Part shown: in pieces, positions 1 through 46,337 of the stretch
Layout of the letters: each line of letters starts with the position of its first letter
How positions within the stretch are numbered: position 1 is the first letter of the stretch
Source: an uncultured archaeon
GTDB taxonomy: Archaea; Asgardarchaeota; Lokiarchaeia; Sigyniarchaeales; SOKP01
DNA: 46,337 nt
NCBI GenBank assembly: GCA_964632315.1
Contig: CAZWEM010000039.1
Location: 1 to 46,337, forward strand
Direction of reading: 5' to 3'
The notes under the pieces: generated by a model
Database searches by the model: none
Seen by the model: only the letters and a program-made list of their open reading frames with translations
Told to the model about the DNA's origin: nothing
Position numbers and translations under genes: made by a program

Positions 1-693
1 AATTCCATCAATCTCTAATAGGTTGTTTAATTCATCATCATAAATGGCTCCAATAGTACATGCTGCTAATCCTAATGCTTCAGCTGTCAAGTAAAAATTC
101 TGACCAATGTGCCCTACATCCATGTAAATATATCTATAACATCTTTGGAGGTATTTCCATTTCGATCTTTCGATTATTGCCGTCCAGATAAATGTAATAG
201 CGGAATCATACACCATTTTTTGATCTAAACACCCTCGCATCGCTTCTGCTCGAAAGTCCCCAGTTTTTAAACATTCAATACTATGGTCTTTGATGTTATA
301 ATGGTATATTCCAGGTTCAATAGTTTCAACATTGTTCAAAATGATATAGCTTTCGATTGGAAATAGTCCTCCTGCAGAGGGGACGGTACGAAAAGCGTAT
401 TGGGGATATATCCTAGTTATTCCTGTTATTCCAAATATTAAACTACTAAGTTCATTGATATCGAGTGGTTCTCTGCTAAAATTCCTCAAGGATTTTCTGT
501 TCTTTAATACTTCCCAGAAATTCAATTCATTGAAAACCGGAGTAGGTAGTTGAATTATAGGTTTAACATTTGGATACGATTTATACATTTTAGGTTTCGA
601 CTCCCAATCTAAAAAGTGGCGAGGGAGCTCATTTCGAACATATTTGGACTTAGCTTGGAAATTGTCTCCATAATTCTCGATAGTATTATTCAT
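1..693 (-). CDS. SagB/ThcOx-family nitroreductase-like dehydrogenase; 3' end runs off the window
   Basis: Not in the ORF track. My translation from ATG 693 gives MNNTIENYGDNFQAK...NRKSLRNFS...FRTVPSAGGLFPIE...PGIYHY...RSKWKYLQRCYRYIYMDVGHIGQNFYL, typical SagB-type motifs, and is open to position 1. Confidence 0.9.
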   Translation of the reverse strand, partial: MNNTIENYGDNFQAKSKYVRNELPRHFLDWESKPKMYKSYPNVKPIIQLPTPVFNELNFWEVLKNRKSLRNFSREPLDINELSSLIFGITGITRIYPQYAFRTVPSAGGLFPIESYIILNNVETIEPGIYHYNIKDHSIECLKTGDFRAEAMRGCLDQKMVYDSAITFIWTAIIERSKWKYLQRCYRYIYMDVGHIGQNFYLTAEALGLAACTIGAIYDDELNNLLEIDGI

Positions 694-754
694 AGATAAT
701 ATGATTTAATTTTCCTTAAAAAAAGTTGAATTTATGTTTTAAAAGTTGTTTAAA

Positions 755-1951
755 TTAATCTGTTTTTCTGTTATTTTGTAAATCTCCTGACGATTTCCAT
801 TTTGTTAATATCGTTGCGAATAATATCGGAATTAGAAAGGCAAAAACCATGCTAGAAGCTATAATAACAGAATACAAACCAGCAGTTATCAAACCATTTT
901 CAAAGAATATTGCAATTATGACAATACTAGTACTAAATTTTACTGATAGTCCAATTCCTAATAAAATTGAATCCTTTTTACCTAGCCTCTTTTTCCCACT
1001 CAAATAACTAGCTAAAATTTTGGCTGCAAGACTGACCAATACTATTAGAATTATCAATATTGGAAATGCAATCAGATATTTTAAATCCATTGACACTCCG
1101 ATCATAAGAAAGAAGATGGGGGCAAAGAAACCATAACATATTGTTTTGACTTCCGATTCTATAACTTTTAATCTCTCTTTTGGCAAAAAGGTCCTTAATC
1201 CAATTCCAGCAAACAATGCACCAAGAGGAGCAGCTTGAGCAAATGATCCTACACCAATAAATAAAAATAAAACAAATACAATAAAAACGAAAAGAGCTTC
1301 AATCCCCGTGTGCTTGAATCTTTTACGTTCTTTTTTAAGTTTAATTAATCCAATCATTAGGACAAATAAGATAAAGAGCGCAATAATAATCACCCATATA
1401 TTAAAATCTCCTTCAGGTGAATTTGATCCAACCATTAAAACGACAAAAATTAAAGAAATAATCTCAATTATATCATCTAAACTGCCCACTCCAATAATCG
1501 TTTGTCCAAAAGGTTTACTAGTCAAATTAAATTCATCTAATATAGGTATTAGAATCTCTTCACCTACAGTAGCAAAAGATAGGCTAACAATGATAGAGAC
1601 TATAAAATCTACTCTAAAAACAAAATAAATGAGAAGGGTTCCAAAAAGCGTTGCGAATAAAATAGTCAATATAGTCGATTCAATTATGAATTTTCCCATT
1701 TTTTTCATTTCTTTTAAGTCTATTTCAAATCCAATAATAAAAAGTAAAAAATACATCCCCAATTGACTTAAAAAATCAAATAATGATGTGGAAGTAATCG
1801 ATGAAAAAGGATTATAAATCGCAAGGACAAATCCTAAAATCAACGCAGAAAAAATCCATGGAATGTGAACCTTTTCTATTAACATTCCAATAAGGTAGGT
1901 TAATAAGAAGATAACACTCAAAAATAAAAAAATAGAGAGATCGATAGCCAT
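755..1951 (-). CDS. Cation:proton antiporter (CPA2/KefB-like)
   Basis: About 12 hydrophobic segments; motifs LFIIGFEID, GSLDDI, LGALFAG, FFAPIFF. Confidence 0.85.
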   Translation of the reverse strand: MAIDLSIFLFLSVIFLLTYLIGMLIEKVHIPWIFSALILGFVLAIYNPFSSITSTSLFDFLSQLGMYFLLFIIGFEIDLKEMKKMGKFIIESTILTILFATLFGTLLIYFVFRVDFIVSIIVSLSFATVGEEILIPILDEFNLTSKPFGQTIIGVGSLDDIIEIISLIFVVLMVGSNSPEGDFNIWVIIIALFILFVLMIGLIKLKKERKRFKHTGIEALFVFIVFVLFLFIGVGSFAQAAPLGALFAGIGLRTFLPKERLKVIESEVKTICYGFFAPIFFLMIGVSMDLKYLIAFPILIILIVLVSLAAKILASYLSGKKRLGKKDSILLGIGLSVKFSTSIVIIAIFFENGLITAGLYSVIIASSMVFAFLIPILFATILTKWKSSGDLQNNRKTD

Positions 1952-2147
1952 AATAACAAATAATAAACAGAGGATATATAAGGATACTGAACCAAATTAA
2001 CAAGAGAATAACAATTTTCTACAAATCGAAATTTATTATCGAATAGAAAATAAATTTTGAGAAAATATTGACACTAAAGTTAAATGAGATATCCTAAAAT
2101 TAAAAATTAATAAAATCAAAAAAAAGAAATATTAAAAATAAAAATCC

Positions 2148-2387
2148 TTACTTTACAGCCTCAAAATATATGTACCACTGTTCATCATCTTCGAGATATT
2201 CTGTTCCTAAGTGCTTATGCTTTGTTTGTTTTTTTAAATCTCTCGGAACACTCTCGGACGCTGGCTTATAGTCTGTGATTACCTTTAAAACAGTACCTGG
2301 TCGCATTTTCATTAACTGTTTTTTAGTTTTTAATGCGGGTACTGGGCAGATTAAGCCACAGCAATTTAATTCTTCATCATATTTCAT
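2148..2387 (-). CDS. tusA: TusA/SirA-family sulfur carrier (last gene of Hdr cluster 1)
   Basis: LNCCGLICPVP (CPxP motif), GTVLKVITD; AAGGAG RBS upstream. Confidence 0.9.
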   Translation of the reverse strand: MKYDEELNCCGLICPVPALKTKKQLMKMRPGTVLKVITDYKPASESVPRDLKKQTKHKHLGTEYLEDDEQWYIYFEAVK

Positions 2388-2429
2388 GGTTTTATTCTCC
2401 TTGATTTAATTTTTATATATTTAGATAAT

Positions 2430-4898
2430 TTAATCACATATTACTGAAAATAAGGGTTCGTCCATATTTTCTTCCGCTTTCATCTCTAATTGCATTAATT
2501 GAACCAACCGAAGCGCTTCGTACCTAACTTTTTTCGAATCAATTCCAGTTCTCTTTGCTATACTACTGATAGTAGAAGGCCCTTGGACATTGATATAATC
2601 CAATACCTGTTGTCTTGGAGTTTTCTCAAAAGTCATCAATTCTCTCTTTGACTTAAGATTAATGGCAGTTTTAAGTTGTTCTTCGTTCACTTCTCCTTGC
2701 TCAAATAGTCCTTTACCCATAGCTTGTTCGATAAGTTGTTTACCGCGATCAGTCCACACTACAACAGTAGTGAAACCTTTCTTTGAGCCGACTTCTCCTG
2801 CAGTTATGTCAGAATAAATCGCGGGAAAATCTTGACAATGAGAACAGAAATGATTGCAACTCAAACACCTTCTTGCCTCTTGTAGAGCCATATCTTCGTT
2901 CAATACCCTATCAATCTCGTCAAATGACCAATTTATCTCCTCAGTTGCGTCTTCTAATGATTCTGGTTTTAAAGAGTAATCTTTAGGAGGCTTTCTAGGT
3001 CCACTGAAAAATGCATTTGCTCGTTTATATCTCCCATCTGCTAAGTCTTCTCCCTTTAGATACCTATCAATCGATATTGCTGCTTCTTTTCCGTGAGAGA
3101 TTGCAGCAATGGCTACGGCTTTTGAATTGCTGACGATATCTCCGCCGGCAAAAACTCCTGGTATGTTTGTTTCAAATGTAGTCTCGTCTATTTTGATCTT
3201 GTTTCGCTCTTTTTCTAAGTCACTGTTTGTTGCAGCATCAATTTGATTAAAATCAACTGCTTGACCAACAGCTATAACTATATTGTCCACGGGGATTTCA
3301 TAGTCAGTATCTTCAACTTTATTCAATGGTTTTCTTCCGTTCTCATCCGGCGTTCCCCATTCGATGTTGTAACAATTCAGTACTAACTTGCCTTCTTTAT
3401 TCTGAGTGATTTTAGCAGTGGAACTCTTGAAGTGATATTGAATGAACTCCATTTCACTTTCGGGGATTTCCCTTAGAACTAATTCTAATTCTTTTTCAGA
3501 CATTATATCTACTAAGTGTACTTTCTCAGCGCCTAGTCTTAAGGCTGTTTGAGCAACATCTACTGCAACAGGTCCTCCTCCGATTACACCAATGGATTTT
3601 CCTTTAAATTCTTCTTTATTTTCCCAATATCGATATTTTCTGTCCATTAAGAAATTTATTGCGACGAATACATTTGGTAGATCTTCTCCTTCTAAATGTA
3701 AGGTTCGAGGCTTATATTGCCCAGTAGCTATGAATACAGCTTCAAATGCGTTGTTTTTTAAATCTTCTATCGTCATATCAGGACCTAATGGTTTGTTTAG
3801 TTCTACTTCAATTCCGGATTCTATGATTTTTTGAACATCGTAATCTAATACATAGTTGGGCAATCTAAATTGTGGAACTCCAAATCGTAACATGCCACCA
3901 AGCTTATCGGTTTTTTCAAATATCGTAGGAGCGTATCCCCGTTTCCTTAAGAAAAAAGCAGCGGTTAGACCTGCAGGACCAGAACCTACAATAGCCACCT
4001 TCTTTGCGTTCTTTCTTAATTTTGGTGTCTTTTTTGAACTCTTTTTTGCTTGTTCAATCTCCCATTCTGTTACAAATTTCTTTAACTCCCGAATTGCAAC
4101 AGGATGGTCGTCCCCTATTAAAGTGCAGCCAAACTCACACTCATTTGTACAAATTCTACCACAAATAGAAGGAAGTGGATTGCTTTCTCTTATTAAGTTC
4201 ACTGCTTCTTGATATTTACCTTCACGTATCAATGAAATATACCCTTGAGCGTTAACGCCCGAGGGACAGTTATTACAGCAGGGTGAACATACTAAACCTT
4301 TATCTGTTGCTTCGGTTCGAATTTGTGAATTGCAAAATAGTCCAATTTTCAAGAGATCACGCTTCATTTCTTCTGCAATTTCGGCAGCTCCACGCATCTC
4401 ACACGGCACGCCGACAATTCCTATTTGATCAAATGTTTCACCTGTGAGTTCAACGAGTCGCTTTAAAACTCCTGATCTACCATAAACCACTCCCGCTTTC
4501 TGAACTACTTCCCTTGGATCGTTTACGATTTCGGCTATTGGTTTTTCTTCTTCTTCCTGTACCATGACGACATTCTTAAGGGTCTGATTTTCTAGTAATT
4601 CTTTAACGAAAGTAGTAACAAATCCTCCACTTGAAGCTTTAGCCTGAATCTCAGGATCTTTAGTTCTCAAGGAATATACCGCTAGGGGTTGCTTTTCTTT
4701 AAACTTCTTTTGAATTACTTGTGGGCATGTTTGATAACATTTTCCACAATCTTGGCCATCTCTCTCTAAGATACAATAATCTTTAAGAGTTGGGCGTCTT
4801 ACTTCCATTTCAATGTGCTTACAAGATCCAGCACATAGTCCACACCCTTGGCATAATCCCGCATCTACTATTTCAGATTTTAATAATGTAAAACTCAT
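2430..4898 (-). CDS. Ferredoxin-FrhB (FpoF-like) protein with an inserted GltD/NfnB-like FAD/NAD(P) oxidoreductase and a C-terminal winged helix
   Basis: N-terminal CQGCGLCAGSC/CGKCYQTCP; FrhB motifs SSGGFVT, GIVGVPC, IGLFC; GltD-like region CPSGVNAQGY, CGRICTNECE, VAIVGSGPAG, GGMLRFGVP, GVFAGGD, EARRCLSC; FrhB resumes with CSHCQDF..SDITAG.VGS..GFTTVVVWTDRG. Confidence 0.85.
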   Translation of the reverse strand: MSFTLLKSEIVDAGLCQGCGLCAGSCKHIEMEVRRPTLKDYCILERDGQDCGKCYQTCPQVIQKKFKEKQPLAVYSLRTKDPEIQAKASSGGFVTTFVKELLENQTLKNVVMVQEEEEKPIAEIVNDPREVVQKAGVVYGRSGVLKRLVELTGETFDQIGIVGVPCEMRGAAEIAEEMKRDLLKIGLFCNSQIRTEATDKGLVCSPCCNNCPSGVNAQGYISLIREGKYQEAVNLIRESNPLPSICGRICTNECEFGCTLIGDDHPVAIRELKKFVTEWEIEQAKKSSKKTPKLRKNAKKVAIVGSGPAGLTAAFFLRKRGYAPTIFEKTDKLGGMLRFGVPQFRLPNYVLDYDVQKIIESGIEVELNKPLGPDMTIEDLKNNAFEAVFIATGQYKPRTLHLEGEDLPNVFVAINFLMDRKYRYWENKEEFKGKSIGVIGGGPVAVDVAQTALRLGAEKVHLVDIMSEKELELVLREIPESEMEFIQYHFKSSTAKITQNKEGKLVLNCYNIEWGTPDENGRKPLNKVEDTDYEIPVDNIVIAVGQAVDFNQIDAATNSDLEKERNKIKIDETTFETNIPGVFAGGDIVSNSKAVAIAAISHGKEAAISIDRYLKGEDLADGRYKRANAFFSGPRKPPKDYSLKPESLEDATEEINWSFDEIDRVLNEDMALQEARRCLSCNHFCSHCQDFPAIYSDITAGEVGSKKGFTTVVVWTDRGKQLIEQAMGKGLFEQGEVNEEQLKTAINLKSKRELMTFEKTPRQQVLDYINVQGPSTISSIAKRTGIDSKKVRYEALRLVQLMQLEMKAEENMDEPLFSVICD

Positions 4899-4900
4899 GT

Positions 4901-6136
4901 TTATCCCTCTTTTATTTTAATTTCTTTTACAATACCCGTTGAATCAATCGTAAATTCAACTGAGCCGTTTTTATAAGTTCCCTCAACCACATCAAAAACG
5001 TGGGTTTTATATTGTTCAAAATTATCTTTATCGTTAATTTGTGTCTTGAACCCTCCATAATATAGATTAGATAAGTTCATGTTTCCCGCTATTTTTCTAA
5101 TATTATCGGTGACTTCTTTGTATTTTTTTGGATCTTTATTTTCAATGGCTTCTGTTAGCTCCGATTCTAAATTCAGTAAATTCTTTCTATATTGTTTAGT
5201 GGTTTCACTCACATCGATATTATTTGCTTGTTCGTAGGTTTCAATAATTTTAAGCGTTAGAGTTATTGAATGATCTCCACCTAATAAACCTGAAATTAAG
5301 GGCAACTCTTCAATTAATCTCCCCATAAATACATCTTCTAATAAGCTTCCTGATGAGGTTAACCTCCCTTTAGGTAAACCTGATGTGGGAAGTGTAAATC
5401 TAAAGAAATTTCCCAATACGTCTGGTAAGCTCTCTGTAATATCATCATCTCTATCTGCCAATTTATCTGTGGCTCCTTTCTCAGAATGTTCTGTGGCAAC
5501 TTCGATATTACCCATTAATGTACCAAACATGCCTAGCATTCGAACTCCTGAGCGTTCAATCGTTGGTTTACAGCCACGACACGGAGTATCATAGTCTATA
5601 CATCGTTCTTTACATTCTTTAGCAATAAAACCATTACAAAGATATCCAAGATCGTTAAAACAAGTCTCTTCGTCATCTAATTCGATTTGACGCTTAACTT
5701 GTTCTAAGTAATCACAAGTTTTCCGACGACCACATACCGTGCATAAATTTTTCAATTTAGGTAATTCTTCACCTTTAATCTCAGATTGAAGTTCTTCAAT
5801 CTCACCTAAACAACCATGAACATTTATCACACCGTCGACTATACCTTGTAAAGGCGTCACTTCATGACCTCGTTGATTTGATAAGGCAAAGACTCCTCCT
5901 GTGGTCGTACAATCTCCATAAGCAATCATCTTCGTTGAATTTACTTTTATCTTGTTCAAAATCTCCTTATCATCTGGTAATAAATAACCCGTGATTACAG
6001 AGACATCTGCTTTTTGCTCTTTCCAATTTTTAGGATCAGAAACAAATTCTACTTTATAATCGGAATCACCTTTCAATAATATGCTTTCGTTAAAGCATTT
6101 ATTGCATCCGTTAAATTGAAAGACTTTAACATCCAT
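4901..6136 (-). CDS. MvhG/VhuG-like hydrogenase small subunit with a ~145-aa C-terminal extension resembling a degenerate large-subunit fragment
   Basis: GCNKC, YGDCTTTGG, HGC, LCTVC, CFNDLGYLCNG, PCRGC and FFRFTLP are MvhG-type motifs; extension covers residues ~265-411. Confidence 0.8.
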   Translation of the reverse strand: MDVKVFQFNGCNKCFNESILLKGDSDYKVEFVSDPKNWKEQKADVSVITGYLLPDDKEILNKIKVNSTKMIAYGDCTTTGGVFALSNQRGHEVTPLQGIVDGVINVHGCLGEIEELQSEIKGEELPKLKNLCTVCGRRKTCDYLEQVKRQIELDDEETCFNDLGYLCNGFIAKECKERCIDYDTPCRGCKPTIERSGVRMLGMFGTLMGNIEVATEHSEKGATDKLADRDDDITESLPDVLGNFFRFTLPTSGLPKGRLTSSGSLLEDVFMGRLIEELPLISGLLGGDHSITLTLKIIETYEQANNIDVSETTKQYRKNLLNLESELTEAIENKDPKKYKEVTDNIRKIAGNMNLSNLYYGGFKTQINDKDNFEQYKTHVFDVVEGTYKNGSVEFTIDSTGIVKEIKIKEG

Positions 6137-6584
6137 CTTTAACTGTCCCCTCCTCTCTTATTGCTGTAGCTAAACGCTCTACTAAATCTTCAAAATCTCC
6201 GACCGCAGTTTCTCCTTCTCCTGCTCGTGCAGTATATTGATTTACAAACTGATCGCTGTATCCTAATTCTTTGAATACTTTTTTCAGAAGTTTAATTCTG
6301 TGCATCGAAAGAATATTACCATTAAAAAAGTGGCAAGCACCTATACAACAACCTATACAGGCTACAGCATCAGCACCATTATCAATTGCGTCCATTATTT
6401 GAATCGGGCCAACTTGTCCCGTGCATTGAACTCTAACAATACGTATAGCTGGATTATAGGCCATTCGGGCTACACCAGCTGTATTTGCTGATCCTTGACC
6501 GCATTCGTTGCACATGAATACCACAATATTTTCCATTTTCTCGAGCACTTCAGGCTCAATAACTTCACACTCTATTTCAGTCAT
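6126..6584 (-). CDS. mvhD: MvhD-like [2Fe-2S] adaptor subunit
   Basis: FMCNECG..SANTAG, IRIVRVQCTG, GADAV, GCCIGACHF..GN. Start moved to ATG 6584, which follows GGAGGTG and overlaps the hdrA stop. Confidence 0.88.
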   Translation of the reverse strand: MTEIECEVIEPEVLEKMENIVVFMCNECGQGSANTAGVARMAYNPAIRIVRVQCTGQVGPIQIMDAIDNGADAVACIGCCIGACHFFNGNILSMHRIKLLKKVFKELGYSDQFVNQYTARAGEGETAVGDFEDLVERLATAIREEGTVKDGC

Positions 6585-8607
6585 CTGCACATACACCTCC
6601 ACCGCCTGATACGGCGATTATTTCATCTAATAATTGTTCATCACTAAAGTTTAGCAATTGAATTGCTCCTGTAGGACATGCAGGCATGCACATACCACAA
6701 GATTTACACGCAATTTCGTTAATCATGGGTGTTCCATCATCATTCATTTGAATAGCTGCAGGAGAACACACAGTTTTACATAATCCGCATCTAACGCATA
6801 AATCTAAATCTACGGATGGAACCAACATTTCCTTCTCAATGTATCCTTTTACTAATGGAGCAGCAGCAATCGCTGCAGCGCTTCCTGCCTGAGCAACTGA
6901 CTCCGAAATATCTTTAGGTCCTTGAATCGCTCCTGCTAAAAAGATACCGCCTTTACTACTTAAAGTAGGGTTCATTTTTATGTGGAATTCTTTAAGAAAT
7001 CCTTCTTTAGATCGCAATACTTGAAGTTTTGATCCTAAAGGACCTATTCCCTCAGGTGGAACCATTGCAGCAGAAAGTACGACTAAATCTCCTTTAAGCA
7101 GTAAAGGTGTTTGACTTAGAGTATCTTCAACGCTCACAATTAACTCTCCCGAGACTGGGTCTTTAATGATTTCTGAAGGCCTCCCTCTAATGAAACGCAC
7201 TCCAACTTCTTGAGCAGACTTGTAGAGCTCCTCAAAATTCAATCCAGGAGTCCTAACGTCGATATAACATATGGTAACATTTGAGTTAGGATACATTTCT
7301 TTAATAATTCTAGCATTTTTAACTGCAAATTTACAGCACACGCCAGTACAATATTTATTCCCTACCTGATCGTTTCTGCTTCCGACGCATTGGATCATTA
7401 CCACGTTCTTTGGTATTTTTCCATCCGATGGTCGTAAAACTTGACTATTCGTAAGTGATCCCGGAGCTAGCATTCGTTCTACTTGAAGTTGTGTTAAAAC
7501 GTTTTCATATCCTTCTTGTTTATAATGATATGGTTCAATCTCTGAAGGGTCATATTCATCGTATCCTACAGCCACTACTATAGAGCCTACTTTAAATCTT
7601 TTAGTTTCTGGTTGCATTGAAAAATCAACGGCTTGAACTGGGCACACGTTAACGCAAGTATTACATTCAATACAATCCTTTTTTGATCGAACATAAGTTG
7701 CTGGAATAGCTTGCGGATAAGCTTTATAAATAGCGTGTCTCATTGACATTCCTGAATCCCACTCACTGGGAACTTCAACCGGACAATTAGCTGCACATTC
7801 TCCGCACGAAGTACAATTATCTTTAACATATCGTGGCTTGATTTCTACTTCCACCTCAAAATTGCCCATTGAACCCTCAACTTCTTTTATCTGTGCATTC
7901 GTATAAAGTTCGATTAATGGATGGTTCGCAACTCCATTAGTAAGGGGTGAAATTGAACATTGTGGGCATTCCAAAGTGGGAAATGTTTTATTTAATTGAG
8001 TCATGTGTCCTCCTATCGTTGATTTTCGCTCTATAAGGTAGACCGGGATTCCTAATTCCGCTAGATCGTTAGATGCACGAAGCCCAGCAATCCCTGCACC
8101 AATTACCAGAGCTGCTTTTGTAGTGGATATCTTACGTGTTTCTACATCTTGTAATTTTCTCGCTCTATTAACTCCAGCCTCAATTAATCGCTTTGCCTTT
8201 AGTGTAGCTTTTTCTTTCTCCTTTTGATGCACCCAACTGTCAAATTCTCGTATATTTACTTGCTGGTGACGATGTTTGTTTAATCCCATTTCTTGGATAG
8301 TATTAGCGAATGTTCTCCCATGTTGATTTTTTGAACACGAAGCCACCACTGTCCTATTAACTCCTAGCTCTTCAATCGAATCCTTCAGCATTTGTACTCC
8401 TGGCTTACTGCACATGAACATGTAATGTTCTGCTTTTACTACATTTGGCAACGTTGAGGCATATTTCGCAACTTCTTCCACATCTACAGTTCCAGCAATG
8501 TTATGGCCACAATGACATACAAACACTCCGATTCTAGGTTCCTCCGATTTTTCTTCTGTTTCGCCTACTTTTTCGGTACTTTTTACTTTTTGCTCTTTAA
8601 TTGTCAT
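6577..8607 (-). CDS. hdrA: Heterodisulfide reductase subunit A
   Basis: IGVFVCHCGHNIAG, GAGIAG, IGGHMTQLNKTFPTLEC, inserted and C-terminal ferredoxin motifs, IQCVGSR, YCTGVCC, GPKDI. Start ATG 8607 after GAGGAGG. Confidence 0.97.
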   Translation of the reverse strand: MTIKEQKVKSTEKVGETEEKSEEPRIGVFVCHCGHNIAGTVDVEEVAKYASTLPNVVKAEHYMFMCSKPGVQMLKDSIEELGVNRTVVASCSKNQHGRTFANTIQEMGLNKHRHQQVNIREFDSWVHQKEKEKATLKAKRLIEAGVNRARKLQDVETRKISTTKAALVIGAGIAGLRASNDLAELGIPVYLIERKSTIGGHMTQLNKTFPTLECPQCSISPLTNGVANHPLIELYTNAQIKEVEGSMGNFEVEVEIKPRYVKDNCTSCGECAANCPVEVPSEWDSGMSMRHAIYKAYPQAIPATYVRSKKDCIECNTCVNVCPVQAVDFSMQPETKRFKVGSIVVAVGYDEYDPSEIEPYHYKQEGYENVLTQLQVERMLAPGSLTNSQVLRPSDGKIPKNVVMIQCVGSRNDQVGNKYCTGVCCKFAVKNARIIKEMYPNSNVTICYIDVRTPGLNFEELYKSAQEVGVRFIRGRPSEIIKDPVSGELIVSVEDTLSQTPLLLKGDLVVLSAAMVPPEGIGPLGSKLQVLRSKEGFLKEFHIKMNPTLSSKGGIFLAGAIQGPKDISESVAQAGSAAAIAAAPLVKGYIEKEMLVPSVDLDLCVRCGLCKTVCSPAAIQMNDDGTPMINEIACKSCGMCMPACPTGAIQLLNFSDEQLLDEIIAVSGGGGVCADD

Positions 8608-8608
8608 T

Positions 8609-9523
8609 TTATAATGCCTCCTCTTGTTTAATTTCCTCTCCCTTAAACAGGTACTCACGACCCATCATTTGGTATTGAAGACCAACAAATTCTTGATCCA
8701 TGCCCATTGCATAAGCCGTTAGTTGAGAGAGATGAATGACTGGATAGTCATAATTGCATCCTCTATTTTTATTCAAATAGTCCTGTCCTGTCTCAAATTG
8801 AAGGTGACAGAAAGGACATATATCTAATATGAAGTCTGGCTTGACTTCGTCTATATTTTCCATTTTTTCTTCGAAGATTGTCATGCTTGAGGTACCATCA
8901 TAAGCCTTTACGCCTCCACCAGCCCCACAACACGTGAGTTGCTCCTTGAATCTAACTGATTGAACTCCTAATGCCTCAAGATAATCTTCGATGATTGTTG
9001 GTCCTTCAGAACTTTCAATTTCTCTAATTCTAGTTGGCTTTAAGAAGTGACATCCATAATGGATCGCTGCTCGAGCATTAATCTTCCGTACGATGTGGTC
9101 TTCAATTCCCCAAGGTCCAATCTCATATCCGAGTACCTCTGCGATATGTCGCACCGTGATGGTCCCTTTGAATTCATAATCACCAAGCAACTTTAGTTTT
9201 GCATTCACCAATTCGCGGTGTTCTTCATTTTCTTTCAAGTGCTTGTTAATTTCTTGAAGGGTTCCAAAACATCCATTACACACAGTTAAGATATCAGCAT
9301 CCAGTTGTTCTGCTATGCATAAATTACGAGCACCAGCTACCATCCAATCAACCTTGTTAAAGGATCGAAATACACCTGGAGCAGGACAACAACCCGCTCG
9401 TTCCATGTCTAATAATTCATATCCTAACTTTTCCATGACATATTTGGTAGCCTTCTCTATTTGCGGATATCTGTTTGGCATTATACAACCGAGAAAAAAT
9501 GCAAATGTTTGTTCTTTTACCAT
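8609..9523 (-). CDS. hdrB: Heterodisulfide reductase subunit B (two CCG domains)
   Basis: FLGCIMPNRYP, CCPAPG, CNGC, HYGCH, CCGAGGG, CPFCHLQF. Confidence 0.96.
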   Translation of the reverse strand: MVKEQTFAFFLGCIMPNRYPQIEKATKYVMEKLGYELLDMERAGCCPAPGVFRSFNKVDWMVAGARNLCIAEQLDADILTVCNGCFGTLQEINKHLKENEEHRELVNAKLKLLGDYEFKGTITVRHIAEVLGYEIGPWGIEDHIVRKINARAAIHYGCHFLKPTRIREIESSEGPTIIEDYLEALGVQSVRFKEQLTCCGAGGGVKAYDGTSSMTIFEEKMENIDEVKPDFILDICPFCHLQFETGQDYLNKNRGCNYDYPVIHLSQLTAYAMGMDQEFVGLQYQMMGREYLFKGEEIKQEEAL

Positions 9524-9535
9524 TTTTTAGACCTC

Positions 9536-10093
9536 CTATTTCTCCTCTTCTTCCTCTTCTTCTACGGGAGGAAGTTCAAACATGTATTTTTCAAAATTTT
9601 TTAAATCTTTATCTTTCCCTTCTTCCTTGAATTTATACAAGGTTGGGGGAAGTTCTTCTAAACCTAACTCAACTCTTCGTTTTCTAACCTCGTCATTGAT
9701 CGGAACGGCATGACCCGTGTTTTTAAGATATCCAACCACTGCTCTATGATTAGGTGAAATGTTTCCTAATTTTGTGGCATAGTTTCTTAACTCCATGATC
9801 ACGTCCGTTGGACGCACGTCACGTGGACAGCGTTCATAACACTGATAACATGTAGTGCATAACCAAATGTCGGGGTCTTTAAGAACCGATAAATCTCCAA
9901 GAACTACTTTTCTAATGATATTTCGAGTTTTCAAGGCAGTCCAACGTCCTGATTCACAAGACGCCGTACACGTACCGCATTGGATGCACTGCCAAATATT
10001 GGTTCTTCTCTCAATCGAATTGAAGAATTCTTGGTCGAAATCATCATCAACCTTGAATTCCTTATGAGGTTCTTTTTCTTTAACGTCAGACAT
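9536..10093 (-). CDS. hdrC: Heterodisulfide reductase subunit C
   Basis: CIQCGTCTASC, IWLCTTCYQCYERCPR, TGHAVPIN, LGLEELPPT. Confidence 0.95.
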   Translation of the reverse strand: MSDVKEKEPHKEFKVDDDFDQEFFNSIERRTNIWQCIQCGTCTASCESGRWTALKTRNIIRKVVLGDLSVLKDPDIWLCTTCYQCYERCPRDVRPTDVIMELRNYATKLGNISPNHRAVVGYLKNTGHAVPINDEVRKRRVELGLEELPPTLYKFKEEGKDKDLKNFEKYMFELPPVEEEEEEEK

Positions 10094-10155
10094 TTTTTAT
10101 CACTCTTTTCTTTTTAAAAAATAAAAAAATTGTTTTAATTTTTATTATGTTTATT

Positions 10156-10584
10156 TTATAATGATACTATTTGTCCACCATCGCTCATTTCTAAGAATGA
10201 GGCGGCACCAACAGGTTCTTCAACAAAGTCATATAAGTCTTCTTTCTTAATTCCCATTAAGTCCATGGTCATTTGACATGGGTAAAGTTTCATGTTACCG
10301 CTCTCTACGGCTTCTTTAATCATGCCCCATGGATCCTCGATTCCAAACTTGGCCATCCTTTTCAGAAAGATCTTTGCACCCATGCCTTTCATTGGAAACG
10401 GCATCCCTGCTACTTTTGGCTTAAACTTTTTAGTTAGCAAATTTAGACCCCAGAATGTAAAAAAGAAGTTCATTTTAATATCCATTGCATCCCCTGTGGT
10501 TCCAAGGATCATCATCATTCCGAATTTCTCGAATGACTTGTCCTTTACAATAAAATTTACTGTTTCTACCATATTTTCCACCAT
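10156..10584 (-). CDS. DsrE2/DrsE-like sulfurtransferase
   Basis: FFTFWGL, YPCQMTMDLMG, VGAASFL. Confidence 0.9.
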   Translation of the reverse strand: MVENMVETVNFIVKDKSFEKFGMMMILGTTGDAMDIKMNFFFTFWGLNLLTKKFKPKVAGMPFPMKGMGAKIFLKRMAKFGIEDPWGMIKEAVESGNMKLYPCQMTMDLMGIKKEDLYDFVEEPVGAASFLEMSDGGQIVSL

Positions 10585-10669
10585 TTTTTATTATTTTTTT
10601 TATTTTATTCAATTTTTTAGCTTTTAGCTAAGCATAATTTTGTAAAAAAATTTTAATTTTAATCTTGGA

Positions 10670-11017
10670 TTATATCCAAGAGATTATTTTTTTAGAATTT
10701 TCTAATGCATCAACAAGCTCACTATATTCAGTGGGCTTCACTTTCTCGTGTAAATCTTCTAATGAAATGCCTCGTGCTTTCAAGTCTGGAGTTAGCGCAA
10801 ATACAGAAATATCTAGATTTAATAGTTCTTGATTTGCTAAGGGAATTTTTCCCTTCTTGTTATATCCAATCACGCCATCATGAATCAATGCCACTCCTAC
10901 TTTATCACTTTTCCTCACTTGAGTAGTAATTAGCGGTAACAACCTTTTCATTTGATTCCCTACCACTTCACTAAATCCAAAAAGATACAAGATGTCTAAT
11001 TCTTCCACTTTTCTCAT
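10670..11017 (-). CDS. DsrH/TusB-like protein
   Basis: LIHDGV, DLKARGI, EYSELVD..IISW. Start is ATG 11017 or GTG 11008, after AAGGAG. Confidence 0.8.
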   Translation of the reverse strand: MRKVEELDILYLFGFSEVVGNQMKRLLPLITTQVRKSDKVGVALIHDGVIGYNKKGKIPLANQELLNLDISVFALTPDLKARGISLEDLHEKVKPTEYSELVDALENSKKIISWI

Positions 11018-11022
11018 CTCCT

Positions 11023-11400
11023 TTAAAATCGAAAGCAAGTATCTGCTTGATCGATAAATTCAACAATTTCATCCATAGATACAACCTTTAAATTCTCATA
11101 TTCGATTAAATCGTCTCTTGTTAATCCCGCTACTTCCAAAGCAGTATCTAAAACGTATAAATCCAAGTCCGATAAGTCTGCCATTTCAATGACTTCATCA
11201 ACCGGATCTACCCCGACCGCAGTAGGTTCAGCATTTTTATTCAATAAATACACGGAATCCCCAGTAAACACCACTTTACATTCAATAAACTCTCCAAGTG
11301 CAACAAAACCAGAACCAATGCGGATCGCTTCTGCCGCTGAATTTTTTCCAACAGGGGATTGCTCGGTAACAATTACAACAGATTCTACCATTTCTTTCAC
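11023..11400 (-). CDS. DsrF/TusC-like protein
   Basis: QSPVG...AEAIR, VVFTGDSVY, GLTRDDLI; lies between the dsrE-like and dsrH-like genes. Confidence 0.8.
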   Translation of the reverse strand: MKEMVESVVIVTEQSPVGKNSAAEAIRIGSGFVALGEFIECKVVFTGDSVYLLNKNAEPTAVGVDPVDEVIEMADLSDLDLYVLDTALEVAGLTRDDLIEYENLKVVSMDEIVEFIDQADTCFRF

Positions 11401-11771
11401 GCTCCTGAACCAAATACGATTATTTTATCAGATTCTACCGACCAATTTGAAAAGTCACCTAATCCTTCTTCTGTGGCACATTCAATGAAATCATCTTCCT
11501 TTAATCCAGTTAAACTCACCCATGTGCTACAACCTGAAACAGGAACATCATTTTGAGAAGCGAAATCATGTATTTTCTTCGGAACATCCCTAATTGATGA
11601 GCCGCAACTAATATCCTTCTTTAGATTGTATACACCGGAACCAAAGAAGAAAAATCCCTTGATCTGATGCCCTTTAGCAATTAAAGCTTTTGAAAGCTCG
11701 ATTAGGGAATCAGTCGCCTGAAACTTGTAAGGCTCAGTGCTAATAAAGAACGAATACGTAGTCATCGACAA
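11397..11771 (-). CDS. DsrE/TusD-like sulfurtransferase
   Basis: TEPY, GHQIKGFFFFGSGVYN, candidate catalytic Cys in VSGCSTW, GLGDF...SDKIIVF. Confidence 0.85.
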   Translation of the reverse strand: MSMTTYSFFISTEPYKFQATDSLIELSKALIAKGHQIKGFFFFGSGVYNLKKDISCGSSIRDVPKKIHDFASQNDVPVSGCSTWVSLTGLKEDDFIECATEEGLGDFSNWSVESDKIIVFGSGA

Positions 11772-11790
11772 ATTCCTCCTTCTTTATTGC

Positions 11791-12015
11791 TTAATTCTTC
11801 TTGATTAAGAAAGTGACTTTTGCATCCTCTTCGTTAGTATTAACTAACTCGTCGCCAGTTTTGCTTAAAAGAGCAGGCACATCTTTCAAAGCCCCCTTAT
11901 CATCAACGATAAGCTCTAAGGTTTGACCAGAAGCCATTTTTTTCAGCTCTTTCTTGGTTAAAAGCACTGGCATTGGGCATTTCTTACCCATCGCATCAAG
12001 TGTGATATCAGCCAT
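11791..12015 (-). CDS. tusA: TusA-family sulfur carrier (first gene of Hdr cluster 1)
   Basis: TLDAMGKKCPMPVL, GQTLELIVDD..A..DVP. Confidence 0.93.
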   Translation of the reverse strand: MADITLDAMGKKCPMPVLLTKKELKKMASGQTLELIVDDKGALKDVPALLSKTGDELVNTNEEDAKVTFLIKKN

Positions 12016-12092
12016 TTTTTATAACCTATTTAGCGTTTTTTTTCATATTATTTTTTATTTTTAGGTATCATATTTACAAAATGATACTATTA

Positions 12093-12235
12093 TAGAGAAA
12101 AAATCACCCAGAGTATTTAAAGTATAGTTTTAAAAATTATAATAAGTGAATATAATAGTGAAAAAATATTCTTGAATTGTAAAGTGTAGTGAAAAAATTC
12201 TTTTTCTGCAAAAAGAATAGTGAAAAATATAAATA
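12093..12235. promoter_or_regulatory. Divergent promoter region with phased TAGTGAAAAA boxes (putative Lrp operator)
   Basis: TAGTGAAAAA at 12156, 12187 and 12218 (31-bp period); variant TAGAGAAAAA at 12093 and TAGT at 12125. Minus-strand TATA (TTTAAATA) at 12114-12121; plus-strand TATAAATA at 12228-12235. Confidence 0.65.
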
Positions 12236-12284
12236 ATAATTGAATTATTGATCGTAATTAATAAAAACATGTGGGAAAAAAGAC

Positions 12285-12761
12285 ATGACTGTTTATAACC
12301 AGAAACATATTGAATTAGATCAAGAAGATCGAAAAATTTTAGATTTATTACAAAATAATGCTAAAATCACGATTAAAGAGATTTCGGACAGGGTGGGTAA
12401 AAGTCCTACAGCAGTTAGGAGTCGCCTTCAAAAATTAGAGAAATCGTTGATCAAGAAATACGTTGCGTTAATTGACTGTCGACAATTAGGATATCGGGAG
12501 ATGGTCATGGCATCACTAAGAGTCAATTCGGCACAACCCATTGAGCAAATAAAGATAAAAATTGAAGAGATGGAGGAAATCAAGTATGCTTATATCATCA
12601 CGGGAGAATATCCTTTATTCATCATGGCAAAATGCCAAGACCATCAAGATTCGATGGAACTAATTCAAAAATTAAGAGATCTCCCAGGTGTAGAGGAAGT
12701 AAAGACTCAAATCGTTTTAGATCGTATTAAGGAAGATACTACTATCATAATTCCTGAATAA
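12285..12761 (+). CDS. Lrp/AsnC-family regulator, divergent from Hdr cluster 1
   Basis: LDQEDRKILDLLQNNAK HTH, TAVRSRLQKL, YIITGEY, LPGVEEVKTQIVL. Confidence 0.95.
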   Translation: MTVYNQKHIELDQEDRKILDLLQNNAKITIKEISDRVGKSPTAVRSRLQKLEKSLIKKYVALIDCRQLGYREMVMASLRVNSAQPIEQIKIKIEEMEEIKYAYIITGEYPLFIMAKCQDHQDSMELIQKLRDLPGVEEVKTQIVLDRIKEDTTIIIPE

Positions 12762-13019
12762 ATAATAGTCAATTATTCAAGCCTGACGAACTTGAGGCTG
12801 GGAGAAAGCTTAGAGAATTACGGTTTTAAAATAATCACAATTAAAAATTCAATGCGTAAACATATGATTAGTACTGCCATAGACTATGATTTATCAATCT
12901 ACGATGCTTCCTATCTCGGTTTAAGCATAGGTTTAGATAAACTGTTCTGTACCGCTGATGAGAAAATAATGAGAAAACTACCTTCAACACTGAAAAAGAA
13001 ATTAAAAATTCTGAAATAA
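12762..13019 (+). pseudogene. 5'-truncated VapC/PIN-domain toxin remnant
   Basis: Only the C-terminal half is present (AIDYDLSIYDASYLGL...CTADEK). No N-terminal PIN Asp motif and no antitoxin; it abuts the lrp stop codon. Confidence 0.65.
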
Positions 13020-13163
13020 ATAAAAGAGATCTTCTCATAAAAGGGATATTTAGCAATTTTGGAGTTTTTACATGCTTTCTATATCAAACATTTTAAATCA
13101 TTATAAAGAATTTTATATACCTGGTTTGTTGAAGTATTACAAATAATTTAGGAGAACGATCTT

Positions 13164-13718
13164 ATGGCAAGAAAAGCAGGTGTAATCGTAATTGGAATTA
13201 TAAGTATCATTGCTCTTGGTTTAAGCGCATACATGTTTATTTCATCTCAATTACTAAAGCAACCAGAACAAAAGGTAGTTGGAGTTTGGGATAAACTTGA
13301 GAGAAATACTGATTATGCTCCTTATAATACTCTTACCAATTGGCTTGTTGAAATAAGCGAGGATAAATACATTGATCAAGATTATTTCACACTCTCTAAT
13401 ACGGCTACGAGATTAACTTTAATAGAGGCAGGGCTATATAGAGTTCAAATGACATTTCTATTGGAAGGCATTACTAATCTTGAACAATACTGGGTTGAAT
13501 TACTTAAAAACGGAACACATGTATTTTATTTAGATTATCATTCAGGAACTTCTAGCTCACTTTTCCATGAGGTTCATGCTGAAGGATATGTATTAAGTGA
13601 TGGGAATGATTATATTGAAATCAGGGCTTATACTTCTAGTATTAATGAGTTCTATATTTATAACCCTTTACCTAGTCTTAATTTCAATCAGTTTTCCTTA
13701 GAGTATATTCCAAGTTAA
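13164..13718 (+). CDS. N-terminally anchored protein with a probable C1q/TNF-like beta-sandwich
   Basis: N-terminal TM; AGLYRV, LLKNG, GNDYIEI, NQFSL pattern. Confidence 0.5.
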   Translation: MARKAGVIVIGIISIIALGLSAYMFISSQLLKQPEQKVVGVWDKLERNTDYAPYNTLTNWLVEISEDKYIDQDYFTLSNTATRLTLIEAGLYRVQMTFLLEGITNLEQYWVELLKNGTHVFYLDYHSGTSSSLFHEVHAEGYVLSDGNDYIEIRAYTSSINEFYIYNPLPSLNFNQFSLEYIPS

Positions 13719-14031
13719 TTATAGATCTTTTTTTTATAAACTTTTGAATGAATTCTAGATATATTAGTGATCTAGATCCTGAAAATAACTAAATTGAGAT
13801 AACTAATTTAGGGAATTATTATGGAATTAAAAAAATATAAAGAAATGATTCATTATTCATCCGAAAAAAAATTCATTTATAGGCAAGGAGAATCAGTCTT
13901 GAACAAGTGTACTAAATTTGTATTCAAATATCTCATTTGTTGAAAGATCATACTTCAAACTTATGCCAATGGGCTTTTTAATAGTAAATTTACATGATGT
14001 TATTAATTCTACAAAATTATGAGTGATAAAA

Positions 14032-14364
14032 ATGAGTTTTGAAGAAGATTTTGATGATGAATTTGAACCCGTAAAATCAAAGACTCCCGCTTCCAAGACG
14101 CCTTCATCAGGTAAGAAGTCAACATTATATTTCATGTCAACCATTGGACCAGGAGAAAAGAAGGAAAAATTAACAGTAAACGATGCAAATCGAGTTGAAG
14201 ATGTCAAAAGGACCCTCGGGAATTTGTTTGGACTTGATCCTAACGAGTTCCATCTAAGTTCTGGTGGAGTTACCATGGATGAAGCCAATCAATTAAGGGA
14301 TTATGACTTAAATGATGGAGACGATATTTTACTCATTCCTTCGAGTACGGCGGGTATATTCTAG
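14032..14364 (+). CDS. Ubiquitin-like (beta-grasp) protein with an acidic N-tail, ending in AG-IF
   Basis: KLTVND..RVEDVK..L, HLSSGG..MDE...LRDYDLNDGDDILLIP. Start ATG 14032 after GAGTGAT; T-rich tract downstream. Confidence 0.75.
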   Translation: MSFEEDFDDEFEPVKSKTPASKTPSSGKKSTLYFMSTIGPGEKKEKLTVNDANRVEDVKRTLGNLFGLDPNEFHLSSGGVTMDEANQLRDYDLNDGDDILLIPSSTAGIF

Positions 14365-14468
14365 AAGAATTATTTAACAAATCTTATTTTTTTTATATTT
14401 TATTCATGAATTTCCTTTATTGATCAAATATAGTAATTATTATTAGGAAAAAATGCACAAAATTCAAT

Positions 14469-15242
14469 ATGTCCTTTAGAATTGTAGATATTAATGATAA
14501 AAATTTGGATCAATTTGGGTTATTTTGTAAGAAATCACAAAAGAAAGAAGAGGGATACAAAAGCAAAGTAACTTGGATTAAGGAACAATTCAAGAAGAGC
14601 TTAAAATATAAGCTACTTTTAGTAAATGAAAAAGGCAAGCAAACATCGCGAGGTTTTATTGAATATACTCCAAGTAAGATGAGCTGGCGTGGAATTGAAG
14701 CAGAGAATTGGTTGACCATCCACTGCCTTTGGGTTATAGGGAAACATAAAAATAAAGGGTATGGTTCAGAATTGTTAAAATTAAGTATAAGCGATGCTAA
14801 AGAACAAGGTATGAATAGTGTTGTTGGAATGGCGGCTAAAAAAGGAGGCTGGCTACCGAATGCTAAGATATATATTAAGAATGGATTCAAAAAAGTAGAT
14901 GAATGTGAAACAGATATCGAATTATATGCTCTATCATTTTCAAACAATACTAGCATACCGCGATTTTCTAAAACTTCGGAAAAAAAAACAAGGGAATACT
15001 CGGAAGGGGTAAATATTTTTTACACCAATCAATGCCCTTATTTACATGATTTGATCAATGATATTGAAAAAATAGCAAGGGAAAAAAATAAAAAATTCCA
15101 AAAATATCGTTTAAAAAATCCAATTGAAGCTCGTGAACTATCACTACATCCATATGGGACATTAAGTATCATTTGTGAGGGTAAAGTCATCCCTTATAAA
15201 CCTAGAATAAAAAAAGAAATCATGGAAACTCTTAGTGATTGA
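14469..15242 (+). CDS. GNAT acetyltransferase, YoaP-like
   Basis: GFIEYTP, IHCLWV, KGYGSELL, YTNQCPY. Confidence 0.8.
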   Translation: MSFRIVDINDKNLDQFGLFCKKSQKKEEGYKSKVTWIKEQFKKSLKYKLLLVNEKGKQTSRGFIEYTPSKMSWRGIEAENWLTIHCLWVIGKHKNKGYGSELLKLSISDAKEQGMNSVVGMAAKKGGWLPNAKIYIKNGFKKVDECETDIELYALSFSNNTSIPRFSKTSEKKTREYSEGVNIFYTNQCPYLHDLINDIEKIAREKNKKFQKYRLKNPIEARELSLHPYGTLSIICEGKVIPYKPRIKKEIMETLSD

Positions 15243-15302
15243 TGGAATCCAAGAGATCATATATTCGGTTTCCTAAGAAATCAAAAATTGAATGACGAAT
15301 TT

Positions 15303-15800
15303 TTATGATTCAATAACCTTAAGTTTCTTAATAGTAGAATTGGTTAAAACAAGATCTTCATTTTTCATCCTGTATAGATTTTTAATATTTGAACTATTTA
15401 ATTGAGTCCTTTCACATCCTTCGATATGTAACTCGTTAAACTTAATCCAATGAAGATTAATATCTTCTGATTTTATAATGTAGCTAACTTTTTTCACTTC
15501 TAAATTATTCAGATTAATTTTTTGGCATTTTTGTATTTCCAGAAATCTTAATTCTGAATTTTTTATTGAAATATTATGGCAATTATAGAAAGAAAGTTTG
15601 TAGAGTTTCTGGTCTGTAAAACTAATATATGCGTTAGAATCTGAAACCTCAATACTAAAGAGGGATTCGCTTAAGTATGTTGGTTTAATTACAAAAGGGG
15701 CTTTTATTGTACCATCTCCAAATATTTCATATTCCAGCGTTGTATCAAACCCAATAAAGAGTCTTGAGGGTGAATATTCATTTTCAATCTTGATTTTCAT
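15303..15800 (-). CDS. Hypothetical beta-solenoid protein
   Basis: GDGTIKAPFVI motif followed by repeated L.F.NC.NI.I.NS-like units. Confidence 0.55.
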   Translation of the reverse strand: MKIKIENEYSPSRLFIGFDTTLEYEIFGDGTIKAPFVIKPTYLSESLFSIEVSDSNAYISFTDQKLYKLSFYNCHNISIKNSELRFLEIQKCQKINLNNLEVKKVSYIIKSEDINLHWIKFNELHIEGCERTQLNSSNIKNLYRMKNEDLVLTNSTIKKLKVIES

Positions 15801-16058
15801 ATGGTTTCGCTTGGGTTTATTTCTAAATATTTAGTAAATTTAACCGGAAATCAAAATATAAAGGTTAGGATTTATAATCATTAATAAGTACTGTTAATAT
15901 GAATTTTTTACTCAAAAAAACTTTTAACTAATAAAATTGAAGTTTTTTTCGAATACTGGATTTCTTAATACCAATTGGCATATACTTGGTTTATCCAATA
16001 TTTTTTATTCATTCAATCATAAGAATTTTTAAAAAGTTCTCAACTTTTCTTCATTTTT

Positions 16059-16874
16059 CTAAGGCTTTTTAGCATAGATCATGAAAACGCCCCCAAATGC
16101 AAATCGACCTTCCATATCCAGTTTAAAGGTAAATTTCTTTTCTTCTAATAAGTTCTTGATATTGTCTAAGAGGCTTTCACCACCTTTGATATGTGTATGA
16201 ATTTCCATTGATATTTGTCTAATCTTATCCCAATCTTCTTCGTTGATCCCTTGTAAAACTTCCCATTCATAATTTTCTGCATCAACTTTTAAAAGATCAA
16301 TCTGTTTGATTTCATTCTCAGTAATAATATCCGATAAGGGACGTAGTGTGCAATCTAGCATTTCTGATTTGTACATGCGCCTCAATCCCGCTTTCACTAC
16401 GTATTTTCTTAAAAATTTTGGAACATGTTTTGCCCTAGGCATCATCTCGACTATGCTTTCATTGTAGTTTTTTACAAATTGACTAACTTTTAGATCAAAG
16501 TCAAAGGGAACTATTGCTGAATCAGCACTTACTCTTGGATAGTAATGAATTTTCGTTGTTTCCCTATGATCAGATAAGCCAATCTCATAAGTTTTAATTT
16601 TTGCAGATAGATTTTTCAGATTTGCTTTTAATACTTCAAATATAGTTGGTACGGGTTCAAAAGCAAAGATCGTTAAATCTCGTGCTTTTTGCGCCATGTA
16701 AAGAGAAAAAAGTCCTATGTTTGCCCCTACATCAAATATAACATCATTATCTTTAACATCAATTCCATATTGTAAATATTCATTTTCTACGAAAATCTCT
16801 TCATATATATCGAGGGCAGATAATTTATCAATATAATATAGTTCTTCTCCGTTTGGTAATGTCAAAGCTTTCAT
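16059..16874 (-). CDS. FkbM-family methyltransferase
   Basis: IFDVGANIGLF, AFEP, IDLLKVDAE. Confidence 0.9.
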   Translation of the reverse strand: MKALTLPNGEELYYIDKLSALDIYEEIFVENEYLQYGIDVKDNDVIFDVGANIGLFSLYMAQKARDLTIFAFEPVPTIFEVLKANLKNLSAKIKTYEIGLSDHRETTKIHYYPRVSADSAIVPFDFDLKVSQFVKNYNESIVEMMPRAKHVPKFLRKYVVKAGLRRMYKSEMLDCTLRPLSDIITENEIKQIDLLKVDAENYEWEVLQGINEEDWDKIRQISMEIHTHIKGGESLLDNIKNLLEEKKFTFKLDMEGRFAFGGVFMIYAKKP

Positions 16875-17001
16875 AATTTTCTCAAATTTTTTTTAAATTA
16901 ATCTAATTGATTAATTTATAGTCAATTATAAATCATATTGAATTTTAAGGAAAAAGGTGGTGTAATAAAACTTTTGAATATCAAAGTAAAAATGAACCAA
17001 G

Positions 17002-17637
17002 CTAAAGATTCAAAGGTTCCCACTCTTTTAACAACTCTTTCTTTTTTATGACTCTGAACAAATAAAGAGATATGATAAAAAATATTAAATCCTCAACTAT
17101 CCAGATCACGTCAGAAACCATGAAGATAACATGATAATGCCAATTAAAAATTGAAATGGTACCTAAATCTGCTAAAGGAATCCACAAGAAATCTAAATTT
17201 CTTAAGTATGCCCAAGGATAAAATAATTCAATAGCACGGTGAGATGGCAAGTCAAGTAATAGATGAGTTAATCCTCCAATTATGCTTGAGTATATAATAA
17301 TTGATATAACCCTTCGATCATATTTCTTATTAGCGAGTAGAGACCAATTATCCATGCCGAAATATCTCATTACTCTGGGGATAACTCCATTCTTTTGGGC
17401 TATTTTTGATATAAAAGATGCCAGATAGTTTGAAAAAATGAAATATAAGACAAGTGTTATCGGTAGTGTCCAAATTACTTGTCCTAATAAACTATGTGAT
17501 ATTTTTCTTAAATCGGTAAATATTAGCGTGAGATCAGGTACTATAGCACCAATACAAACCGCCGGACCGTCTATCCATTTTGGAAATTTCATCTTTAAAT
17601 AAAGAGCTGGTGCTTGATGAGAGATTGAATTTGGCAT
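17002..17637 (-). CDS. DUF4184 / metal-dependent membrane hydrolase-like protein
   Basis: MPNSISH, IGAIVPD, SHSLLG, THLLLD. Confidence 0.7.
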   Translation of the reverse strand: MPNSISHQAPALYLKMKFPKWIDGPAVCIGAIVPDLTLIFTDLRKISHSLLGQVIWTLPITLVLYFIFSNYLASFISKIAQKNGVIPRVMRYFGMDNWSLLANKKYDRRVISIIIYSSIIGGLTHLLLDLPSHRAIELFYPWAYLRNLDFLWIPLADLGTISIFNWHYHVIFMVSDVIWIVEDLIFFIISLYLFRVIKKKELLKEWEPLNL

Positions 17638-17674
17638 TCTTGAGAATATGGAAAGCTTTATAGTTATTTATATT

Positions 17675-18478
17675 TTATTTAGCTACTTTCCTTAAATCAT
17701 AAAGTTTTGACAATTCAATGATGCAATCTTCAACTAAACTAACTCTCATATTCCATTCTGAGGAACTTTGAAATATTTCGAGCCATCTCTCATAACCCTT
17801 TTTTATAATCGTTTCTTGATAGCGATCTGGTGTTTCCCAATCCAATCCCTCAACTTCGATGTATTGTTTACTATCAGCATAATTCCATAATAAAACTGAA
17901 AATGCTGCATAAAACCCCATATTTGTGTAGTATTTTTTGCTCAATATTAAATCAGCAAGTTGAACTGTAAATGAAAAACAAACTGAAATAAAGTCCTTAG
18001 TCTCATTAAATCCCAATAGTTGAGATGCTAGGAAGTTAACTATTCGTTCTGTATTTTTTTGAGTCAATGGATGAGAAGAAAATGCTTTTGGAGTTCTTCC
18101 AAAATGAGTTAATTCTGATGAATTTACTTTTTCAATTGATTCTAAAAATTCATTTGGATAGTTGGTTATCCAATGAATCAAGCGATCAAAATCAATGTAG
18201 AATATTCTTTGTGAATCAGCAAATTCTATATATTCTAAACCTGTCTGGATCGCATCCCTATAAGCACTAATTCGTTCAGAATCTTCCGGAATAGAAACTA
18301 TAAATCCACTTTCTTTTAGAAATGCTATTACTTCAACATTAGTAGTTTTGGTACAACTAATTATTATTGGTCCTAAGTTTTCTTTTAGAAAGGGTATTAC
18401 AGATAATATAGACCGTTTTAATCTAAATTCTGGTTCGTGAAGTGTAGAGCATATTATTACAGAATTTTTTTTTTCCAT
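17675..18478 (-). CDS. Conserved hypothetical protein, possibly glycosyltransferase-like fold
   Basis: YIDFDRLIHW (DxD), GRT..AFSSHP..Q..TE, GLDWETPD. Confidence 0.5.
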   Translation of the reverse strand: MEKKNSVIICSTLHEPEFRLKRSILSVIPFLKENLGPIIISCTKTTNVEVIAFLKESGFIVSIPEDSERISAYRDAIQTGLEYIEFADSQRIFYIDFDRLIHWITNYPNEFLESIEKVNSSELTHFGRTPKAFSSHPLTQKNTERIVNFLASQLLGFNETKDFISVCFSFTVQLADLILSKKYYTNMGFYAAFSVLLWNYADSKQYIEVEGLDWETPDRYQETIIKKGYERWLEIFQSSSEWNMRVSLVEDCIIELSKLYDLRKVAK

Positions 18479-18532
18479 ATAATGTAGAATATGAAATTGT
18501 CTTTAAAGATTAAAGAATTAGGAAAAGTGAGT

Positions 18533-18946
18533 TCACAAAGATACTATTTGCCCACCTTCAGACATCTCCAGAAAAGTGGCTGCTCCAACGGGTTCTTCAG
18601 TCCAATCAATCAAATCTTCACGCTTTACACCCATCAAACTCATTGTCATTTGACAGGGATATAATTTAACGTTACCGTTTTCGACTGCTTCTTTGATTAA
18701 TCCAAAAGGGTCCTCAATTCCAAACTTAGCCATTCTCTTTCGAAACATTTTCGCTCCTAAACCTTTCATTGGCCACGGCATTCCAGCTACTTTTGGCTTG
18801 AAATTCTTCTTTAAAAGATACAAACCCCAAAATGTAAAAAAGAAATTCATCTTTATATCCAATGCATCCCCAGTGCTCCCAAGGATCACCATCATTGCGA
18901 ATTTTTCAAATGACCTGTCCTTTACTATAAAATTTACACTATTCAT
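18533..18946 (-). CDS. DsrE2/DrsE-like sulfurtransferase, close paralog of 10156-10584
   Basis: Largely identical sequence, including FFTFWGL and YPCQMTM. Confidence 0.9.
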   Translation of the reverse strand: MNSVNFIVKDRSFEKFAMMVILGSTGDALDIKMNFFFTFWGLYLLKKNFKPKVAGMPWPMKGLGAKMFRKRMAKFGIEDPFGLIKEAVENGNVKLYPCQMTMSLMGVKREDLIDWTEEPVGAATFLEMSEGGQIVSL

Positions 18947-18960
18947 TTCATAATCACTTC

Positions 18961-19185
18961 TTAAGCTTTCTCGATATAAAAGAATATTTTATCATTTTCC
19001 TCTTTTGTCTCCAATAGTTTATCTCCAGTTTTACTTAATAAGGACGGGATATCTTTTAGTGCACCAACATCATCAGCTACAACCTCTAATTTATCACCAG
19101 AGTTCATTTTTCTTAATTCTTTTTTAGTTAGTAATACTGGCATGGGACACTTTTTCCCTATTGCATCAAGGGTTAATTCGGCTAT
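18961..19185 (-). CDS. tusA: TusA-family sulfur carrier with an apparent ATA start
   Basis: Frame extends upstream of the ORF call as (ATA)AELTLDAIGKKCPMP, 74 aa like the paralog at 11791-12015; GAGGTGA RBS 7 nt upstream. Confidence 0.85.
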   Translation of the reverse strand: MAELTLDAIGKKCPMPVLLTKKELRKMNSGDKLEVVADDVGALKDIPSLLSKTGDKLLETKEENDKIFFYIEKA

Positions 19186-19440
19186 TAGTTTTTCACCTCT
19201 TTATTGATTTCAATTTCACCCTAGATTATTTCAATAGGACATAAATATGTTCTTGTAATAATTTAGAAATAAATTACTGATTTTACTTACTTGCATGAGG
19301 CAATTTCGGATACATCGCTGAAAAAAACTAAAGGTTAAATACATTTAGATCATGGACTCTTTTAATAACATTTAAGGGTTATTAAAAATGAAATTTAAAC
19401 CTAAGCCTTATATAGACCTAATCTCTTTACTTGTATCTCT

Positions 19441-20241
19441 AACTGGAATAATTCAATAATAGGTAACTACTGGGACAATTACACTGGTGTTGATGCAAAC
19501 GATGATGGTATCGGAGATACTCCATACATCTTCATCAGTGGAACCGCGGGAAGTAATGACTCACTTCCTATAGTTATCAATTCACCACCAATTATTATGA
19601 TTAATTCACCTGGTTCAAATGATCTATTTGGATATGCAGCACCAAATTACGATATCTCCATAACTGATCCCTATTTATTTGAGATGTGGTAAACTCTTGA
19701 TGGTGGTTTGCATAACTACACGGTTACTGAATTTATAGGAATGATCGATCAATCTGCGTGGGATCTCTTAAATAATGGCCTGCATACAGTAAGATTTTAT
19801 GCTTCGGATAAAGCAGGAAATATTGGTTATAACGAGGTTCAAATAGAGAAAGATGTAACTCCTCCATCTATTAATATCGTTTCACCGACTCTTGATGCTA
19901 AATTCAGTTCTGCTCCAAACTTCGTGGTTGAGATTTCTGATGCAAAAGGCATCTTTTCGATGTGGCATTCGCTTGATGGAGGGGTGACAAATTACACATT
20001 TACTTCCAATGGTACAATTGACTCAGCAGCGTGGGCTGCTCTCTCTGACGGATCGGTCAATATTACTTTCTATGCGAATGATATATTAGGGAATTTAGCA
20101 TCGCAGAGTGTAACGATAATCAAGAGCGTTCCGAGTGGATTAGATCCTGTTCTGCTTACAGTAATTATTGGTTCGATTGCTGGAGGGGTCCTTATTATCG
20201 CCGGAATTTATAACTTCATGAGAAAGCGGTCAAGAACCTGA
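19441..20241 (+). pseudogene. Remnant of a large cell-surface protein (NosD/CASH tail, Ig-like repeats, C-terminal TM)
   Basis: In frame from 19441: NWNNSIIGNYWDNYTGVDANDDGIGDTPY...EMW*TLDGG, with TAA at 19690-19692 where the next repeat reads MWHSLDGG. No signal peptide or 5' part. Confidence 0.8.
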
Positions 20242-20299
20242 TAACTTATTTTTAACTATATTTTTTCCATGTTCTTTTGCCAAATCTTACAATAATAAT

Positions 20300-21541
20300 T
20301 TACCTTTTTAACCATTTCAAAAAAGCAGAATATGTTTTGTTAGGTTTATCTTGGTTTTGATATATAAAATCGTGATATGAATAAAAAAATTGTACAAATA
20401 GCTTTAATCCAGAGGGTGCAACATGATCAAAGTTATCTACCATTTTCATCTTTGTTATTGCTGCTGTAAAGAAGTTAAGATCCGATTTCATTAGTTGTAA
20501 TGCTTCATTTTCATTAATTTGTTCGAAATCTATGTTTTTTATTCCGTTAAATTTTTGTACTTTTTTCTTTTGAGATGATTTAAGATTTACAATTGAAATG
20601 CCTGAAATTACGAGTAATAATGCGATAGGATAAATCAGGAAATCAAACTTTTCTTGTAGAAATATCGTTGAAAAAAGAACGCCGAATAACGGTACCAATG
20701 TTTGAAAAATCGCAGCTCTACTGGCGTTTAAACGCTTAACTCCTTCTAAGTAAAAGGTGTAGGCAATAATGGAAGAAATAAAAGTTAAATATGCAATACC
20801 CCACCAAACTCGGATTGGTATGAACAAATATTCGATTGGGTTAATATATTGAGGGCTAATGATTAATGCTACTGGGGCTGTAGTTAATAAACCAAAGAAA
20901 GATACCCATGTGATTATCCAAAGCGAGCTTGGCTGGTTCTCCTCGGAACTCTCTTGAGTTTTATTCATAAAATGACGAGAAAGTACTGTATAAGAACCAT
21001 ATGCAAAAGCCCCCATTAATACTAAAACATCTCCAAGAATTCTATGAGTTAATTTGATATTTGGGGAAAAACCCACAACTATTATTACTGCTAAAAAGGC
21101 TAATATAGTTCCGAATATTTTTTTCCAAGTAAAAGGTTCTGTTTTAATGAAAATACTGGAGAGAATTACAACCCATATTGCATTCGTAGCAACCATTATA
21201 CTTGCATCGCTTGCTGCAGTAAACATTTCTCCGATGAGATACCCTGCTTGATATATGGACACCGATAATAAACCCATTACGGCAAGTACTCGCCAATTTT
21301 TCTTAGCAAAATTCCAGTTAATTGTTCTCTCTTTAAGTTTAAGTATTATGAAAAAACTTACAACAGCTAAAACATATCGAATAAATGCAATCATGAAAGG
21401 AGGGATGGTCGCGCCTCCAACTTCCTCTGATACTAACCATCGACCTAATGGCCATGTACCTCCCCAAATTACTGCAGTCAATAGGAGTAGAATGTAAGCT
21501 ATGAATTCACGCTTTTTATCTGAGTCTAAATGACTTTCCAT
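20300..21541 (-). CDS. DMT/EamA-family transporter with a ~90-aa soluble C-terminal tail
   Basis: IWGGTW, IAFIRY, two EamA repeats, about 10 TM. Confidence 0.88.
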   Translation of the reverse strand: MESHLDSDKKREFIAYILLLLTAVIWGGTWPLGRWLVSEEVGGATIPPFMIAFIRYVLAVVSFFIILKLKERTINWNFAKKNWRVLAVMGLLSVSIYQAGYLIGEMFTAASDASIMVATNAIWVVILSSIFIKTEPFTWKKIFGTILAFLAVIIVVGFSPNIKLTHRILGDVLVLMGAFAYGSYTVLSRHFMNKTQESSEENQPSSLWIITWVSFFGLLTTAPVALIISPQYINPIEYLFIPIRVWWGIAYLTFISSIIAYTFYLEGVKRLNASRAAIFQTLVPLFGVLFSTIFLQEKFDFLIYPIALLLVISGISIVNLKSSQKKKVQKFNGIKNIDFEQINENEALQLMKSDLNFFTAAITKMKMVDNFDHVAPSGLKLFVQFFYSYHDFIYQNQDKPNKTYSAFLKWLKR

Positions 21542-21599
21542 TCTTAAATTCCAAGTTAGAAATTATATTAGTTATAATAGCAAAAACAATAGATAATAT

Positions 21600-22403
21600 C
21601 TATAGTTTCTCATCTTTTTGAGATAGTTGCTTTTTTATCAATTCAATTAGTTCTTTCTCTTGATATTCAATTTCTTCATCGAGTTCGTAATTCCTATCCA
21701 AGAAGTTTTTAAAAGAGGTTGGCATTATCCAAGCTAACGCAAATCCTAATGAAAATACTATAACTAACGTAGTAGTTATTCCAAAAACGAGCAAACTCAC
21801 AATGTTATCACTTTCAGCCCAACTAGTTCCAGGAGGTTGAAAAAATTCTGGAATGCTATTAAAACCAAATATAAAGGAAAAGATCGCCACCATTTTGTAA
21901 CGCATCTTTATCCATGGGTTTACTTTCTGAGACTTTAAAACTCGATATGATGAATATGATGAAAACGCTAACCAGTTAAAAGTTAACAAGGTATAAGGCA
22001 AATCTAACCAAACCCTTATATAATAGAGTGATAAAGTCCAAGTTCCCAAAATAGAATATATAAAAAATCCTATTTGTACAATGCCTAAGATTATGACACT
22101 AATGAGTATGATATTGGGTATGAACCTCCGATTTTTATGGAATGTTAAGGTAGTAAAAATGATGACAAAGACAAAGCTTATAAAAATAGTAAATTCTTGG
22201 AATAGTTGACCCAAATTAAATACTAAATTCGATATAAATCCAATAGACAATAATCCAAACCCAAATCCAATAAGAATAATATTAGTCATCCTTTTTTTGA
22301 AACCTTTGATAAGGAAAAATATCGAGTTGATTAGTAATGTGACTATAAAGATTCCGAAGAAATTTACAAAGACAATAAACAGAATATCATTTAACATTGT
22401 CAT
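21600..22403 (-). CDS. ~7-TM membrane protein resembling a stand-alone sensor domain
   Basis: Seven hydrophobic segments, V.PWIKMRY, AWIMP, charged C-terminal helix. Confidence 0.65.
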   Translation of the reverse strand: MTMLNDILFIVFVNFFGIFIVTLLINSIFFLIKGFKKRMTNIILIGFGFGLLSIGFISNLVFNLGQLFQEFTIFISFVFVIIFTTLTFHKNRRFIPNIILISVIILGIVQIGFFIYSILGTWTLSLYYIRVWLDLPYTLLTFNWLAFSSYSSYRVLKSQKVNPWIKMRYKMVAIFSFIFGFNSIPEFFQPPGTSWAESDNIVSLLVFGITTTLVIVFSLGFALAWIMPTSFKNFLDRNYELDEEIEYQEKELIELIKKQLSQKDEKL

Positions 22404-22675
22404 AACGCCTCCATGGTTATTAATGATTGTTTAAGGGTAAGCTCGTCAAGCATTTGATTTATTGCATTATTTACATCAGGGACATTCAAATTTTTTAATC
22501 TCTTACGTAATGAATTTTCTAAAATGGATTTATATTCTTCAAAATTGATTTGTGGATGCTGTCGAAAAGGTCCAAACTCATCCTTTATCGCTAACTTAAT
22601 TAACCCCCTTGCTGCTGGTGCTGAAATCGAGATTAAACTAGCTAACTTATCTCCAAGATGAGCTATAATGGTCAA
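22400..22675 (-). CDS. Small helical hypothetical protein coupled to the 7-TM gene
   Basis: TTG start; ATGA stop/start overlap at 22400-22403. Confidence 0.65.
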   Translation of the reverse strand: MTIIAHLGDKLASLISISAPAARGLIKLAIKDEFGPFRQHPQINFEEYKSILENSLRKRLKNLNVPDVNNAINQMLDELTLKQSLITMEAL

Positions 22676-22778
22676 TTAAGGTCATGAAATAAAAATTTAT
22701 TCTTATGTATTACGTAAAAAAGATCTTTTTTTTTAATGTGAGTATTTCGATAAAAAAAAAAATGCATTAAATTTTTCA

Positions 22779-23231
22779 CTACTTAATTTTTTGATACATG
22801 CCAATTAATTGAGTCTCTTCAATAATATGATCTTGCATTTTCTTCAATAAATGCCTTTTCTTTGATTTTGAATCTAACTCAAGTTGTTCATCAAGTGCAA
22901 ATAGTTTAAAAATGTATCCATGCTTTCCAAAGGGAGGGCAGGGACCCATGTATTTATTTTTTCCCCTCATGTTTTTTCCTACGATAGCACTTTCTAATTT
23001 TCCCCCTTCTGGGATTTCAGTCGTGGTAGGATCAAGATGACATATAACCCAATGAGTCACTGTCATACCTGGAGCGTCGGGATCTTCCATAATCAACGCT
23101 AAACTTTTTGTATTCTTGGGAACATTTGAAATAGATAGGGGAGGGTTAATATTTTCACCTTGACACGTATATTTACTAGGAATATCTCCCATGTGTTCAA
23201 AAACTAGGCTTTTAAGAGACAATTCAACCAT
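22779..23231 (-). CDS. YbhB/YbcL (PEBP/RKIP-like) protein
   Basis: IPSKYTCQGENINPPL, MEDPDAP, HW, YMGPCPP, LFALD. Confidence 0.93.
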   Translation of the reverse strand: MVELSLKSLVFEHMGDIPSKYTCQGENINPPLSISNVPKNTKSLALIMEDPDAPGMTVTHWVICHLDPTTTEIPEGGKLESAIVGKNMRGKNKYMGPCPPFGKHGYIFKLFALDEQLELDSKSKKRHLLKKMQDHIIEETQLIGMYQKIK

Positions 23232-23323
23232 AAAAAATCACATTTCAATTATATTTGTTAATTTTGACTAAATATTTAAGTTAAATCTTCAATACTATTT
23301 ATTATTAATAATTTGGTGAATCC

Positions 23324-24064
23324 ATGAAGACTAATGATGATTATTATATAAAAAAAAAATCGAAAATTGTTAAGGATTTCGAAGGAGAATTAGATGTAGC
23401 GGCTGAGTTACTTGAATCGTGGTATAATCCTAAAGAAGTTGATGAAGTGGTTGATTTAATGAAAAATGAATTCGAAGAGATGATACCAAATATCCCCTAT
23501 ATAGGTGGTCAGAAAAATCCAACTACACTAATTCTTTTGAGATGTGTTTCGAACCTAGCAATTTTTCGGATCTTAGAGAAAAAAGGCTTTTCTTTTGAAG
23601 AAATAGGGGAATTTTACTACAAATTTTCTATAGGAAATCATCAGAAGCGGAAACTCCTTTTAGAAAAAGCAGGTAGAGATCCTGCTCAATATCCATTTGA
23701 AAAGTCGTATTTGGACTATCAAAAAAAATTATGTGAAGACACTCAAAAAAGAGAATATTCAGGAGATTGGGTAATGGATTTTGTAAATGGTGATGGAAAA
23801 AGTTTTGATTGGGGATGGAATATCTATGAGTGTGGAGTTCAGAAAGCTTATGAGAAATTCGGGGGCTTGAAATATTTACCCTTCATTTGCTTAGGAGATC
23901 ATTACGAAGCAGAAGCATTAGGATTTGGTTTCTCACGTACTCAAACACTTGGATTTGGTGCACCTCTATGCGATCACCGATTTATAAGAAATAGCAAGAC
24001 AAAACCAGCTTGGCCTCCTTTCAATTTACAAGAGTTTAATCCCAATCATTGGAATAACGTATAG
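23324..24064 (+). CDS. L-2-amino-thiazoline-4-carboxylate hydrolase-like protein
   Basis: IPYIGG, ECG, ICLGD, RTQTLGFGAPLCDHRF. Confidence 0.75.
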   Translation: MKTNDDYYIKKKSKIVKDFEGELDVAAELLESWYNPKEVDEVVDLMKNEFEEMIPNIPYIGGQKNPTTLILLRCVSNLAIFRILEKKGFSFEEIGEFYYKFSIGNHQKRKLLLEKAGRDPAQYPFEKSYLDYQKKLCEDTQKREYSGDWVMDFVNGDGKSFDWGWNIYECGVQKAYEKFGGLKYLPFICLGDHYEAEALGFGFSRTQTLGFGAPLCDHRFIRNSKTKPAWPPFNLQEFNPNHWNNV

Positions 24065-24133
24065 AGGAAAGCCTTTTATACTTGACATTATTAATGAAAT
24101 TACTATTTATACCCAATTTAGGTGATTTAAAAA

Positions 24134-24496
24134 ATGGCAGAGCTTGGAAATATTTTGATAGATTTAGTCTTGTATTTGGTACTGCTCATAATAATGACAA
24201 TTTTCTTAAAGATTGCATTGAGTTTCTTCAAAAAAGCTAGGAATACGAATTTTGGTAGAGTATTTTTAACTTCTTTTTTGATAACCTTAGTGATATTTCT
24301 CTTTGACTTTTTCTTACCAGGATTGTTAGGATTAATCATTGCTCTCATCATTATATGGATCATTATCAGCGCCATGCACAATACTGGATTCGGATATGCA
24401 ATATTAATTACGATTGTTGCCATCATCCTCTACATCATAGTCGCAATTATCATTGGTCTGATATTTGGAGTAGCACTATTTACTCTTACATTCTAA
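24134..24496 (+). CDS. Small 4-TM membrane protein
   Basis: Hydrophobic; AGGTGAT RBS upstream. Confidence 0.7.
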   Translation: MAELGNILIDLVLYLVLLIIMTIFLKIALSFFKKARNTNFGRVFLTSFLITLVIFLFDFFLPGLLGLIIALIIIWIIISAMHNTGFGYAILITIVAIILYIIVAIIIGLIFGVALFTLTF

Positions 24497-24585
24497 ATTT
24501 CCTTTATTTTTTTTAAAAAATGAGTTAATAAGTATTGAGGGACTTTAAATTAAGATAAAAATTAGATAAGAATAAATAAAATTAG

Positions 24586-25263
24586 TTATATATGTTTTAA
24601 GCGTGCAATTAATGGTTCCCAAAAGATTTCTTTATATTCCCCTGATTGCTTGATTTCATTAATGTTTAATGTGATAGCTTCTTGAGAACAAGCGTTAACG
24701 CAAGTACCGCATTTAATGCAATTTTTGCCATTATATGAAGGTTTTGATTTCCTTTTTGCGTTTTTATCTTGGGATTGTTCTTTGGTAAAGCATTCTGATG
24801 GACAAACGTTAACACAAGATAAACACGAGATACACTCATCCCAATCAACCTCAATGTTCCCGGTAATGTACACTTTTGCTTCAGTTTTAGGATTTTCGAG
24901 CTCAATTGTATCATATTCTAATTTGGGGACTATTTTTTTAGTTCTGATGGCAAAATCCTTTCGTTTAACATAGGTATTATTTTTTTTCAACCAAATCGCA
25001 GAAACAGGACACATGTATGCACAAGTTCCGCAAAAAGAGCAATCTCGTGGATTTGGAATTGAGGGAATGAGATCTTCTCTATTAATTCGAATTTTCCCTT
25101 CCATTTGCGAACTATAAATTACATGGTTAGGACATACTCTCGAACATATTCCACATCCAATACACTTACATTTATCAATTTCTATGGATTGTTCTTTATC
25201 ATAAAACTTTACTATCGTTTCATCAAATCGTTCATCCGGGATTCGTTTTACTCTAGGAAACAT
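24586..25263 (-). CDS. Polyferredoxin with four [4Fe-4S] motifs (FwdF/MvhB-like)
   Basis: CIGCGICSRVCP, CSFCGTCAYMCP, CISCLSCVNVCP, CIKCGTCVNAC; 4 nt after the hdrA stop. Confidence 0.9.
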   Translation of the reverse strand: MFPRVKRIPDERFDETIVKFYDKEQSIEIDKCKCIGCGICSRVCPNHVIYSSQMEGKIRINREDLIPSIPNPRDCSFCGTCAYMCPVSAIWLKKNNTYVKRKDFAIRTKKIVPKLEYDTIELENPKTEAKVYITGNIEVDWDECISCLSCVNVCPSECFTKEQSQDKNAKRKSKPSYNGKNCIKCGTCVNACSQEAITLNINEIKQSGEYKEIFWEPLIARLKHI

Positions 25264-25267
25264 TTAT

Positions 25268-27250
25268 TTAATAACCTCCATTTTCCAATTCTGAACTATT
25301 CAAGGTTGATTGTTCAATCATGGCATTTAACTGATTAGTCGCGAAATGATTCTGAACGATCGCCATGGATGGACAAGCACTAACACACGTCCCACATCCT
25401 TTACATAGTATTTTATTTATCTCGGCGATTTTCTCTGTTTCATTAAAACTAATGGCATTAAATGCACATACACTAATGCAGCTTTTACATCCGGCACACT
25501 TAAAATCAAGAACTGTTGAATAATATGGTTCAATCTCAATTTCCCCCGATGCCATTAAACCTGCTGCACATGAGGCTGCTGCTTTTGCTTGCGCTACCGT
25601 ATCAGGAATATCTTTAGGTCCTTGAACAGATCCAGCTATAAATATCCCTTCAGTTAAAGTCTCCACCGGACCTAATTTTGGATGAGCTTCCATTATGAAT
25701 CCATCTTCTGATCTCTGAACGTTAAAAATACGTGATATATGTTGCATATCCGATCTTGGCTCAAGAGCGACAGATAATACAAACATGTCTGCTTTTAATT
25801 CAATTTCTCGCTGTAATAAAGTGTCTTCTCCGCGAACTATGATATTTTGATCCTCATCTTCGAAGACTTCAGCAATTTTTCCCCTCACATACGTAATTCC
25901 ATAATCCAAACCCGCTCGATTGTAAAATTCCTCGTATCCTTTTCCGAAGGCTCTTATATCAATATAAAAGATATAAACTTTTGCTTCAGGATGTTTTTCT
26001 TTATATTGTCTCGCTTGCTTGGTTGCATACATGCAACATACTCTTGAGCAATATTTATGACCGTGCTCATTGAAATCTCTACTCCCAACACATTGTAAAA
26101 ATATAATACTCTTAGGTTCTTTCTTATCTGACGGACGTTTCACCTTGCCACTAGTTGGCCCAACTGAACTTAATAATCGTTCCATTTGAAAAGCAGTAAT
26201 TACGTTTTCATATTTACCGTATCCATATTGTTTTATCACGCTAGGATCGAAGGTTTGATAGCCAGTAGCCAAGATAATTGTTCCAACTTTGATTTTTGAA
26301 AACTTTTCTTTATCATCATACTCAATTGCGTTTACCGGACAAATTTCCTGACAGGCACCACATCTTATACAATGTTTCATATCTATGGTATACTTGTTAG
26401 GAACAGCTTGTGGAAAAGGAATATATGCTGCCTTACGACTTTTCATTCCTAGATCAAATTCATTTCCACACTCTACAAGGCATTCTTCCGCACAACTACC
26501 GCATCCCGTACAGGTTTCTTGATTAATATAATGTGGTTTGTGTCTTATAGTAACTTCAAAATTACCTACATAACCGTCAACGGATTCAACTTCTGAATAT
26601 GTATACAAATGAATGTTTTCGTTTCTTGCAACTTCTGCCGTCTTTGGGGTAAGAATGCAAGCTGAACAATCCATCGTAGGAAAGGTCTTATCTAATTTTG
26701 CCATGTTTCCTCCAATAGAAGGTTCTCTTTCTACTAAGTACACTTGGTAACCTTCTTTAGCCAATGCTAATGCAGAATTCATCCCTGCAATTCCACCACC
26801 AACTACTAAGCAAGAAGGCTCAACTGGAACTTTCGTAAGTTCTAATGGTTTTAATTCGGAAACTTTTGCAGCAGCCATCCTCACGTGATCTTTTGCTACT
26901 TCATAAGCACCTTCATGATCATTTAAATTGACCCAAGTTGCATGCTCACGGATGTTGGCTTGTTCAAATAAAAACTGATTTAATCCTGCCTCCTTACAAG
27001 TTAATCTAAAGGTATTTTCATGCATTCGAGGAGAACAAGCAGCTACAACAACTCGATTTACTAAACCATCTTCTATATCTTTTTGGATTAAGTTCTGTCC
27101 GTTTTCTGAGCACATGAACTTATAATTTCGTCCAACAACCACGTTAGGAAACTTTTCTGCTTCTTTAGACAATTTATCGACGTCAATAACACCTGCAATG
27201 TTAATTCCGCAATGACATACATATACTCCAACTTTTGGCTTATCCTTCAA
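25268..27250 (-). CDS. hdrA: Heterodisulfide reductase subunit A (cluster 2)
   Basis: VGVYVCHCGINIAG, DKTFPTMDCSACIL, QCVGSRD, YCSRVCCMY, GPKDIP. Likely TTG start at 27250 after AGGTGA. Confidence 0.97.
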   Translation of the reverse strand: MKDKPKVGVYVCHCGINIAGVIDVDKLSKEAEKFPNVVVGRNYKFMCSENGQNLIQKDIEDGLVNRVVVAACSPRMHENTFRLTCKEAGLNQFLFEQANIREHATWVNLNDHEGAYEVAKDHVRMAAAKVSELKPLELTKVPVEPSCLVVGGGIAGMNSALALAKEGYQVYLVEREPSIGGNMAKLDKTFPTMDCSACILTPKTAEVARNENIHLYTYSEVESVDGYVGNFEVTIRHKPHYINQETCTGCGSCAEECLVECGNEFDLGMKSRKAAYIPFPQAVPNKYTIDMKHCIRCGACQEICPVNAIEYDDKEKFSKIKVGTIILATGYQTFDPSVIKQYGYGKYENVITAFQMERLLSSVGPTSGKVKRPSDKKEPKSIIFLQCVGSRDFNEHGHKYCSRVCCMYATKQARQYKEKHPEAKVYIFYIDIRAFGKGYEEFYNRAGLDYGITYVRGKIAEVFEDEDQNIIVRGEDTLLQREIELKADMFVLSVALEPRSDMQHISRIFNVQRSEDGFIMEAHPKLGPVETLTEGIFIAGSVQGPKDIPDTVAQAKAAASCAAGLMASGEIEIEPYYSTVLDFKCAGCKSCISVCAFNAISFNETEKIAEINKILCKGCGTCVSACPSMAIVQNHFATNQLNAMIEQSTLNSSELENGGY

Positions 27251-28196
27251 CCGATTCACCTATTTTTTTGATAATTGGTTCAGTTGATATGAATGGTGGG
27301 ACTCCTGCAATTTCCTTGCTTTTCACTAACCCTACTTCCTCTGCAGTAAAACCTAAAGCTAAACCCAATAGCTGTGTATAATAAATTACTGGGATATTAA
27401 ATTTGTTTTCGTTTATATCTTTTGAAGAACTATTGATTTCTAACTGCCCTAAGTCGAATTGTAAGTGACAGAAGGGACAAGCCGTGATAATCGCCTCGGC
27501 TCCGACGTGTTCCATGTTCTTCAATTTTTCTTTCGTCATATCAAGTGACACATCCTTATACGCACTTCTCACACCACCTCCTGCTCCACAACACATGTTC
27601 TTGTCGCGGTAATCTAAGCTTTTCGAAAATGTAGCTTCCACCAATTCATCAAGAAATCGAGGTTCTTCCACATCGCAGTCCCATGGCCTATTTTCTGAAG
27701 GCTTTGTTAAATGGCATCCATAATGAACGGCTACATTCAGATTTAATTTCTCTTTTCGTCCATATTTTGTTCGTTGCCTGATCTTTTCAACGCCAATATC
27801 ATTATAAAGAATGTCCACTATGTGTCTAATCTCCACAGTACCCTTGAATTCTCTTCCAACTTTCGCTAATTGCGAATTTACAATCGCTCGTTTTTTAGGA
27901 TCATTTTTCAAGATGTTATTTACTTCAAGTAAACTTCCGTAGCAACCATTACACATTAAAGCGATATCAGTTCCGTTTTCCTCAGCGATGGTGATGTTTC
28001 GGGCGCCCAATAAAAGCCAAGAATCAATATCGAATCCTCGAAAAACTCCTGGAGCAGGACAACAACTCGCAGAATTCATTTCTTGTAATTCGATTCCAAG
28101 CTTATCAAAAACTTTTCTCGTGGCTCGTTCAATAAATGGATATCTGTTCGGAATTATGCAACCAAGAAACAACGAATATTTTAAATTTTGTTTCAA
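27240..28196 (-). CDS. hdrB: Heterodisulfide reductase subunit B (cluster 2)
   Basis: FLGCIIPNRYP, CCPAPG, CNGC, HYGCH, CCGAGGGVRS, CPFCHLQFD. Confidence 0.96.
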   Translation of the reverse strand: MKQNLKYSLFLGCIIPNRYPFIERATRKVFDKLGIELQEMNSASCCPAPGVFRGFDIDSWLLLGARNITIAEENGTDIALMCNGCYGSLLEVNNILKNDPKKRAIVNSQLAKVGREFKGTVEIRHIVDILYNDIGVEKIRQRTKYGRKEKLNLNVAVHYGCHLTKPSENRPWDCDVEEPRFLDELVEATFSKSLDYRDKNMCCGAGGGVRSAYKDVSLDMTKEKLKNMEHVGAEAIITACPFCHLQFDLGQLEINSSSKDINENKFNIPVIYYTQLLGLALGFTAEEVGLVKSKEIAGVPPFISTEPIIKKIGESVEG

Positions 28197-28217
28197 ACTA
28201 ATTCCTCTCCAATTTTA

Positions 28218-28841
28218 CTATAAAAATGGTAATACTTCAACTATAGCCTGTATATTGGTCATGTGTTTTGAAAGATAGTCTAATTCACTTTCATATTCGA
28301 CTTCTTTTTCTTCTTCTTGTCCAATTCCAACTAATTCATCAAAATGCGTGCTTTCTAAAAGAATTTGTATTTCTTTTACACCATTTGGGTTTGAATGAAC
28401 TGTTGGCGGTCTTGCTGGCAATTCGTGATATACTCTCAATGCTTCCCATTTTTCATTATCAATGGGTACGCCATGACCAGTTTTAAATAATTGATGACTA
28501 AGACTTACGTGGGTAGGGTGCATGTTGCCTTTTCTAACTGCTAAATTCCTCAATTGAATAATAGCATCGGTGACTGGTACCTTACGAGGGCATCGTTCAA
28601 GACAAGTATAACAAGTTGAACAAAACCAAATGTCTTTATCGTAGAGCACTTCTTCTAATCCTAATTGAACTTTTCTGATTATCGCTCGAGTAGTGAGTGC
28701 GGTTCTCCTACCAGATGGGCAACTTCCCGTACAATTTCCGCATTGTATGCAAGCTCCAATTTCTTTTAAACCAGCTTTTCTCATCTCATCAGAGAGATTA
28801 TCGGAAAAATTGGTTATTTTATCATATCGTAAATCACTCAT
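28218..28841 (-). CDS. hdrC: Heterodisulfide reductase subunit C (cluster 2)
   Basis: CIQCGNCTGSCPSGR, IWFCSTCYTCLERCPR, TGHGVPI, PPTVH. Confidence 0.95.
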   Translation of the reverse strand: MSDLRYDKITNFSDNLSDEMRKAGLKEIGACIQCGNCTGSCPSGRRTALTTRAIIRKVQLGLEEVLYDKDIWFCSTCYTCLERCPRKVPVTDAIIQLRNLAVRKGNMHPTHVSLSHQLFKTGHGVPIDNEKWEALRVYHELPARPPTVHSNPNGVKEIQILLESTHFDELVGIGQEEEKEVEYESELDYLSKHMTNIQAIVEVLPFL

Positions 28842-28950
28842 CTTTTTTTCGCTTTTTTAAGAATTCTATAGTTTTTTAAGCTATACACGATCGTATCTCT
28901 ATAAAAATTCGCTAAAAAACTATAAGATTAAATAAAAAAAAGCTAAAGAT

Positions 28951-28983
28951 GTATTTAAAATTATAGTTTTTTTTTAATAAGTC
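28951..28983 (-). promoter_or_regulatory. Putative TATA/BRE of hdr cluster 2
   Basis: Plus strand GTATTTAAAATTATAGTTTT...AATAAGT resembles GTATTTAAAGTATAGTTTT...AATAAGT at 12113-12147. Confidence 0.5.
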
Positions 28984-29074
28984 TATTTAAATGAATAACA
29001 CAAATCACATTACCTTATTTGGAGTGATTTTCTATCTATACATAGAGAATTATAATTTGAGTGCTTGATATATA

Positions 29075-29578
29075 ATGTCAAAATCATTTAAACGAGCTGA
29101 TTTGGATACTCTGGACAAGCAAATCCTTGGTATCTTACAAGATGATGCGAAAATATCTCTTCGAGAAATTAAGGAAAAAATTAATCTTAGTGAAACAGCA
29201 ATACGAGAACGCATAAAGAAAATGAAGGATGATAACGTGATCCAAAAATACATGACACTCATCGATTGCCGTCAATTGGGATATAGAGAAATGATAATGG
29301 TTTCTTTACGAGTGAATTCTTCCAAATCTTTACGAGAGTTAAAATCTAGGATAGAAGAAATGGATAAAATAAAGTATGCTTATATCATAACCGGAGAATT
29401 TCCTCTTTTCGTAATGGCCAAGTGTCTTGATCATCAAGATTCGTTAAAATTAATTGAAAGCCTTAGAAACCTCCCTGGGGTTGAGGAATTGAAGACACAA
29501 ATCGTCTTAGACAAGATTAAGGAAGATCCATCCATCATAATTCCTGAAGAAGAAGAGGAAGAAGAAGGCAACCAATAA
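29075..29578 (+). CDS. Lrp/AsnC-family regulator, paralog of 12285-12761, divergent from Hdr cluster 2
   Basis: LDTLDKQILGILQDDAK, LIDCRQLGYREM, YAYIITGEFPLF. Confidence 0.95.
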   Translation: MSKSFKRADLDTLDKQILGILQDDAKISLREIKEKINLSETAIRERIKKMKDDNVIQKYMTLIDCRQLGYREMIMVSLRVNSSKSLRELKSRIEEMDKIKYAYIITGEFPLFVMAKCLDHQDSLKLIESLRNLPGVEELKTQIVLDKIKEDPSIIIPEEEEEEEGNQ

Positions 29579-29586
29579 AGGAAATT

Positions 29587-29969
29587 CATGTATTTACTAA
29601 TTTATTTTTAACTAACTCATTTACTTCCTTTATTTTTTCTACCTTTTTTTAAACTTTCCTTTTATGAACTGAGATATTGAATCAGTAATTGATTGTGATA
29701 CTTCATTTGTCTGATCATCATTTAATCTTGCTATATTAGGGAGAGATCTTGTCTAATCTTAAGACTTTCAGCCCATATGGTTTTTACAGGATCATTATAA
29801 ATTATACATGTTTAATTATTCCAGAACCTTCGATATCAGCTAAAAAAGCAATTTTGTTTTCTTAAATCCGGATCTAACCTTGATTTCCTCCAGATTTATC
29901 CCAGCAAGATGGCCTTTTCCTAATTTTATCAGTTAATTTGTAAATGTTTGAAATTTCAAGGGGATCCAT
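29587..29969 (-). pseudogene. Eroded DUF2961/GH172-like gene remnant
   Basis: From ATG 29969: MDPLEISNIYKLTDKIRKRPSCWDKSGGNQG*IRI*ENKIAFLADIEGSGIIKHV*F, matching the DUF2961 N-terminal pattern SSxDxxGGNxD...LADIxGPGxIxHIW, with in-frame stops. Confidence 0.6.
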
Positions 29970-30157
29970 AATACACTCTTCATTTATTGCTATAAATACC
30001 TTAGGATTCCTTCTATGTCATAAATACATACGAATGAGAGGATATAATCAGAATTTTGGAAAATATCGTTTTTTTTACATAGTCTTTCAGGAACAAAATG
30101 AAGAAAATAGCGTAATTAGTGAATAAACAAATCATTAAATTTGAATGGAAAAAAAGA

Positions 30158-30583
30158 TTAGAGGTTACTTAATTTAGAGTAAATAGATAACTTTTTCTGG
30201 AACTTATCAAATATTTCGATATTTTCTTCTGCAAACTTTAATTGATCTTTCTTGTATGCGTCTTCAAAAATCTTCCCAACGATTTTACAGACATCTTTAA
30301 TCTCCTTTTCTTTACCTTTACTAAGAGTTTTATAGAAGATGACAGAATCATTTTTGAGACATTGGGCAAAATTAAAATTTTCATCATTAAATTTAATCAA
30401 TTTCTTTGTTTTCTTTTCTTTTGATTGTTGTGCAATAATAGTTTGTATCTTGGTTAGAGAGACATTTTCCAAGTCAGGAGCTACATAATCGAAATTTGGA
30501 TTTCCCTCAGTTGATTTTATAAAATGAACCAATGGTTCTCCCTTCTTTGAAAAAATCCAAAATTCATCAATTAATGTTGACAT
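30158..30583 (-). CDS. Longin/TRAPP-like small protein
   Basis: IDEFWIFSKKGEPLVHF N-terminal hairpin, then beta-strands and two C-terminal helices (IFEDAY, FDKFQKKL). Confidence 0.55.
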   Translation of the reverse strand: MSTLIDEFWIFSKKGEPLVHFIKSTEGNPNFDYVAPDLENVSLTKIQTIIAQQSKEKKTKKLIKFNDENFNFAQCLKNDSVIFYKTLSKGKEKEIKDVCKIVGKIFEDAYKKDQLKFAEENIEIFDKFQKKLSIYSKLSNL

Positions 30584-30594
30584 TGTTCACGACC

Positions 30595-30927
30595 TTATTT
30601 GTTGTTAGCTGATTCCAATAATATTGTGGTATAGGTCTTATGAACTAACTTAATGATAATATACACAAATAAACCACCAAAAAAATATACAAGAGCGGTC
30701 ATGATGATAATTAGTTCGGTAAGAGAAAAGAACTGGAAAATTATGTTTAATACATATCCAGCTAAAAAAATGACTATTAATGCCTCCCGTAATAACCATT
30801 TCCGAGTTATTTTACTTGCTGGAAATAACTTTTTTATCTTTCTTATAATCACAAGACTATACAAGAAAAAGATAATTCCACCGACAGAAAAAATTAAATT
30901 CAAGTAGAATTCAAAACCTACGCTCAC
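30595..30927 (-). CDS. 3-TM membrane protein, probably co-transcribed with the longin-like gene
   Basis: Three hydrophobic segments; GTG 30927 after GAGGTG; 11-nt gap to the next gene. Confidence 0.65.
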   Translation of the reverse strand: MSVGFEFYLNLIFSVGGIIFFLYSLVIIRKIKKLFPASKITRKWLLREALIVIFLAGYVLNIIFQFFSLTELIIIMTALVYFFGGLFVYIIIKLVHKTYTTILLESANNK

Positions 30928-31111
30928 GAGACACACCTCATAATAAACATAATAAATTTGTAATTATATAAAATAGCAATTTTTGTTATAAAAAGGTTAA
31001 CTTTATACTATAAAATTGCTATAAAATTTTGATCAATGATCCAAAATGTTTATGACTTTTTAAAGGGAATAGCAAAAATCAATAATTCATTTTTTGATTT
31101 ACTTAGATAAT

Positions 31112-31723
31112 TTATCTTTTTTTAGCAATATAATCTAAGATACACGTTCGACGGGTGTTATGATAATTCCCGATAAAATTATAAATTTTTGCGCTATAAA
31201 TGATTTCAAACTCTTGAAAGTATTTATCTGGTTCTCCATCATCAAAATAACTATGATTTGCTTGAAATCCACTGTCATTAGATTTAATCTCTCCTAAAGA
31301 ATTGGCCCTACTTTTATCATATCCTTTATCCTCTTTAGAAAGGAAATTATTGTAGCATAGTCCGCCTTTTTGAAGCACTCTATGAATTTCATTTATTGCG
31401 ACCGCGATATCTTCCTTAGTAAGATGAACCATTGATAAATAGGACATTACAAACCCAAAAAATTCATCATCAAAGGGAATTTCCCGCATGTCACCTTCAG
31501 TTATATTTAGATGAATTCCATGCTTACTAGCGAATTCTCGCGCATTTTTGAGTTGATCAGCATCAATGTCAATACCATATAGCTCATAACCATATTCTTG
31601 AAAGATTGCAATTTTAGGATCGTTTCCACCAACTCCACAATCAAGTATTCTCTTTCTTGAAGGATTTGACTCAGCTATTCGCAAAAAGTTATATATTGAA
31701 TGGGGATAAAATCTTCGTTGCAA
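31112..31723 (-). CDS. Class I SAM-dependent methyltransferase
   Basis: ILDCGVGG, GIDID, GDMREIPF, RVLQKGG. Confidence 0.9.
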   Translation of the reverse strand: MQRRFYPHSIYNFLRIAESNPSRKRILDCGVGGNDPKIAIFQEYGYELYGIDIDADQLKNAREFASKHGIHLNITEGDMREIPFDDEFFGFVMSYLSMVHLTKEDIAVAINEIHRVLQKGGLCYNNFLSKEDKGYDKSRANSLGEIKSNDSGFQANHSYFDDGEPDKYFQEFEIIYSAKIYNFIGNYHNTRRTCILDYIAKKR

Positions 31724-31864
31724 GTTGTATCACGAAATTAAAATTGAATTACTATGATATGAAAATAATACTTACATAATAAAAAAGAGCAAACTATTTT
31801 AAACTAAGTTATCAAACTTATAACTTAAGTCTTAATTTATAAGTTACTTGAAGGATTGAAAAAA

Positions 31865-32569
31865 ATGGCTCTTTCATACATTGGGTGGTTAAGTGGAATC
31901 ACAGCATCAGGAGTCTTCTTGTTTTCGTGCTTGTTTGGCTTATTTTTTATCTATAAAGCAGTGAAAAAGAAATCACGCCTGTTATTCATGCTTGGATTGG
32001 TATATTTTTGTGCTGGACTTGTTTATATCGGAGATACATTAGATTTCATAACAGTATTGACAACAAATGCGAATATTGCTAATCCCATGGTTTTTATAGG
32101 ATTACTTAATTGGATGTGGTTTCCGGGGGCGGTAGTACCAGCCATATACATAGGTGAAGAACTAATCGCTCCGAAGCAGAAATGGATTATAATAGTATAT
32201 TTGATATTAGGAATTGTATTTGAAGTATTTTTATTTCTAGATCCAACTGCTGCAATCACTTTAGTCTATCCTACTACTCCAGGGGTAGATCTAATTAACG
32301 ATAATTTAATCTTTGAGTCGATCCCGTCAATAATAGCGCTAGTCTTTTTGCTATCTATTTTAATCTTATTAGGTTTTGGCTTTTTAAGCAAGGGAATTAA
32401 ATCCTCTGGAGATATTAAGAAAAAGTTCTTTTCCTTATCTGCTGGTGCTTTTATATATACCATTGGAGCAGTATTTGATGGTTTGCTCGCGCCCGACTTC
32501 TATTTGATCTTCGTTAGAGCGGCAATGATACTTAGTGCACTGCTTTTCTATTATGGACTAAAAGATTAA
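31865..32569 (+). CDS. ~7-TM membrane protein
   Basis: Seven hydrophobic segments and no cytosolic output domain; ATG 31865 (alternative TTG 31856). Confidence 0.7.
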   Translation: MALSYIGWLSGITASGVFLFSCLFGLFFIYKAVKKKSRLLFMLGLVYFCAGLVYIGDTLDFITVLTTNANIANPMVFIGLLNWMWFPGAVVPAIYIGEELIAPKQKWIIIVYLILGIVFEVFLFLDPTAAITLVYPTTPGVDLINDNLIFESIPSIIALVFLLSILILLGFGFLSKGIKSSGDIKKKFFSLSAGAFIYTIGAVFDGLLAPDFYLIFVRAAMILSALLFYYGLKD

Positions 32570-32785
32570 TTTTCTATTTTTTTATTTTTCATATTTCTAA
32601 GATATGCATGTTTTTTCGTGAAGTGAAGGTTTCACGAACTAGATTAAAATATCGAGATTTTTTCTTTATATCTTAGCATTAATTAGAAATTCTCATCGAA
32701 AATCCAAGAATCCTTTTATTTATTCGTAGATTTATTAATCTAACACCCTCTATTAGTATAATTTATTTTCAATTAGCCATTAAAT

Positions 32786-33655
32786 ATGAACTACAATATC
32801 CTTGGTAGGACAAATCTCAAAGTGAGTGAAATTGGATTAGGAACTGAACATTTATTTAATCAAGAAAGAGAAGTAGTAGAATCAGTAATAAAAGAAGCTA
32901 TAGAACAAGGTATCAACTATTTTGACGTGTTATTTTCAGTTGAGCATTTTTTAAAAAGAATTGCTCTCGGCTTTAAAGATAAAAGAGACGAGATACTAAT
33001 AACCGGTCATTTAGGGACTTCTGAACTAAATGAGAAACCCAAGAGAAATAGAAATGTAAAAAAGTGCAAGGTTGCATTCTTGAACTTGCTAAAAAATCTT
33101 CAAATAAGTTATGTAGATGTATTAAATATCCAATATGTAAAAGCAAATGAATATGATCAAATTTTTAAAACAAATGGATTATTAGATCTCGCTATATCTT
33201 TTCAGAAAGAAGGTAAGGCAAATTTTATTGGTTTAAGCACCCACGATGTTAATGTCGCAAAGCGAGCAATTGAAACTGAAAAATTTGATATGATAATGTT
33301 TCCGTTTAATTTAGTTAATTATGATTTACCTGGAAGAAAGGAAATCCAGAAACTATGTGAGCAAAATAATGTTGGTTTAATTGCGATTAAGCCATTTGCT
33401 GCAGGAAGGATTTTACAAGCAAATCGTACTGTCAACATCGCAAAATATCAAACTGGAGGAATTAGCATGAAAGTAAAGAATCGGCCCGATATTTCTTCGT
33501 CTATATGCCTTAATTATTTGAAAAAATTGTCGTCAATTTCTGTTATCTTAATGGGAGTAAAGAGTGTAAGAGAATTGAAAAATAATTTAGGTTATTCACA
33601 TATAAGATGTGATGATATAGATTATACACCTTTCATTAATACCTATCAAGGGTAA
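32786..33655 (+). CDS. Aldo/keto reductase
   Basis: LGRTNLKVSEIGLG, GINYFD, IGLSTH, IAIKPFAAG. Confidence 0.9.
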   Translation: MNYNILGRTNLKVSEIGLGTEHLFNQEREVVESVIKEAIEQGINYFDVLFSVEHFLKRIALGFKDKRDEILITGHLGTSELNEKPKRNRNVKKCKVAFLNLLKNLQISYVDVLNIQYVKANEYDQIFKTNGLLDLAISFQKEGKANFIGLSTHDVNVAKRAIETEKFDMIMFPFNLVNYDLPGRKEIQKLCEQNNVGLIAIKPFAAGRILQANRTVNIAKYQTGGISMKVKNRPDISSSICLNYLKKLSSISVILMGVKSVRELKNNLGYSHIRCDDIDYTPFINTYQG

Positions 33656-33694
33656 CTGTTTGAGTATTTTTTTATATTTATCATAAGGAGTAGA

Positions 33695-33827
33695 TAAAAA
33701 TCAGAAATCATGAAAATCATAATGATAAAGATCAGGTCAGTAATTTAACAATTAAGGTAAGGCTTGACAAGAACATATATTTTTTATTTGGGGATAACTT
33801 CTTTGATCTTCATGAATCTGATTTTTA
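33695..33827. repeat. Imperfect ~24-bp inverted repeats about 85 bp apart (MITE-like or hairpin)
   Basis: TAAAAATCAGAAATCATGAAAATCA at 33695-33719 versus TGATCTTCATGAATCTGATTTTTA at 33804-33827. Confidence 0.45.
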
Positions 33828-33959
33828 CGCATAGAAAATACGATACGAATTTATTTAAACAATTTTATTATAACTTAAAAATTAATCAATTTTAGTACGA
33901 TTAAAGGATATTATCCCTAATAGAAATGGTCTAGAAATTATAATCTGGATTAGAATTAA

Positions 33960-34502
33960 ATGAACCCAACTTTTAAAATTACAGGTGAAAGACTGGTACT
34001 AAATAGAGTTTTACACACAAATGATAAAAATATAGAGAAATTAATAGTTAATTATAAAAATTTAAACTGTCCATATCTGAGTTCTGATTATCAAAAAGAG
34101 AACTTAGTAGCTAAAGACTCTAAATCGATACTCATTCACAATGACTCGTTAGAAATGAAATTTTTAATTTATAAAAAAATAGATAAAGATTTCGTAGGTT
34201 TTTGTGGAATAGCATTAGATGGTGAGAATTCAGGAGGAAAGATATTTTACATTTTATCTCCATATCATAAAGGAAATGGATTTGCTATTGAATCTATAAA
34301 ATTGTTACTTAAATTTGCTTTCAACGATTTAAATTTGAATTATGTTAAAGCAGAAATTCCATTTAATCTTAAAAGGGCTTGGAAACCGGTTGAAAGGGCA
34401 GGAATGAAATATTTGGGTGATTTTCAAGTTAAAGATCCGAGTAAGCGATTTTTATTATTTAAAATCGATAAGAAAGAATATTTAAACCAATTATATTATT
34501 AG
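33960..34502 (+). CDS. RimJ/RimL-type GNAT acetyltransferase
   Basis: ERLVL, FVGFCGI, HKGNGFA.E, ERAGMKY.G. Confidence 0.8.
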   Translation: MNPTFKITGERLVLNRVLHTNDKNIEKLIVNYKNLNCPYLSSDYQKENLVAKDSKSILIHNDSLEMKFLIYKKIDKDFVGFCGIALDGENSGGKIFYILSPYHKGNGFAIESIKLLLKFAFNDLNLNYVKAEIPFNLKRAWKPVERAGMKYLGDFQVKDPSKRFLLFKIDKKEYLNQLYY

Positions 34503-34539
34503 ATTTTTGAGAAATTATTTACAAAATGAGAATTTTTTG

Positions 34540-35142
34540 ATGCGTATATATAGCGTTGCTGAAAATGGACCATTGCACGAGAAAAGTAAAATAAATTTCA
34601 ATGAGACCAAGGTTTATCTCATTGATGACATCAAAAATATATATATCTGGCTTGGAAATAAGGCTTCTAACAATAAAAAAAGATTTAGCGAACGCAGAGC
34701 TAATGATTTGAATAAAAGAAGAGAAAAACCCTCAAAAATCATTCCTATCAATCAAGGCAAAGAATTTGGTCCATTTTTAGCTATAATGGACCTTTTAAAG
34801 CGTGGTATGAATGAAGATGATGGAAATTTCCAAAGACCAGAATTAAAAATCCGTTATAAAGATACAGTAGAACTCATAGATGCCGGAATTGACCCAGACT
34901 TTGAAGGAAAAATTACTCTTGATGCTCACGCTCAAAAATCGAAAAATTTGACATATGAAGAACTATGCACTAAATTGGCTAAAATTCAATTGAAGATATT
35001 AAATAGAGGACAAAAAATCACGGATAAAGAGATTAAAGAAAAGTCGCAAGAAATTTTTAAATCCTCCTCAACATATGACGAATTATGTTGGCTAATAGCA
35101 GAACTAACTGATTTATTAAAGAAAAAAGAATTTGAAAATTAA
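34540..35142 (+). CDS. Single gelsolin domain plus helical domain (Asgard 1DGelX-like)
   Basis: FNETKVYLIDD..IYIWLGNKAS...A......INQGKE...F; C-terminal repeats TYEELCTKLA and TYDELCWLIAE. Confidence 0.8.
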   Translation: MRIYSVAENGPLHEKSKINFNETKVYLIDDIKNIYIWLGNKASNNKKRFSERRANDLNKRREKPSKIIPINQGKEFGPFLAIMDLLKRGMNEDDGNFQRPELKIRYKDTVELIDAGIDPDFEGKITLDAHAQKSKNLTYEELCTKLAKIQLKILNRGQKITDKEIKEKSQEIFKSSSTYDELCWLIAELTDLLKKKEFEN

Positions 35143-35149
35143 AAAAGGA

Positions 35150-35512
35150 TTATAAATACATATTAAGCTTATCTATATCCTTTTTGATTAAGGACATGCG
35201 TTTTTCCTGTTCTATTTCCTCCTTGTTTAATCCTTGTTCATCTTCTTCGGAAAGAATTACTTCTTCTTCCTCATATGCTTTTTCAACCATCATACCATAT
35301 CGCATGGCATTTCCTACTAATTCGGGGATGAGAGAGATCATGCTTTTAAAGCTAAATATTCCGCTGAGCTTACTTAATATAGCGATAACTTGTTCAAAAG
35401 TGTCCACCTCAGGACGCTTCATTATGTCCATAATACGTCGAAAGAGTACCTCATAAAAAATCTCTAGTTCTTCGCTATTTAGAGAGTATTCATCTTCTCC
35501 TTCTTCTGCCAT
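35150..35512 (-). CDS. Acidic hypothetical protein
   Basis: Open frame with a GAGGT RBS; no recognised motif. Confidence 0.6.
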   Translation of the reverse strand: MAEEGEDEYSLNSEELEIFYEVLFRRIMDIMKRPEVDTFEQVIAILSKLSGIFSFKSMISLIPELVGNAMRYGMMVEKAYEEEEVILSEEDEQGLNKEEIEQEKRMSLIKKDIDKLNMYL

Positions 35513-35668
35513 CTTCAAACCTCAATATACACAATTATACTATATTAATTATCTTACAATTGTATTCTTAAGTTTAAAATCTATCTAAGGTGCATAACTT
35601 TGTGAATTGCCATAATTTATTCTTTGAATAATAATTACGTTTATTTTGATTTGAATTGATTAAATTTT

Positions 35669-36025
35669 ATGTCAAAAATTGATTTAACGAAATTATTTAA
35701 TGAATGGAACGAATTAAATAAAAAAGTTGAAAGTCATTTTGGAGCCTTAAATTTCACTAAAATAAAAAAAATAAGAAATGAGCAGAAGATTTTAGAAGAT
35801 AGAATATATAATGAACTCTCCAAATTTGCTCCAGATCCAATTAAAAGAACATTACCCGAAGATGTAGGAGAATTAGAAGTGGGATATGATACAGCGAATC
35901 AAATATTTTATTTCGTGATGGTGGATCCTACTTTAGAAGATGATGAAGAATTACGATTATTAGCTATTACAATAAGCACAGAGTATAAGATAGAAATAAT
36001 AGAGAACTTTAAAATTGAAGAATAA
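35669..36025 (+). CDS. Hypothetical protein
   Basis: Open frame filling the intergenic gap; no recognised motif. Confidence 0.6.
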   Translation: MSKIDLTKLFNEWNELNKKVESHFGALNFTKIKKIRNEQKILEDRIYNELSKFAPDPIKRTLPEDVGELEVGYDTANQIFYFVMVDPTLEDDEELRLLAITISTEYKIEIIENFKIEE

Positions 36026-36038
36026 AAAAAATTGAAAA

Positions 36039-37568
36039 TTAAAACTTATCTTCTTCTGCGTACCATTTAGGATACCATTGATAATATTCCTTTGGAAATG
36101 CTTTTTGCAACCCGAGATATGAAGCTTTAACTAAAGCGACCTTTCCTTTTCTGTCTTTATGGGATACTATTAACCTTTGTTCCTCTAAAGCTTCTAATAT
36201 TTTACGTATTGCGGATCTACTACCTCCTATATCTTCTCTTACATCATCGGGGGTCATATATAACCCTGGATTAACTTTATAATCATGGGCTACTACTTTC
36301 AAAACATTTTCTTCATTTGCTTCTATTCCGTAAAATCTTGATTGACGATTAGAGATAACTGGGGCATTAACTTCTTCATTCCATCTAAATCGAATATTTT
36401 CATTATATTTTGGAAGCATTGAGGAAAAGCGATATATAATCATTTTTTGAATCTCATTTGTTCCCGCTACAATTTCACCGATCTTTGCCTCTCTTAAAAT
36501 TCTTTCGACCGGTAGAAATTTAGTAAGACCGTCTCCTCCCAAAACCTGTATTGCCTTAAGCCCTATATCCCGAACAGCTTCTGTATTTATCAGTTTTGAG
36601 ATTGATGCCTCAATCATGGGTTCCTTTCCTTCATCCAAGAGTTTTGCGCAATAATAAGCATATAATCTCGCTGTTTGAGCTTTAGCCAAGATCTCAGCAA
36701 TTTCTTGTTGTACTCCTGGAAATTTAAGTGTAGGTCGATTAAATTGAACTCTTCTTTTAGTGTAATTAAATAAAACTTGGACTACATCTTCATATAAACC
36801 CCCAAAAACAGCAGCGCCAATTAATCGTTCGAAATTTAAACCGGCCATCATTACATTCCATCCCTTTCCAACTTCTCCCACTCGATTATAATCTGGAATT
36901 CTAACATGATCAAAGTCTAAAACACCATTAGGAACGTTATCAAACCCAATTAAAGGATTTACTTTCTCTAATGAGAATCCTTCCCTCCCTTTTTCAATCA
37001 TGAAAGAGGTAATATGGGCATAGCTTTTACGATCTGTGGGATTATCACTAGTCTTAGCATATATGAAATAGCGATCAGATACTCCTGCCCCTGTTATAAA
37101 TCTCTTTTTACCATTTATAACCCACTCATCACCTTCTTTAGTAGCTGTAGTATAAACATTGGCAGCGTCGCTTCCAGCAAATGGTTCAGTTATGCAAAGT
37201 GCTCCTAACTCATCTCCTTTAGCAATTTTAGGCAACCAGTCTTGCTTTTGGGCTTCGGTCCCAAATCTTAAGACTTGCTCCAAACCTGCTAACATGCTGA
37301 CAGTAAATACATGTCCAACAGCATAAAGCCTTCCTAGCTGTTCAGCAACAATGCAGCTCCCCGTGGCACCTAACTCCAAACCTCCATACTCTTTTGGCAC
37401 ACCTGCACCAAAATATCCTTCTTTTGCTACTTTCTTTACCAAGGGCCATGGAAATTTGGTGCTCCAAAAGTAACTTTCTGCTTCTTCGTAATTCTCCTTG
37501 ACAAATTCTCGCACTTTTTTAGAAATTTCTTTCTGTTCTTCCGTGAACCAAAAATATTCTTCACTCAT
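36039..37568 (-). CDS. Acyl-CoA dehydrogenase with a C-terminal winged-helix-like extension
   Basis: CITEPFAGSDA, INGKKRFIT, LNFERL, RVQFNRP, IQVLGGDG, EIVAGTNEIQK; about 125 extra residues at the C-terminus. Confidence 0.92.
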   Translation of the reverse strand: MSEEYFWFTEEQKEISKKVREFVKENYEEAESYFWSTKFPWPLVKKVAKEGYFGAGVPKEYGGLELGATGSCIVAEQLGRLYAVGHVFTVSMLAGLEQVLRFGTEAQKQDWLPKIAKGDELGALCITEPFAGSDAANVYTTATKEGDEWVINGKKRFITGAGVSDRYFIYAKTSDNPTDRKSYAHITSFMIEKGREGFSLEKVNPLIGFDNVPNGVLDFDHVRIPDYNRVGEVGKGWNVMMAGLNFERLIGAAVFGGLYEDVVQVLFNYTKRRVQFNRPTLKFPGVQQEIAEILAKAQTARLYAYYCAKLLDEGKEPMIEASISKLINTEAVRDIGLKAIQVLGGDGLTKFLPVERILREAKIGEIVAGTNEIQKMIIYRFSSMLPKYNENIRFRWNEEVNAPVISNRQSRFYGIEANEENVLKVVAHDYKVNPGLYMTPDDVREDIGGSRSAIRKILEALEEQRLIVSHKDRKGKVALVKASYLGLQKAFPKEYYQWYPKWYAEEDKF

Positions 37569-37790
37569 TTTTTTAACCTTGAAGCTTATAATTGGGAGAT
37601 TTAATTTTTTTTTCATCTAAAAGTTTGGGAAATTTGAAGAAAATTAGATGAGATTTGGAGTAAAAGGTAAAGAATTTATTTAGAACCAATATTCGATGGT
37701 TTAATATTCATGAACATAAAATTAATTTACTACATTTGCTTTATTTTAAGAAATAAATGTCATTTACATCTAATTAAAAAGTGAAAAAAA

Positions 37791-39407
37791 ATTTCTATTC
37801 CAGCATCTATTAGAGAGGGCCCTAGAACAACAAATACATTAGTAAAGAAAAGATACTTTGTAATATATTTAACGATAATGGTGTTAGGAGCTCTGCCTTC
37901 AATATTTTGGTTTTGGTTAACTTGGCAGATTTATCCTGATAAAAACCTCACTTTCTATTTTGTTTTTCCCTTCTTTTTTATCATTGGAGTATTAATATTA
38001 ATTCTTGGTTCAACAATAATTGCTAAAATATTTCTAATGATTGCTAATCTTTTTCACAGACCAAAAGAAGGAGTTTTTGATAGAAAAAAAAATGATAAAG
38101 ATTATTGCTATTGGAGTCTTCGAGCTGTTATACGTAAATGGCCAATCTGGTTAGCTAGGCAATTATCACTACCTTTTGTCGAGAAACTAATTGTAAATAT
38201 CTTAGGAATCAAAATAAAGTATTCAAGTGCAATTCATGATGGTTGGGTTGATTGTGAATTTATCGAGATAGGTAAGAATGTCAAGATAGGTCAAGGTACC
38301 CTCATAATGTCAAACATTTTAGTTCAAAATAAATTGATCATAAAAAAAGTAATAATCAATGATTCTGTCATTATTGGTTCCCATTGTGCTATATCACCGG
38401 GAACAATTATCGAATCTGGAGTCGTCATGCATTCCAATACGATGACTTTAGTAAATCAACACTTAGAAAAAGATTCTTTATATCGAGGAGGACCAGCAAA
38501 AAGGTATGGTTCTAATGATGAGATCACTGATGAAAAAGAAATTAGAGATGCAATTACATCCATAAAACCAGAAAAAAAAATTGATAACGAATCTTTTCTA
38601 AGAGCTCATACAAAGGAGCTTTCCGTTCCTTTTCAATTTTACATAATCAGCGGGATAGTAATTGTCGGATTTTCCTTTGTTGGACCGGCACTTCTATTTT
38701 ATCCATTTTTCTTTGGTCTTATTATTCCTTTTATTTTTAATAATCCATTTAATCTAACGATTTTATCAGATTGGACATTCTATTTTAAAATATTGCTAAT
38801 TCCTATCGGTTTTATCATTATTTATCTTGTACACTTATTCTTTATTGTTTTATTTACTCGATTCTTTTATCGCTTAGCGGATAAAAGAGGTCCAGAACAG
38901 GGGATATTTGATCGAGATATGGAAATCTCTTCAACAAAACTAGATTACTATCATTTTGGCTCATTCCTTATGAAATATCCTATTTTTGCGGTATCAAGAT
39001 CTCCATTCCCTTGGTTATTGAATTGGGAGTTAAACTTCATAAATTCTAACAAGATAGAAAAAGGAACTGTTTTAGAAGAAACTTTCATACATAGCCATGT
39101 TAATTTTGGAAAAAATTCCTATTTAGGAACTACCTCCCATATTACGAATCATCTTGTTGATGGAGTTTATGGTCAAGAAAATTTAACATTTGTAGGGGTT
39201 AAAATTGGAGATAATTGCATATTTAATACCCATACTGGGGGATTACCTGGAAGTGAGATTGGAAATAATTCTACTTTTATGCCAGGTGCTACAACTATCA
39301 AGTATGATAAAATTATCGGCAATGGGGTCTATGGGGGATTCCCTGTAAAGAAACTAAGCAAAGAAGAAATTCTTACACTTTTGGGAGGAGAATATGATGG
39401 GAAATGA
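37791..39407 (+). CDS. Membrane protein with two [TM-pair + left-handed beta-helix] units
   Basis: Hexapeptide runs IEIGKNVKIGQG, VIIGSHCAISPG, VKIGDNC. Frame is open from ATT 37791; the first ATG (37878) falls inside the first TM. Confidence 0.75.
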   Translation: MSIPASIREGPRTTNTLVKKRYFVIYLTIMVLGALPSIFWFWLTWQIYPDKNLTFYFVFPFFFIIGVLILILGSTIIAKIFLMIANLFHRPKEGVFDRKKNDKDYCYWSLRAVIRKWPIWLARQLSLPFVEKLIVNILGIKIKYSSAIHDGWVDCEFIEIGKNVKIGQGTLIMSNILVQNKLIIKKVIINDSVIIGSHCAISPGTIIESGVVMHSNTMTLVNQHLEKDSLYRGGPAKRYGSNDEITDEKEIRDAITSIKPEKKIDNESFLRAHTKELSVPFQFYIISGIVIVGFSFVGPALLFYPFFFGLIIPFIFNNPFNLTILSDWTFYFKILLIPIGFIIIYLVHLFFIVLFTRFFYRLADKRGPEQGIFDRDMEISSTKLDYYHFGSFLMKYPIFAVSRSPFPWLLNWELNFINSNKIEKGTVLEETFIHSHVNFGKNSYLGTTSHITNHLVDGVYGQENLTFVGVKIGDNCIFNTHTGGLPGSEIGNNSTFMPGATTIKYDKIIGNGVYGGFPVKKLSKEEILTLLGGEYDGK

Positions 39408-40287
39408 AGACAAGGAACATATGGATGTTAAGAAATTTTCATTATTAGACCTGCCAATTACAACTAGTACTTTTACGTGGTTTCCTGTTGGGTCAATTCT
39501 TTATCTGCTATTGCATGTGTTTTCTTTAATTATGCCAATGGTAATGATTTTCACTTTTTTTGACATCGCAATGGATGGAATGTTAATTCATTGGCGCTTG
39601 AGTTTAGTATGGGCAGATGCGTTAGTATGGTGGGGTACTTATATATTAGGTGCTCTTGCTCTAGGGAAATTATTTTTAATCATATTGAAATTAATTCATG
39701 TTCCCAAAGAAGGGTTGTTTAAGGCAGAAAGAAGTGATAGAGATTATTATTTTTATTGTTTACGAGTAACTGTAAAAAAATTTATTTTTTGGACTTGGAA
39801 TAATTTTTGCTTTCCCTGGGCAACGAATTTTGCTTTTAAACTATGTGATATGAGAGCGGATTTTAAGAGCTCGATGTTTGATGGCTGGACTGATGTTGAA
39901 TTCATTGATTTTGGCAAAAACATGATGATTGGTCAGGGAGCAGTTATTTTGAGCAGTATAATCATTCGAATTGATAATGAGGATTATTTTTTAGTCAAGA
40001 AAGTAATTTTAGGTGATCACTGTGTCTTGGGTGGTCATGCGATCGTGGCACCCGGAACTATCGTTGGGAAAGGAACTACATTAGGTATTTGGAGCGTGAC
40101 TCATATAGGACAAGTTTTAGAGCCAGATTATATCTACATTGGTCAACCTTCGAGGAAATATCAGCCAGCACAGAAAGCACTTGAATTTAGTAGAACCGTG
40201 AGGGATCGAAGAATAGTAGATACCGGAGAAAAAGAGCCATATGATATACCTATATATATTCAAGAGAAGATTAAGAAGGAGAATTGA
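39394..40287 (+). CDS. Membrane protein with one [TM-pair + left-handed beta-helix] unit
   Basis: PKEGLF..DRDYYFY, FGKNMMIGQGA, LGDHCVLGGHAIVAPG, YIGQP; paralogous to the preceding gene and overlapping it. Confidence 0.8.
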   Translation: MMGNEDKEHMDVKKFSLLDLPITTSTFTWFPVGSILYLLLHVFSLIMPMVMIFTFFDIAMDGMLIHWRLSLVWADALVWWGTYILGALALGKLFLIILKLIHVPKEGLFKAERSDRDYYFYCLRVTVKKFIFWTWNNFCFPWATNFAFKLCDMRADFKSSMFDGWTDVEFIDFGKNMMIGQGAVILSSIIIRIDNEDYFLVKKVILGDHCVLGGHAIVAPGTIVGKGTTLGIWSVTHIGQVLEPDYIYIGQPSRKYQPAQKALEFSRTVRDRRIVDTGEKEPYDIPIYIQEKIKKEN

Positions 40288-40975
40288 TTAATTTTTTTTT
40301 TGTATAAAAAATGATTACTCCAATGGAAGCTACACTAACCCCTAAAAAATAATTACCCATTGGTATTATAACAATAATCTTATCCTCATCTAACTCCCAT
40401 CTATAAACTGATTGAGTAAGATTAAATGATTCTATTGTGCTAGAGATGCCCTGTGCATTAATAGTCAATTCTACCGTAGTCCCATTACCATAATCGAAAA
40501 TGATCATATCATCATTTGTTGTATAATTCCAAAAACCAGCTTTTTCAACTGCGTTTCCTATAAGAGTGAGATTAACGGGGGTTGGAGAGAGATAGATGTT
40601 AGCTCTCTGGTAAGCAATAGCGGACCAATTTAAAAATTGTTCAGTTTCATTATATGCGAGATAAAATAAATTATCTTGATTTCGAATCCACTGTCCTTTT
40701 ATAACATCATATTCGTCAATAGAGTAATTTACCATTAAACAATTAATGCTCTCAACTGTTTCATTATAGATTGATTCCACTGTAAACCTAGTCAAATCAT
40801 TAATATTATGTTTCGGACCAGTAGAATTCACACAACGCCAAACAAATGAATCATTTTCCTCAAATGGAAAAGTAGTTTGTCCTATAACAGTCTGCGGTTT
40901 AGCAAGTGGAATAATAAAAAATATTAATAACATAAAAATGAGAACTGGTACCAGAACTTTTTTTTTTTTCTTCAT
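40271..40975 (-). CDS. Secreted/surface protein with a C-terminal IPxG-TM-basic anchor
   Basis: MKKKKK signal peptide, many NxS/T sequons, IIPMGNYFL-TM-KKK. Confidence 0.7.
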   Translation of the reverse strand: MKKKKKVLVPVLIFMLLIFFIIPLAKPQTVIGQTTFPFEENDSFVWRCVNSTGPKHNINDLTRFTVESIYNETVESINCLMVNYSIDEYDVIKGQWIRNQDNLFYLAYNETEQFLNWSAIAYQRANIYLSPTPVNLTLIGNAVEKAGFWNYTTNDDMIIFDYGNGTTVELTINAQGISSTIESFNLTQSVYRWELDEDKIIVIIPMGNYFLGVSVASIGVIIFYTKKKLINSPS

Positions 40976-41178
40976 TATTACCAGAATTAATGGGATGTTA
41001 TTTCAGATAGTGATCTTAAATCGAATTCTTTAATTTAGTGATATATAATATGATTTGCCTAAATATAAGTTTAAACGATGAAAAAAAATAGAATCTGCAA
41101 TAAAGAAATACATTTAAAATAATCAAGGTAGAAATGTATTTTAATATAATATCTTAAAAAAAACGAAGGTACACAATA

Positions 41179-42573
41179 ATGGAAAAAACTCCAACATTTT
41201 CAACAGGACAAAGATTAAATTGGGCTATGGCTTCTTTCGGTGGATCATTAATTAATGGAATTTATGGAGCACTTCTCCCCATTTTCTATATTGATTATTT
41301 AGGATTAGTCGAAAACGCAGAAATAATTTACGCAATACAAGTTGTTTACGTGTTTGTCAATGCTTTAAACGATCCTATCTTTGGATTCATTTCAGATAGA
41401 ACAAGATCTAAACGGGGCCGAAGAATCCCCTACATGCGTTTAGCTGCACCATTTCTATCATTGAGTTTCATCTTAATTTGGTTTTCACCCAGTGGCAACC
41501 TTGAAATCTTCTGGTGGATGGTCATTATGACGTGTGTTTATGATACTGCATACACCATAATATTTTTGGTATATTCAGCGTTATTACCGGAAATAACAGA
41601 AAATGAACAAGAACGACAGGGAATGAAAATAATGGCTTCTTTTTTTAACTTGATAGGAATGATTCTAGGTTTTATTATTCCAGATATTTTTAGGAACCAG
41701 TCAATGTTTCTGTTACAAATGAGTATGATTGCTGTGGGAATCCTTGGCGGAGCCCTTATAATGTATACTACTTACAAATTCAAGGAAAGGCCAGAATTCA
41801 CCAGAGTAGATGCCCCATTACCTCTTTTTAAAGCAATTGTAGCGACTTTTTCAAGAAAATCTTTTATTGTAATTGTTGCAGCTAATTTCATGGCAATTTT
41901 GATTCAATCATTAATAATTGGTTCGTTATTTTATATTGCAGATTATATTACAATATCAAGTTCACTACCATTACTACTCGGGATCTTCTTACCCTTACTC
42001 TTCGGAATATGGATCGTTCCAAGATTAACAAAAAAATGGGGTGTAGCGCATACAAATCAATATCTATTAGCTTTAGCCGGAATTGGTTTAATTCTCTTGT
42101 TTATATTCACTGATACTATCTTCCCAAGTTTCTTGATATATGTTAGCCTTGTAATTGCTGGGTTTGGGTTCGTAGGACCACTCGTTTTAAATGATATCAT
42201 GTTTTTCCAAGTCACGGATGAAGATGAGTTAAAAACAGGTGTGAGAAGAGAAGCCGCTTTCTTCGGTATAAATGCATTAGTTACCAAACCCGCTCAAAGC
42301 CTTGCAATTGTGATTCCTACAGCCTTACTAGCTATGTCCGGATTTATCCCTCGATCAGGAAATCCTCCTGTTCCACATTTACCACAACCAGTAGAAGCGA
42401 TACTTGCGATAAGATTATTCATCGGACTCATCCCTGGTATAGCTTTGATTATAGCTTCAATTATCCTCATATGGTATCCATTAAAAGGAGAACATTGGGC
42501 AGAAATTCAACAAAAAATCTTAATATTACATGAAGAGAAAGCTCAAAAACTTAAGGATCTGCAAAGATCCTAG
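41179..42573 (+). CDS. MFS transporter, GPH/MelB-like family
   Basis: NALNDPIFGFISDRT..RGRRIPY, ALLPEIT, DEDELKTGVRRE. Confidence 0.92.
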   Translation: MEKTPTFSTGQRLNWAMASFGGSLINGIYGALLPIFYIDYLGLVENAEIIYAIQVVYVFVNALNDPIFGFISDRTRSKRGRRIPYMRLAAPFLSLSFILIWFSPSGNLEIFWWMVIMTCVYDTAYTIIFLVYSALLPEITENEQERQGMKIMASFFNLIGMILGFIIPDIFRNQSMFLLQMSMIAVGILGGALIMYTTYKFKERPEFTRVDAPLPLFKAIVATFSRKSFIVIVAANFMAILIQSLIIGSLFYIADYITISSSLPLLLGIFLPLLFGIWIVPRLTKKWGVAHTNQYLLALAGIGLILLFIFTDTIFPSFLIYVSLVIAGFGFVGPLVLNDIMFFQVTDEDELKTGVRREAAFFGINALVTKPAQSLAIVIPTALLAMSGFIPRSGNPPVPHLPQPVEAILAIRLFIGLIPGIALIIASIILIWYPLKGEHWAEIQQKILILHEEKAQKLKDLQRS

Positions 42574-42678
42574 ATTTTTTTTTAATTTTATACTTACTAA
42601 ATCTCATTAATATTCTAGACATAATTTATTAATAATTACTTTCATTCCTAAGAATCACAAACGTTAAATGTGTATTAT

Positions 42679-43425
42679 ATGTATGAAATTGTCTTATTGC
42701 GTCATGGTGAGTCAATTTGGAATAAAGAAAATAGATTCACTGGTTGGACTGATGTTGATTTAACTCCGAAAGGTATGGACGAGGCAAAAGGTGCGGGACA
42801 ACTTCTGAAAAAGCAAGGTTATGCCTTCGATATTGCGTACACATCTGTTCTTAAACGTGGGATAAGAACGCTTTGGATTGTTTTAGATGAAATGGATCTA
42901 ATGTGGATACCTGTTTACCGTCATTGGCGATTGAATGAAAGACATTATGGAAATTTACAAGGATTATATAAACATAAATTAGCAGAAGAGATTGGTGAAG
43001 AACAAGTCCATATCTGGAGAAGAAGCTATAATGTGCCTCCACCACCGTTAAAAACCTCTGACCCTCGTTATCCGGGTAATGATCCTCGATATAAAGATCT
43101 TACACCTGAAGAATTACCTTTAACAGAATGTTTAAAAGATACTGTTGAACGATTTTTACCATATTGGCATGATACCATCTCACCTACAATAAAAGCAGGA
43201 AAAAGAGTAATTATATCAGCTCATGGTAATAGTCTTAGGGCATTAGTAAAATATTTAGATAATATCCCAGAAAATGAAATAGTTGATCTAAACATCCCTA
43301 CTGGAATTCCACTAGTCTATGAATTAGATGATGATCTGAAACCTATCAAAAGTTATTATTTAGGAGATCCAGAAGAAATTGAAAAAGCGACTCAAGCTGT
43401 TGCAGATCAAGGAAAAGCTCAATAG
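42679..43425 (+). CDS. gpmA: 2,3-bisphosphoglycerate-dependent phosphoglycerate mutase
   Basis: [46 protein letters not shown]. Confidence 0.97.
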
Positions 43426-44232
43426 ATGAAAAATGAAATTACCATGCCAAAGAATTTAATTATCGATAATCCAGTCGTTTCAAATGTCGTTTTTTATCCT
43501 AGAAAAACACCAATTCCTAAAAAGTTACCTGAAAATATTAAAATCTTAAAGCTAAGGATTGGGAAGAACATCACAATAGGGGGTATTTTTTGCGTTAATG
43601 ATCCTTCCCTTCCAACAGTTCTCTTATTTCACGGTAATGGTGAAGTTGCGTTAGATTATCTACATTTTACTAATTTTTTCTTTAAATGTAATGTTAATTT
43701 AGCGGTTGTTGATTTTAGAGGGTATGGATTCAGCACGGGAGAACCTTATTATACTAGTCTGTTAACGGATGCTTTACCTATTTATAATGCGGTAAAAGAC
43801 TGGATGTCGAAAAATAATTATAATATTTCTATTTTTGTAGAAGGGCGTTCTTTGGGAAGTGCTTGTGCTTCAGAAATTGGTGCTAATAATCCCCCTACTC
43901 TTAAAGGAGTTATTTTTGAAAGCGGTTTTGCAAGCATTTTTAACATGATGACAAGGTTATTTCGCGTAAGTAGTCCAGATTTAACTCCGAAAATAGTGAG
44001 TCAATATTCCAATGATATTAGAATCCAAAAATTTATGAATCCTGTATTAATCATTCATGGAACTTCAGATTGGATAATCCCAATCTCAGAAGCAGAATTA
44101 ATATATAATAACTTACCCAAATCCATCGATAAAACTTTTATAAAGCTTCAAGGGGCAGGACATAATGATATATTTAACTATATAAATGATTTTGCTCAAG
44201 CTATGAAAGATTTCATACTGAAATATCGATAA
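43426..44232 (+). CDS. Alpha/beta hydrolase (BEM46/ABHD13/17-like)
   Basis: FHGNGE, DFRGYG, GRSLGS, IHGTSD, GAGHND; start may be ATG 43444. Confidence 0.88.
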   Translation: MKNEITMPKNLIIDNPVVSNVVFYPRKTPIPKKLPENIKILKLRIGKNITIGGIFCVNDPSLPTVLLFHGNGEVALDYLHFTNFFFKCNVNLAVVDFRGYGFSTGEPYYTSLLTDALPIYNAVKDWMSKNNYNISIFVEGRSLGSACASEIGANNPPTLKGVIFESGFASIFNMMTRLFRVSSPDLTPKIVSQYSNDIRIQKFMNPVLIIHGTSDWIIPISEAELIYNNLPKSIDKTFIKLQGAGHNDIFNYINDFAQAMKDFILKYR

Positions 44233-44340
44233 TTAAATGTAGTAAAATATTCTTGAAGGAAAGTTTTATATAATACTAGTTGATTAGCATACTTTAAACA
44301 ATTTTAATAAATTGTTGGAAATAATTTGGTGAAATCTAAC

Positions 44341-44727
44341 ATGAACGAAAAAATAGTTAAATGGTTGAAATTGACGTTCTTGATCCATTTTTTTGTTGGA
44401 ATACTCTTTGGAATAATTTACATGATTTTCCCCGATTTCTTTTTTATTATAATAGGATGGACTTATAATGACCCAGTAATAACAAGAGTTTTGGGAGCGG
44501 CAATGATAGGATTTGCGATGAGTTCATTGTTAGCATGGAGAGAAACTGATTGGCTAAAAGTTAAAATTATAGTGCAAATGGAAATGGTATGGCTCGCGCT
44601 TGGAACTATAATGCTTTTTATTAGTGCTTTTAGTTATTACACCCCAATCTTTATATGGGTTGTAATAGCCATATTTTTGGCTTTTCTGATCGCTTTTGCT
44701 TATTTTTATTATTTACAAGAAAAATAA
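44341..44727 (+). CDS. 4-TM membrane protein
   Basis: Hydrophobic, DPVITRVLGA; ATG 44341 after GGTGA. Confidence 0.7.
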   Translation: MNEKIVKWLKLTFLIHFFVGILFGIIYMIFPDFFFIIIGWTYNDPVITRVLGAAMIGFAMSSLLAWRETDWLKVKIIVQMEMVWLALGTIMLFISAFSYYTPIFIWVVIAIFLAFLIAFAYFYYLQEK

Positions 44728-44848
44728 CGAATTTGAATTAAATTCCTATTTTTTTCAATTTCAATAATAATAAATGGTCTATGGATCCTTTTTTTAAGAA
44801 AGATGATTGATATTATTAAAAAAAGAAATATGAAGAGTTGAAATTAAA

Positions 44849-45394
44849 TTGCCTTTAGGTTTTTGCCCTAAGTGTAATGAGGAAGTTCTTTTAAAGAGAA
44901 ATGATATTGATATTTGTTTATTAATCCTCTTGACAATATTTACTGCCGGTATAGGAACGATTATCTATCTAATCATTTATTATAGTGATGTACCTAAACG
45001 ATGTATTAAATGTAATAGTATATGTCTTCCAATTTCTTTACAAAACAGACAAAAGACAGTGAATACTGATGGTGAAAATTTTAAATCAAAAAGTATCTCA
45101 TATAAAATTATTAACTATTGCCCTACTTGTGGTTCCAAAGTCGGAAACATAAGAAATAAACCGAATTTTTGTCCATTTTGTGGAAATAAATTAAAAGTAA
45201 GAGAAAAAGATTTATTAAAAGTCATAGATTGTGCGGTATGCCACCAAAAGGTAAATGAAAATCAAGAATCAATTACATGTTCTTTTTGTGGGACAATCTT
45301 CCATTATAACTGTGTCTCTAATTGGCTTTTGCAACATAATGCATGTCCATTATGCCAAAATCGTTTTATAATTCCTCAAAAAGGTCAATCTTAA
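44849..45394 (+). CDS. LITAF-like Zn/membrane domain, zinc ribbon and C4HC3 RING finger (putative E3 ligase)
   Basis: CPKC-hydrophobic-RCIKC; CPTC..CPFC; CAVC-x12-CSFC-x4-HYNC..W....CPLC. Confidence 0.75.
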   Translation: MPLGFCPKCNEEVLLKRNDIDICLLILLTIFTAGIGTIIYLIIYYSDVPKRCIKCNSICLPISLQNRQKTVNTDGENFKSKSISYKIINYCPTCGSKVGNIRNKPNFCPFCGNKLKVREKDLLKVIDCAVCHQKVNENQESITCSFCGTIFHYNCVSNWLLQHNACPLCQNRFIIPQKGQS

Positions 45395-45458
45395 ATGTTA
45401 TTCAATGAGATTAATTTAAACCGCTTTTAATTAATCGGTTTGGAGAGATTTGGATTAT

Positions 45459-46337
45459 TTAAACTAATTGACCCTTCGCAATAAGTATAACTTTTCCCCC
45501 TACTGAAACAAAAAATTTTCCAGATTTCTCTTCTGCTTTTAGCATGAGTACTGAAGGTCTACCAATCTCAATTCCTTGTTCAACGCGAATTTCTATCATT
45601 TTGTTGGCAAAATAGTCATGTTTTACTAAATAGGCAGCTAAACAACCATTTGCAGAACCTGTTGCTGGATCTTCTGGAACTCCAAGATAGCCTGCAAAAA
45701 ATCTGACGTGTAAGTCATTCTTTTTATTTATTGTTTCTGGACAGAAAACTAAAATCGTTTTTGCTTGTGTATTTTTGATAAGTTCTCTATACTTAGCATC
45801 ATTTATTCTGATTTTTTGTATAGCTTTTAAACTTTTTAAAGGTACTATTATCGTGGGAACCCCTGTCGAAACTTCTTGGATTTTAAATCTCCCATCGATA
45901 TCATCTTCATCGATATTTAGAACTTCGGCTAGGATTTCAGCAGTGAAAAAGCCTGAGAATGTAGGTTCTTTATGTTCCATCCAGATCTCGCTGATCTCAT
46001 CTCCTTTATATTTGAATAAGACAGCTATTTTTCCAACTTTCATGTTTAGAGCTATTGTTTTAACTTTTTCTTTGATAAATTCTGTTTTGAGAATATAGGC
46101 AGCACCTATAGTTGGATGACCAGCAAATGGAATCTCTGCTAGAGGTGTAAATATTCTCACATCATAATTTTCTATTGAAATGATAAAAACCGTTTCAGAA
46201 AAGTTCATTTCTTTTGCGATGGCTTGCATCTTATCTTTAGATAAATTCTTACCACTTAAAACCACTGCTAATTGATTTCCCTCATACTTTCCCTCAGCAA
46301 ATACATCCACGATGTAATAAGGATAAACTTCGGCTTG
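45459..46337 (-). CDS. PhzF-family epimerase/isomerase; start lies outside the window
   Basis: VDVFA....GNQLAV, EMNFSETVF, EIPFAGHPT, EDPATGSA; frame stays open to the window end (QAEVYPYYI). Confidence 0.93.
   Translation of the reverse strand, partial: QAEVYPYYIVDVFAEGKYEGNQLAVVLSGKNLSKDKMQAIAKEMNFSETVFIISIENYDVRIFTPLAEIPFAGHPTIGAAYILKTEFIKEKVKTIALNMKVGKIAVLFKYKGDEISEIWMEHKEPTFSGFFTAEILAEVLNIDEDDIDGRFKIQEVSTGVPTIIVPLKSLKAIQKIRINDAKYRELIKNTQAKTILVFCPETINKKNDLHVRFFAGYLGVPEDPATGSANGCLAAYLVKHDYFANKMIEIRVEQGIEIGRPSVLMLKAEEKSGKFFVSVGGKVILIAKGQLV

Follow-up and report, generated by a model that had tools for sequence, protein, structure and literature searches.

The locus studied here raises the question of what a heterodisulfide reductase (Hdr) of the methanogen type reduces when its genes lie among genes for sulfur carriers in an Asgard archaeon. 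The best explanation, to which we would give an even chance, is that a hydrogenase-less, methanogen-type HdrABC-MvhD reduces sulfur supplied by the co-encoded carrier relay. This gives a candidate, open to experiment, for the long-missing thiol/disulfide partner of Asgard Hdr.

A twelve-gene cluster conserved in Lokiarchaeia, with a variant in some Thorarchaeia

The window, i.e. the whole analysed stretch of 46,337 nucleotides, comes from a salt-marsh Promethearchaeota (Lokiarchaeia) MAG with a completeness of 99.5% and a contamination of 8.6%, which agrees with the Asgard host proposed in a first-pass annotation of this DNA. That annotation had described 12 co-oriented, closely packed genes with tusA at both ends. 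Indeed, open reading frames were present on the minus strand at all coordinates first given (12 of 12), with intergenic gaps of -50 to +85 nt and a tusA gene at either end.

2148-12015, minus strand: twelve-gene cluster

Matches to Pfam and NCBIfam profiles give the gene order tusA, dsrE, dsrF, dsrH, dsrE2-like, hdrC, hdrB, hdrA, mvhD, mvhG-like, frhB::nfnB/gltD fusion, tusA. The catalytic cysteines are intact throughout the cluster. Among orthologues, all active-site cysteines of the carriers (the DsrH-like protein has none) and the Hdr/Mvh cluster ligands are conserved, the single exception being Cys41 of the DsrF-like protein (51 of 52 orthologues).

A chance arrangement is excluded, because the same gene order is kept in ~75 other genomes. 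It was found in all ~75 Lokiarchaeial loci whose contig extends that far, including those of the cultured P. syntrophicum MK-D1, L. ossiferum, Sigynarchaeum and Harpocratesius. In Thorarchaeota, a variant without the DsrE2-like gene has the rearranged order hdrCBA-mvhD-mvhGx-frhB-tusA-dsrEFH, and the association of the carriers with Hdr survives this rearrangement. The proposal had been made dependent on co-conservation of the carriers with this hdr clade, and the neighbourhood survey found them strictly co-conserved with it in both Lokiarchaeia and Thorarchaeota. Some congeneric genomes of 99-100% completeness lack the cluster, which is thus accessory.

The sulfur carriers

11791..12015, minus strand: TusA1 sulfur carrier, 74 aa (PF01206, E 9e-25)
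11397..11771, minus strand: DsrE/TusD-like subunit, 124 aa (PF02635; TIGR03012, below cut-off)
11023..11400, minus strand: DsrF/TusC-like subunit, 125 aa (PF02635; TIGR03010, below cut-off)
10670..11038, minus strand: DsrH/TusB-like subunit, 122 aa (PF04077, TIGR03011)
10156..10584, minus strand: DsrE2/DsrE3-type single-Cys carrier, 142 aa (PF13686 DrsE_2, E 5e-23)
2148..2387, minus strand: TusA2 sulfur carrier, 79 aa (PF01206, E 7e-18)
18533..19185, minus strand: second tusA-dsrE2 pair, possibly related (PF01206 + PF13686)

Cys13 of TusA1, which lies in a CPxP motif, is conserved in 47 of 47 orthologues and Cys14 of TusA2 in 67 of 67; tusA2 lies directly 3' of frhB in Lokiarchaeia and Thorarchaeia alike. 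Cys81 of the DsrE-like subunit (53/53 orthologues) aligns to Cys78 of A. vinosum DsrE (2hy5_A) and of E. coli TusD (2d1p_A). The three-subunit DsrEFH set that had been annotated is present, but its DsrH-like member contains no cysteine. The annotated 'DsrE2' belongs to the PF13686 family, its top PDB match is 2qs7_A with the cysteine aligned, and its Cys103 is conserved in 53/53 orthologues; its 48 bits against the NCBIfam DsrE2 equivalog are far below the cut-off of 210, and it is better described as a single-Cys carrier of this family than as an established DsrE2.

The second tusA-dsrE2 pair in the window is close in sequence to the genes of the cluster. More distant DsrE2-TusA pairs adjoin genes for cysteine desulfurase and NifU (also in MK-D1, DSAG12_01092-95), and carriers of this kind therefore also take part in general sulfur mobilisation. 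A second DsrEFH set in the genome, encoded with a PP-loop ATPase, ThiF and TusA, can cover thiolation, freeing the set in the cluster for the link with Hdr.

DsrC/TusE was not found in the source genome, in the closed MK-D1 and Harpocratesius genomes or in two genomes of Thorarchaeia that carry the cluster, and the DsrEFH-like set is therefore without its canonical acceptor. McrA, ComA, the NIR_SIR sulfite reductase and a YeeE/YedE-type sulfur importer were likewise not found in the source genome. The absences noted earlier accordingly hold genome-wide for DsrC/TusE, McrA and sulfite reductase, but GCV_H/LbpA-like genes and catalytic [NiFe] large subunits are missing only locally: both are encoded on other contigs, and a large-subunit vestige lies within the window itself.

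The HdrABC core is of the methanogen type

9536..10093, minus strand: HdrC, 185 aa, two [4Fe-4S] motifs (TIGR03290, 177.5 bits, cut-off 160)
8609..9523, minus strand: HdrB, 304 aa, two CCG domains (TIGR03288, 365 bits, cut-off 345)
6577..8658, minus strand: HdrA of the long bifurcating type, called at 693 aa with homology from about residue 40 (full-length PDB match)

By sequence comparison, HdrABC is of the methanogen type. HdrA matches methanogen HdrA over its full length (E 3.5e-192; 9sfi_A and 5odc_A ~1e-192). An assignment to the sHdr type was ruled out, since sHdrA (6tjr) aligns in the flavin core only. The alignment retains the equivalents of Glu356, Lys409 and Cys/Sec197, which bears out the earlier description of a long HdrA with the Glu and Lys of bifurcation. 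Both CCG domains of HdrB are also as described, with 10/10 CCG cysteines conserved, and all 8 cysteines of HdrC are invariant among orthologues. In the HdrB tree, the proteins from all carrier-linked clusters of Lokiarchaeia and Thorarchaeia form one clade (97/99 support), separate from seven other HdrB paralogues of the source genome.

The predicted electron-donor arm is a relic hydrogenase

6126..6602, minus strand: MvhD-type [2Fe-2S] connector, 158 aa (PF02662 FlpD, E 5e-31)
4901..6136, minus strand: MvhG-like small subunit fused to a Cys-free [NiFe] large-subunit vestige (Oxidored_q6/VhuG-like)
4904-5398, minus strand: large-subunit vestige of the MvhG-like protein (predicted-structure matches)
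2430..4898, minus strand: FrhB interrupted by an NfnB/GltD-type NAD(P)H flavoprotein, plus winged-helix-like tail, 822 aa (Pfam and PDB)

The cluster cysteines of MvhD are conserved among orthologues. The MvhG-like protein has twelve invariant cysteines, which suggest three clusters, and the best structural match of its full-length model is MvhG (5odi_E). The canonical MvhG of the source genome, encoded at a separate place in a mvhA-mvhG-hdrBC set, stops where the extension of the MvhG-like protein begins. For the model of this extension (aa 247-411, pLDDT 88), the top 15 matches among 48,161 chains were all large subunits or NuoD, with Z 14.1 for FrhA (6qgt_A) and 12.7 for MvhA (5odc_F) as compared to 5.4 for the next unrelated chain. 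The input module can thus be described as the relic of a hydrogenase, made up of FrhB and an MvhG-like subunit that carries a Cys-free remnant of the large subunit.

The 822-aa fusion comprises FrhB_FdhB_N (74-146), Fer4_20, Pyr_redox_2 (299-603) and FrhB_FdhB_C (668-739). Its middle part matches NfnA (9n5u_A, 3.6e-91) and 4ylf_B (5e-73), and its two ends match Fsr (7np8_A) and FrhB (3zfs_C). The Thorarchaeial FrhB orthologue has 356 aa and is unsplit. The non-hydrogenase input postulated in the first-pass annotation is right in that a catalytic subunit is missing and FrhB and NfnB/GltD modules are present; a remnant of a hydrogenase is nonetheless there. The genome also encodes CofE and CofG for F420 synthesis.

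Proposed mechanism and alternatives

We propose a soluble, flavin-based bifurcating HdrABC-MvhD complex with a non-hydrogenase donor arm. The FrhB-type flavoprotein would take hydride from F420H2, and the module inserted in FrhB of Lokiarchaeia would make NAD(P)H usable as well. Electrons would pass from FrhB through three Fe-S clusters of the MvhG-like subunit, for which the dead, miniaturised large-subunit domain may serve as shape support, to MvhD and the flavin of HdrA. On the acceptor side, sulfane sulfur would arrive via TusA1, the DsrEFH-like set, the DsrE2-like protein and TusA2, and a carrier-delivered persulfide or mixed disulfide would be reduced to thiol and H2S at the two non-cubane clusters of HdrB, while the second electron of each pair would go to ferredoxin. 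Close to equilibrium, it could also proceed the other way. The substrate of HdrB would be either the carrier persulfide itself or a small thiol exchanging sulfur with the carriers. In favour of this proposal are the strict co-conservation across the rearrangement, the single HdrB clade, the intact active-site and bifurcation residues, the failure to find DsrC/TusE, McrA and ComA, the donor arm with its Cys-free vestige, the F420 synthesis genes and the transcription in MK-D1; Elp-Hdr (see below) sets a functional precedent in which a donor arm of this build feeds HdrABC. Weighing against it are, besides the CoM/CoB-like features of HdrB and HdrC, the part that related carriers take in general sulfur mobilisation, the lack of a YeeE/YedE-type importer among the genes found, the accessory distribution of the cluster, its unremarkable expression in MK-D1 and the signs of more than one transcript.

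The foremost alternative, which we hold to be possible but clearly less probable, is that HdrB reduces a small heterodisulfide or persulfide of a CoM/CoB-like anionic thiol pair, with the carriers feeding or draining the sulfane sulfur of this thiol pool or serving thiol biosynthesis. HdrB and HdrC score above the NCBI CoB-CoM equivalog cut-offs, and HdrB matches methanogen HdrB structures with E 1.9e-92. With Arg14, Gly46 and Gly198 kept and Arg201 exchanged merely for Lys, the pocket is still largely CoM/CoB-like, which leaves a small-molecule substrate alive. Methanogen Hdr, moreover, accepts a narrow range of small anionic disulfides (PMC13261682), so that a cysteine persulfide bound to a protein may not fit. 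A ComD/ComE-like two-subunit decarboxylase at C8 (best match sulfopyruvate decarboxylase, below cut-off) points the same way, and the Asgard literature speaks of an unidentified heterodisulfide. Against this stand the failure to find ComA and McrA and the fact that no known low-molecular-weight thiol pathway was identified in the genome. A small thiol alone would also leave unexplained why six carrier genes track one Hdr clade across rearrangement and two classes, while no carriers were seen to accompany the other methanogen-like HdrB paralogue, C11b.

It is rather improbable that the system works oxidatively, turning sulfide and carrier thiol into carrier persulfide, confurcating the electrons with reduced ferredoxin onto F420/NADP, and so charging TusA/DsrEFH, with no need for a cysteine desulfurase, for use in thiolation or in making Fe-S clusters or the molybdenum cofactor. 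The TusA/TusBCD family is known as a relay of sulfur for biosynthesis, the salt-marsh and marine sediment habitats are sulfidic, and the lack of a sulfite reductase and a YeeE importer among the genes found is consistent with this direction, as are textbook potentials, from which the redox couples would be close together and the reaction reversible. However, the biosynthetic routes appear to be covered already, because a separate DsrEFH-TusA set adjoins the PP-loop ATPase and ThiF, and a TusA-DsrE pair of MK-D1 adjoins cysteine desulfurase; the cluster is, in addition, dispensable in close relatives.

That the carriers lack any catalytic coupling, and are maturation or repair factors for an Fe-S-rich complex including non-cubane clusters or mere co-regulated neighbours, is very improbable: the desulfurase- and NifU-linked DsrE2-TusA pairs and a complex for which the count of conserved Cys motifs predicts well over a dozen Fe-S clusters are in line with it, but at least seven other HdrB loci of the genome, including the hydrogenase-linked one, are without such carriers, DsrEFH is not known to assemble Fe-S clusters, and two TusA proteins, DsrEFH and DsrE2 seem more than maturation needs.

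Relation to known systems

Compared to MvhAGD-HdrABC of hydrogenotrophic methanogens (PDB 5ODC), the cluster encodes close homologues of HdrA (E 5e-192), HdrB (E 2.5e-91), HdrC and MvhD, with all cluster ligands and flavin-site residues kept, and an MvhG-like fold. It differs in that catalytic MvhA is replaced by a Cys-free vestige of ~160 aa fused to the small subunit, electrons are predicted to enter through an FrhB/NfnB-type flavoprotein, six genes for sulfur carriers are joined on, and mcr was not found in the organism. The same design logic of a hydrogenase-independent donor arm is seen in ElpABC-HdrABC of Methanothermobacter marburgensis (PDB 8RVU), in which a dead scaffold, an F420H2-oxidising FrhB/FdhB-family flavoprotein and an MvhD-type connector feed HdrA (Nature 2025, PMC12350162). 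The Elp scaffold derives from FdhA, whereas here it derives from a [NiFe] hydrogenase small subunit with a large-subunit vestige; Lokiarchaeia add the NAD(P)H module inside FrhB, and the putative acceptor side involves TusA/DsrE proteins instead of CoM-S-S-CoB.

The sulfur-oxidising sHdr-LbpA system with its TusA/DsrE3/rhodanese cascade likewise ties an Hdr-type complex genetically to TusA and DsrE-family sulfurtransferases, according to the available portion of Tanabe et al. 2024 (PMC11094781). That system is oxidative, its HdrA is short, its HdrB and HdrC are duplicated, and it includes a hypothetical subunit and the lipoate-binding LbpA, in contrast to the long bifurcating HdrA, the single hdrB and hdrC and the lack of LbpA in the present cluster. 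With the DsrEFH-DsrC and TusBCD-TusE relays, the present cluster shares three paralogous subunits in E-F-H order, the aligned and invariant DsrE/TusD cysteine and an adjacent tusA; DsrC/TusE was not found here, DsrH has no cysteine, and the three subunits fall below the equivalog cut-offs.

The claim of a new system was overstated. For MK-D1, Imachi et al. 2020 had already listed an Hdr complex made up of the hdrCBA-mvhD-mvhG-FrhB-like genes, albeit without the carriers. A preprint on the Promethearchaeaceae isolate Nerearchaeum marumarumayae (bioRxiv 10.1101/2025.07.22.663070) proposes Hdr reduction of TusA/DsrE persulfides, with H2 as donor via a group 3c hydrogenase and framed as sulfur assimilation; its available portion gives no account of the 12-gene cluster or its variant in Thorarchaeia, nor of the relic subunit and the FrhB/NfnB donor arm that lacks a hydrogenase. 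The cluster is real, and the idea is partly anticipated in the literature.

Regulation, transcription and neighbouring genes

12285..12761, plus strand: divergent Lrp/AsnC-family regulator (Pfam HTH_AsnC-type + AsnC_trans_reg)
12093..12227, no strand: phased TAGTGAAAAA boxes in the divergent promoter region (exact and one-mismatch copies)
24586..28841, minus strand: second hdrC-hdrB-hdrA-polyferredoxin operon, possibly related (Pfam)

A divergent Lrp gene is kept beside the cluster in the Thorarchaeial loci and in almost every Lokiarchaeial one. The product of the Lrp gene may bind the TAGTGAAAAA boxes, of which exact copies lie at 12156, 12187 and 12218, 31 bp apart, and a one-mismatch copy at 12093. 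In MK-D1, L. ossiferum and Harpocratesius, dsrE2 and hdrC are separated by an Lrp gene, which, like the T-rich intergenic stretches 3' of dsrH and dsrE2, speaks for at least two transcripts. The MK-D1 orthologues, DSAG12_01139-01151, show transcript levels of 182-348 RPKM, comparable to MvhA (346); this expression is unremarkable, and the cells were grown without added sulfur compounds. The HdrB of the second hdr operon is of the HdrB2 type and keeps methanogen-like pocket motifs. In 8 of 81 loci, no more than 10 kb separate such an operon from the carrier cluster, and in MK-D1 the two are divergent neighbours.

Gene content and genomic context of the carrier cluster

The carrier cluster consists of twelve open reading frames on the minus strand, with intergenic distances of -50 to +85 nt. 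Pfam and NCBIfam assignments identified a TusA protein, three DsrE/F/H-like proteins, a PF13686 (DrsE_2) protein that is referred to here as DsrE2-like, HdrC, HdrB, a long HdrA, MvhD, the 411-aa MvhGx (Oxidored_q6/VhuG-like), an 822-aa fusion protein and a second TusA. The first-pass annotation, which had described a twelve-gene cluster of sulfur carriers and hdr genes, was therefore correct in this observation.

Features of the cluster region (window coordinates)
2148-12015, minus strand: carrier cluster, tusA1 to tusA2, including the gene for the 822-aa fusion (FrhB_N, 4Fe-4S, GltD/NfnB-type pyridine-nucleotide flavoprotein and FrhB_C domains)
12093-12227: TAGTGAAAAA boxes, three exact copies at 12156, 12187 and 12218, spaced 31 bp, and a one-mismatch copy at 12093
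12285-12761, divergent from the cluster: Lrp/AsnC gene

The boxes, which lie between the cluster and the divergent Lrp gene, are probably regulator binding sites. In Promethearchaeum syntrophicum MK-D1, the cluster corresponds to DSAG12_01139-01151, and its genes were expressed at 182-348 RPKM, a level similar to that of MvhA (346; Imachi et al. 2020). Being both conserved and transcribed, the cluster is a genuine functional unit.

The window represents contig C39 (46 kb) in its entirety, and the assembly to which it belongs comprises 4.45 Mb, with a completeness of 99.5% and a contamination of 8.6%. Related loci were found in Promethearchaeota (Lokiarchaeia) MAGs and isolates, and the metagenomes that contain DNA of the window are from salt-marsh, marsh and marine-sediment samples. 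DsrC/TusE, McrA, ComA, NIR_SIR sulfite reductases and transporters of the YeeE/YedE type were looked for in the whole genome and not found. The F420 synthesis genes CofE and CofG are present elsewhere in this genome, which contains about 27 open reading frames with CCG domains in total. It also encodes true [NiFe] large subunits (MvhA) on contigs C11 and C7, with a canonical hdrB-hdrC-mvhA-mvhG set on C11.

The Hdr core resembles that of methanogens

The Hdr subunits were typed by sequence comparison to solved structures and by a tree of paralogues and orthologues. HdrA (693 aa) gives a full-length alignment of 640 residues with its methanogen counterpart (E about 1e-192), whereas sHdrA (6tjr) covers only residues 359-600, which represent the flavin core. 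HdrB matches methanogen HdrB with an E-value of 1.9e-92. Judged by these matches, HdrABC is of the methanogen type and not of the sHdr type; moreover, HdrB and HdrC score above the cut-offs of TIGR03288 and TIGR03290, respectively. sHdr loci have the order hdrC1-hdrB1-hdrA-hyp-hdrC2-hdrB2 with duplicated HdrB and HdrC, a short HdrA that consists of the flavin core only, and a co-encoded lipoate-binding LbpA. In contrast, the carrier cluster has a single hdrC, a single hdrB, no hyp gene and a long HdrA, and the three GCV_H-family genes of the host are all located on other contigs (C1, C99 and C35).

The flavin-site residues of HdrA are Glu356, Lys409 and Cys/Sec197 in the M. thermolithotrophicus numbering, and the equivalent columns in the alignment to 9sfi_A hold Glu, Lys and Cys. 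The retention of the Glu and Lys in a long methanogen-type HdrA, which had been noticed from the sequence alone, is thereby borne out. The same is true for the presence of both CCG domains in HdrB, as all ten CCG cysteines are present; these and the eight cysteines of the two [4Fe-4S] motifs of HdrC are conserved in 57-71 orthologues. The X seen in the sequence of one HdrB orthologue is not selenocysteine but part of a stretch of X in the contig, which is of Thorarchaeial origin. Overall, the cluster shares with methanogen HdrABC-MvhD the ten CCG cysteines of HdrB, the HdrC motifs and a long HdrA with ferredoxin domains and flavin-site residues. The substrate of the methanogen enzyme is CoM-S-S-CoB, and for this substrate the indications are mixed: neither McrA nor ComA was found in the genome of the window, but a ComD/ComE-like pair and most of the CoM/CoB contact residues are present (see below).

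A relic hydrogenase subunit and a split FrhB as the proposed donor arm

The genome also encodes a canonical MvhG, which stops at a '...FTL' motif that corresponds to residues 245-249 of MvhGx, whereas MvhGx extends for another 160 residues (aa 250-411) that are well conserved and free of cysteines. The best structural match of the whole-protein model was MvhG (5odi_E), and the twelve cysteines of MvhGx, which are invariant in 75 sequences, match the small subunit of group 3c Mvh with its three Fe-S clusters. A model of residues 247-411 (pLDDT 88) was aligned to 48,161 chains, and the top 15 matches were all [NiFe] large subunits or complex I homologues, with Z-scores of 14.1 for FrhA (rmsd 2.4 Å over 148 residues) and 12.7 for MvhA, as compared to 5.4 for the first unrelated chain. 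Foldseek and the ESM Atlas gave concordant results. Together with the position of the canonical MvhG end and the cysteine-free extension, these model matches show MvhGx to be the fusion of a small subunit with a miniaturised large subunit that lacks metal ligands. The large subunit of group 3c Mvh carries the Ni-Fe cysteine pairs, but the fused domain has no cysteines at all.

In the 822-aa fusion, a flavoprotein of the NfnB/NfnA-like NAD(P)H type is placed between two FrhB halves, as judged from Pfam and from PDB matches to FrhB and Fsr. Since FrhB is unsplit in Thorarchaeota, the NAD(P)H module is an insertion into FrhB. The first-pass annotation had noted the absence of a [NiFe] large subunit and proposed a non-hydrogenase electron input. 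The first view stands with respect to the catalytic subunit, because no PF00374 gene was found in the cluster, but it needs to be amended for the cysteine-free, large-subunit-like domain in MvhGx. The second view is supported by the absence of the catalytic subunit and the presence of FrhB and NAD(P)H flavoprotein domains.

In the Elp-Hdr complex of Methanothermobacter, a truncated and inactive FdhA (ElpA), an FdhB/FrhB-type F420H2 oxidase (ElpB) and an MvhD homologue (ElpC) substitute for Mvh as the electron donor of HdrABC (PMC12350162). This complex is the closest functional precedent of the donor arm. Both systems have an FdhB/FrhB-family subunit (FrhB_FdhB_N and FrhB_FdhB_C) and an MvhD-type connector (PF02662), and F420H2 oxidation is predicted for the carrier cluster. 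However, the ElpA scaffold is derived from FdhA, whereas the cluster has no FdhA-like gene and its scaffold is the MvhG-like subunit with the large-subunit vestige. On the Elp-Hdr model, electrons would pass from F420H2 or NAD(P)H via FrhB, the MvhGx clusters and MvhD to the flavin of HdrA. After ElpA, a relic of formate dehydrogenase, MvhGx would represent a second independent case, here from a [NiFe] hydrogenase, in which a dead enzyme relic serves as the scaffold of an F420H2-type Hdr donor arm.

Conservation and distribution of the cluster

With the 822-aa fusion and MvhGx as markers, 18 loci from relatives and 74 loci from a species-representative collection were compared. On every contig that is long enough the gene order is identical, namely Lrp (divergent), tusA1, dsrE, dsrF, dsrH, dsrE2, hdrC, hdrB, hdrA, mvhD, mvhGx, frhB::gltD (the 822-aa fusion) and tusA2. 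The cluster is present in P. syntrophicum MK-D1, Ca. Lokiarchaeum ossiferum, Ca. Sigynarchaeum and Ca. Harpocratesius, and the Lrp gene of MK-D1, L. ossiferum and Harpocratesius is located between dsrE2 and hdrC. Among 301 sampled Asgard genomes, MvhGx was detected in 33 of the 68 genomes of the window's family, in 2 of the 7 genomes of the MK-D1 family and in 6 of the 77 genomes of one further family, which belongs to the Thorarchaeota. Within the window's genus, 18 of 27 genomes encode MvhGx, and those without it include some that are 99-100% complete.

The locus search by peptide patterns used very specific peptides and retrieved Promethearchaeota only; the Thorarchaeial variant was obtained from the survey of the Asgard phylum. 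This variant has the order hdrC-hdrB-hdrA-mvhD-mvhGx-frhB-tusA-dsrE-dsrF-dsrH, with an FrhB of 356 aa, no dsrE2 and, again, a divergent Lrp gene. In the HdrB tree, the Lokiarchaeial and Thorarchaeial cluster copies form one clade (support 97/99), and seven other HdrB paralogues of the window's genome fall outside it. The proposal of a carrier relay joined to Hdr had been made dependent on co-conservation of the carriers with this hdr clade, and this co-conservation is indeed seen in the HdrB tree and in loci from two classes.

A copy that is 70-88% identical to the cluster of the window was observed on a 10-kb contig (G300:C137:1-10210, locus L137) binned to a genome of another Asgard family (f26). 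Mis-binning of this contig or a transfer in the recent past may account for it.

The sulfur carriers and other sulfur-related loci of the host

The putative carrier cysteines, namely the TusA CPxP Cys, Cys81 of DsrE and Cys103 of the DsrE2-like protein, are invariant or nearly so in 47-75 orthologues. Cys81 of DsrE, which is kept in 53 of 53 orthologues, aligns with Cys78 of A. vinosum DsrE (2hy5_A) and E. coli TusD (2d1p_A). The DsrE/F/H-like proteins are three paralogous subunits in E-F-H order, all of which score below the NCBIfam equivalog cut-offs, and the DsrH-like protein has no cysteines. The three subunits and the DsrE/TusD Cys78 equivalent are thus shared with DsrEFH/TusBCD, but the acceptor of the latter, DsrC/TusE (PF04358), was not found in the genome of the window or in five relatives, including the closed genomes of MK-D1 and Harpocratesius. 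Cys10, a second conserved cysteine of TusA2, was considered as part of a DsrC-like cysteine pair, but MK-D1, Sigynarchaeum and most Thorarchaeia lack this residue, which is therefore not a general feature.

The best 120 homologues of the DsrE2-like protein are from close Lokiarchaeial relatives only. Distant DsrE2-TusA pairs adjoin genes for a cysteine desulfurase and NifU, or unrelated genes, and a link to Hdr outside Asgard was not seen in a search of 50%-identity clusters and three neighbourhoods of distant DsrE2 homologues. The association with cysteine desulfurase and NifU shows that the carriers are general sulfur-trafficking parts.

Other loci of the window and its genome
Window 18533-19185: second tusA-dsrE2 pair, in which the tusA frame begins with an Ile codon instead of ATG, GTG or TTG
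Window 24586-29578: second hdrC-hdrB-hdrA-polyferredoxin operon, including its own Lrp gene
C5:95129-99995 (locus L138): second DsrE-DsrF-DsrH set, with genes for a PP-loop ATPase, an NMT1/THI5-like protein, ThiF and TusA
C8:99463-100508 (locus L144:3964-5009): two subunits of a TPP decarboxylase, best match sulfopyruvate decarboxylase ComD/ComE

In 8 of 81 loci, the HdrB2 type of the second hdr operon is encoded no more than 10 kb away from the carrier cluster, and in MK-D1 the two are divergently adjacent. The DsrEFH-TusA set on C5 is probably a biosynthetic thiolation relay; it is located about 3 kb from a gene for an HdrD-like CCG protein with a FAD_binding_4 partner.

Possible substrates of the carrier-linked Hdr

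The genetic link between Hdr and TusA/DsrEFH is strong, the canonical acceptor is missing, and the second DsrEFH-TusA set with its PP-loop ATPase and ThiF can account for thiolation. We therefore favour carrier-handled sulfane sulfur as the oxidant of the cluster Hdr. In the most likely reading, to which we attach about even confidence, F420H2 or NAD(P)H would reduce carrier-delivered sulfane sulfur, coupled to the reduction of ferredoxin.

A small-molecule disulfide, or a small anionic thiol, is the main alternative. A structure-activity study of 2026 identified Gly46, Gly198, Arg14, Arg201 and Arg240 as the CoM/CoB contacts of the M. thermolithotrophicus Hdr (PMC13261682). These positions were mapped onto the cluster HdrB by alignment to 5odc_B. 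Three of the five (Arg14, Gly46 and Gly198) are kept by all members of the cluster HdrB clade, and a fourth shows a conservative change, as the Arg201 position is occupied by Lys in most cluster HdrB proteins and by Arg in two Thorarchaeia. The Arg240 position holds Thr or Gly, and it is also changed, to Val, in Methanothermobacter. By these residues the pocket is largely methanogen-like, which counts against a direct action of HdrB on a persulfide borne by a protein. Furthermore, with the ComD/ComE-like pair on C8, which scores 101 and 167 bits against equivalog cut-offs of 148 and 221.5 bits, respectively, sulfonate (CoM-like) chemistry is conceivable in this non-methanogen. Together, the pocket and this pair make a small anionic thiol a serious rival to carrier-handled sulfane sulfur. 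The pair is divergent from two genes for Zn-dependent alcohol dehydrogenases. Co-folding of HdrB with TusA2 gave a score of 0.00, which is evidence neither way.

The pocket motifs CCPAPG and CCGAGGGV(R/K) are kept in the carrier-linked HdrB (C39:8612-9526) and in two further HdrB proteins (C39:27243-28214 and C11:86682-87695), but they are lost in the HdrB encoded beside MvhA/MvhG (C11:36584-37465). The hydrogenase-linked Hdr may therefore have a substrate other than that of the carrier-linked Hdr.

Returning to carrier-bound sulfur, a more specific proposal, which we regard as tentative and less likely than not, is that the complex is a new kind of energy-conserving sulfur reductase, an F420H2/NAD(P)H:carrier-persulfide oxidoreductase that generates reduced ferredoxin by flavin-based bifurcation, with TusA/DsrE-bound sulfur as the Lokiarchaeial 'X-S-S-X'. 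Such a bifurcating persulfide reductase would provide a cytoplasmic sulfur-based electron sink in Lokiarchaeia and some Thorarchaeia, and it would bear on hydrogen-sulfur syntrophy models of eukaryogenesis.

Relation to previous work and further sulfur routes

Asgard genome papers have repeatedly drawn HdrABC with an unnamed thiol/disulfide pair, for which the cluster offers concrete candidates. The main model of Imachi et al. (2020) includes an 'XSH/X-S-S-X' pair of unnamed identity, with no link drawn to the adjacent carriers, and Valentin-Alvarado (2024) refers to an 'unidentified heterodisulfide' for the Asgard Hdr. Apart from the papers cited here, no description of the cluster was found in the open literature. 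The individual parts are known. What is new, or only sketchily anticipated, is that a methanogen-type HdrABC-MvhD is combined with both a TusA-DsrEFH(-DsrE2) relay and a donor arm of the relic-hydrogenase/FrhB(-NfnB) kind, as well as the MvhGx relic subunit itself. As the cluster is present in the cultured MK-D1 and L. ossiferum, the question of the Hdr partner is testable with recombinant proteins. Should the acceptor prove to be sulfane sulfur, the Lokiarchaeia of sediments would be participants in the sulfur cycle and would have an electron sink besides the transfer of H2 or formate.

Lastly, a minus-strand gene on C17 (C17:374-2875, locus L139:374-2875) encodes a single protein of 834 aa that combines Pyr_redox_2/Pyr_redox_dim (CoA-disulfide-reductase-type), rhodanese, TusA and DrsE_2 domains. 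This protein resembles an enzyme of the NAD(P)H persulfide/polysulfide-reductase type that contains its own carrier domains, and it is predicted to provide the host with a second, Hdr-independent route for sulfane sulfur.

Follow-up and report, generated by a model that had tools for sequence, protein, structure and literature searches.

Asgard archaea hold a central place in models of eukaryogenesis that turn on the way these organisms shed reducing equivalents (H2, formate, sulfur), and their Hdr complexes are commonly depicted as hydrogenase complexes of the MvhADG-HdrABC type. The window analysed here, positions 1 to 46,337 of contig CAZWEM010000039.1 from an uncultured member of the Lokiarchaeia, raises the question of what supplies electrons to an Hdr complex when no [NiFe] large-subunit gene is adjacent to its mvhG-like gene. 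The neighbouring position is occupied by P0001 (2430..4898, on the minus strand, as are all features given below), an open reading frame of 822 codons whose product is FrhB-like, encloses an NfnB-like module and ends in a winged-helix tail.

The surrounding operon contains hdrB (CCG domains) and hdrC (Fer4 dicluster) at 8609..10093, hdrA (HdrA2-like, 735 bits) at 6577..8658, mvhD of the FlpD family at 6126..6602 and, at 4901..6136, a gene for a 411-residue MvhG-like homologue of [NiFe]-hydrogenase small subunits with a C-terminal extension of about 155 residues. The stop codon of this last gene directly abuts the P0001 start codon, and tusA (2148..2387) lies downstream of P0001; dsrEFH and dsrE2 are also present in the operon. 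The order hdrC-hdrB-hdrA-mvhD-mvhG-like-[P0001]-tusA was found, complete or up to the end of the contig, in 14 loci of 14 examined, down to 46% identity, and this bears out the proposal of the first-pass annotation that the protein occupies the slot of MvhA or FdhAB. The genome has two [NiFe] large subunits, both encoded away from the P0001 operon, and we rejected an orphan large subunit as partner of the MvhG-like protein because each of the two has its own small subunit and Hdr genes alongside. Synteny suggests that P0001 binds the MvhG-like protein and Hdr; a complex prediction with the MvhG-like protein (411 residues, 14-row alignment) and P0001 residues 1-200 scored 0.01 against a mark of 0.32, a value that weighs neither way.

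P0001 begins with a 2x[4Fe-4S] ferredoxin domain (residues 10-60, 4719..4871; Pfam Fer4 dicluster) that has eight invariant cysteines (16, 19, 22, 26, 42, 51, 54 and 58) and is the counterpart of the N-terminal ferredoxin domain in Fsr and in Ethanoperedens FrhB-like subunits. It is followed by the FrhB-like N-half (residues 66-200, 4299..4703), with the FAD motifs SSGGFVTT and YGRSGV and the ligands C166 (GVPC) and C189 (IGLFC), and then by a GltD/NfnB-like module of about 480 residues (204-684, 2847..4289) identified by Pfam, motifs and alignment to solved structures. The FrhB-like C-half (residues 685-758, 2625..2846) supplies FrhB cluster ligands 3 and 4 in C685-x2-C688-QDF...SDITAGEVGS, and a winged-helix domain recognised by fold search (residues ~759-822, 2433..2624) ends the protein. 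Both Pfam domains of the FrhB/FdhB family exceed their gathering cut-offs (PF04422, 50.3 bits against 22; PF04432, 64.8 bits against 23.3, in two pieces). FrhB_FdhB_N matches residues 74-146 (E 2.6e-13), and the FrhB_FdhB_C match, whose split is also visible directly on the DNA, is divided between residues 157-200 (profile 2-49) and 668-739 (profile 80-149). No NCBIfam model reaches its cut-off with P0001; the GltD-like models PRK12771 and PRK12814, which have a C-terminal RCLxC, gave whole-protein scores of 408 bits (cut-off 516) and 357 bits (cut-off 916) and match within residues 203-688 only. Among 19 family sequences at 46-88% identity, 20 cysteines are invariant and fall into five groups of four; SGG, YGRSG, GVPC, GLFC and CxxCxDF are conserved, so that all four cysteine ligands for one FrhB-type [4Fe-4S] cluster are present.

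The first-pass annotation had read this layout as an FrhB domain interrupted by an insertion, with IGLFC at 185-189, CSHCQDF at 685-691, GGGPVA at 440-445 and HLVDI at 461-465. All four motifs lie at those places, and the Pfam domain order and the uninserted orthologues described below both agree with an insertion. An end-to-end fusion is rejected for this gene, since the FrhB halves flank the module; a separate end-to-end Fd-FrhB-NfnB fusion is encoded elsewhere in the same genome. A chimeric assembly, which the annotation had named among the outcomes that would overturn it, is likewise ruled out, because homologues of the same length occur on independent contigs: more than 120 clusters of ~820 residues (817-825), at 70-97% identity, were found on JGI, NCBI, ENA and Logan contigs, and full-length copies are present in about 80 genomes, with two single-contig genomes among the sources.

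In another Asgard family, the same operon carries an uninserted FrhB-like gene of 345-385 codons whose product has the same tail. These orthologues read GLFC-x17-GSCDHCTDF, which places the insertion point in P0001 between the second and third cysteine ligands of the FrhB cluster; C189 and C685 thus flank the insert, and only four residues separate C681, near the end of the insert, from C685. A tree of the host domain separates the inserted from the uninserted form, each on one side of a branch (support 89/86 and 93/95), and unites the two in one clade (100/100) apart from canonical FrhB paralogues. In the insert tree all FrhB-nested modules form one clade (99), and its sister is an HdrC-NfnB-HdrB type that includes a paralogue in P0001's own genome. 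The inserted and uninserted clades are sisters, so the trees alone leave the direction of change undecided; we prefer gain of the module by insertion to its loss by deletion elsewhere, because NfnB-like cassettes recur in other hosts (HdrA-like, HdrC/HdrB-like and formate-dehydrogenase-like proteins).

The module is complete, as had been claimed for residues ~204-681, with the refinement that its order is circularly permuted. Fer4_20 matches residues 199-283 (E 1.1e-21, 77 bits) and Pyr_redox_2 residues 299-603 (E 3e-30, 106 bits), and the motifs run PCxxxCP (206-212), CGRIC..CEFGC (246-258), the FAD Rossmann motif GSGPAG (305-310), the NAD(P) Rossmann motif GGGPVA, a linker and EARRCLSC (674-681), with all eight motif cysteines invariant. 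This combination of a two-cluster Fer4_20 domain with FAD and NAD(P) Rossmann folds places the module with GltD, NfnB and domains I-II of DPD; NfnB 4ylf_B matches P0001 at E 5e-73, and the structural model described below matches NfnB, GltD and DPD structures at Z 26-28. In canonical NfnB (4ylf_B, 5jca_L) the segment with EARRCLSC stands at the N terminus; in P0001 it spans residues 658-681 (Fer4_20 profile 4-35) and follows the flavin domains. NfnABC (9N5U/9N5V, 9BOV) and StnC of StnABC (8OH5) share this permutation, with PCxxxCP first and EA-RCLxC after the flavin domains; their modules are 36-38% identical to that of P0001 (Z 27.6-28.4 over about 400 residues) and are likewise embedded in a large subunit, with other Fe-S domains on either side. 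Their host, however, is a formate-dehydrogenase-like or HydB-type transhydrogenase subunit, whereas that of P0001 is an FrhB-like fold encoded in an Hdr operon. Another parallel is HdrA9-11 of ANME-1 (Chadwick et al. 2022; PMC9012536): an NfnB-like module of roughly 500 residues lies within an Fe-S domain of this Hdr subunit, and its proposed role is to connect NAD(P)H with Hdr; there the host is the inserted ferredoxin domain of HdrA rather than FrhB, and the lineage and insertion event are separate. A literature search covering sources other than subscription journals found no description of the P0001 architecture, a natural piece of domain engineering in which a circularly permuted redox cassette, its two ends predicted to come together at a single Fe-S cluster, has been placed between two ligands of a cluster in the host.

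A full-length AF2 model of P0001 (mean pLDDT 67.8, pTM 0.47; moderate overall, and below pLDDT 50 in every Fe-S stretch) matches NfnABC 9bov_A with Z 28.4 (397 residues, rmsd 3.9 A). The two FrhB halves, which had been expected to reassemble around the insert, do so in this model: both align together to solved FrhB, with Z 21.7 for 9r51_B (208 residues, rmsd 2.9 A, model range 67..758) and Z 21.1 for 6qgr_B, and ElpB (8rvu_E) and FdhB (7bkb_E) give Z 20.4 and 20.8. P0001 and solved FrhB have the same fold, FAD loops and cysteine ligands, but P0001 is missing the lid (FrhB residues 128-188) that forms and walls the F420 access channel (PMC3930138). In profile alignments Pfam FrhB_C positions ~50-93 are missing from inserted and uninserted forms alike, and the uninserted orthologues have a 17-residue loop in the lid's place.

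The first-pass annotation had also taken the sequence after the second GxGxxA as a hint of NAD(H). This dinucleotide fold (residues 440-466 through the end of strand beta-2, 3501..3581) reads HLVD464-I-M where canonical NfnB and GltD have the NADPH motif Y-R-R. YRR is kept in 13 of 15 modules from other hosts and in the modules of NfnABC and StnC; among those nested in FrhB, the two basal ones (L013 and P0122) alone retain it, and the derived clade to which P0001 belongs (support 100 in the insert tree) carries D or E at the Y position. YRR thus appears to be the ancestral state and the acidic residue derived. An acidic residue at this position goes with a preference for NADH as a general rule for Rossmann folds, rather than as one established within this family, and D-I-M in the P0001 clade suggests NADH as the coenzyme.

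We therefore favour the reading, with a probability of roughly 0.55, that P0001 is the substrate-oxidising NAD(P)H arm of a hydrogenase-independent HdrABC-MvhD complex in Lokiarchaeia-type Asgard archaea; most likely, the nested module lets the Hdr complex run on NADH instead of hydrogen in one Asgard order. NAD(P)H, probably NADH in the P0001 clade, would reduce the nested module's FAD by hydride transfer, and electrons would then travel singly through both [4Fe-4S] clusters of the module, one of them predicted to draw its cysteines from the two ends of the insert, to the FrhB-type [4Fe-4S] cluster whose ligands flank it. From there their route would lead over the 2x[4Fe-4S] domain at the N terminus, the three clusters in the MvhG-like protein and the [2Fe-2S] cluster of MvhD to HdrA's bifurcating FAD, which would split them between HdrBC and ferredoxin. 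The substrate of HdrBC may be a disulfide or a persulfide, perhaps carried by TusA or DsrE; the pathway is probably reversible, and the FrhB-like part would act mainly as scaffold and junction. The uninserted orthologues work without an NfnB module, and the arm must therefore have another donor or acceptor site. A more specific scenario, in which the lid was lost, an NfnB enzyme was spliced into its place in one Asgard order, and the resulting NADH-driven, hydrogenase-independent Hdr bifurcates between ferredoxin and TusA/DsrE persulfide, is offered tentatively. If true, an NADH-driven Hdr would mean that the archaea most closely related to eukaryotes, cultured strains included, couple energy by a route not recognised before; the operon itself has a conserved Hdr whose input arm is without a hydrogenase large subunit and has a predicted dedicated NAD(P)H site instead.

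The P0001 arm is best read as analogous to the input of Elp-Hdr (ElpABC-HdrABC of Methanothermobacter marburgensis, 8RVU), which like Fdh-Hdr (Methanospirillum hungatei, 7BKB) has an FrhB/FdhB-type FAD/[4Fe-4S] subunit and MvhD in the place of the Mvh hydrogenase, feeding HdrA (PMC12350162). In Elp-Hdr a catalytically dead FdhA relic, ElpA, serves as the scaffold; in the P0001 operon the MvhG-like protein would be the dead relic in that role, though it is a homologue of a hydrogenase small subunit and not of FdhA. ElpB and FdhB have a complete FrhB_C and oxidise F420H2, whereas P0001 has the 480-residue NAD(P)H module where the lid is missing; it also differs from both systems in its winged-helix tail and in a host that makes no methane and whose operon carries tusA/dsrE genes.

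The same FrhB-like fold could instead make P0001 a site where two coenzymes meet, its FrhB-like FAD oxidising F420H2 and its NfnB-like FAD handling NAD(H), with the shared Fe-S junction equilibrating the F420 and NAD pools and either one feeding Hdr. P0001's genome has cofH (475 bits, above its cut-off), cofD (318 bits) and about 9 FrhB-family paralogues, but no Fno above its cut-off; cofH is present in 114 of 134 genomes of its family, and the FAD motifs of the FrhB-like part are under strong purifying selection. Against this stand the absent lid and the distribution of the genes: cofH is found in 0 of 14 genomes of family f3, though six of them have the inserted form, and two single-contig (closed) f3 genomes also lack cofD, while neither gene occurs in genomes that carry the uninserted form, three of which are 97-98% complete. 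FrhB-family members also occur in control organisms that make no F420, and the P0001 family is not restricted to F420-making organisms despite cofH and cofD in P0001's own genome. Because the family is conserved without cofH/cofD and the lid is absent, F420:NAD transhydrogenation, which the first-pass annotation had suggested, is not its general function; it is possible in P0001's own genome, but as an account of the protein we consider this reading unlikely. Of the two flavin sites originally assigned, to F420 and NAD, both motif sets are indeed conserved, and the F420 assignment is weak and doubtful. The best explanation is that the FrhB-like part is predicted to keep FAD binding, with the channel lid lost and F420 not a required substrate; 'FrhB' should not be read as 'F420' in a subfamily that has no lid and is found in genomes without F420 biosynthesis. 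The strong conservation of the FrhB-like FAD site points to a function beyond what the Hdr-arm model fully explains.

Less probable still is that P0001 is no Hdr arm but a TusA-partnered NAD(P)H:persulfide or polysulfide oxidoreductase, similar to the 'sulfide dehydrogenase' activity of SudA/NfnI, in which an exposed FrhB-like FAD or a cluster reduces TusA-bound sulfane sulfur. TusA is encoded immediately downstream in most loci examined, in inserted and uninserted forms alike, the operon includes the dsrEFH and dsrE2 genes noted above, a lid-less FAD would be accessible to a protein substrate, and Asgard Hdr has been proposed to reduce TusA/DsrE persulfides (preprint 10.1101/2025.07.22.663070). 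However, HdrB with its CCG domains, the established disulfide-reducing site, is encoded in the same operon, the conserved cysteine set has no redox-active pair beside either flavin, and P0001 is linked no less tightly to mvhG-like and mvhD than to tusA.

Least probable is that the nested FAD itself bifurcates, sending one electron into the Fe-S chain and its partner to some high-potential acceptor or to the FAD of the FrhB-like part, to give two bifurcating flavins per complex: the nearest solved relatives, at 38% identity and Z 27-28, are subunits of the bifurcating NfnABC and StnABC, and two such sites were likewise proposed for ANME-1 HdrA-NfnB fusions (PMC9012536), but the operon has no NfnA-like [2Fe-2S]/FAD partner, GltD uses the same module as a plain NADPH input wire, and the sequence holds nothing that separates a bifurcating from a non-bifurcating flavin.

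Finally, the C-terminal tail, which had been thought to resemble a wHTH at residues ~760-815, does have a winged-helix fold. Its Pfam matches are all below cut-offs; folded alone it gives a mean pLDDT of 81 and the topology H-(E)-H-H-E-E, and its 50 best matches among the 48,161 PDB chains searched are winged-helix domains without exception, with Z 9.4-11.4 and 56-63 residues superposed at an rmsd as low as 1.0-1.9 A. Helix 3 has basic residues that the uninserted orthologues, which also carry the tail, do not conserve, and 22 tails have a net charge of -7 to +2, that is, neutral to acidic.

The gene at 2430–4898 of the window is a single open reading frame on the minus strand that encodes an 822-aa protein, P0001. 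Pfam profiles divide this protein into a ferredoxin-type dicluster domain (aa 10–60), FrhB_FdhB_N (aa 74–146), a first piece of FrhB_FdhB_C (aa 157–200, profile 2–49), Fer4_20 (aa 199–283, profile 22–111), Pyr_redox_2 (aa 299–603) and a second piece of FrhB_FdhB_C (aa 668–739, profile 80–149). The split in FrhB_FdhB_C is also visible at the DNA level in a six-frame search of the genome, and the motifs quoted in the first-pass annotation are all at the residues it gave (IGLFC at 185–189, CSHCQDF at 685–691, GGGPVA at 440–445 and HLVDI at 461–465); its description of an FrhB-like domain split by an inserted GltD/NfnB-like module is thus confirmed. Our literature search found no description of this architecture.

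In the AF2 model of the whole P0001 chain, which is of moderate confidence (pLDDT 67.8), the two FrhB halves come back together, as the nested reading had supposed: solved FrhB chains fit it as one rigid body that spans both halves (9r51_B, Z 21.7, rmsd 2.9 Å over 208 residues, model range 67..758; 6qgr_B, Z 21.1). The insert in the same model matches NfnABC, NfnB, GltD and DPD with Z of 26–28. Profile alignment indicates that this insert is circularly permuted, with the start of Fer4_20 (positions 4–35) at aa 658–687 (…ALQEARRCLSC…). In canonical NfnB (4ylf_B, 5jca_L) the segment 'sF.E…EA.RCLxC' stands immediately before 'PC…CP', whereas in P0001 it comes after the flavin domains; the NfnABC large subunits (9n5u, 9bov) and StnC (8oh5) have the same segment order as P0001 and align with it from aa ~203 to ~684. 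By homology, RC678LSC681 and PC207…C211P would be parts of one contiguous cluster motif, so the two termini of the insert are predicted to come together at an Fe-S cluster. The FrhB cluster of the host has two ligands on the N-terminal side of the insert (C166 and C189) and two on its C-terminal side (C685 and C688), and since C685 comes four residues after C681, the distal cluster of the insert and the FrhB cluster are forced to be neighbours. Twenty cysteines (5 sets of 4) are invariant in 19 sequences with identities down to 46%.

Seven loci of f31, another Asgard family, have an FrhB-like gene that encodes only 345–385 aa; these uninserted proteins read …GLFC-x17-GSCDHCTDF… and carry the same winged-helix tail as P0001; the insertion site is therefore the short loop between FrhB cluster ligands 2 and 3. 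In the host-domain tree, built with the insert removed, a single branch divides the inserted from the uninserted forms (89/86 and 93/95), and the two make up one clade (100/100) to which the canonical FrhB paralogues of the genome do not belong. When only the insert is used, every FrhB-nested module falls in a single clade (SH-aLRT 99). The sister of this clade is a module nested between HdrC-like dicluster and HdrB-like CCG domains, and that sister group includes a 909-aa paralogue in the window's genome (45% identity). A single acquisition would be the simplest history, and the trees alone are also compatible with loss in f31. That 909-aa protein (HdrC-like dicluster, permuted NfnB module, HdrB-like CCG domain) is the closest paralogue of the insert and is encoded at locus L014 (C9:46000–64000) by the first of three adjacent genes (5519–8248, 8398–9282 and 9284–12001); the others encode a 294-aa NfnA-like protein (DHODB_Fe-S_bind) and a 905-aa protein in which a ferredoxin domain, a complete FrhB with its lid and a canonical NfnB are fused end to end. 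The three products together may constitute an F420-linked Nfn. In P0130, an HdrA-MvhD fusion of 1172 aa from the representative search, the FlpD profile ends at 83/123 and a permuted NfnB module follows directly, which suggests that an NfnB cassette may be nested in MvhD too.

In the operon tusA-dsrEFH-dsrE2-hdrC-hdrB-hdrA-mvhD-mvhG-like-P0001-tusA, only the last tusA follows the P0001 gene, which starts immediately 3' of the mvhG-like stop codon; the core hdrCBA-mvhD-mvhG-like-[FrhB-like]-tusA was found again in 14 loci. The MvhG-like protein (4901–6136, minus strand) keeps all three cluster motifs, has a conserved ~155-aa C-terminal extension and has no large subunit beside it, so that it and the FrhB-like protein resemble FrhG plus FrhB minus FrhA. 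The genome's two [NiFe] large subunits sit elsewhere, each with its own partners. Among characterised systems, Elp-Hdr and Fdh-Hdr come closest: there the bifurcating HdrA is fed by an FrhB/FdhB-type subunit together with MvhD and a catalytically dead scaffold (PMC12350162). Here the scaffold is a homologue of the hydrogenase small subunit, and it has no large subunit. The HdrA of ANME-1 is a precedent for a nested NfnB cassette (PMC9012536). Given this likeness and this precedent, P0001 would be the arm through which NAD(P)H, most probably NADH, feeds an Hdr bifurcating complex, a reading to which we give a confidence of about 0.55.

Beta-2 of the second Rossmann fold ends with Y-R-R in solved NfnB, GltD and NfnABC modules, and 13 of the 15 modules that come from other hosts keep this motif. 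The first-pass annotation had noted HLVDI in place of YRR as a hint of NAD(H), and the replacement itself holds, since P0001 and its clade have D-I-M there (a sister group has E-I-R or D-I-Q). An acidic residue at the end of this strand is a classical sign of NAD(H) preference, and by that general Rossmann-fold rule the clade would probably prefer NADH. The only FrhB-nested members with YRR are L013:8134–10605 and the relative P0122, which are basal on the insert tree and not on the host-domain tree; their placement suggests two independent coenzyme switches or module exchange.

P0001 could instead be a hub between F420 and NAD. The window's genome does have the F420 biosynthesis genes cofH (475 bits) and cofD, and the FAD loops of the FrhB-like part are strongly conserved, so a flavin is still present. 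The F420 access channel of FrhB, however, is bounded on one side by the main body and on the other by a lid, residues 128–188 (PMC3930138), and this lid (Pfam FrhB_C positions ~50–93) is missing from inserted and uninserted proteins alike. In family f3 the inserted protein occurs in 6 of 14 genomes and cofH in 0 of 14, and no cofD was found either in two single-contig f3 genomes; in f31, five genomes that carry the operon in its uninserted form have neither gene, and three of these genomes are 97–98% complete. F420 cannot be an obligatory partner of the FrhB-like flavin, the earlier assignment of this flavin site to F420 is doubtful, and we consider the hub an unlikely, weaker rival to the NAD(P)H input arm. 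At L003, L004 and L006–L010, loci of f31, a lid-less uninserted FrhB-like subunit is part of the hdr operon in genomes without cofH and cofD.

A chimeric assembly or other artefact is ruled out by more than 120 clusters of P0001 relatives (817–825 aa, 70–97% identity) on JGI, NCBI, ENA and Logan contigs, all labelled Asgard MAGs. A library clustered at 50% identity holds only two further full-length representatives (55% and 46% identity). Of the 400 genomes of the phylum that were queried with the junction and tail (aa 640–822), about 80 carry full-length copies; almost all of these belong to the order of the window, in its own family f1 or in f3 or f4, and f16 contributes a single genome.

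The C-terminal tail had been thought to look like a winged helix, and this was borne out: folded alone it is a canonical winged helix (pLDDT 81), and its best 50 matches among 48,161 PDB representatives are all winged-helix domains (Z 9.4–11.4). Its net charge lies between -7 and +2 in the 22 orthologues compared, and conservation of the basic helix-3 residues does not extend to the uninserted forms. We consider a role in docking or dimerisation more likely than DNA binding.

A second hdrCBA operon elsewhere in the window (24586–28841, minus strand) is 42–54% identical to the first and has neither mvhD nor an input module; tusA-dsrE2 is likewise present as a second pair (18533–19143, minus strand). 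The two [NiFe] large subunits mentioned above, which are canonical and group-3-type, are encoded at L015 and L016 (contigs C11 and C7 of the same genome). Each is accompanied by a small subunit and Hdr genes of its own, among them an 853-aa HdrA-MvhD fusion; the genome thus has at least four Hdr-type systems.

Follow-up and report, generated by a model that had tools for sequence, protein, structure and literature searches.

A lokiarchaeial MvhG-type hydrogenase subunit fused to a nickel-less, drastically reduced homologue of the [NiFe]-hydrogenase large subunit

The window, by which we mean the whole stretch of DNA that was analysed (46,337 nucleotides from an uncultured archaeon of the Lokiarchaeia), carries on its minus strand a heterodisulfide-reductase (Hdr) operon with the gene order hdrC-hdrB-hdrA-mvhD-fusion-frhB-like. 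The fusion gene encodes a protein, designated P0001, that begins as a hydrogenase small subunit and continues into an extension. The genes, together with the domains of the small-subunit part, are as follows.

9536-10093, minus strand: hdrC (Pfam Fer4 dicluster)
8609-9523, minus strand: hdrB (Pfam CCG, twice)
6577-8658, minus strand: hdrA (Pfam pyridine-nucleotide-disulphide fold and 4Fe-4S domains)
6126-6602, minus strand: mvhD, the [2Fe-2S] connector, which overlaps the start of the fusion gene (Pfam FlpD, E 5e-31; NCBIfam VhuD, E 2e-25)
4901-6136, minus strand: fusion gene for P0001, 411 amino acids (list of open reading frames and translation; stop codon at 4901-4903)
5762-6136, minus strand: flavodoxin-like NH2-terminal small-subunit domain, residues 1-125 of P0001 (Pfam Oxidored_q6 at residues 22-109, E 2.5e-11)
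5372-5761, minus strand: MvhG-type domain, residues 126-255, which ends in FFRFTLP and has eight Cys residues for the medial and distal [4Fe-4S] clusters
2430-4898, minus strand: gene for a FrhB-like protein of 822 amino acids, into which a GltD/NfnB-like flavoenzyme module for NAD(P)H is inserted (Pfam, NCBIfam)

In the 822-amino-acid protein, Pfam detected FrhB_FdhB_N at residues 74-146, Fer4_20 and Pyr_redox_2 at 199-603, and FrhB_FdhB_C at 668-739. Its gene starts 2 nt past the stop codon of the fusion gene, and the protein is presumed to be the electron-input (or output) partner; a plain FrhB of 345-389 amino acids is found at the same position in Thor-type loci. The arrangement from hdrC to the frhB-like gene recurs in three further families of the order and was also observed in two distant metagenome loci (34-37% identity), one of which is Thor-type, and the order hdrC-hdrB-hdrA is conserved in loci L015-L019. 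In the complete relative L015, all that is left of the FrhB/GltD gene is a 142-amino-acid ferredoxin-plus-winged-helix remnant, and the corresponding gene of L017 carries an in-frame TAA; the flavoprotein donor is therefore not invariant. TusA/DsrE genes are encoded alongside, and they co-occur with FrhB-like genes in the distant loci. Among 400 genomes searched in the phylum, only about 80 were found to carry the fusion. A preliminary description of this DNA had called for a check that homologues occur without mvhA. The homologues lie in hdrCBA-mvhD operons, and neither the 46-kb window nor any of six related loci contains a gene for a hydrogenase large subunit (LSU). The two true [NiFe] LSUs of this genome are located on other contigs, where each adjoins its own small subunit and Hdr-like genes.

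We obtained 365 homologues of P0001, most of which are 403-421 amino acids long and share 70-95% identity within Lokiarchaeia-type records. The proximal-cluster residues C11, C14, C76, and C109 and the medial- and distal-cluster residues C132, C135, C159, C167, C175, C179, C186, and C189 are each kept in 33 or 34 of 34 sequences. The PDB chains of VhuG (9sw2_E) and MvhG (5odc_E) aligned to residues 92-255 with E values of 8e-16 and 4e-12, respectively, and the alignment with these chains ended at residue 255, at the FFRFTLPTSGLP motif. Foldseek with the full-length model of P0001 gave MvhG (5odi_E/5odc_E) as the best matches and returned small subunits alone, with no large subunit. The confidence of the AF2 model was low over residues 126-255, as is expected for a model from which the clusters are absent. 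The NCBIfam VhuG score of P0001 was 40.8 bits, far under the equivalog cut-off of 450, and the protein is therefore a divergent member of MvhG/VhuG. As judged by sequence, the first 255 residues constitute a group 3c small subunit of the MvhG type, in agreement with the MvhG-like subunit of the preliminary description, and would still bind three [4Fe-4S] clusters. Given that all 12 FeS cysteines of this part are conserved, a role in electron transfer is reasonable. The names given to the protein by public pipelines are "F420-reducing hydrogenase gamma subunit," "NuoB family protein," and "hypothetical," and PF28234 is listed for one homologue, P0035.

The extension comprises residues 256-411; residues 265-411 together with the stop codon correspond to nucleotides 4901-5344. 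Its features, in the order in which they occur in the protein, are as follows.

4904-5371, minus strand: whole extension, residues 256-411, a Cys-free miniature LSU core predicted as a helical bundle and a three-stranded sheet (AF2 model, structural matches)
5165-5344, minus strand: residues 265-324, equivalent to LSU ~39-98, the FEKFLxGRxxEExPxI-RxCGxC helix pair and the next helix (HMM, hhalign, LSUs of the same genome)
5270-5287, minus strand: LLGGDH, residues 284-289, the former L1 nickel motif RxCGxC (hhalign register)
5048-5101, minus strand: residues 346-363, IRKIAGNMNLSNLYYGGF, equivalent to an LSU helix end and the GG..HP..GG loop, with HP deleted (weak HMM stretch to FrhA 144-176; collinear structure)
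4913-4990, minus strand: residues 383-408, VVEGTYKNGSVEFTIDSTGIVKEIKI, equivalent to the LSU COOH-terminal sheet from EAPRG, LSU ~358-383 (BLASTP, HMM, hhalign, structure)

The region from LEDVFMGRLIEELPLISGLLGGDH to RKNLL was found to be homologous to LSU residues ~40-100, far above chance. BLASTP of the extension against an LSU of the same genome yielded an E value of 0.006. An HMM of the extension searched against the PDB gave FrhA as the best match (E 2e-5), with LSUs accounting for 13 of the 17 top matches, in the same region, and hhalign of the extension against 20 Asgard LSUs gave an E value of 2e-6 and a probability of 89.5% (E 5e-6 in another hhalign run). When the extension profile was searched against the 12,402 open reading frames of its own genome, the two LSUs were the best non-self matches (E 2e-4 and 9e-4); in ~18 further Asgard genomes the profile matched LSU-length open reading frames, mostly of 434-461 amino acids, with E values of ~1e-6, and an LSU profile gave weak reciprocal matches on the extension. 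Structural residues that are invariant in LSUs are kept in the extension, namely E277 (E51 of the LSU), P279 (P53), G287 (G61), E302 (E76), and R317 (R91). By sequence, the match is significant over the initial ~60 extension residues only, with the assignment of the remainder resting on predicted structure. Pfam PF00374 did not match the extension even at an E value of 1, and the extension measures ~150 amino acids compared with ~380-600 for LSUs. Single-sequence phmmer searches with the extension retrieved no large subunit from the PDB or from 1.84 billion representatives; in the latter, 20 family members and fragments were the only matches, and fused forms of greater or intermediate length were absent. 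The relationship to LSUs is visible with custom profiles only. These profiles, and the fold described below, bear out the resemblance to large subunits that had been noted by eye.

In the hhalign register, L284 is opposite R58 of the LSU, G286 opposite C60, G287 opposite G61, and H289 opposite C63, so that both cysteines and the arginine of the L1 motif are gone. No member of the family has a Cys at the L1 positions, and G287, which corresponds to the Gly of RxCGxC, is invariant in the family. The L2 motif DPCxxC is also absent: P0001 ends with KIKEG, has no Cys in residues 256-411, and terminates at least 35 residues short of the expected DPCxxC site, with the structural match stopping at ~400 of 437-447. 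Both losses had been correctly read in the preliminary description. The extension is free of Cys in 31 of 38 homologues, including P0001 and all Loki-type proteins; in the other seven, the cysteines of the extension are unconserved, and those that were placed fall outside the L1 positions. By our own ungapped extrapolation from the hhalign register, the position of the catalytic-pocket Arg would be taken by Tyr388. Mean identity across 32 full-length homologues was 65% for the extension versus 59% for the NH2-terminal domain, and sixteen extension residues, including R273, E276, E277, E299, E302, R317, D398, and those of the NLSN loop, are invariant over 31-92% identity. Conservation of this kind indicates that the extension is under purifying selection.

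An AF2 model of the extension alone had a pLDDT of 93.9 and a pTM of 0.88. With this model, the top 15 chains in VIA-align were all LSU/NuoD homologues (Z 9.5-13.5, rmsd 2.2-3.0 Å) that covered 143-154 of the 154 extension residues, and the next-best match had a Z score of 5.4. Foldseek with this model likewise ranked large subunits first, and almost all of its ~25 best matches belonged to the LSU family, none with an E value below 1e-3. VIA-align, a sequential aligner, placed 148 of the 149 model residues on positions 40 to 402 of FrhA and 38 to 398 of MvhA. In the predicted structure, the extension has the large-subunit core fold, a helical bundle and a sheet that in LSUs surround the active site. 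It is a genuine, drastically cut-down [NiFe] large-subunit homologue (residues ~256-411) that is collinear with LSU ~40-400. Model and alignments indicate that this relic arose when two large stretches were deleted internally and both termini were lost, with no permutation. Within residues 346-363, G351, L355, S356, N357, and G362 are invariant. The earlier assignment of this region to the LSU segment GGR.IHP...GG is borne out by position: the collinear structure and a weak HMM stretch put IAGNMNLSN..GGF at the position of the loop, whereas the match is insignificant by sequence alone and HP is deleted.

The preliminary description had also suggested that the relic is a circularly permuted LSU, in which the last ~30 residues derive from the NH2-terminal TRxEGH hairpin. 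Such an arrangement now appears very unlikely. The pattern VEG...V.F.ID..G.V does resemble both LSU hairpins by eye, and hhalign found a faint match of nine columns to the NH2-terminal region (score 8.6, E 0.17), but the local hhalign score for the COOH-terminal hairpin was 18.8 (E 4e-4), and an NH2-terminal origin was rejected on this comparison and on the structural alignment. The second stretches found by BLASTP and the HMM, as well as hhalign, all place the last strands on LSU 369-394, the sequential aligner puts them at LSU ~370-400, and collinear deletion requires no rearrangement. It is even harder to credit that the extension is an unrelated domain, a helical bundle that matches LSUs by chance. 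The empty phmmer searches, the lack of a PF00374 match, Foldseek E values that are never below 1e-3, and the fact that middling Z scores are common for helical bundles might be taken in this sense. However, four independent profile tests gave the same register, the fold match extends beyond the helices to the beta-sheet, the 15 matches to a single superfamily exceed those to generic four-helix bundles by 4-8 Z units, and the setting is that of a hydrogenase small subunit.

In methanogens, the gene order is mvhD-mvhG-mvhA. The relic may, consistent with this order, have come from the neighbouring large-subunit gene, which would have been fused in frame to that for the small subunit. It would have retained the central helical bundle and one beta-sheet (LSU ~40-100, ~140-170, and ~355-400) and lost the NH2-terminal hairpin, a middle domain of ~185 residues, the DPCxxC tail, and all residues for nickel binding or catalysis. 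We consider it likely that P0001 represents a "pseudo-hydrogenase" module, in which an MvhG-type subunit and a nickel-less LSU relic serve as a noncatalytic wire from a FrhB-type flavoprotein to MvhD/HdrA. The reading is based on homology, fold, ligand loss, conservation, and operon context, all of which were observed; cluster binding, capping by the relic, the partners, and a lack of H2 activity would follow from it. As a structural partner, the relic would shield the side of the small subunit at which the proximal cluster lies. [quoted passage not shown] The redox partner of the complex would be NAD(P)H or a deazaflavin/flavin substrate instead of H2, in bifurcation or confurcation, and a thiol/disulfide substrate may involve the TusA/DsrE carriers. 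Given the Cys-free LSU relic on the small subunit, a flavoprotein, rather than H2, is probably the electron source of the complex. An electron wire had already been put forward in the preliminary description; the loss of the catalytic site on which it was founded stands, and the conserved FeS ligands are in line with electron transfer, with the wire itself being deduced from these features.

A complex prediction for a Thor-type fusion and plain FrhB (score 0.01, mark 0.32) weighs neither way. The fusion protein might instead recruit a full-length LSU encoded elsewhere and pass electrons from H2 to Hdr, given that two [NiFe] large subunits are present on other contigs and that the small-subunit part keeps all of its cluster ligands. 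We regard this as improbable, because each true LSU has its own adjacent small subunit and Hdr-like genes, the relic is under purifying selection, and the gene for the FrhB-type donor is conserved directly downstream. In addition, known [NiFe] architecture suggests that the relic derives from the part of the LSU that is buried at the centre of the heterodimer, and it is therefore expected on that same face of the small subunit. A somewhat greater, though still small, chance attaches to the relic having a job beyond capping, either as a docking platform for FrhB or as a site for TusA/DsrE or another ligand in the former NiFe cavity. The sixteen invariant residues, with their charged members and the NLSN loop, may exceed the needs of a passive cap, and FrhB-like and TusA/DsrE genes occur together in the distant loci. 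Several of these residues are nevertheless equally invariant in real LSUs and so may be purely structural.

The module characterized here as a probable noncatalytic wire shares with MvhAGD-HdrABC and VhuAGD-Hdr (group 3c; PDB 5ODC and 9SW2) the MvhG/VhuG part, including FFRFTLP and the 12 cluster cysteines, and the adjacent mvhD and hdrABC genes; the extension model matches MvhA (5odc_F) with a Z score of 12.3 over 148 residues. It differs in that the LSU is ~150 rather than ~450 residues long and has no Ni/Fe ligands, and in that it is fused to the COOH-terminus of the small subunit and followed by a gene for a FrhB-type flavoprotein. Whereas group 3c small subunits have a catalytic LSU gene alongside, the fused relic stands in its place here. 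FrhA of the F420-reducing hydrogenase FrhAGB (PDB 6QGR/6QGT and 4OMF) is the best match of the extension in both sequence (E 2e-5) and fold (Z 13.5), and both systems combine a small subunit with a large-subunit homologue and a FrhB-like flavoprotein. Unlike FrhAGB, the module is without an active site and is linked to MvhD/Hdr, its small subunit is nearer to MvhG than to FrhG by sequence, and its FrhB carries the inserted GltD-like NAD(P)H module.

In the ElpABC-HdrABC complex of Methanothermobacter marburgensis, ElpA is an FdhA without molybdopterin that is kept as a scaffold, and a FrhB/FdhB-like F420H2 oxidase and a MvhD homologue provide nickel-independent electron input to Hdr (PMC12350162). 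Both systems thus have a cofactor-stripped catalytic subunit beside a FrhB-like flavoprotein and a MvhD homologue. The relic, however, is derived from a [NiFe] LSU and not from FdhA, is far more reduced, and is fused to the FeS subunit, and Elp has been characterized by biochemistry and cryo-EM whereas the present module is known from sequence and models. The module is therefore an analogue of Elp and not a member, with a hydrogenase-derived scaffold and with the FrhB-like and MvhD parts present. The LSU core fold is also common to the extension and chains of complex I/NDH (7zm7_C, 8qby_D, 7q5y_B, 7wfg_H, and 7p61_C; Z 9.5-11.3) and MBS (6u8y_l, MbsL; Z 10.9). Like the relic, NuoD/Nqo4/49-kDa and MbsL, which are of group 4 descent, have lost the Ni-binding cysteines and are kept beside a NuoB-type FeS subunit. 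These proteins are separate subunits of membrane complexes with ~370-590 residues and have gained a quinone or sulfur site, whereas the relic has ~150 residues, is soluble, belongs to a group 3 context, and is fused to the small subunit.

No description of this MvhG-LSU fusion was found in a full-text search of largely open-access literature. Models of Asgard physiology and eukaryogenesis give H2 metabolism a central place and lean on Mvh-Hdr annotation; MvhADG-HdrABC, for example, has been named as the only hydrogenase of cultured MK-D1 (PMC7015854). As a result of the pipeline names, an operon such as this one can be miscounted as a hydrogenase despite the absence of the catalytic subunit. 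The fusion points to a second, independent path from [NiFe] hydrogenase to a nonhydrogenase redox module, the first being that from group 4 to complex I/MBS, and here the conversion would have proceeded by extreme miniaturization and fusion. The relic delimits the minimum of the LSU that is still retained beside a small subunit, and it offers a hydrogenase-derived counterpart to the recently described nickel-independent input of Elp-Hdr. It is possible, if doubtful, that an entire branch of the Asgard "MvhADG-HdrABC" annotations represents no hydrogenase but a hydrogenase-derived, bifurcating flavoprotein:ferredoxin/disulfide (or protein-persulfide) complex devoid of nickel, with the miniature LSU re-used to dock a FrhB-type donor or TusA/DsrE. 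If so, no functional descendant of a [NiFe] LSU known to date would be smaller than the relic, and the complex would be a soluble parallel to the transition from hydrogenase to complex I.

The window corresponds to contig C39 in a genome of 4.45 Mb, and the closest relatives of its proteins carry the names Promethearchaeota or Lokiarchaeota in public records. The gene for the fusion protein P0001 belongs to a tight operon on the minus strand, with DsrE2, DsrEFH-like and TusA genes upstream and a second tusA gene downstream. TusA and DsrE genes also adjoin the equivalent operons in the distant metagenome loci L018 and L019 (34–37% identity), and the link between this type of Hdr and sulfur carriers is therefore conserved.

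Genes of the operon and flanking sulfur-carrier genes
9536-10093, minus strand: hdrC
8609-9523, minus strand: hdrB
6577-8658, minus strand: hdrA
6126-6602, minus strand: mvhD
4901-6136, minus strand: fusion gene for P0001, 411 aa
2430-4898, minus strand: FrhB-like protein, 822 aa, into which a GltD/NfnB-type NAD(P)H flavoenzyme module is inserted
10156-12015 and 2148-2387, minus strand: DsrE2, DsrH, two DsrE-like and TusA genes flanking the hdr operon
L018:3438-4201: TusA/DsrE genes flanking the equivalent operon
L019:3334-4069 and 10399-10629: TusA/DsrE genes flanking the equivalent operon

The sole Pfam match of P0001 was Oxidored_q6 (residues 22–109). PDB chains of VhuG and MvhG aligned as far as residue 255, including the motif FFRFTLPTSGLP (E values of 8e-16 and 4e-12), and the top Foldseek matches of the full-length model were MvhG chains (5odi_E and 5odc_E). 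Twelve Cys residues are kept in 33–34 of 34 homologues, namely those of the proximal cluster (C11, C14, C76 and C109) and those of the two further clusters (C132, C135, C159, C167, C175, C179, C186 and C189). With these residues conserved, the three-cluster wire of P0001 appears to be intact.

The remaining residues, 256–411, form an extension (positions 4901-5344 encode residues 265–411 and the stop codon). As a single sequence, it found no [NiFe] large subunit (LSU) with phmmer in PDB and had no match in Pfam; phmmer against 1.84 billion representatives returned just 20 members or fragments of its own family. BLASTP against P0129, the genome's own complete LSU, aligned extension residues 11–104 with LSU residues 40–129 (E 0.006). 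A preliminary description had likened the extension to an LSU, and profile comparisons bore this out. With a 16-sequence profile searched against all PDB sequences, FrhA of Methanosarcina barkeri ranked first (E 2e-5), and 13 of the top 17 matches were group 3 or 4 LSUs in a constant register (extension 11–74 on LSU ~40–106). Comparison with 20 Asgard LSUs by hhalign gave an E value of 2e-6 and a probability of 89.5%. Among the 12,402 ORFs of the genome, the best two non-self matches were its two LSUs (E 2e-4 and 9e-4), and about 18 of 400 genomes of the phylum yielded additional matches (E ~1e-6, profile positions ~9–74), nearly all of them ORFs of LSU length (434–461 aa). The reverse search of the loci with an LSU profile recovered the extension weakly.

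The model of the extension alone (pLDDT 93.9, pTM 0.88) consists of five helices and then a three-stranded sheet. LSUs and complex-I homologues accounted for nearly all of the ~25 highest-ranked Foldseek matches (best, 6qgr_A, TM 0.61), with no match at E < 1e-3. VIA-align against 48,161 representative chains gave 15 matches at Z 9.5–13.5, every one a [NiFe] LSU or a NuoD/MbsL/HycE homologue (143–154 of 154 residues aligned, 2.2–3.0 Å), after which the list dropped to Z 5.4 and generic four-helix bundles. Given that the extension is a helical protein, weight was placed on this gap and on coverage of the sheet rather than on Z by itself.

The preliminary description had also likened the last 30 residues to the N-terminal hairpin of the LSU and suggested circular permutation, which we reject. 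Model residues 6–154 aligned collinearly with residues 40–402 of 437 in FrhA and 38–398 of 447 in MvhA, so that the last strands fall on the sheet after EAPRG; BLASTP, HMM and hhalign all placed FTIDSTGIVKEIKI on LSU 369–394. In a direct contest, these strands scored 18.8 (E 4e-4) with the C-terminal hairpin versus 8.6 (E 0.17) with the N-terminal hairpin. The relic thus corresponds to LSU ~40–100, ~140–170 and ~355–400; judged from the model and alignments, it is an LSU that has lost both termini and two internal stretches.

In the hhalign register, R58-I-C60-G61-L-C63 of the LSU corresponds to L284-L-G286-G287-D-H289 of P0001: the Arg and both Cys of the nickel motif are absent and the Gly is invariant, as the proposed replacement of RxCGxC implied. 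E277, P279, I281, E302 and R317 match LSU positions that are invariant or nearly so. The segment IAGNMNLSN..GGF does occupy the place of the GG..HP..GG loop in the HMM and structural alignments, though with HP deleted. If the register is extrapolated, the Glu of EAPRG would be preserved as E385 and the catalytic-pocket Arg would be replaced by Y388.

Over 32 full-length homologues, the extension averaged 65% identity, compared with 59% in the N-terminal and 74% in the FeS domain, and 16 extension residues are invariant even down to 31% identity. On this sequence conservation, the extension is not a decaying tail. Of 400 genomes of the phylum, about 80 have the full extension, in ORFs of ~411–452 aa save a few shorter or longer frames (163–477 aa), and these genomes belong to the family of the window, to three others in its order and to a separate family, f31. 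Pfam PF28234 appears in the precomputed annotation of one homologue alone, P0035 (413 aa).

The gene order hdrC-hdrB-hdrA-mvhD-fusion-frhB/gltD is maintained in three other families. L018 and L019 share this order, but their FrhB is plain (345–389 aa); NCBI records give the name Thorarchaeota to close homologues of the L018 FrhB. In a genome of the same order that consists of one contig (L015:8865-9293, minus strand, contig G032:C1), the FrhB/GltD gene downstream of the fusion gene is replaced by that for a 142-aa protein, which keeps the N-terminal ferredoxin-like part (1–80) and C-terminal winged-helix tail (762–817) of the 822-aa protein without the flavoenzyme body. In another locus (L017:10886-10888, contig G027:C175), an in-frame TAA breaks an otherwise continuous, 52% identical homologue, with residues 1–822 aligning straight across it in tblastn; it may mark a pseudogene or a split gene, or be a sequencing error.

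An LSU profile detected no LSU gene in the 46-kb window or six related loci, in keeping with the expectation that homologues occur without mvhA. The two true LSUs of the genome are encoded on contigs C7 and C11, and both have a small subunit and Hdr-like genes of their own next to them. On C7, an 853-aa HdrA-like ORF (68706-71267, minus strand) directly upstream of the canonical small/large subunit pair is a candidate for the genuine hydrogenase-linked Hdr of this genome. On C11 (locus L001, C11:37711-40947), the 435-aa LSU P0127 (L001:547-1854) ends in ...LPDPWIK, without DPCxxC. About 50 nt downstream (L001 ~440-520, minus strand), a short ORF, ...VRCFDC-TGA-LSCAAH..., seems to encode a split C-terminal peptide of the VhuU type in which the Ni-ligand position is an in-frame UGA (selenocysteine); if so, this Asgard genome would encode a split [NiFeSe] hydrogenase. 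The adjoining 409-aa small subunit, P0128 (L001:1866-3095, minus strand), seemingly has two copies of the medial/distal cluster domain (each a CxxC...C...GCxxxC...PCxGC block) and may bind five clusters. The hydrogenase genes are followed by ones for HdrC- and HdrB-like proteins (C11:36581-37973). The third-best own-genome match of the extension profile, a 305-aa ORF (C72:2522-3436, minus strand; E 0.056, profile positions 34–80), could be a chance match or a further LSU-like relic.

In methanogens, the genes run mvhD-mvhG-mvhA, and decay of mvhA and its fusion to mvhG would yield exactly the arrangement of P0001. Because the helical bundle that holds the NiFe site in [NiFe] heterodimers lies at the interface with the small subunit, the relic may have stayed as a structural partner for the surface of the small subunit that adjoins the proximal cluster. 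No account of the fusion turned up in full-text searches, and the relic goes unrecognised in public annotations. Nickel-less LSU descendants and cofactor-less scaffolds that feed Hdr are already known, whereas a soluble 150-residue relic in a group 3 context, fused to a small subunit, was not. In Elp-Hdr, which replaces Mvh under nickel limitation, FdhA without molybdopterin is kept together with an MvhD homologue and an F420H2 oxidase of FdhB type (PMC12350162). That assembly is the closest functional precedent for P0001, whose relic and clusters would form a non-catalytic module, with the three clusters linking the FrhB-type flavoprotein with MvhD and HdrA.
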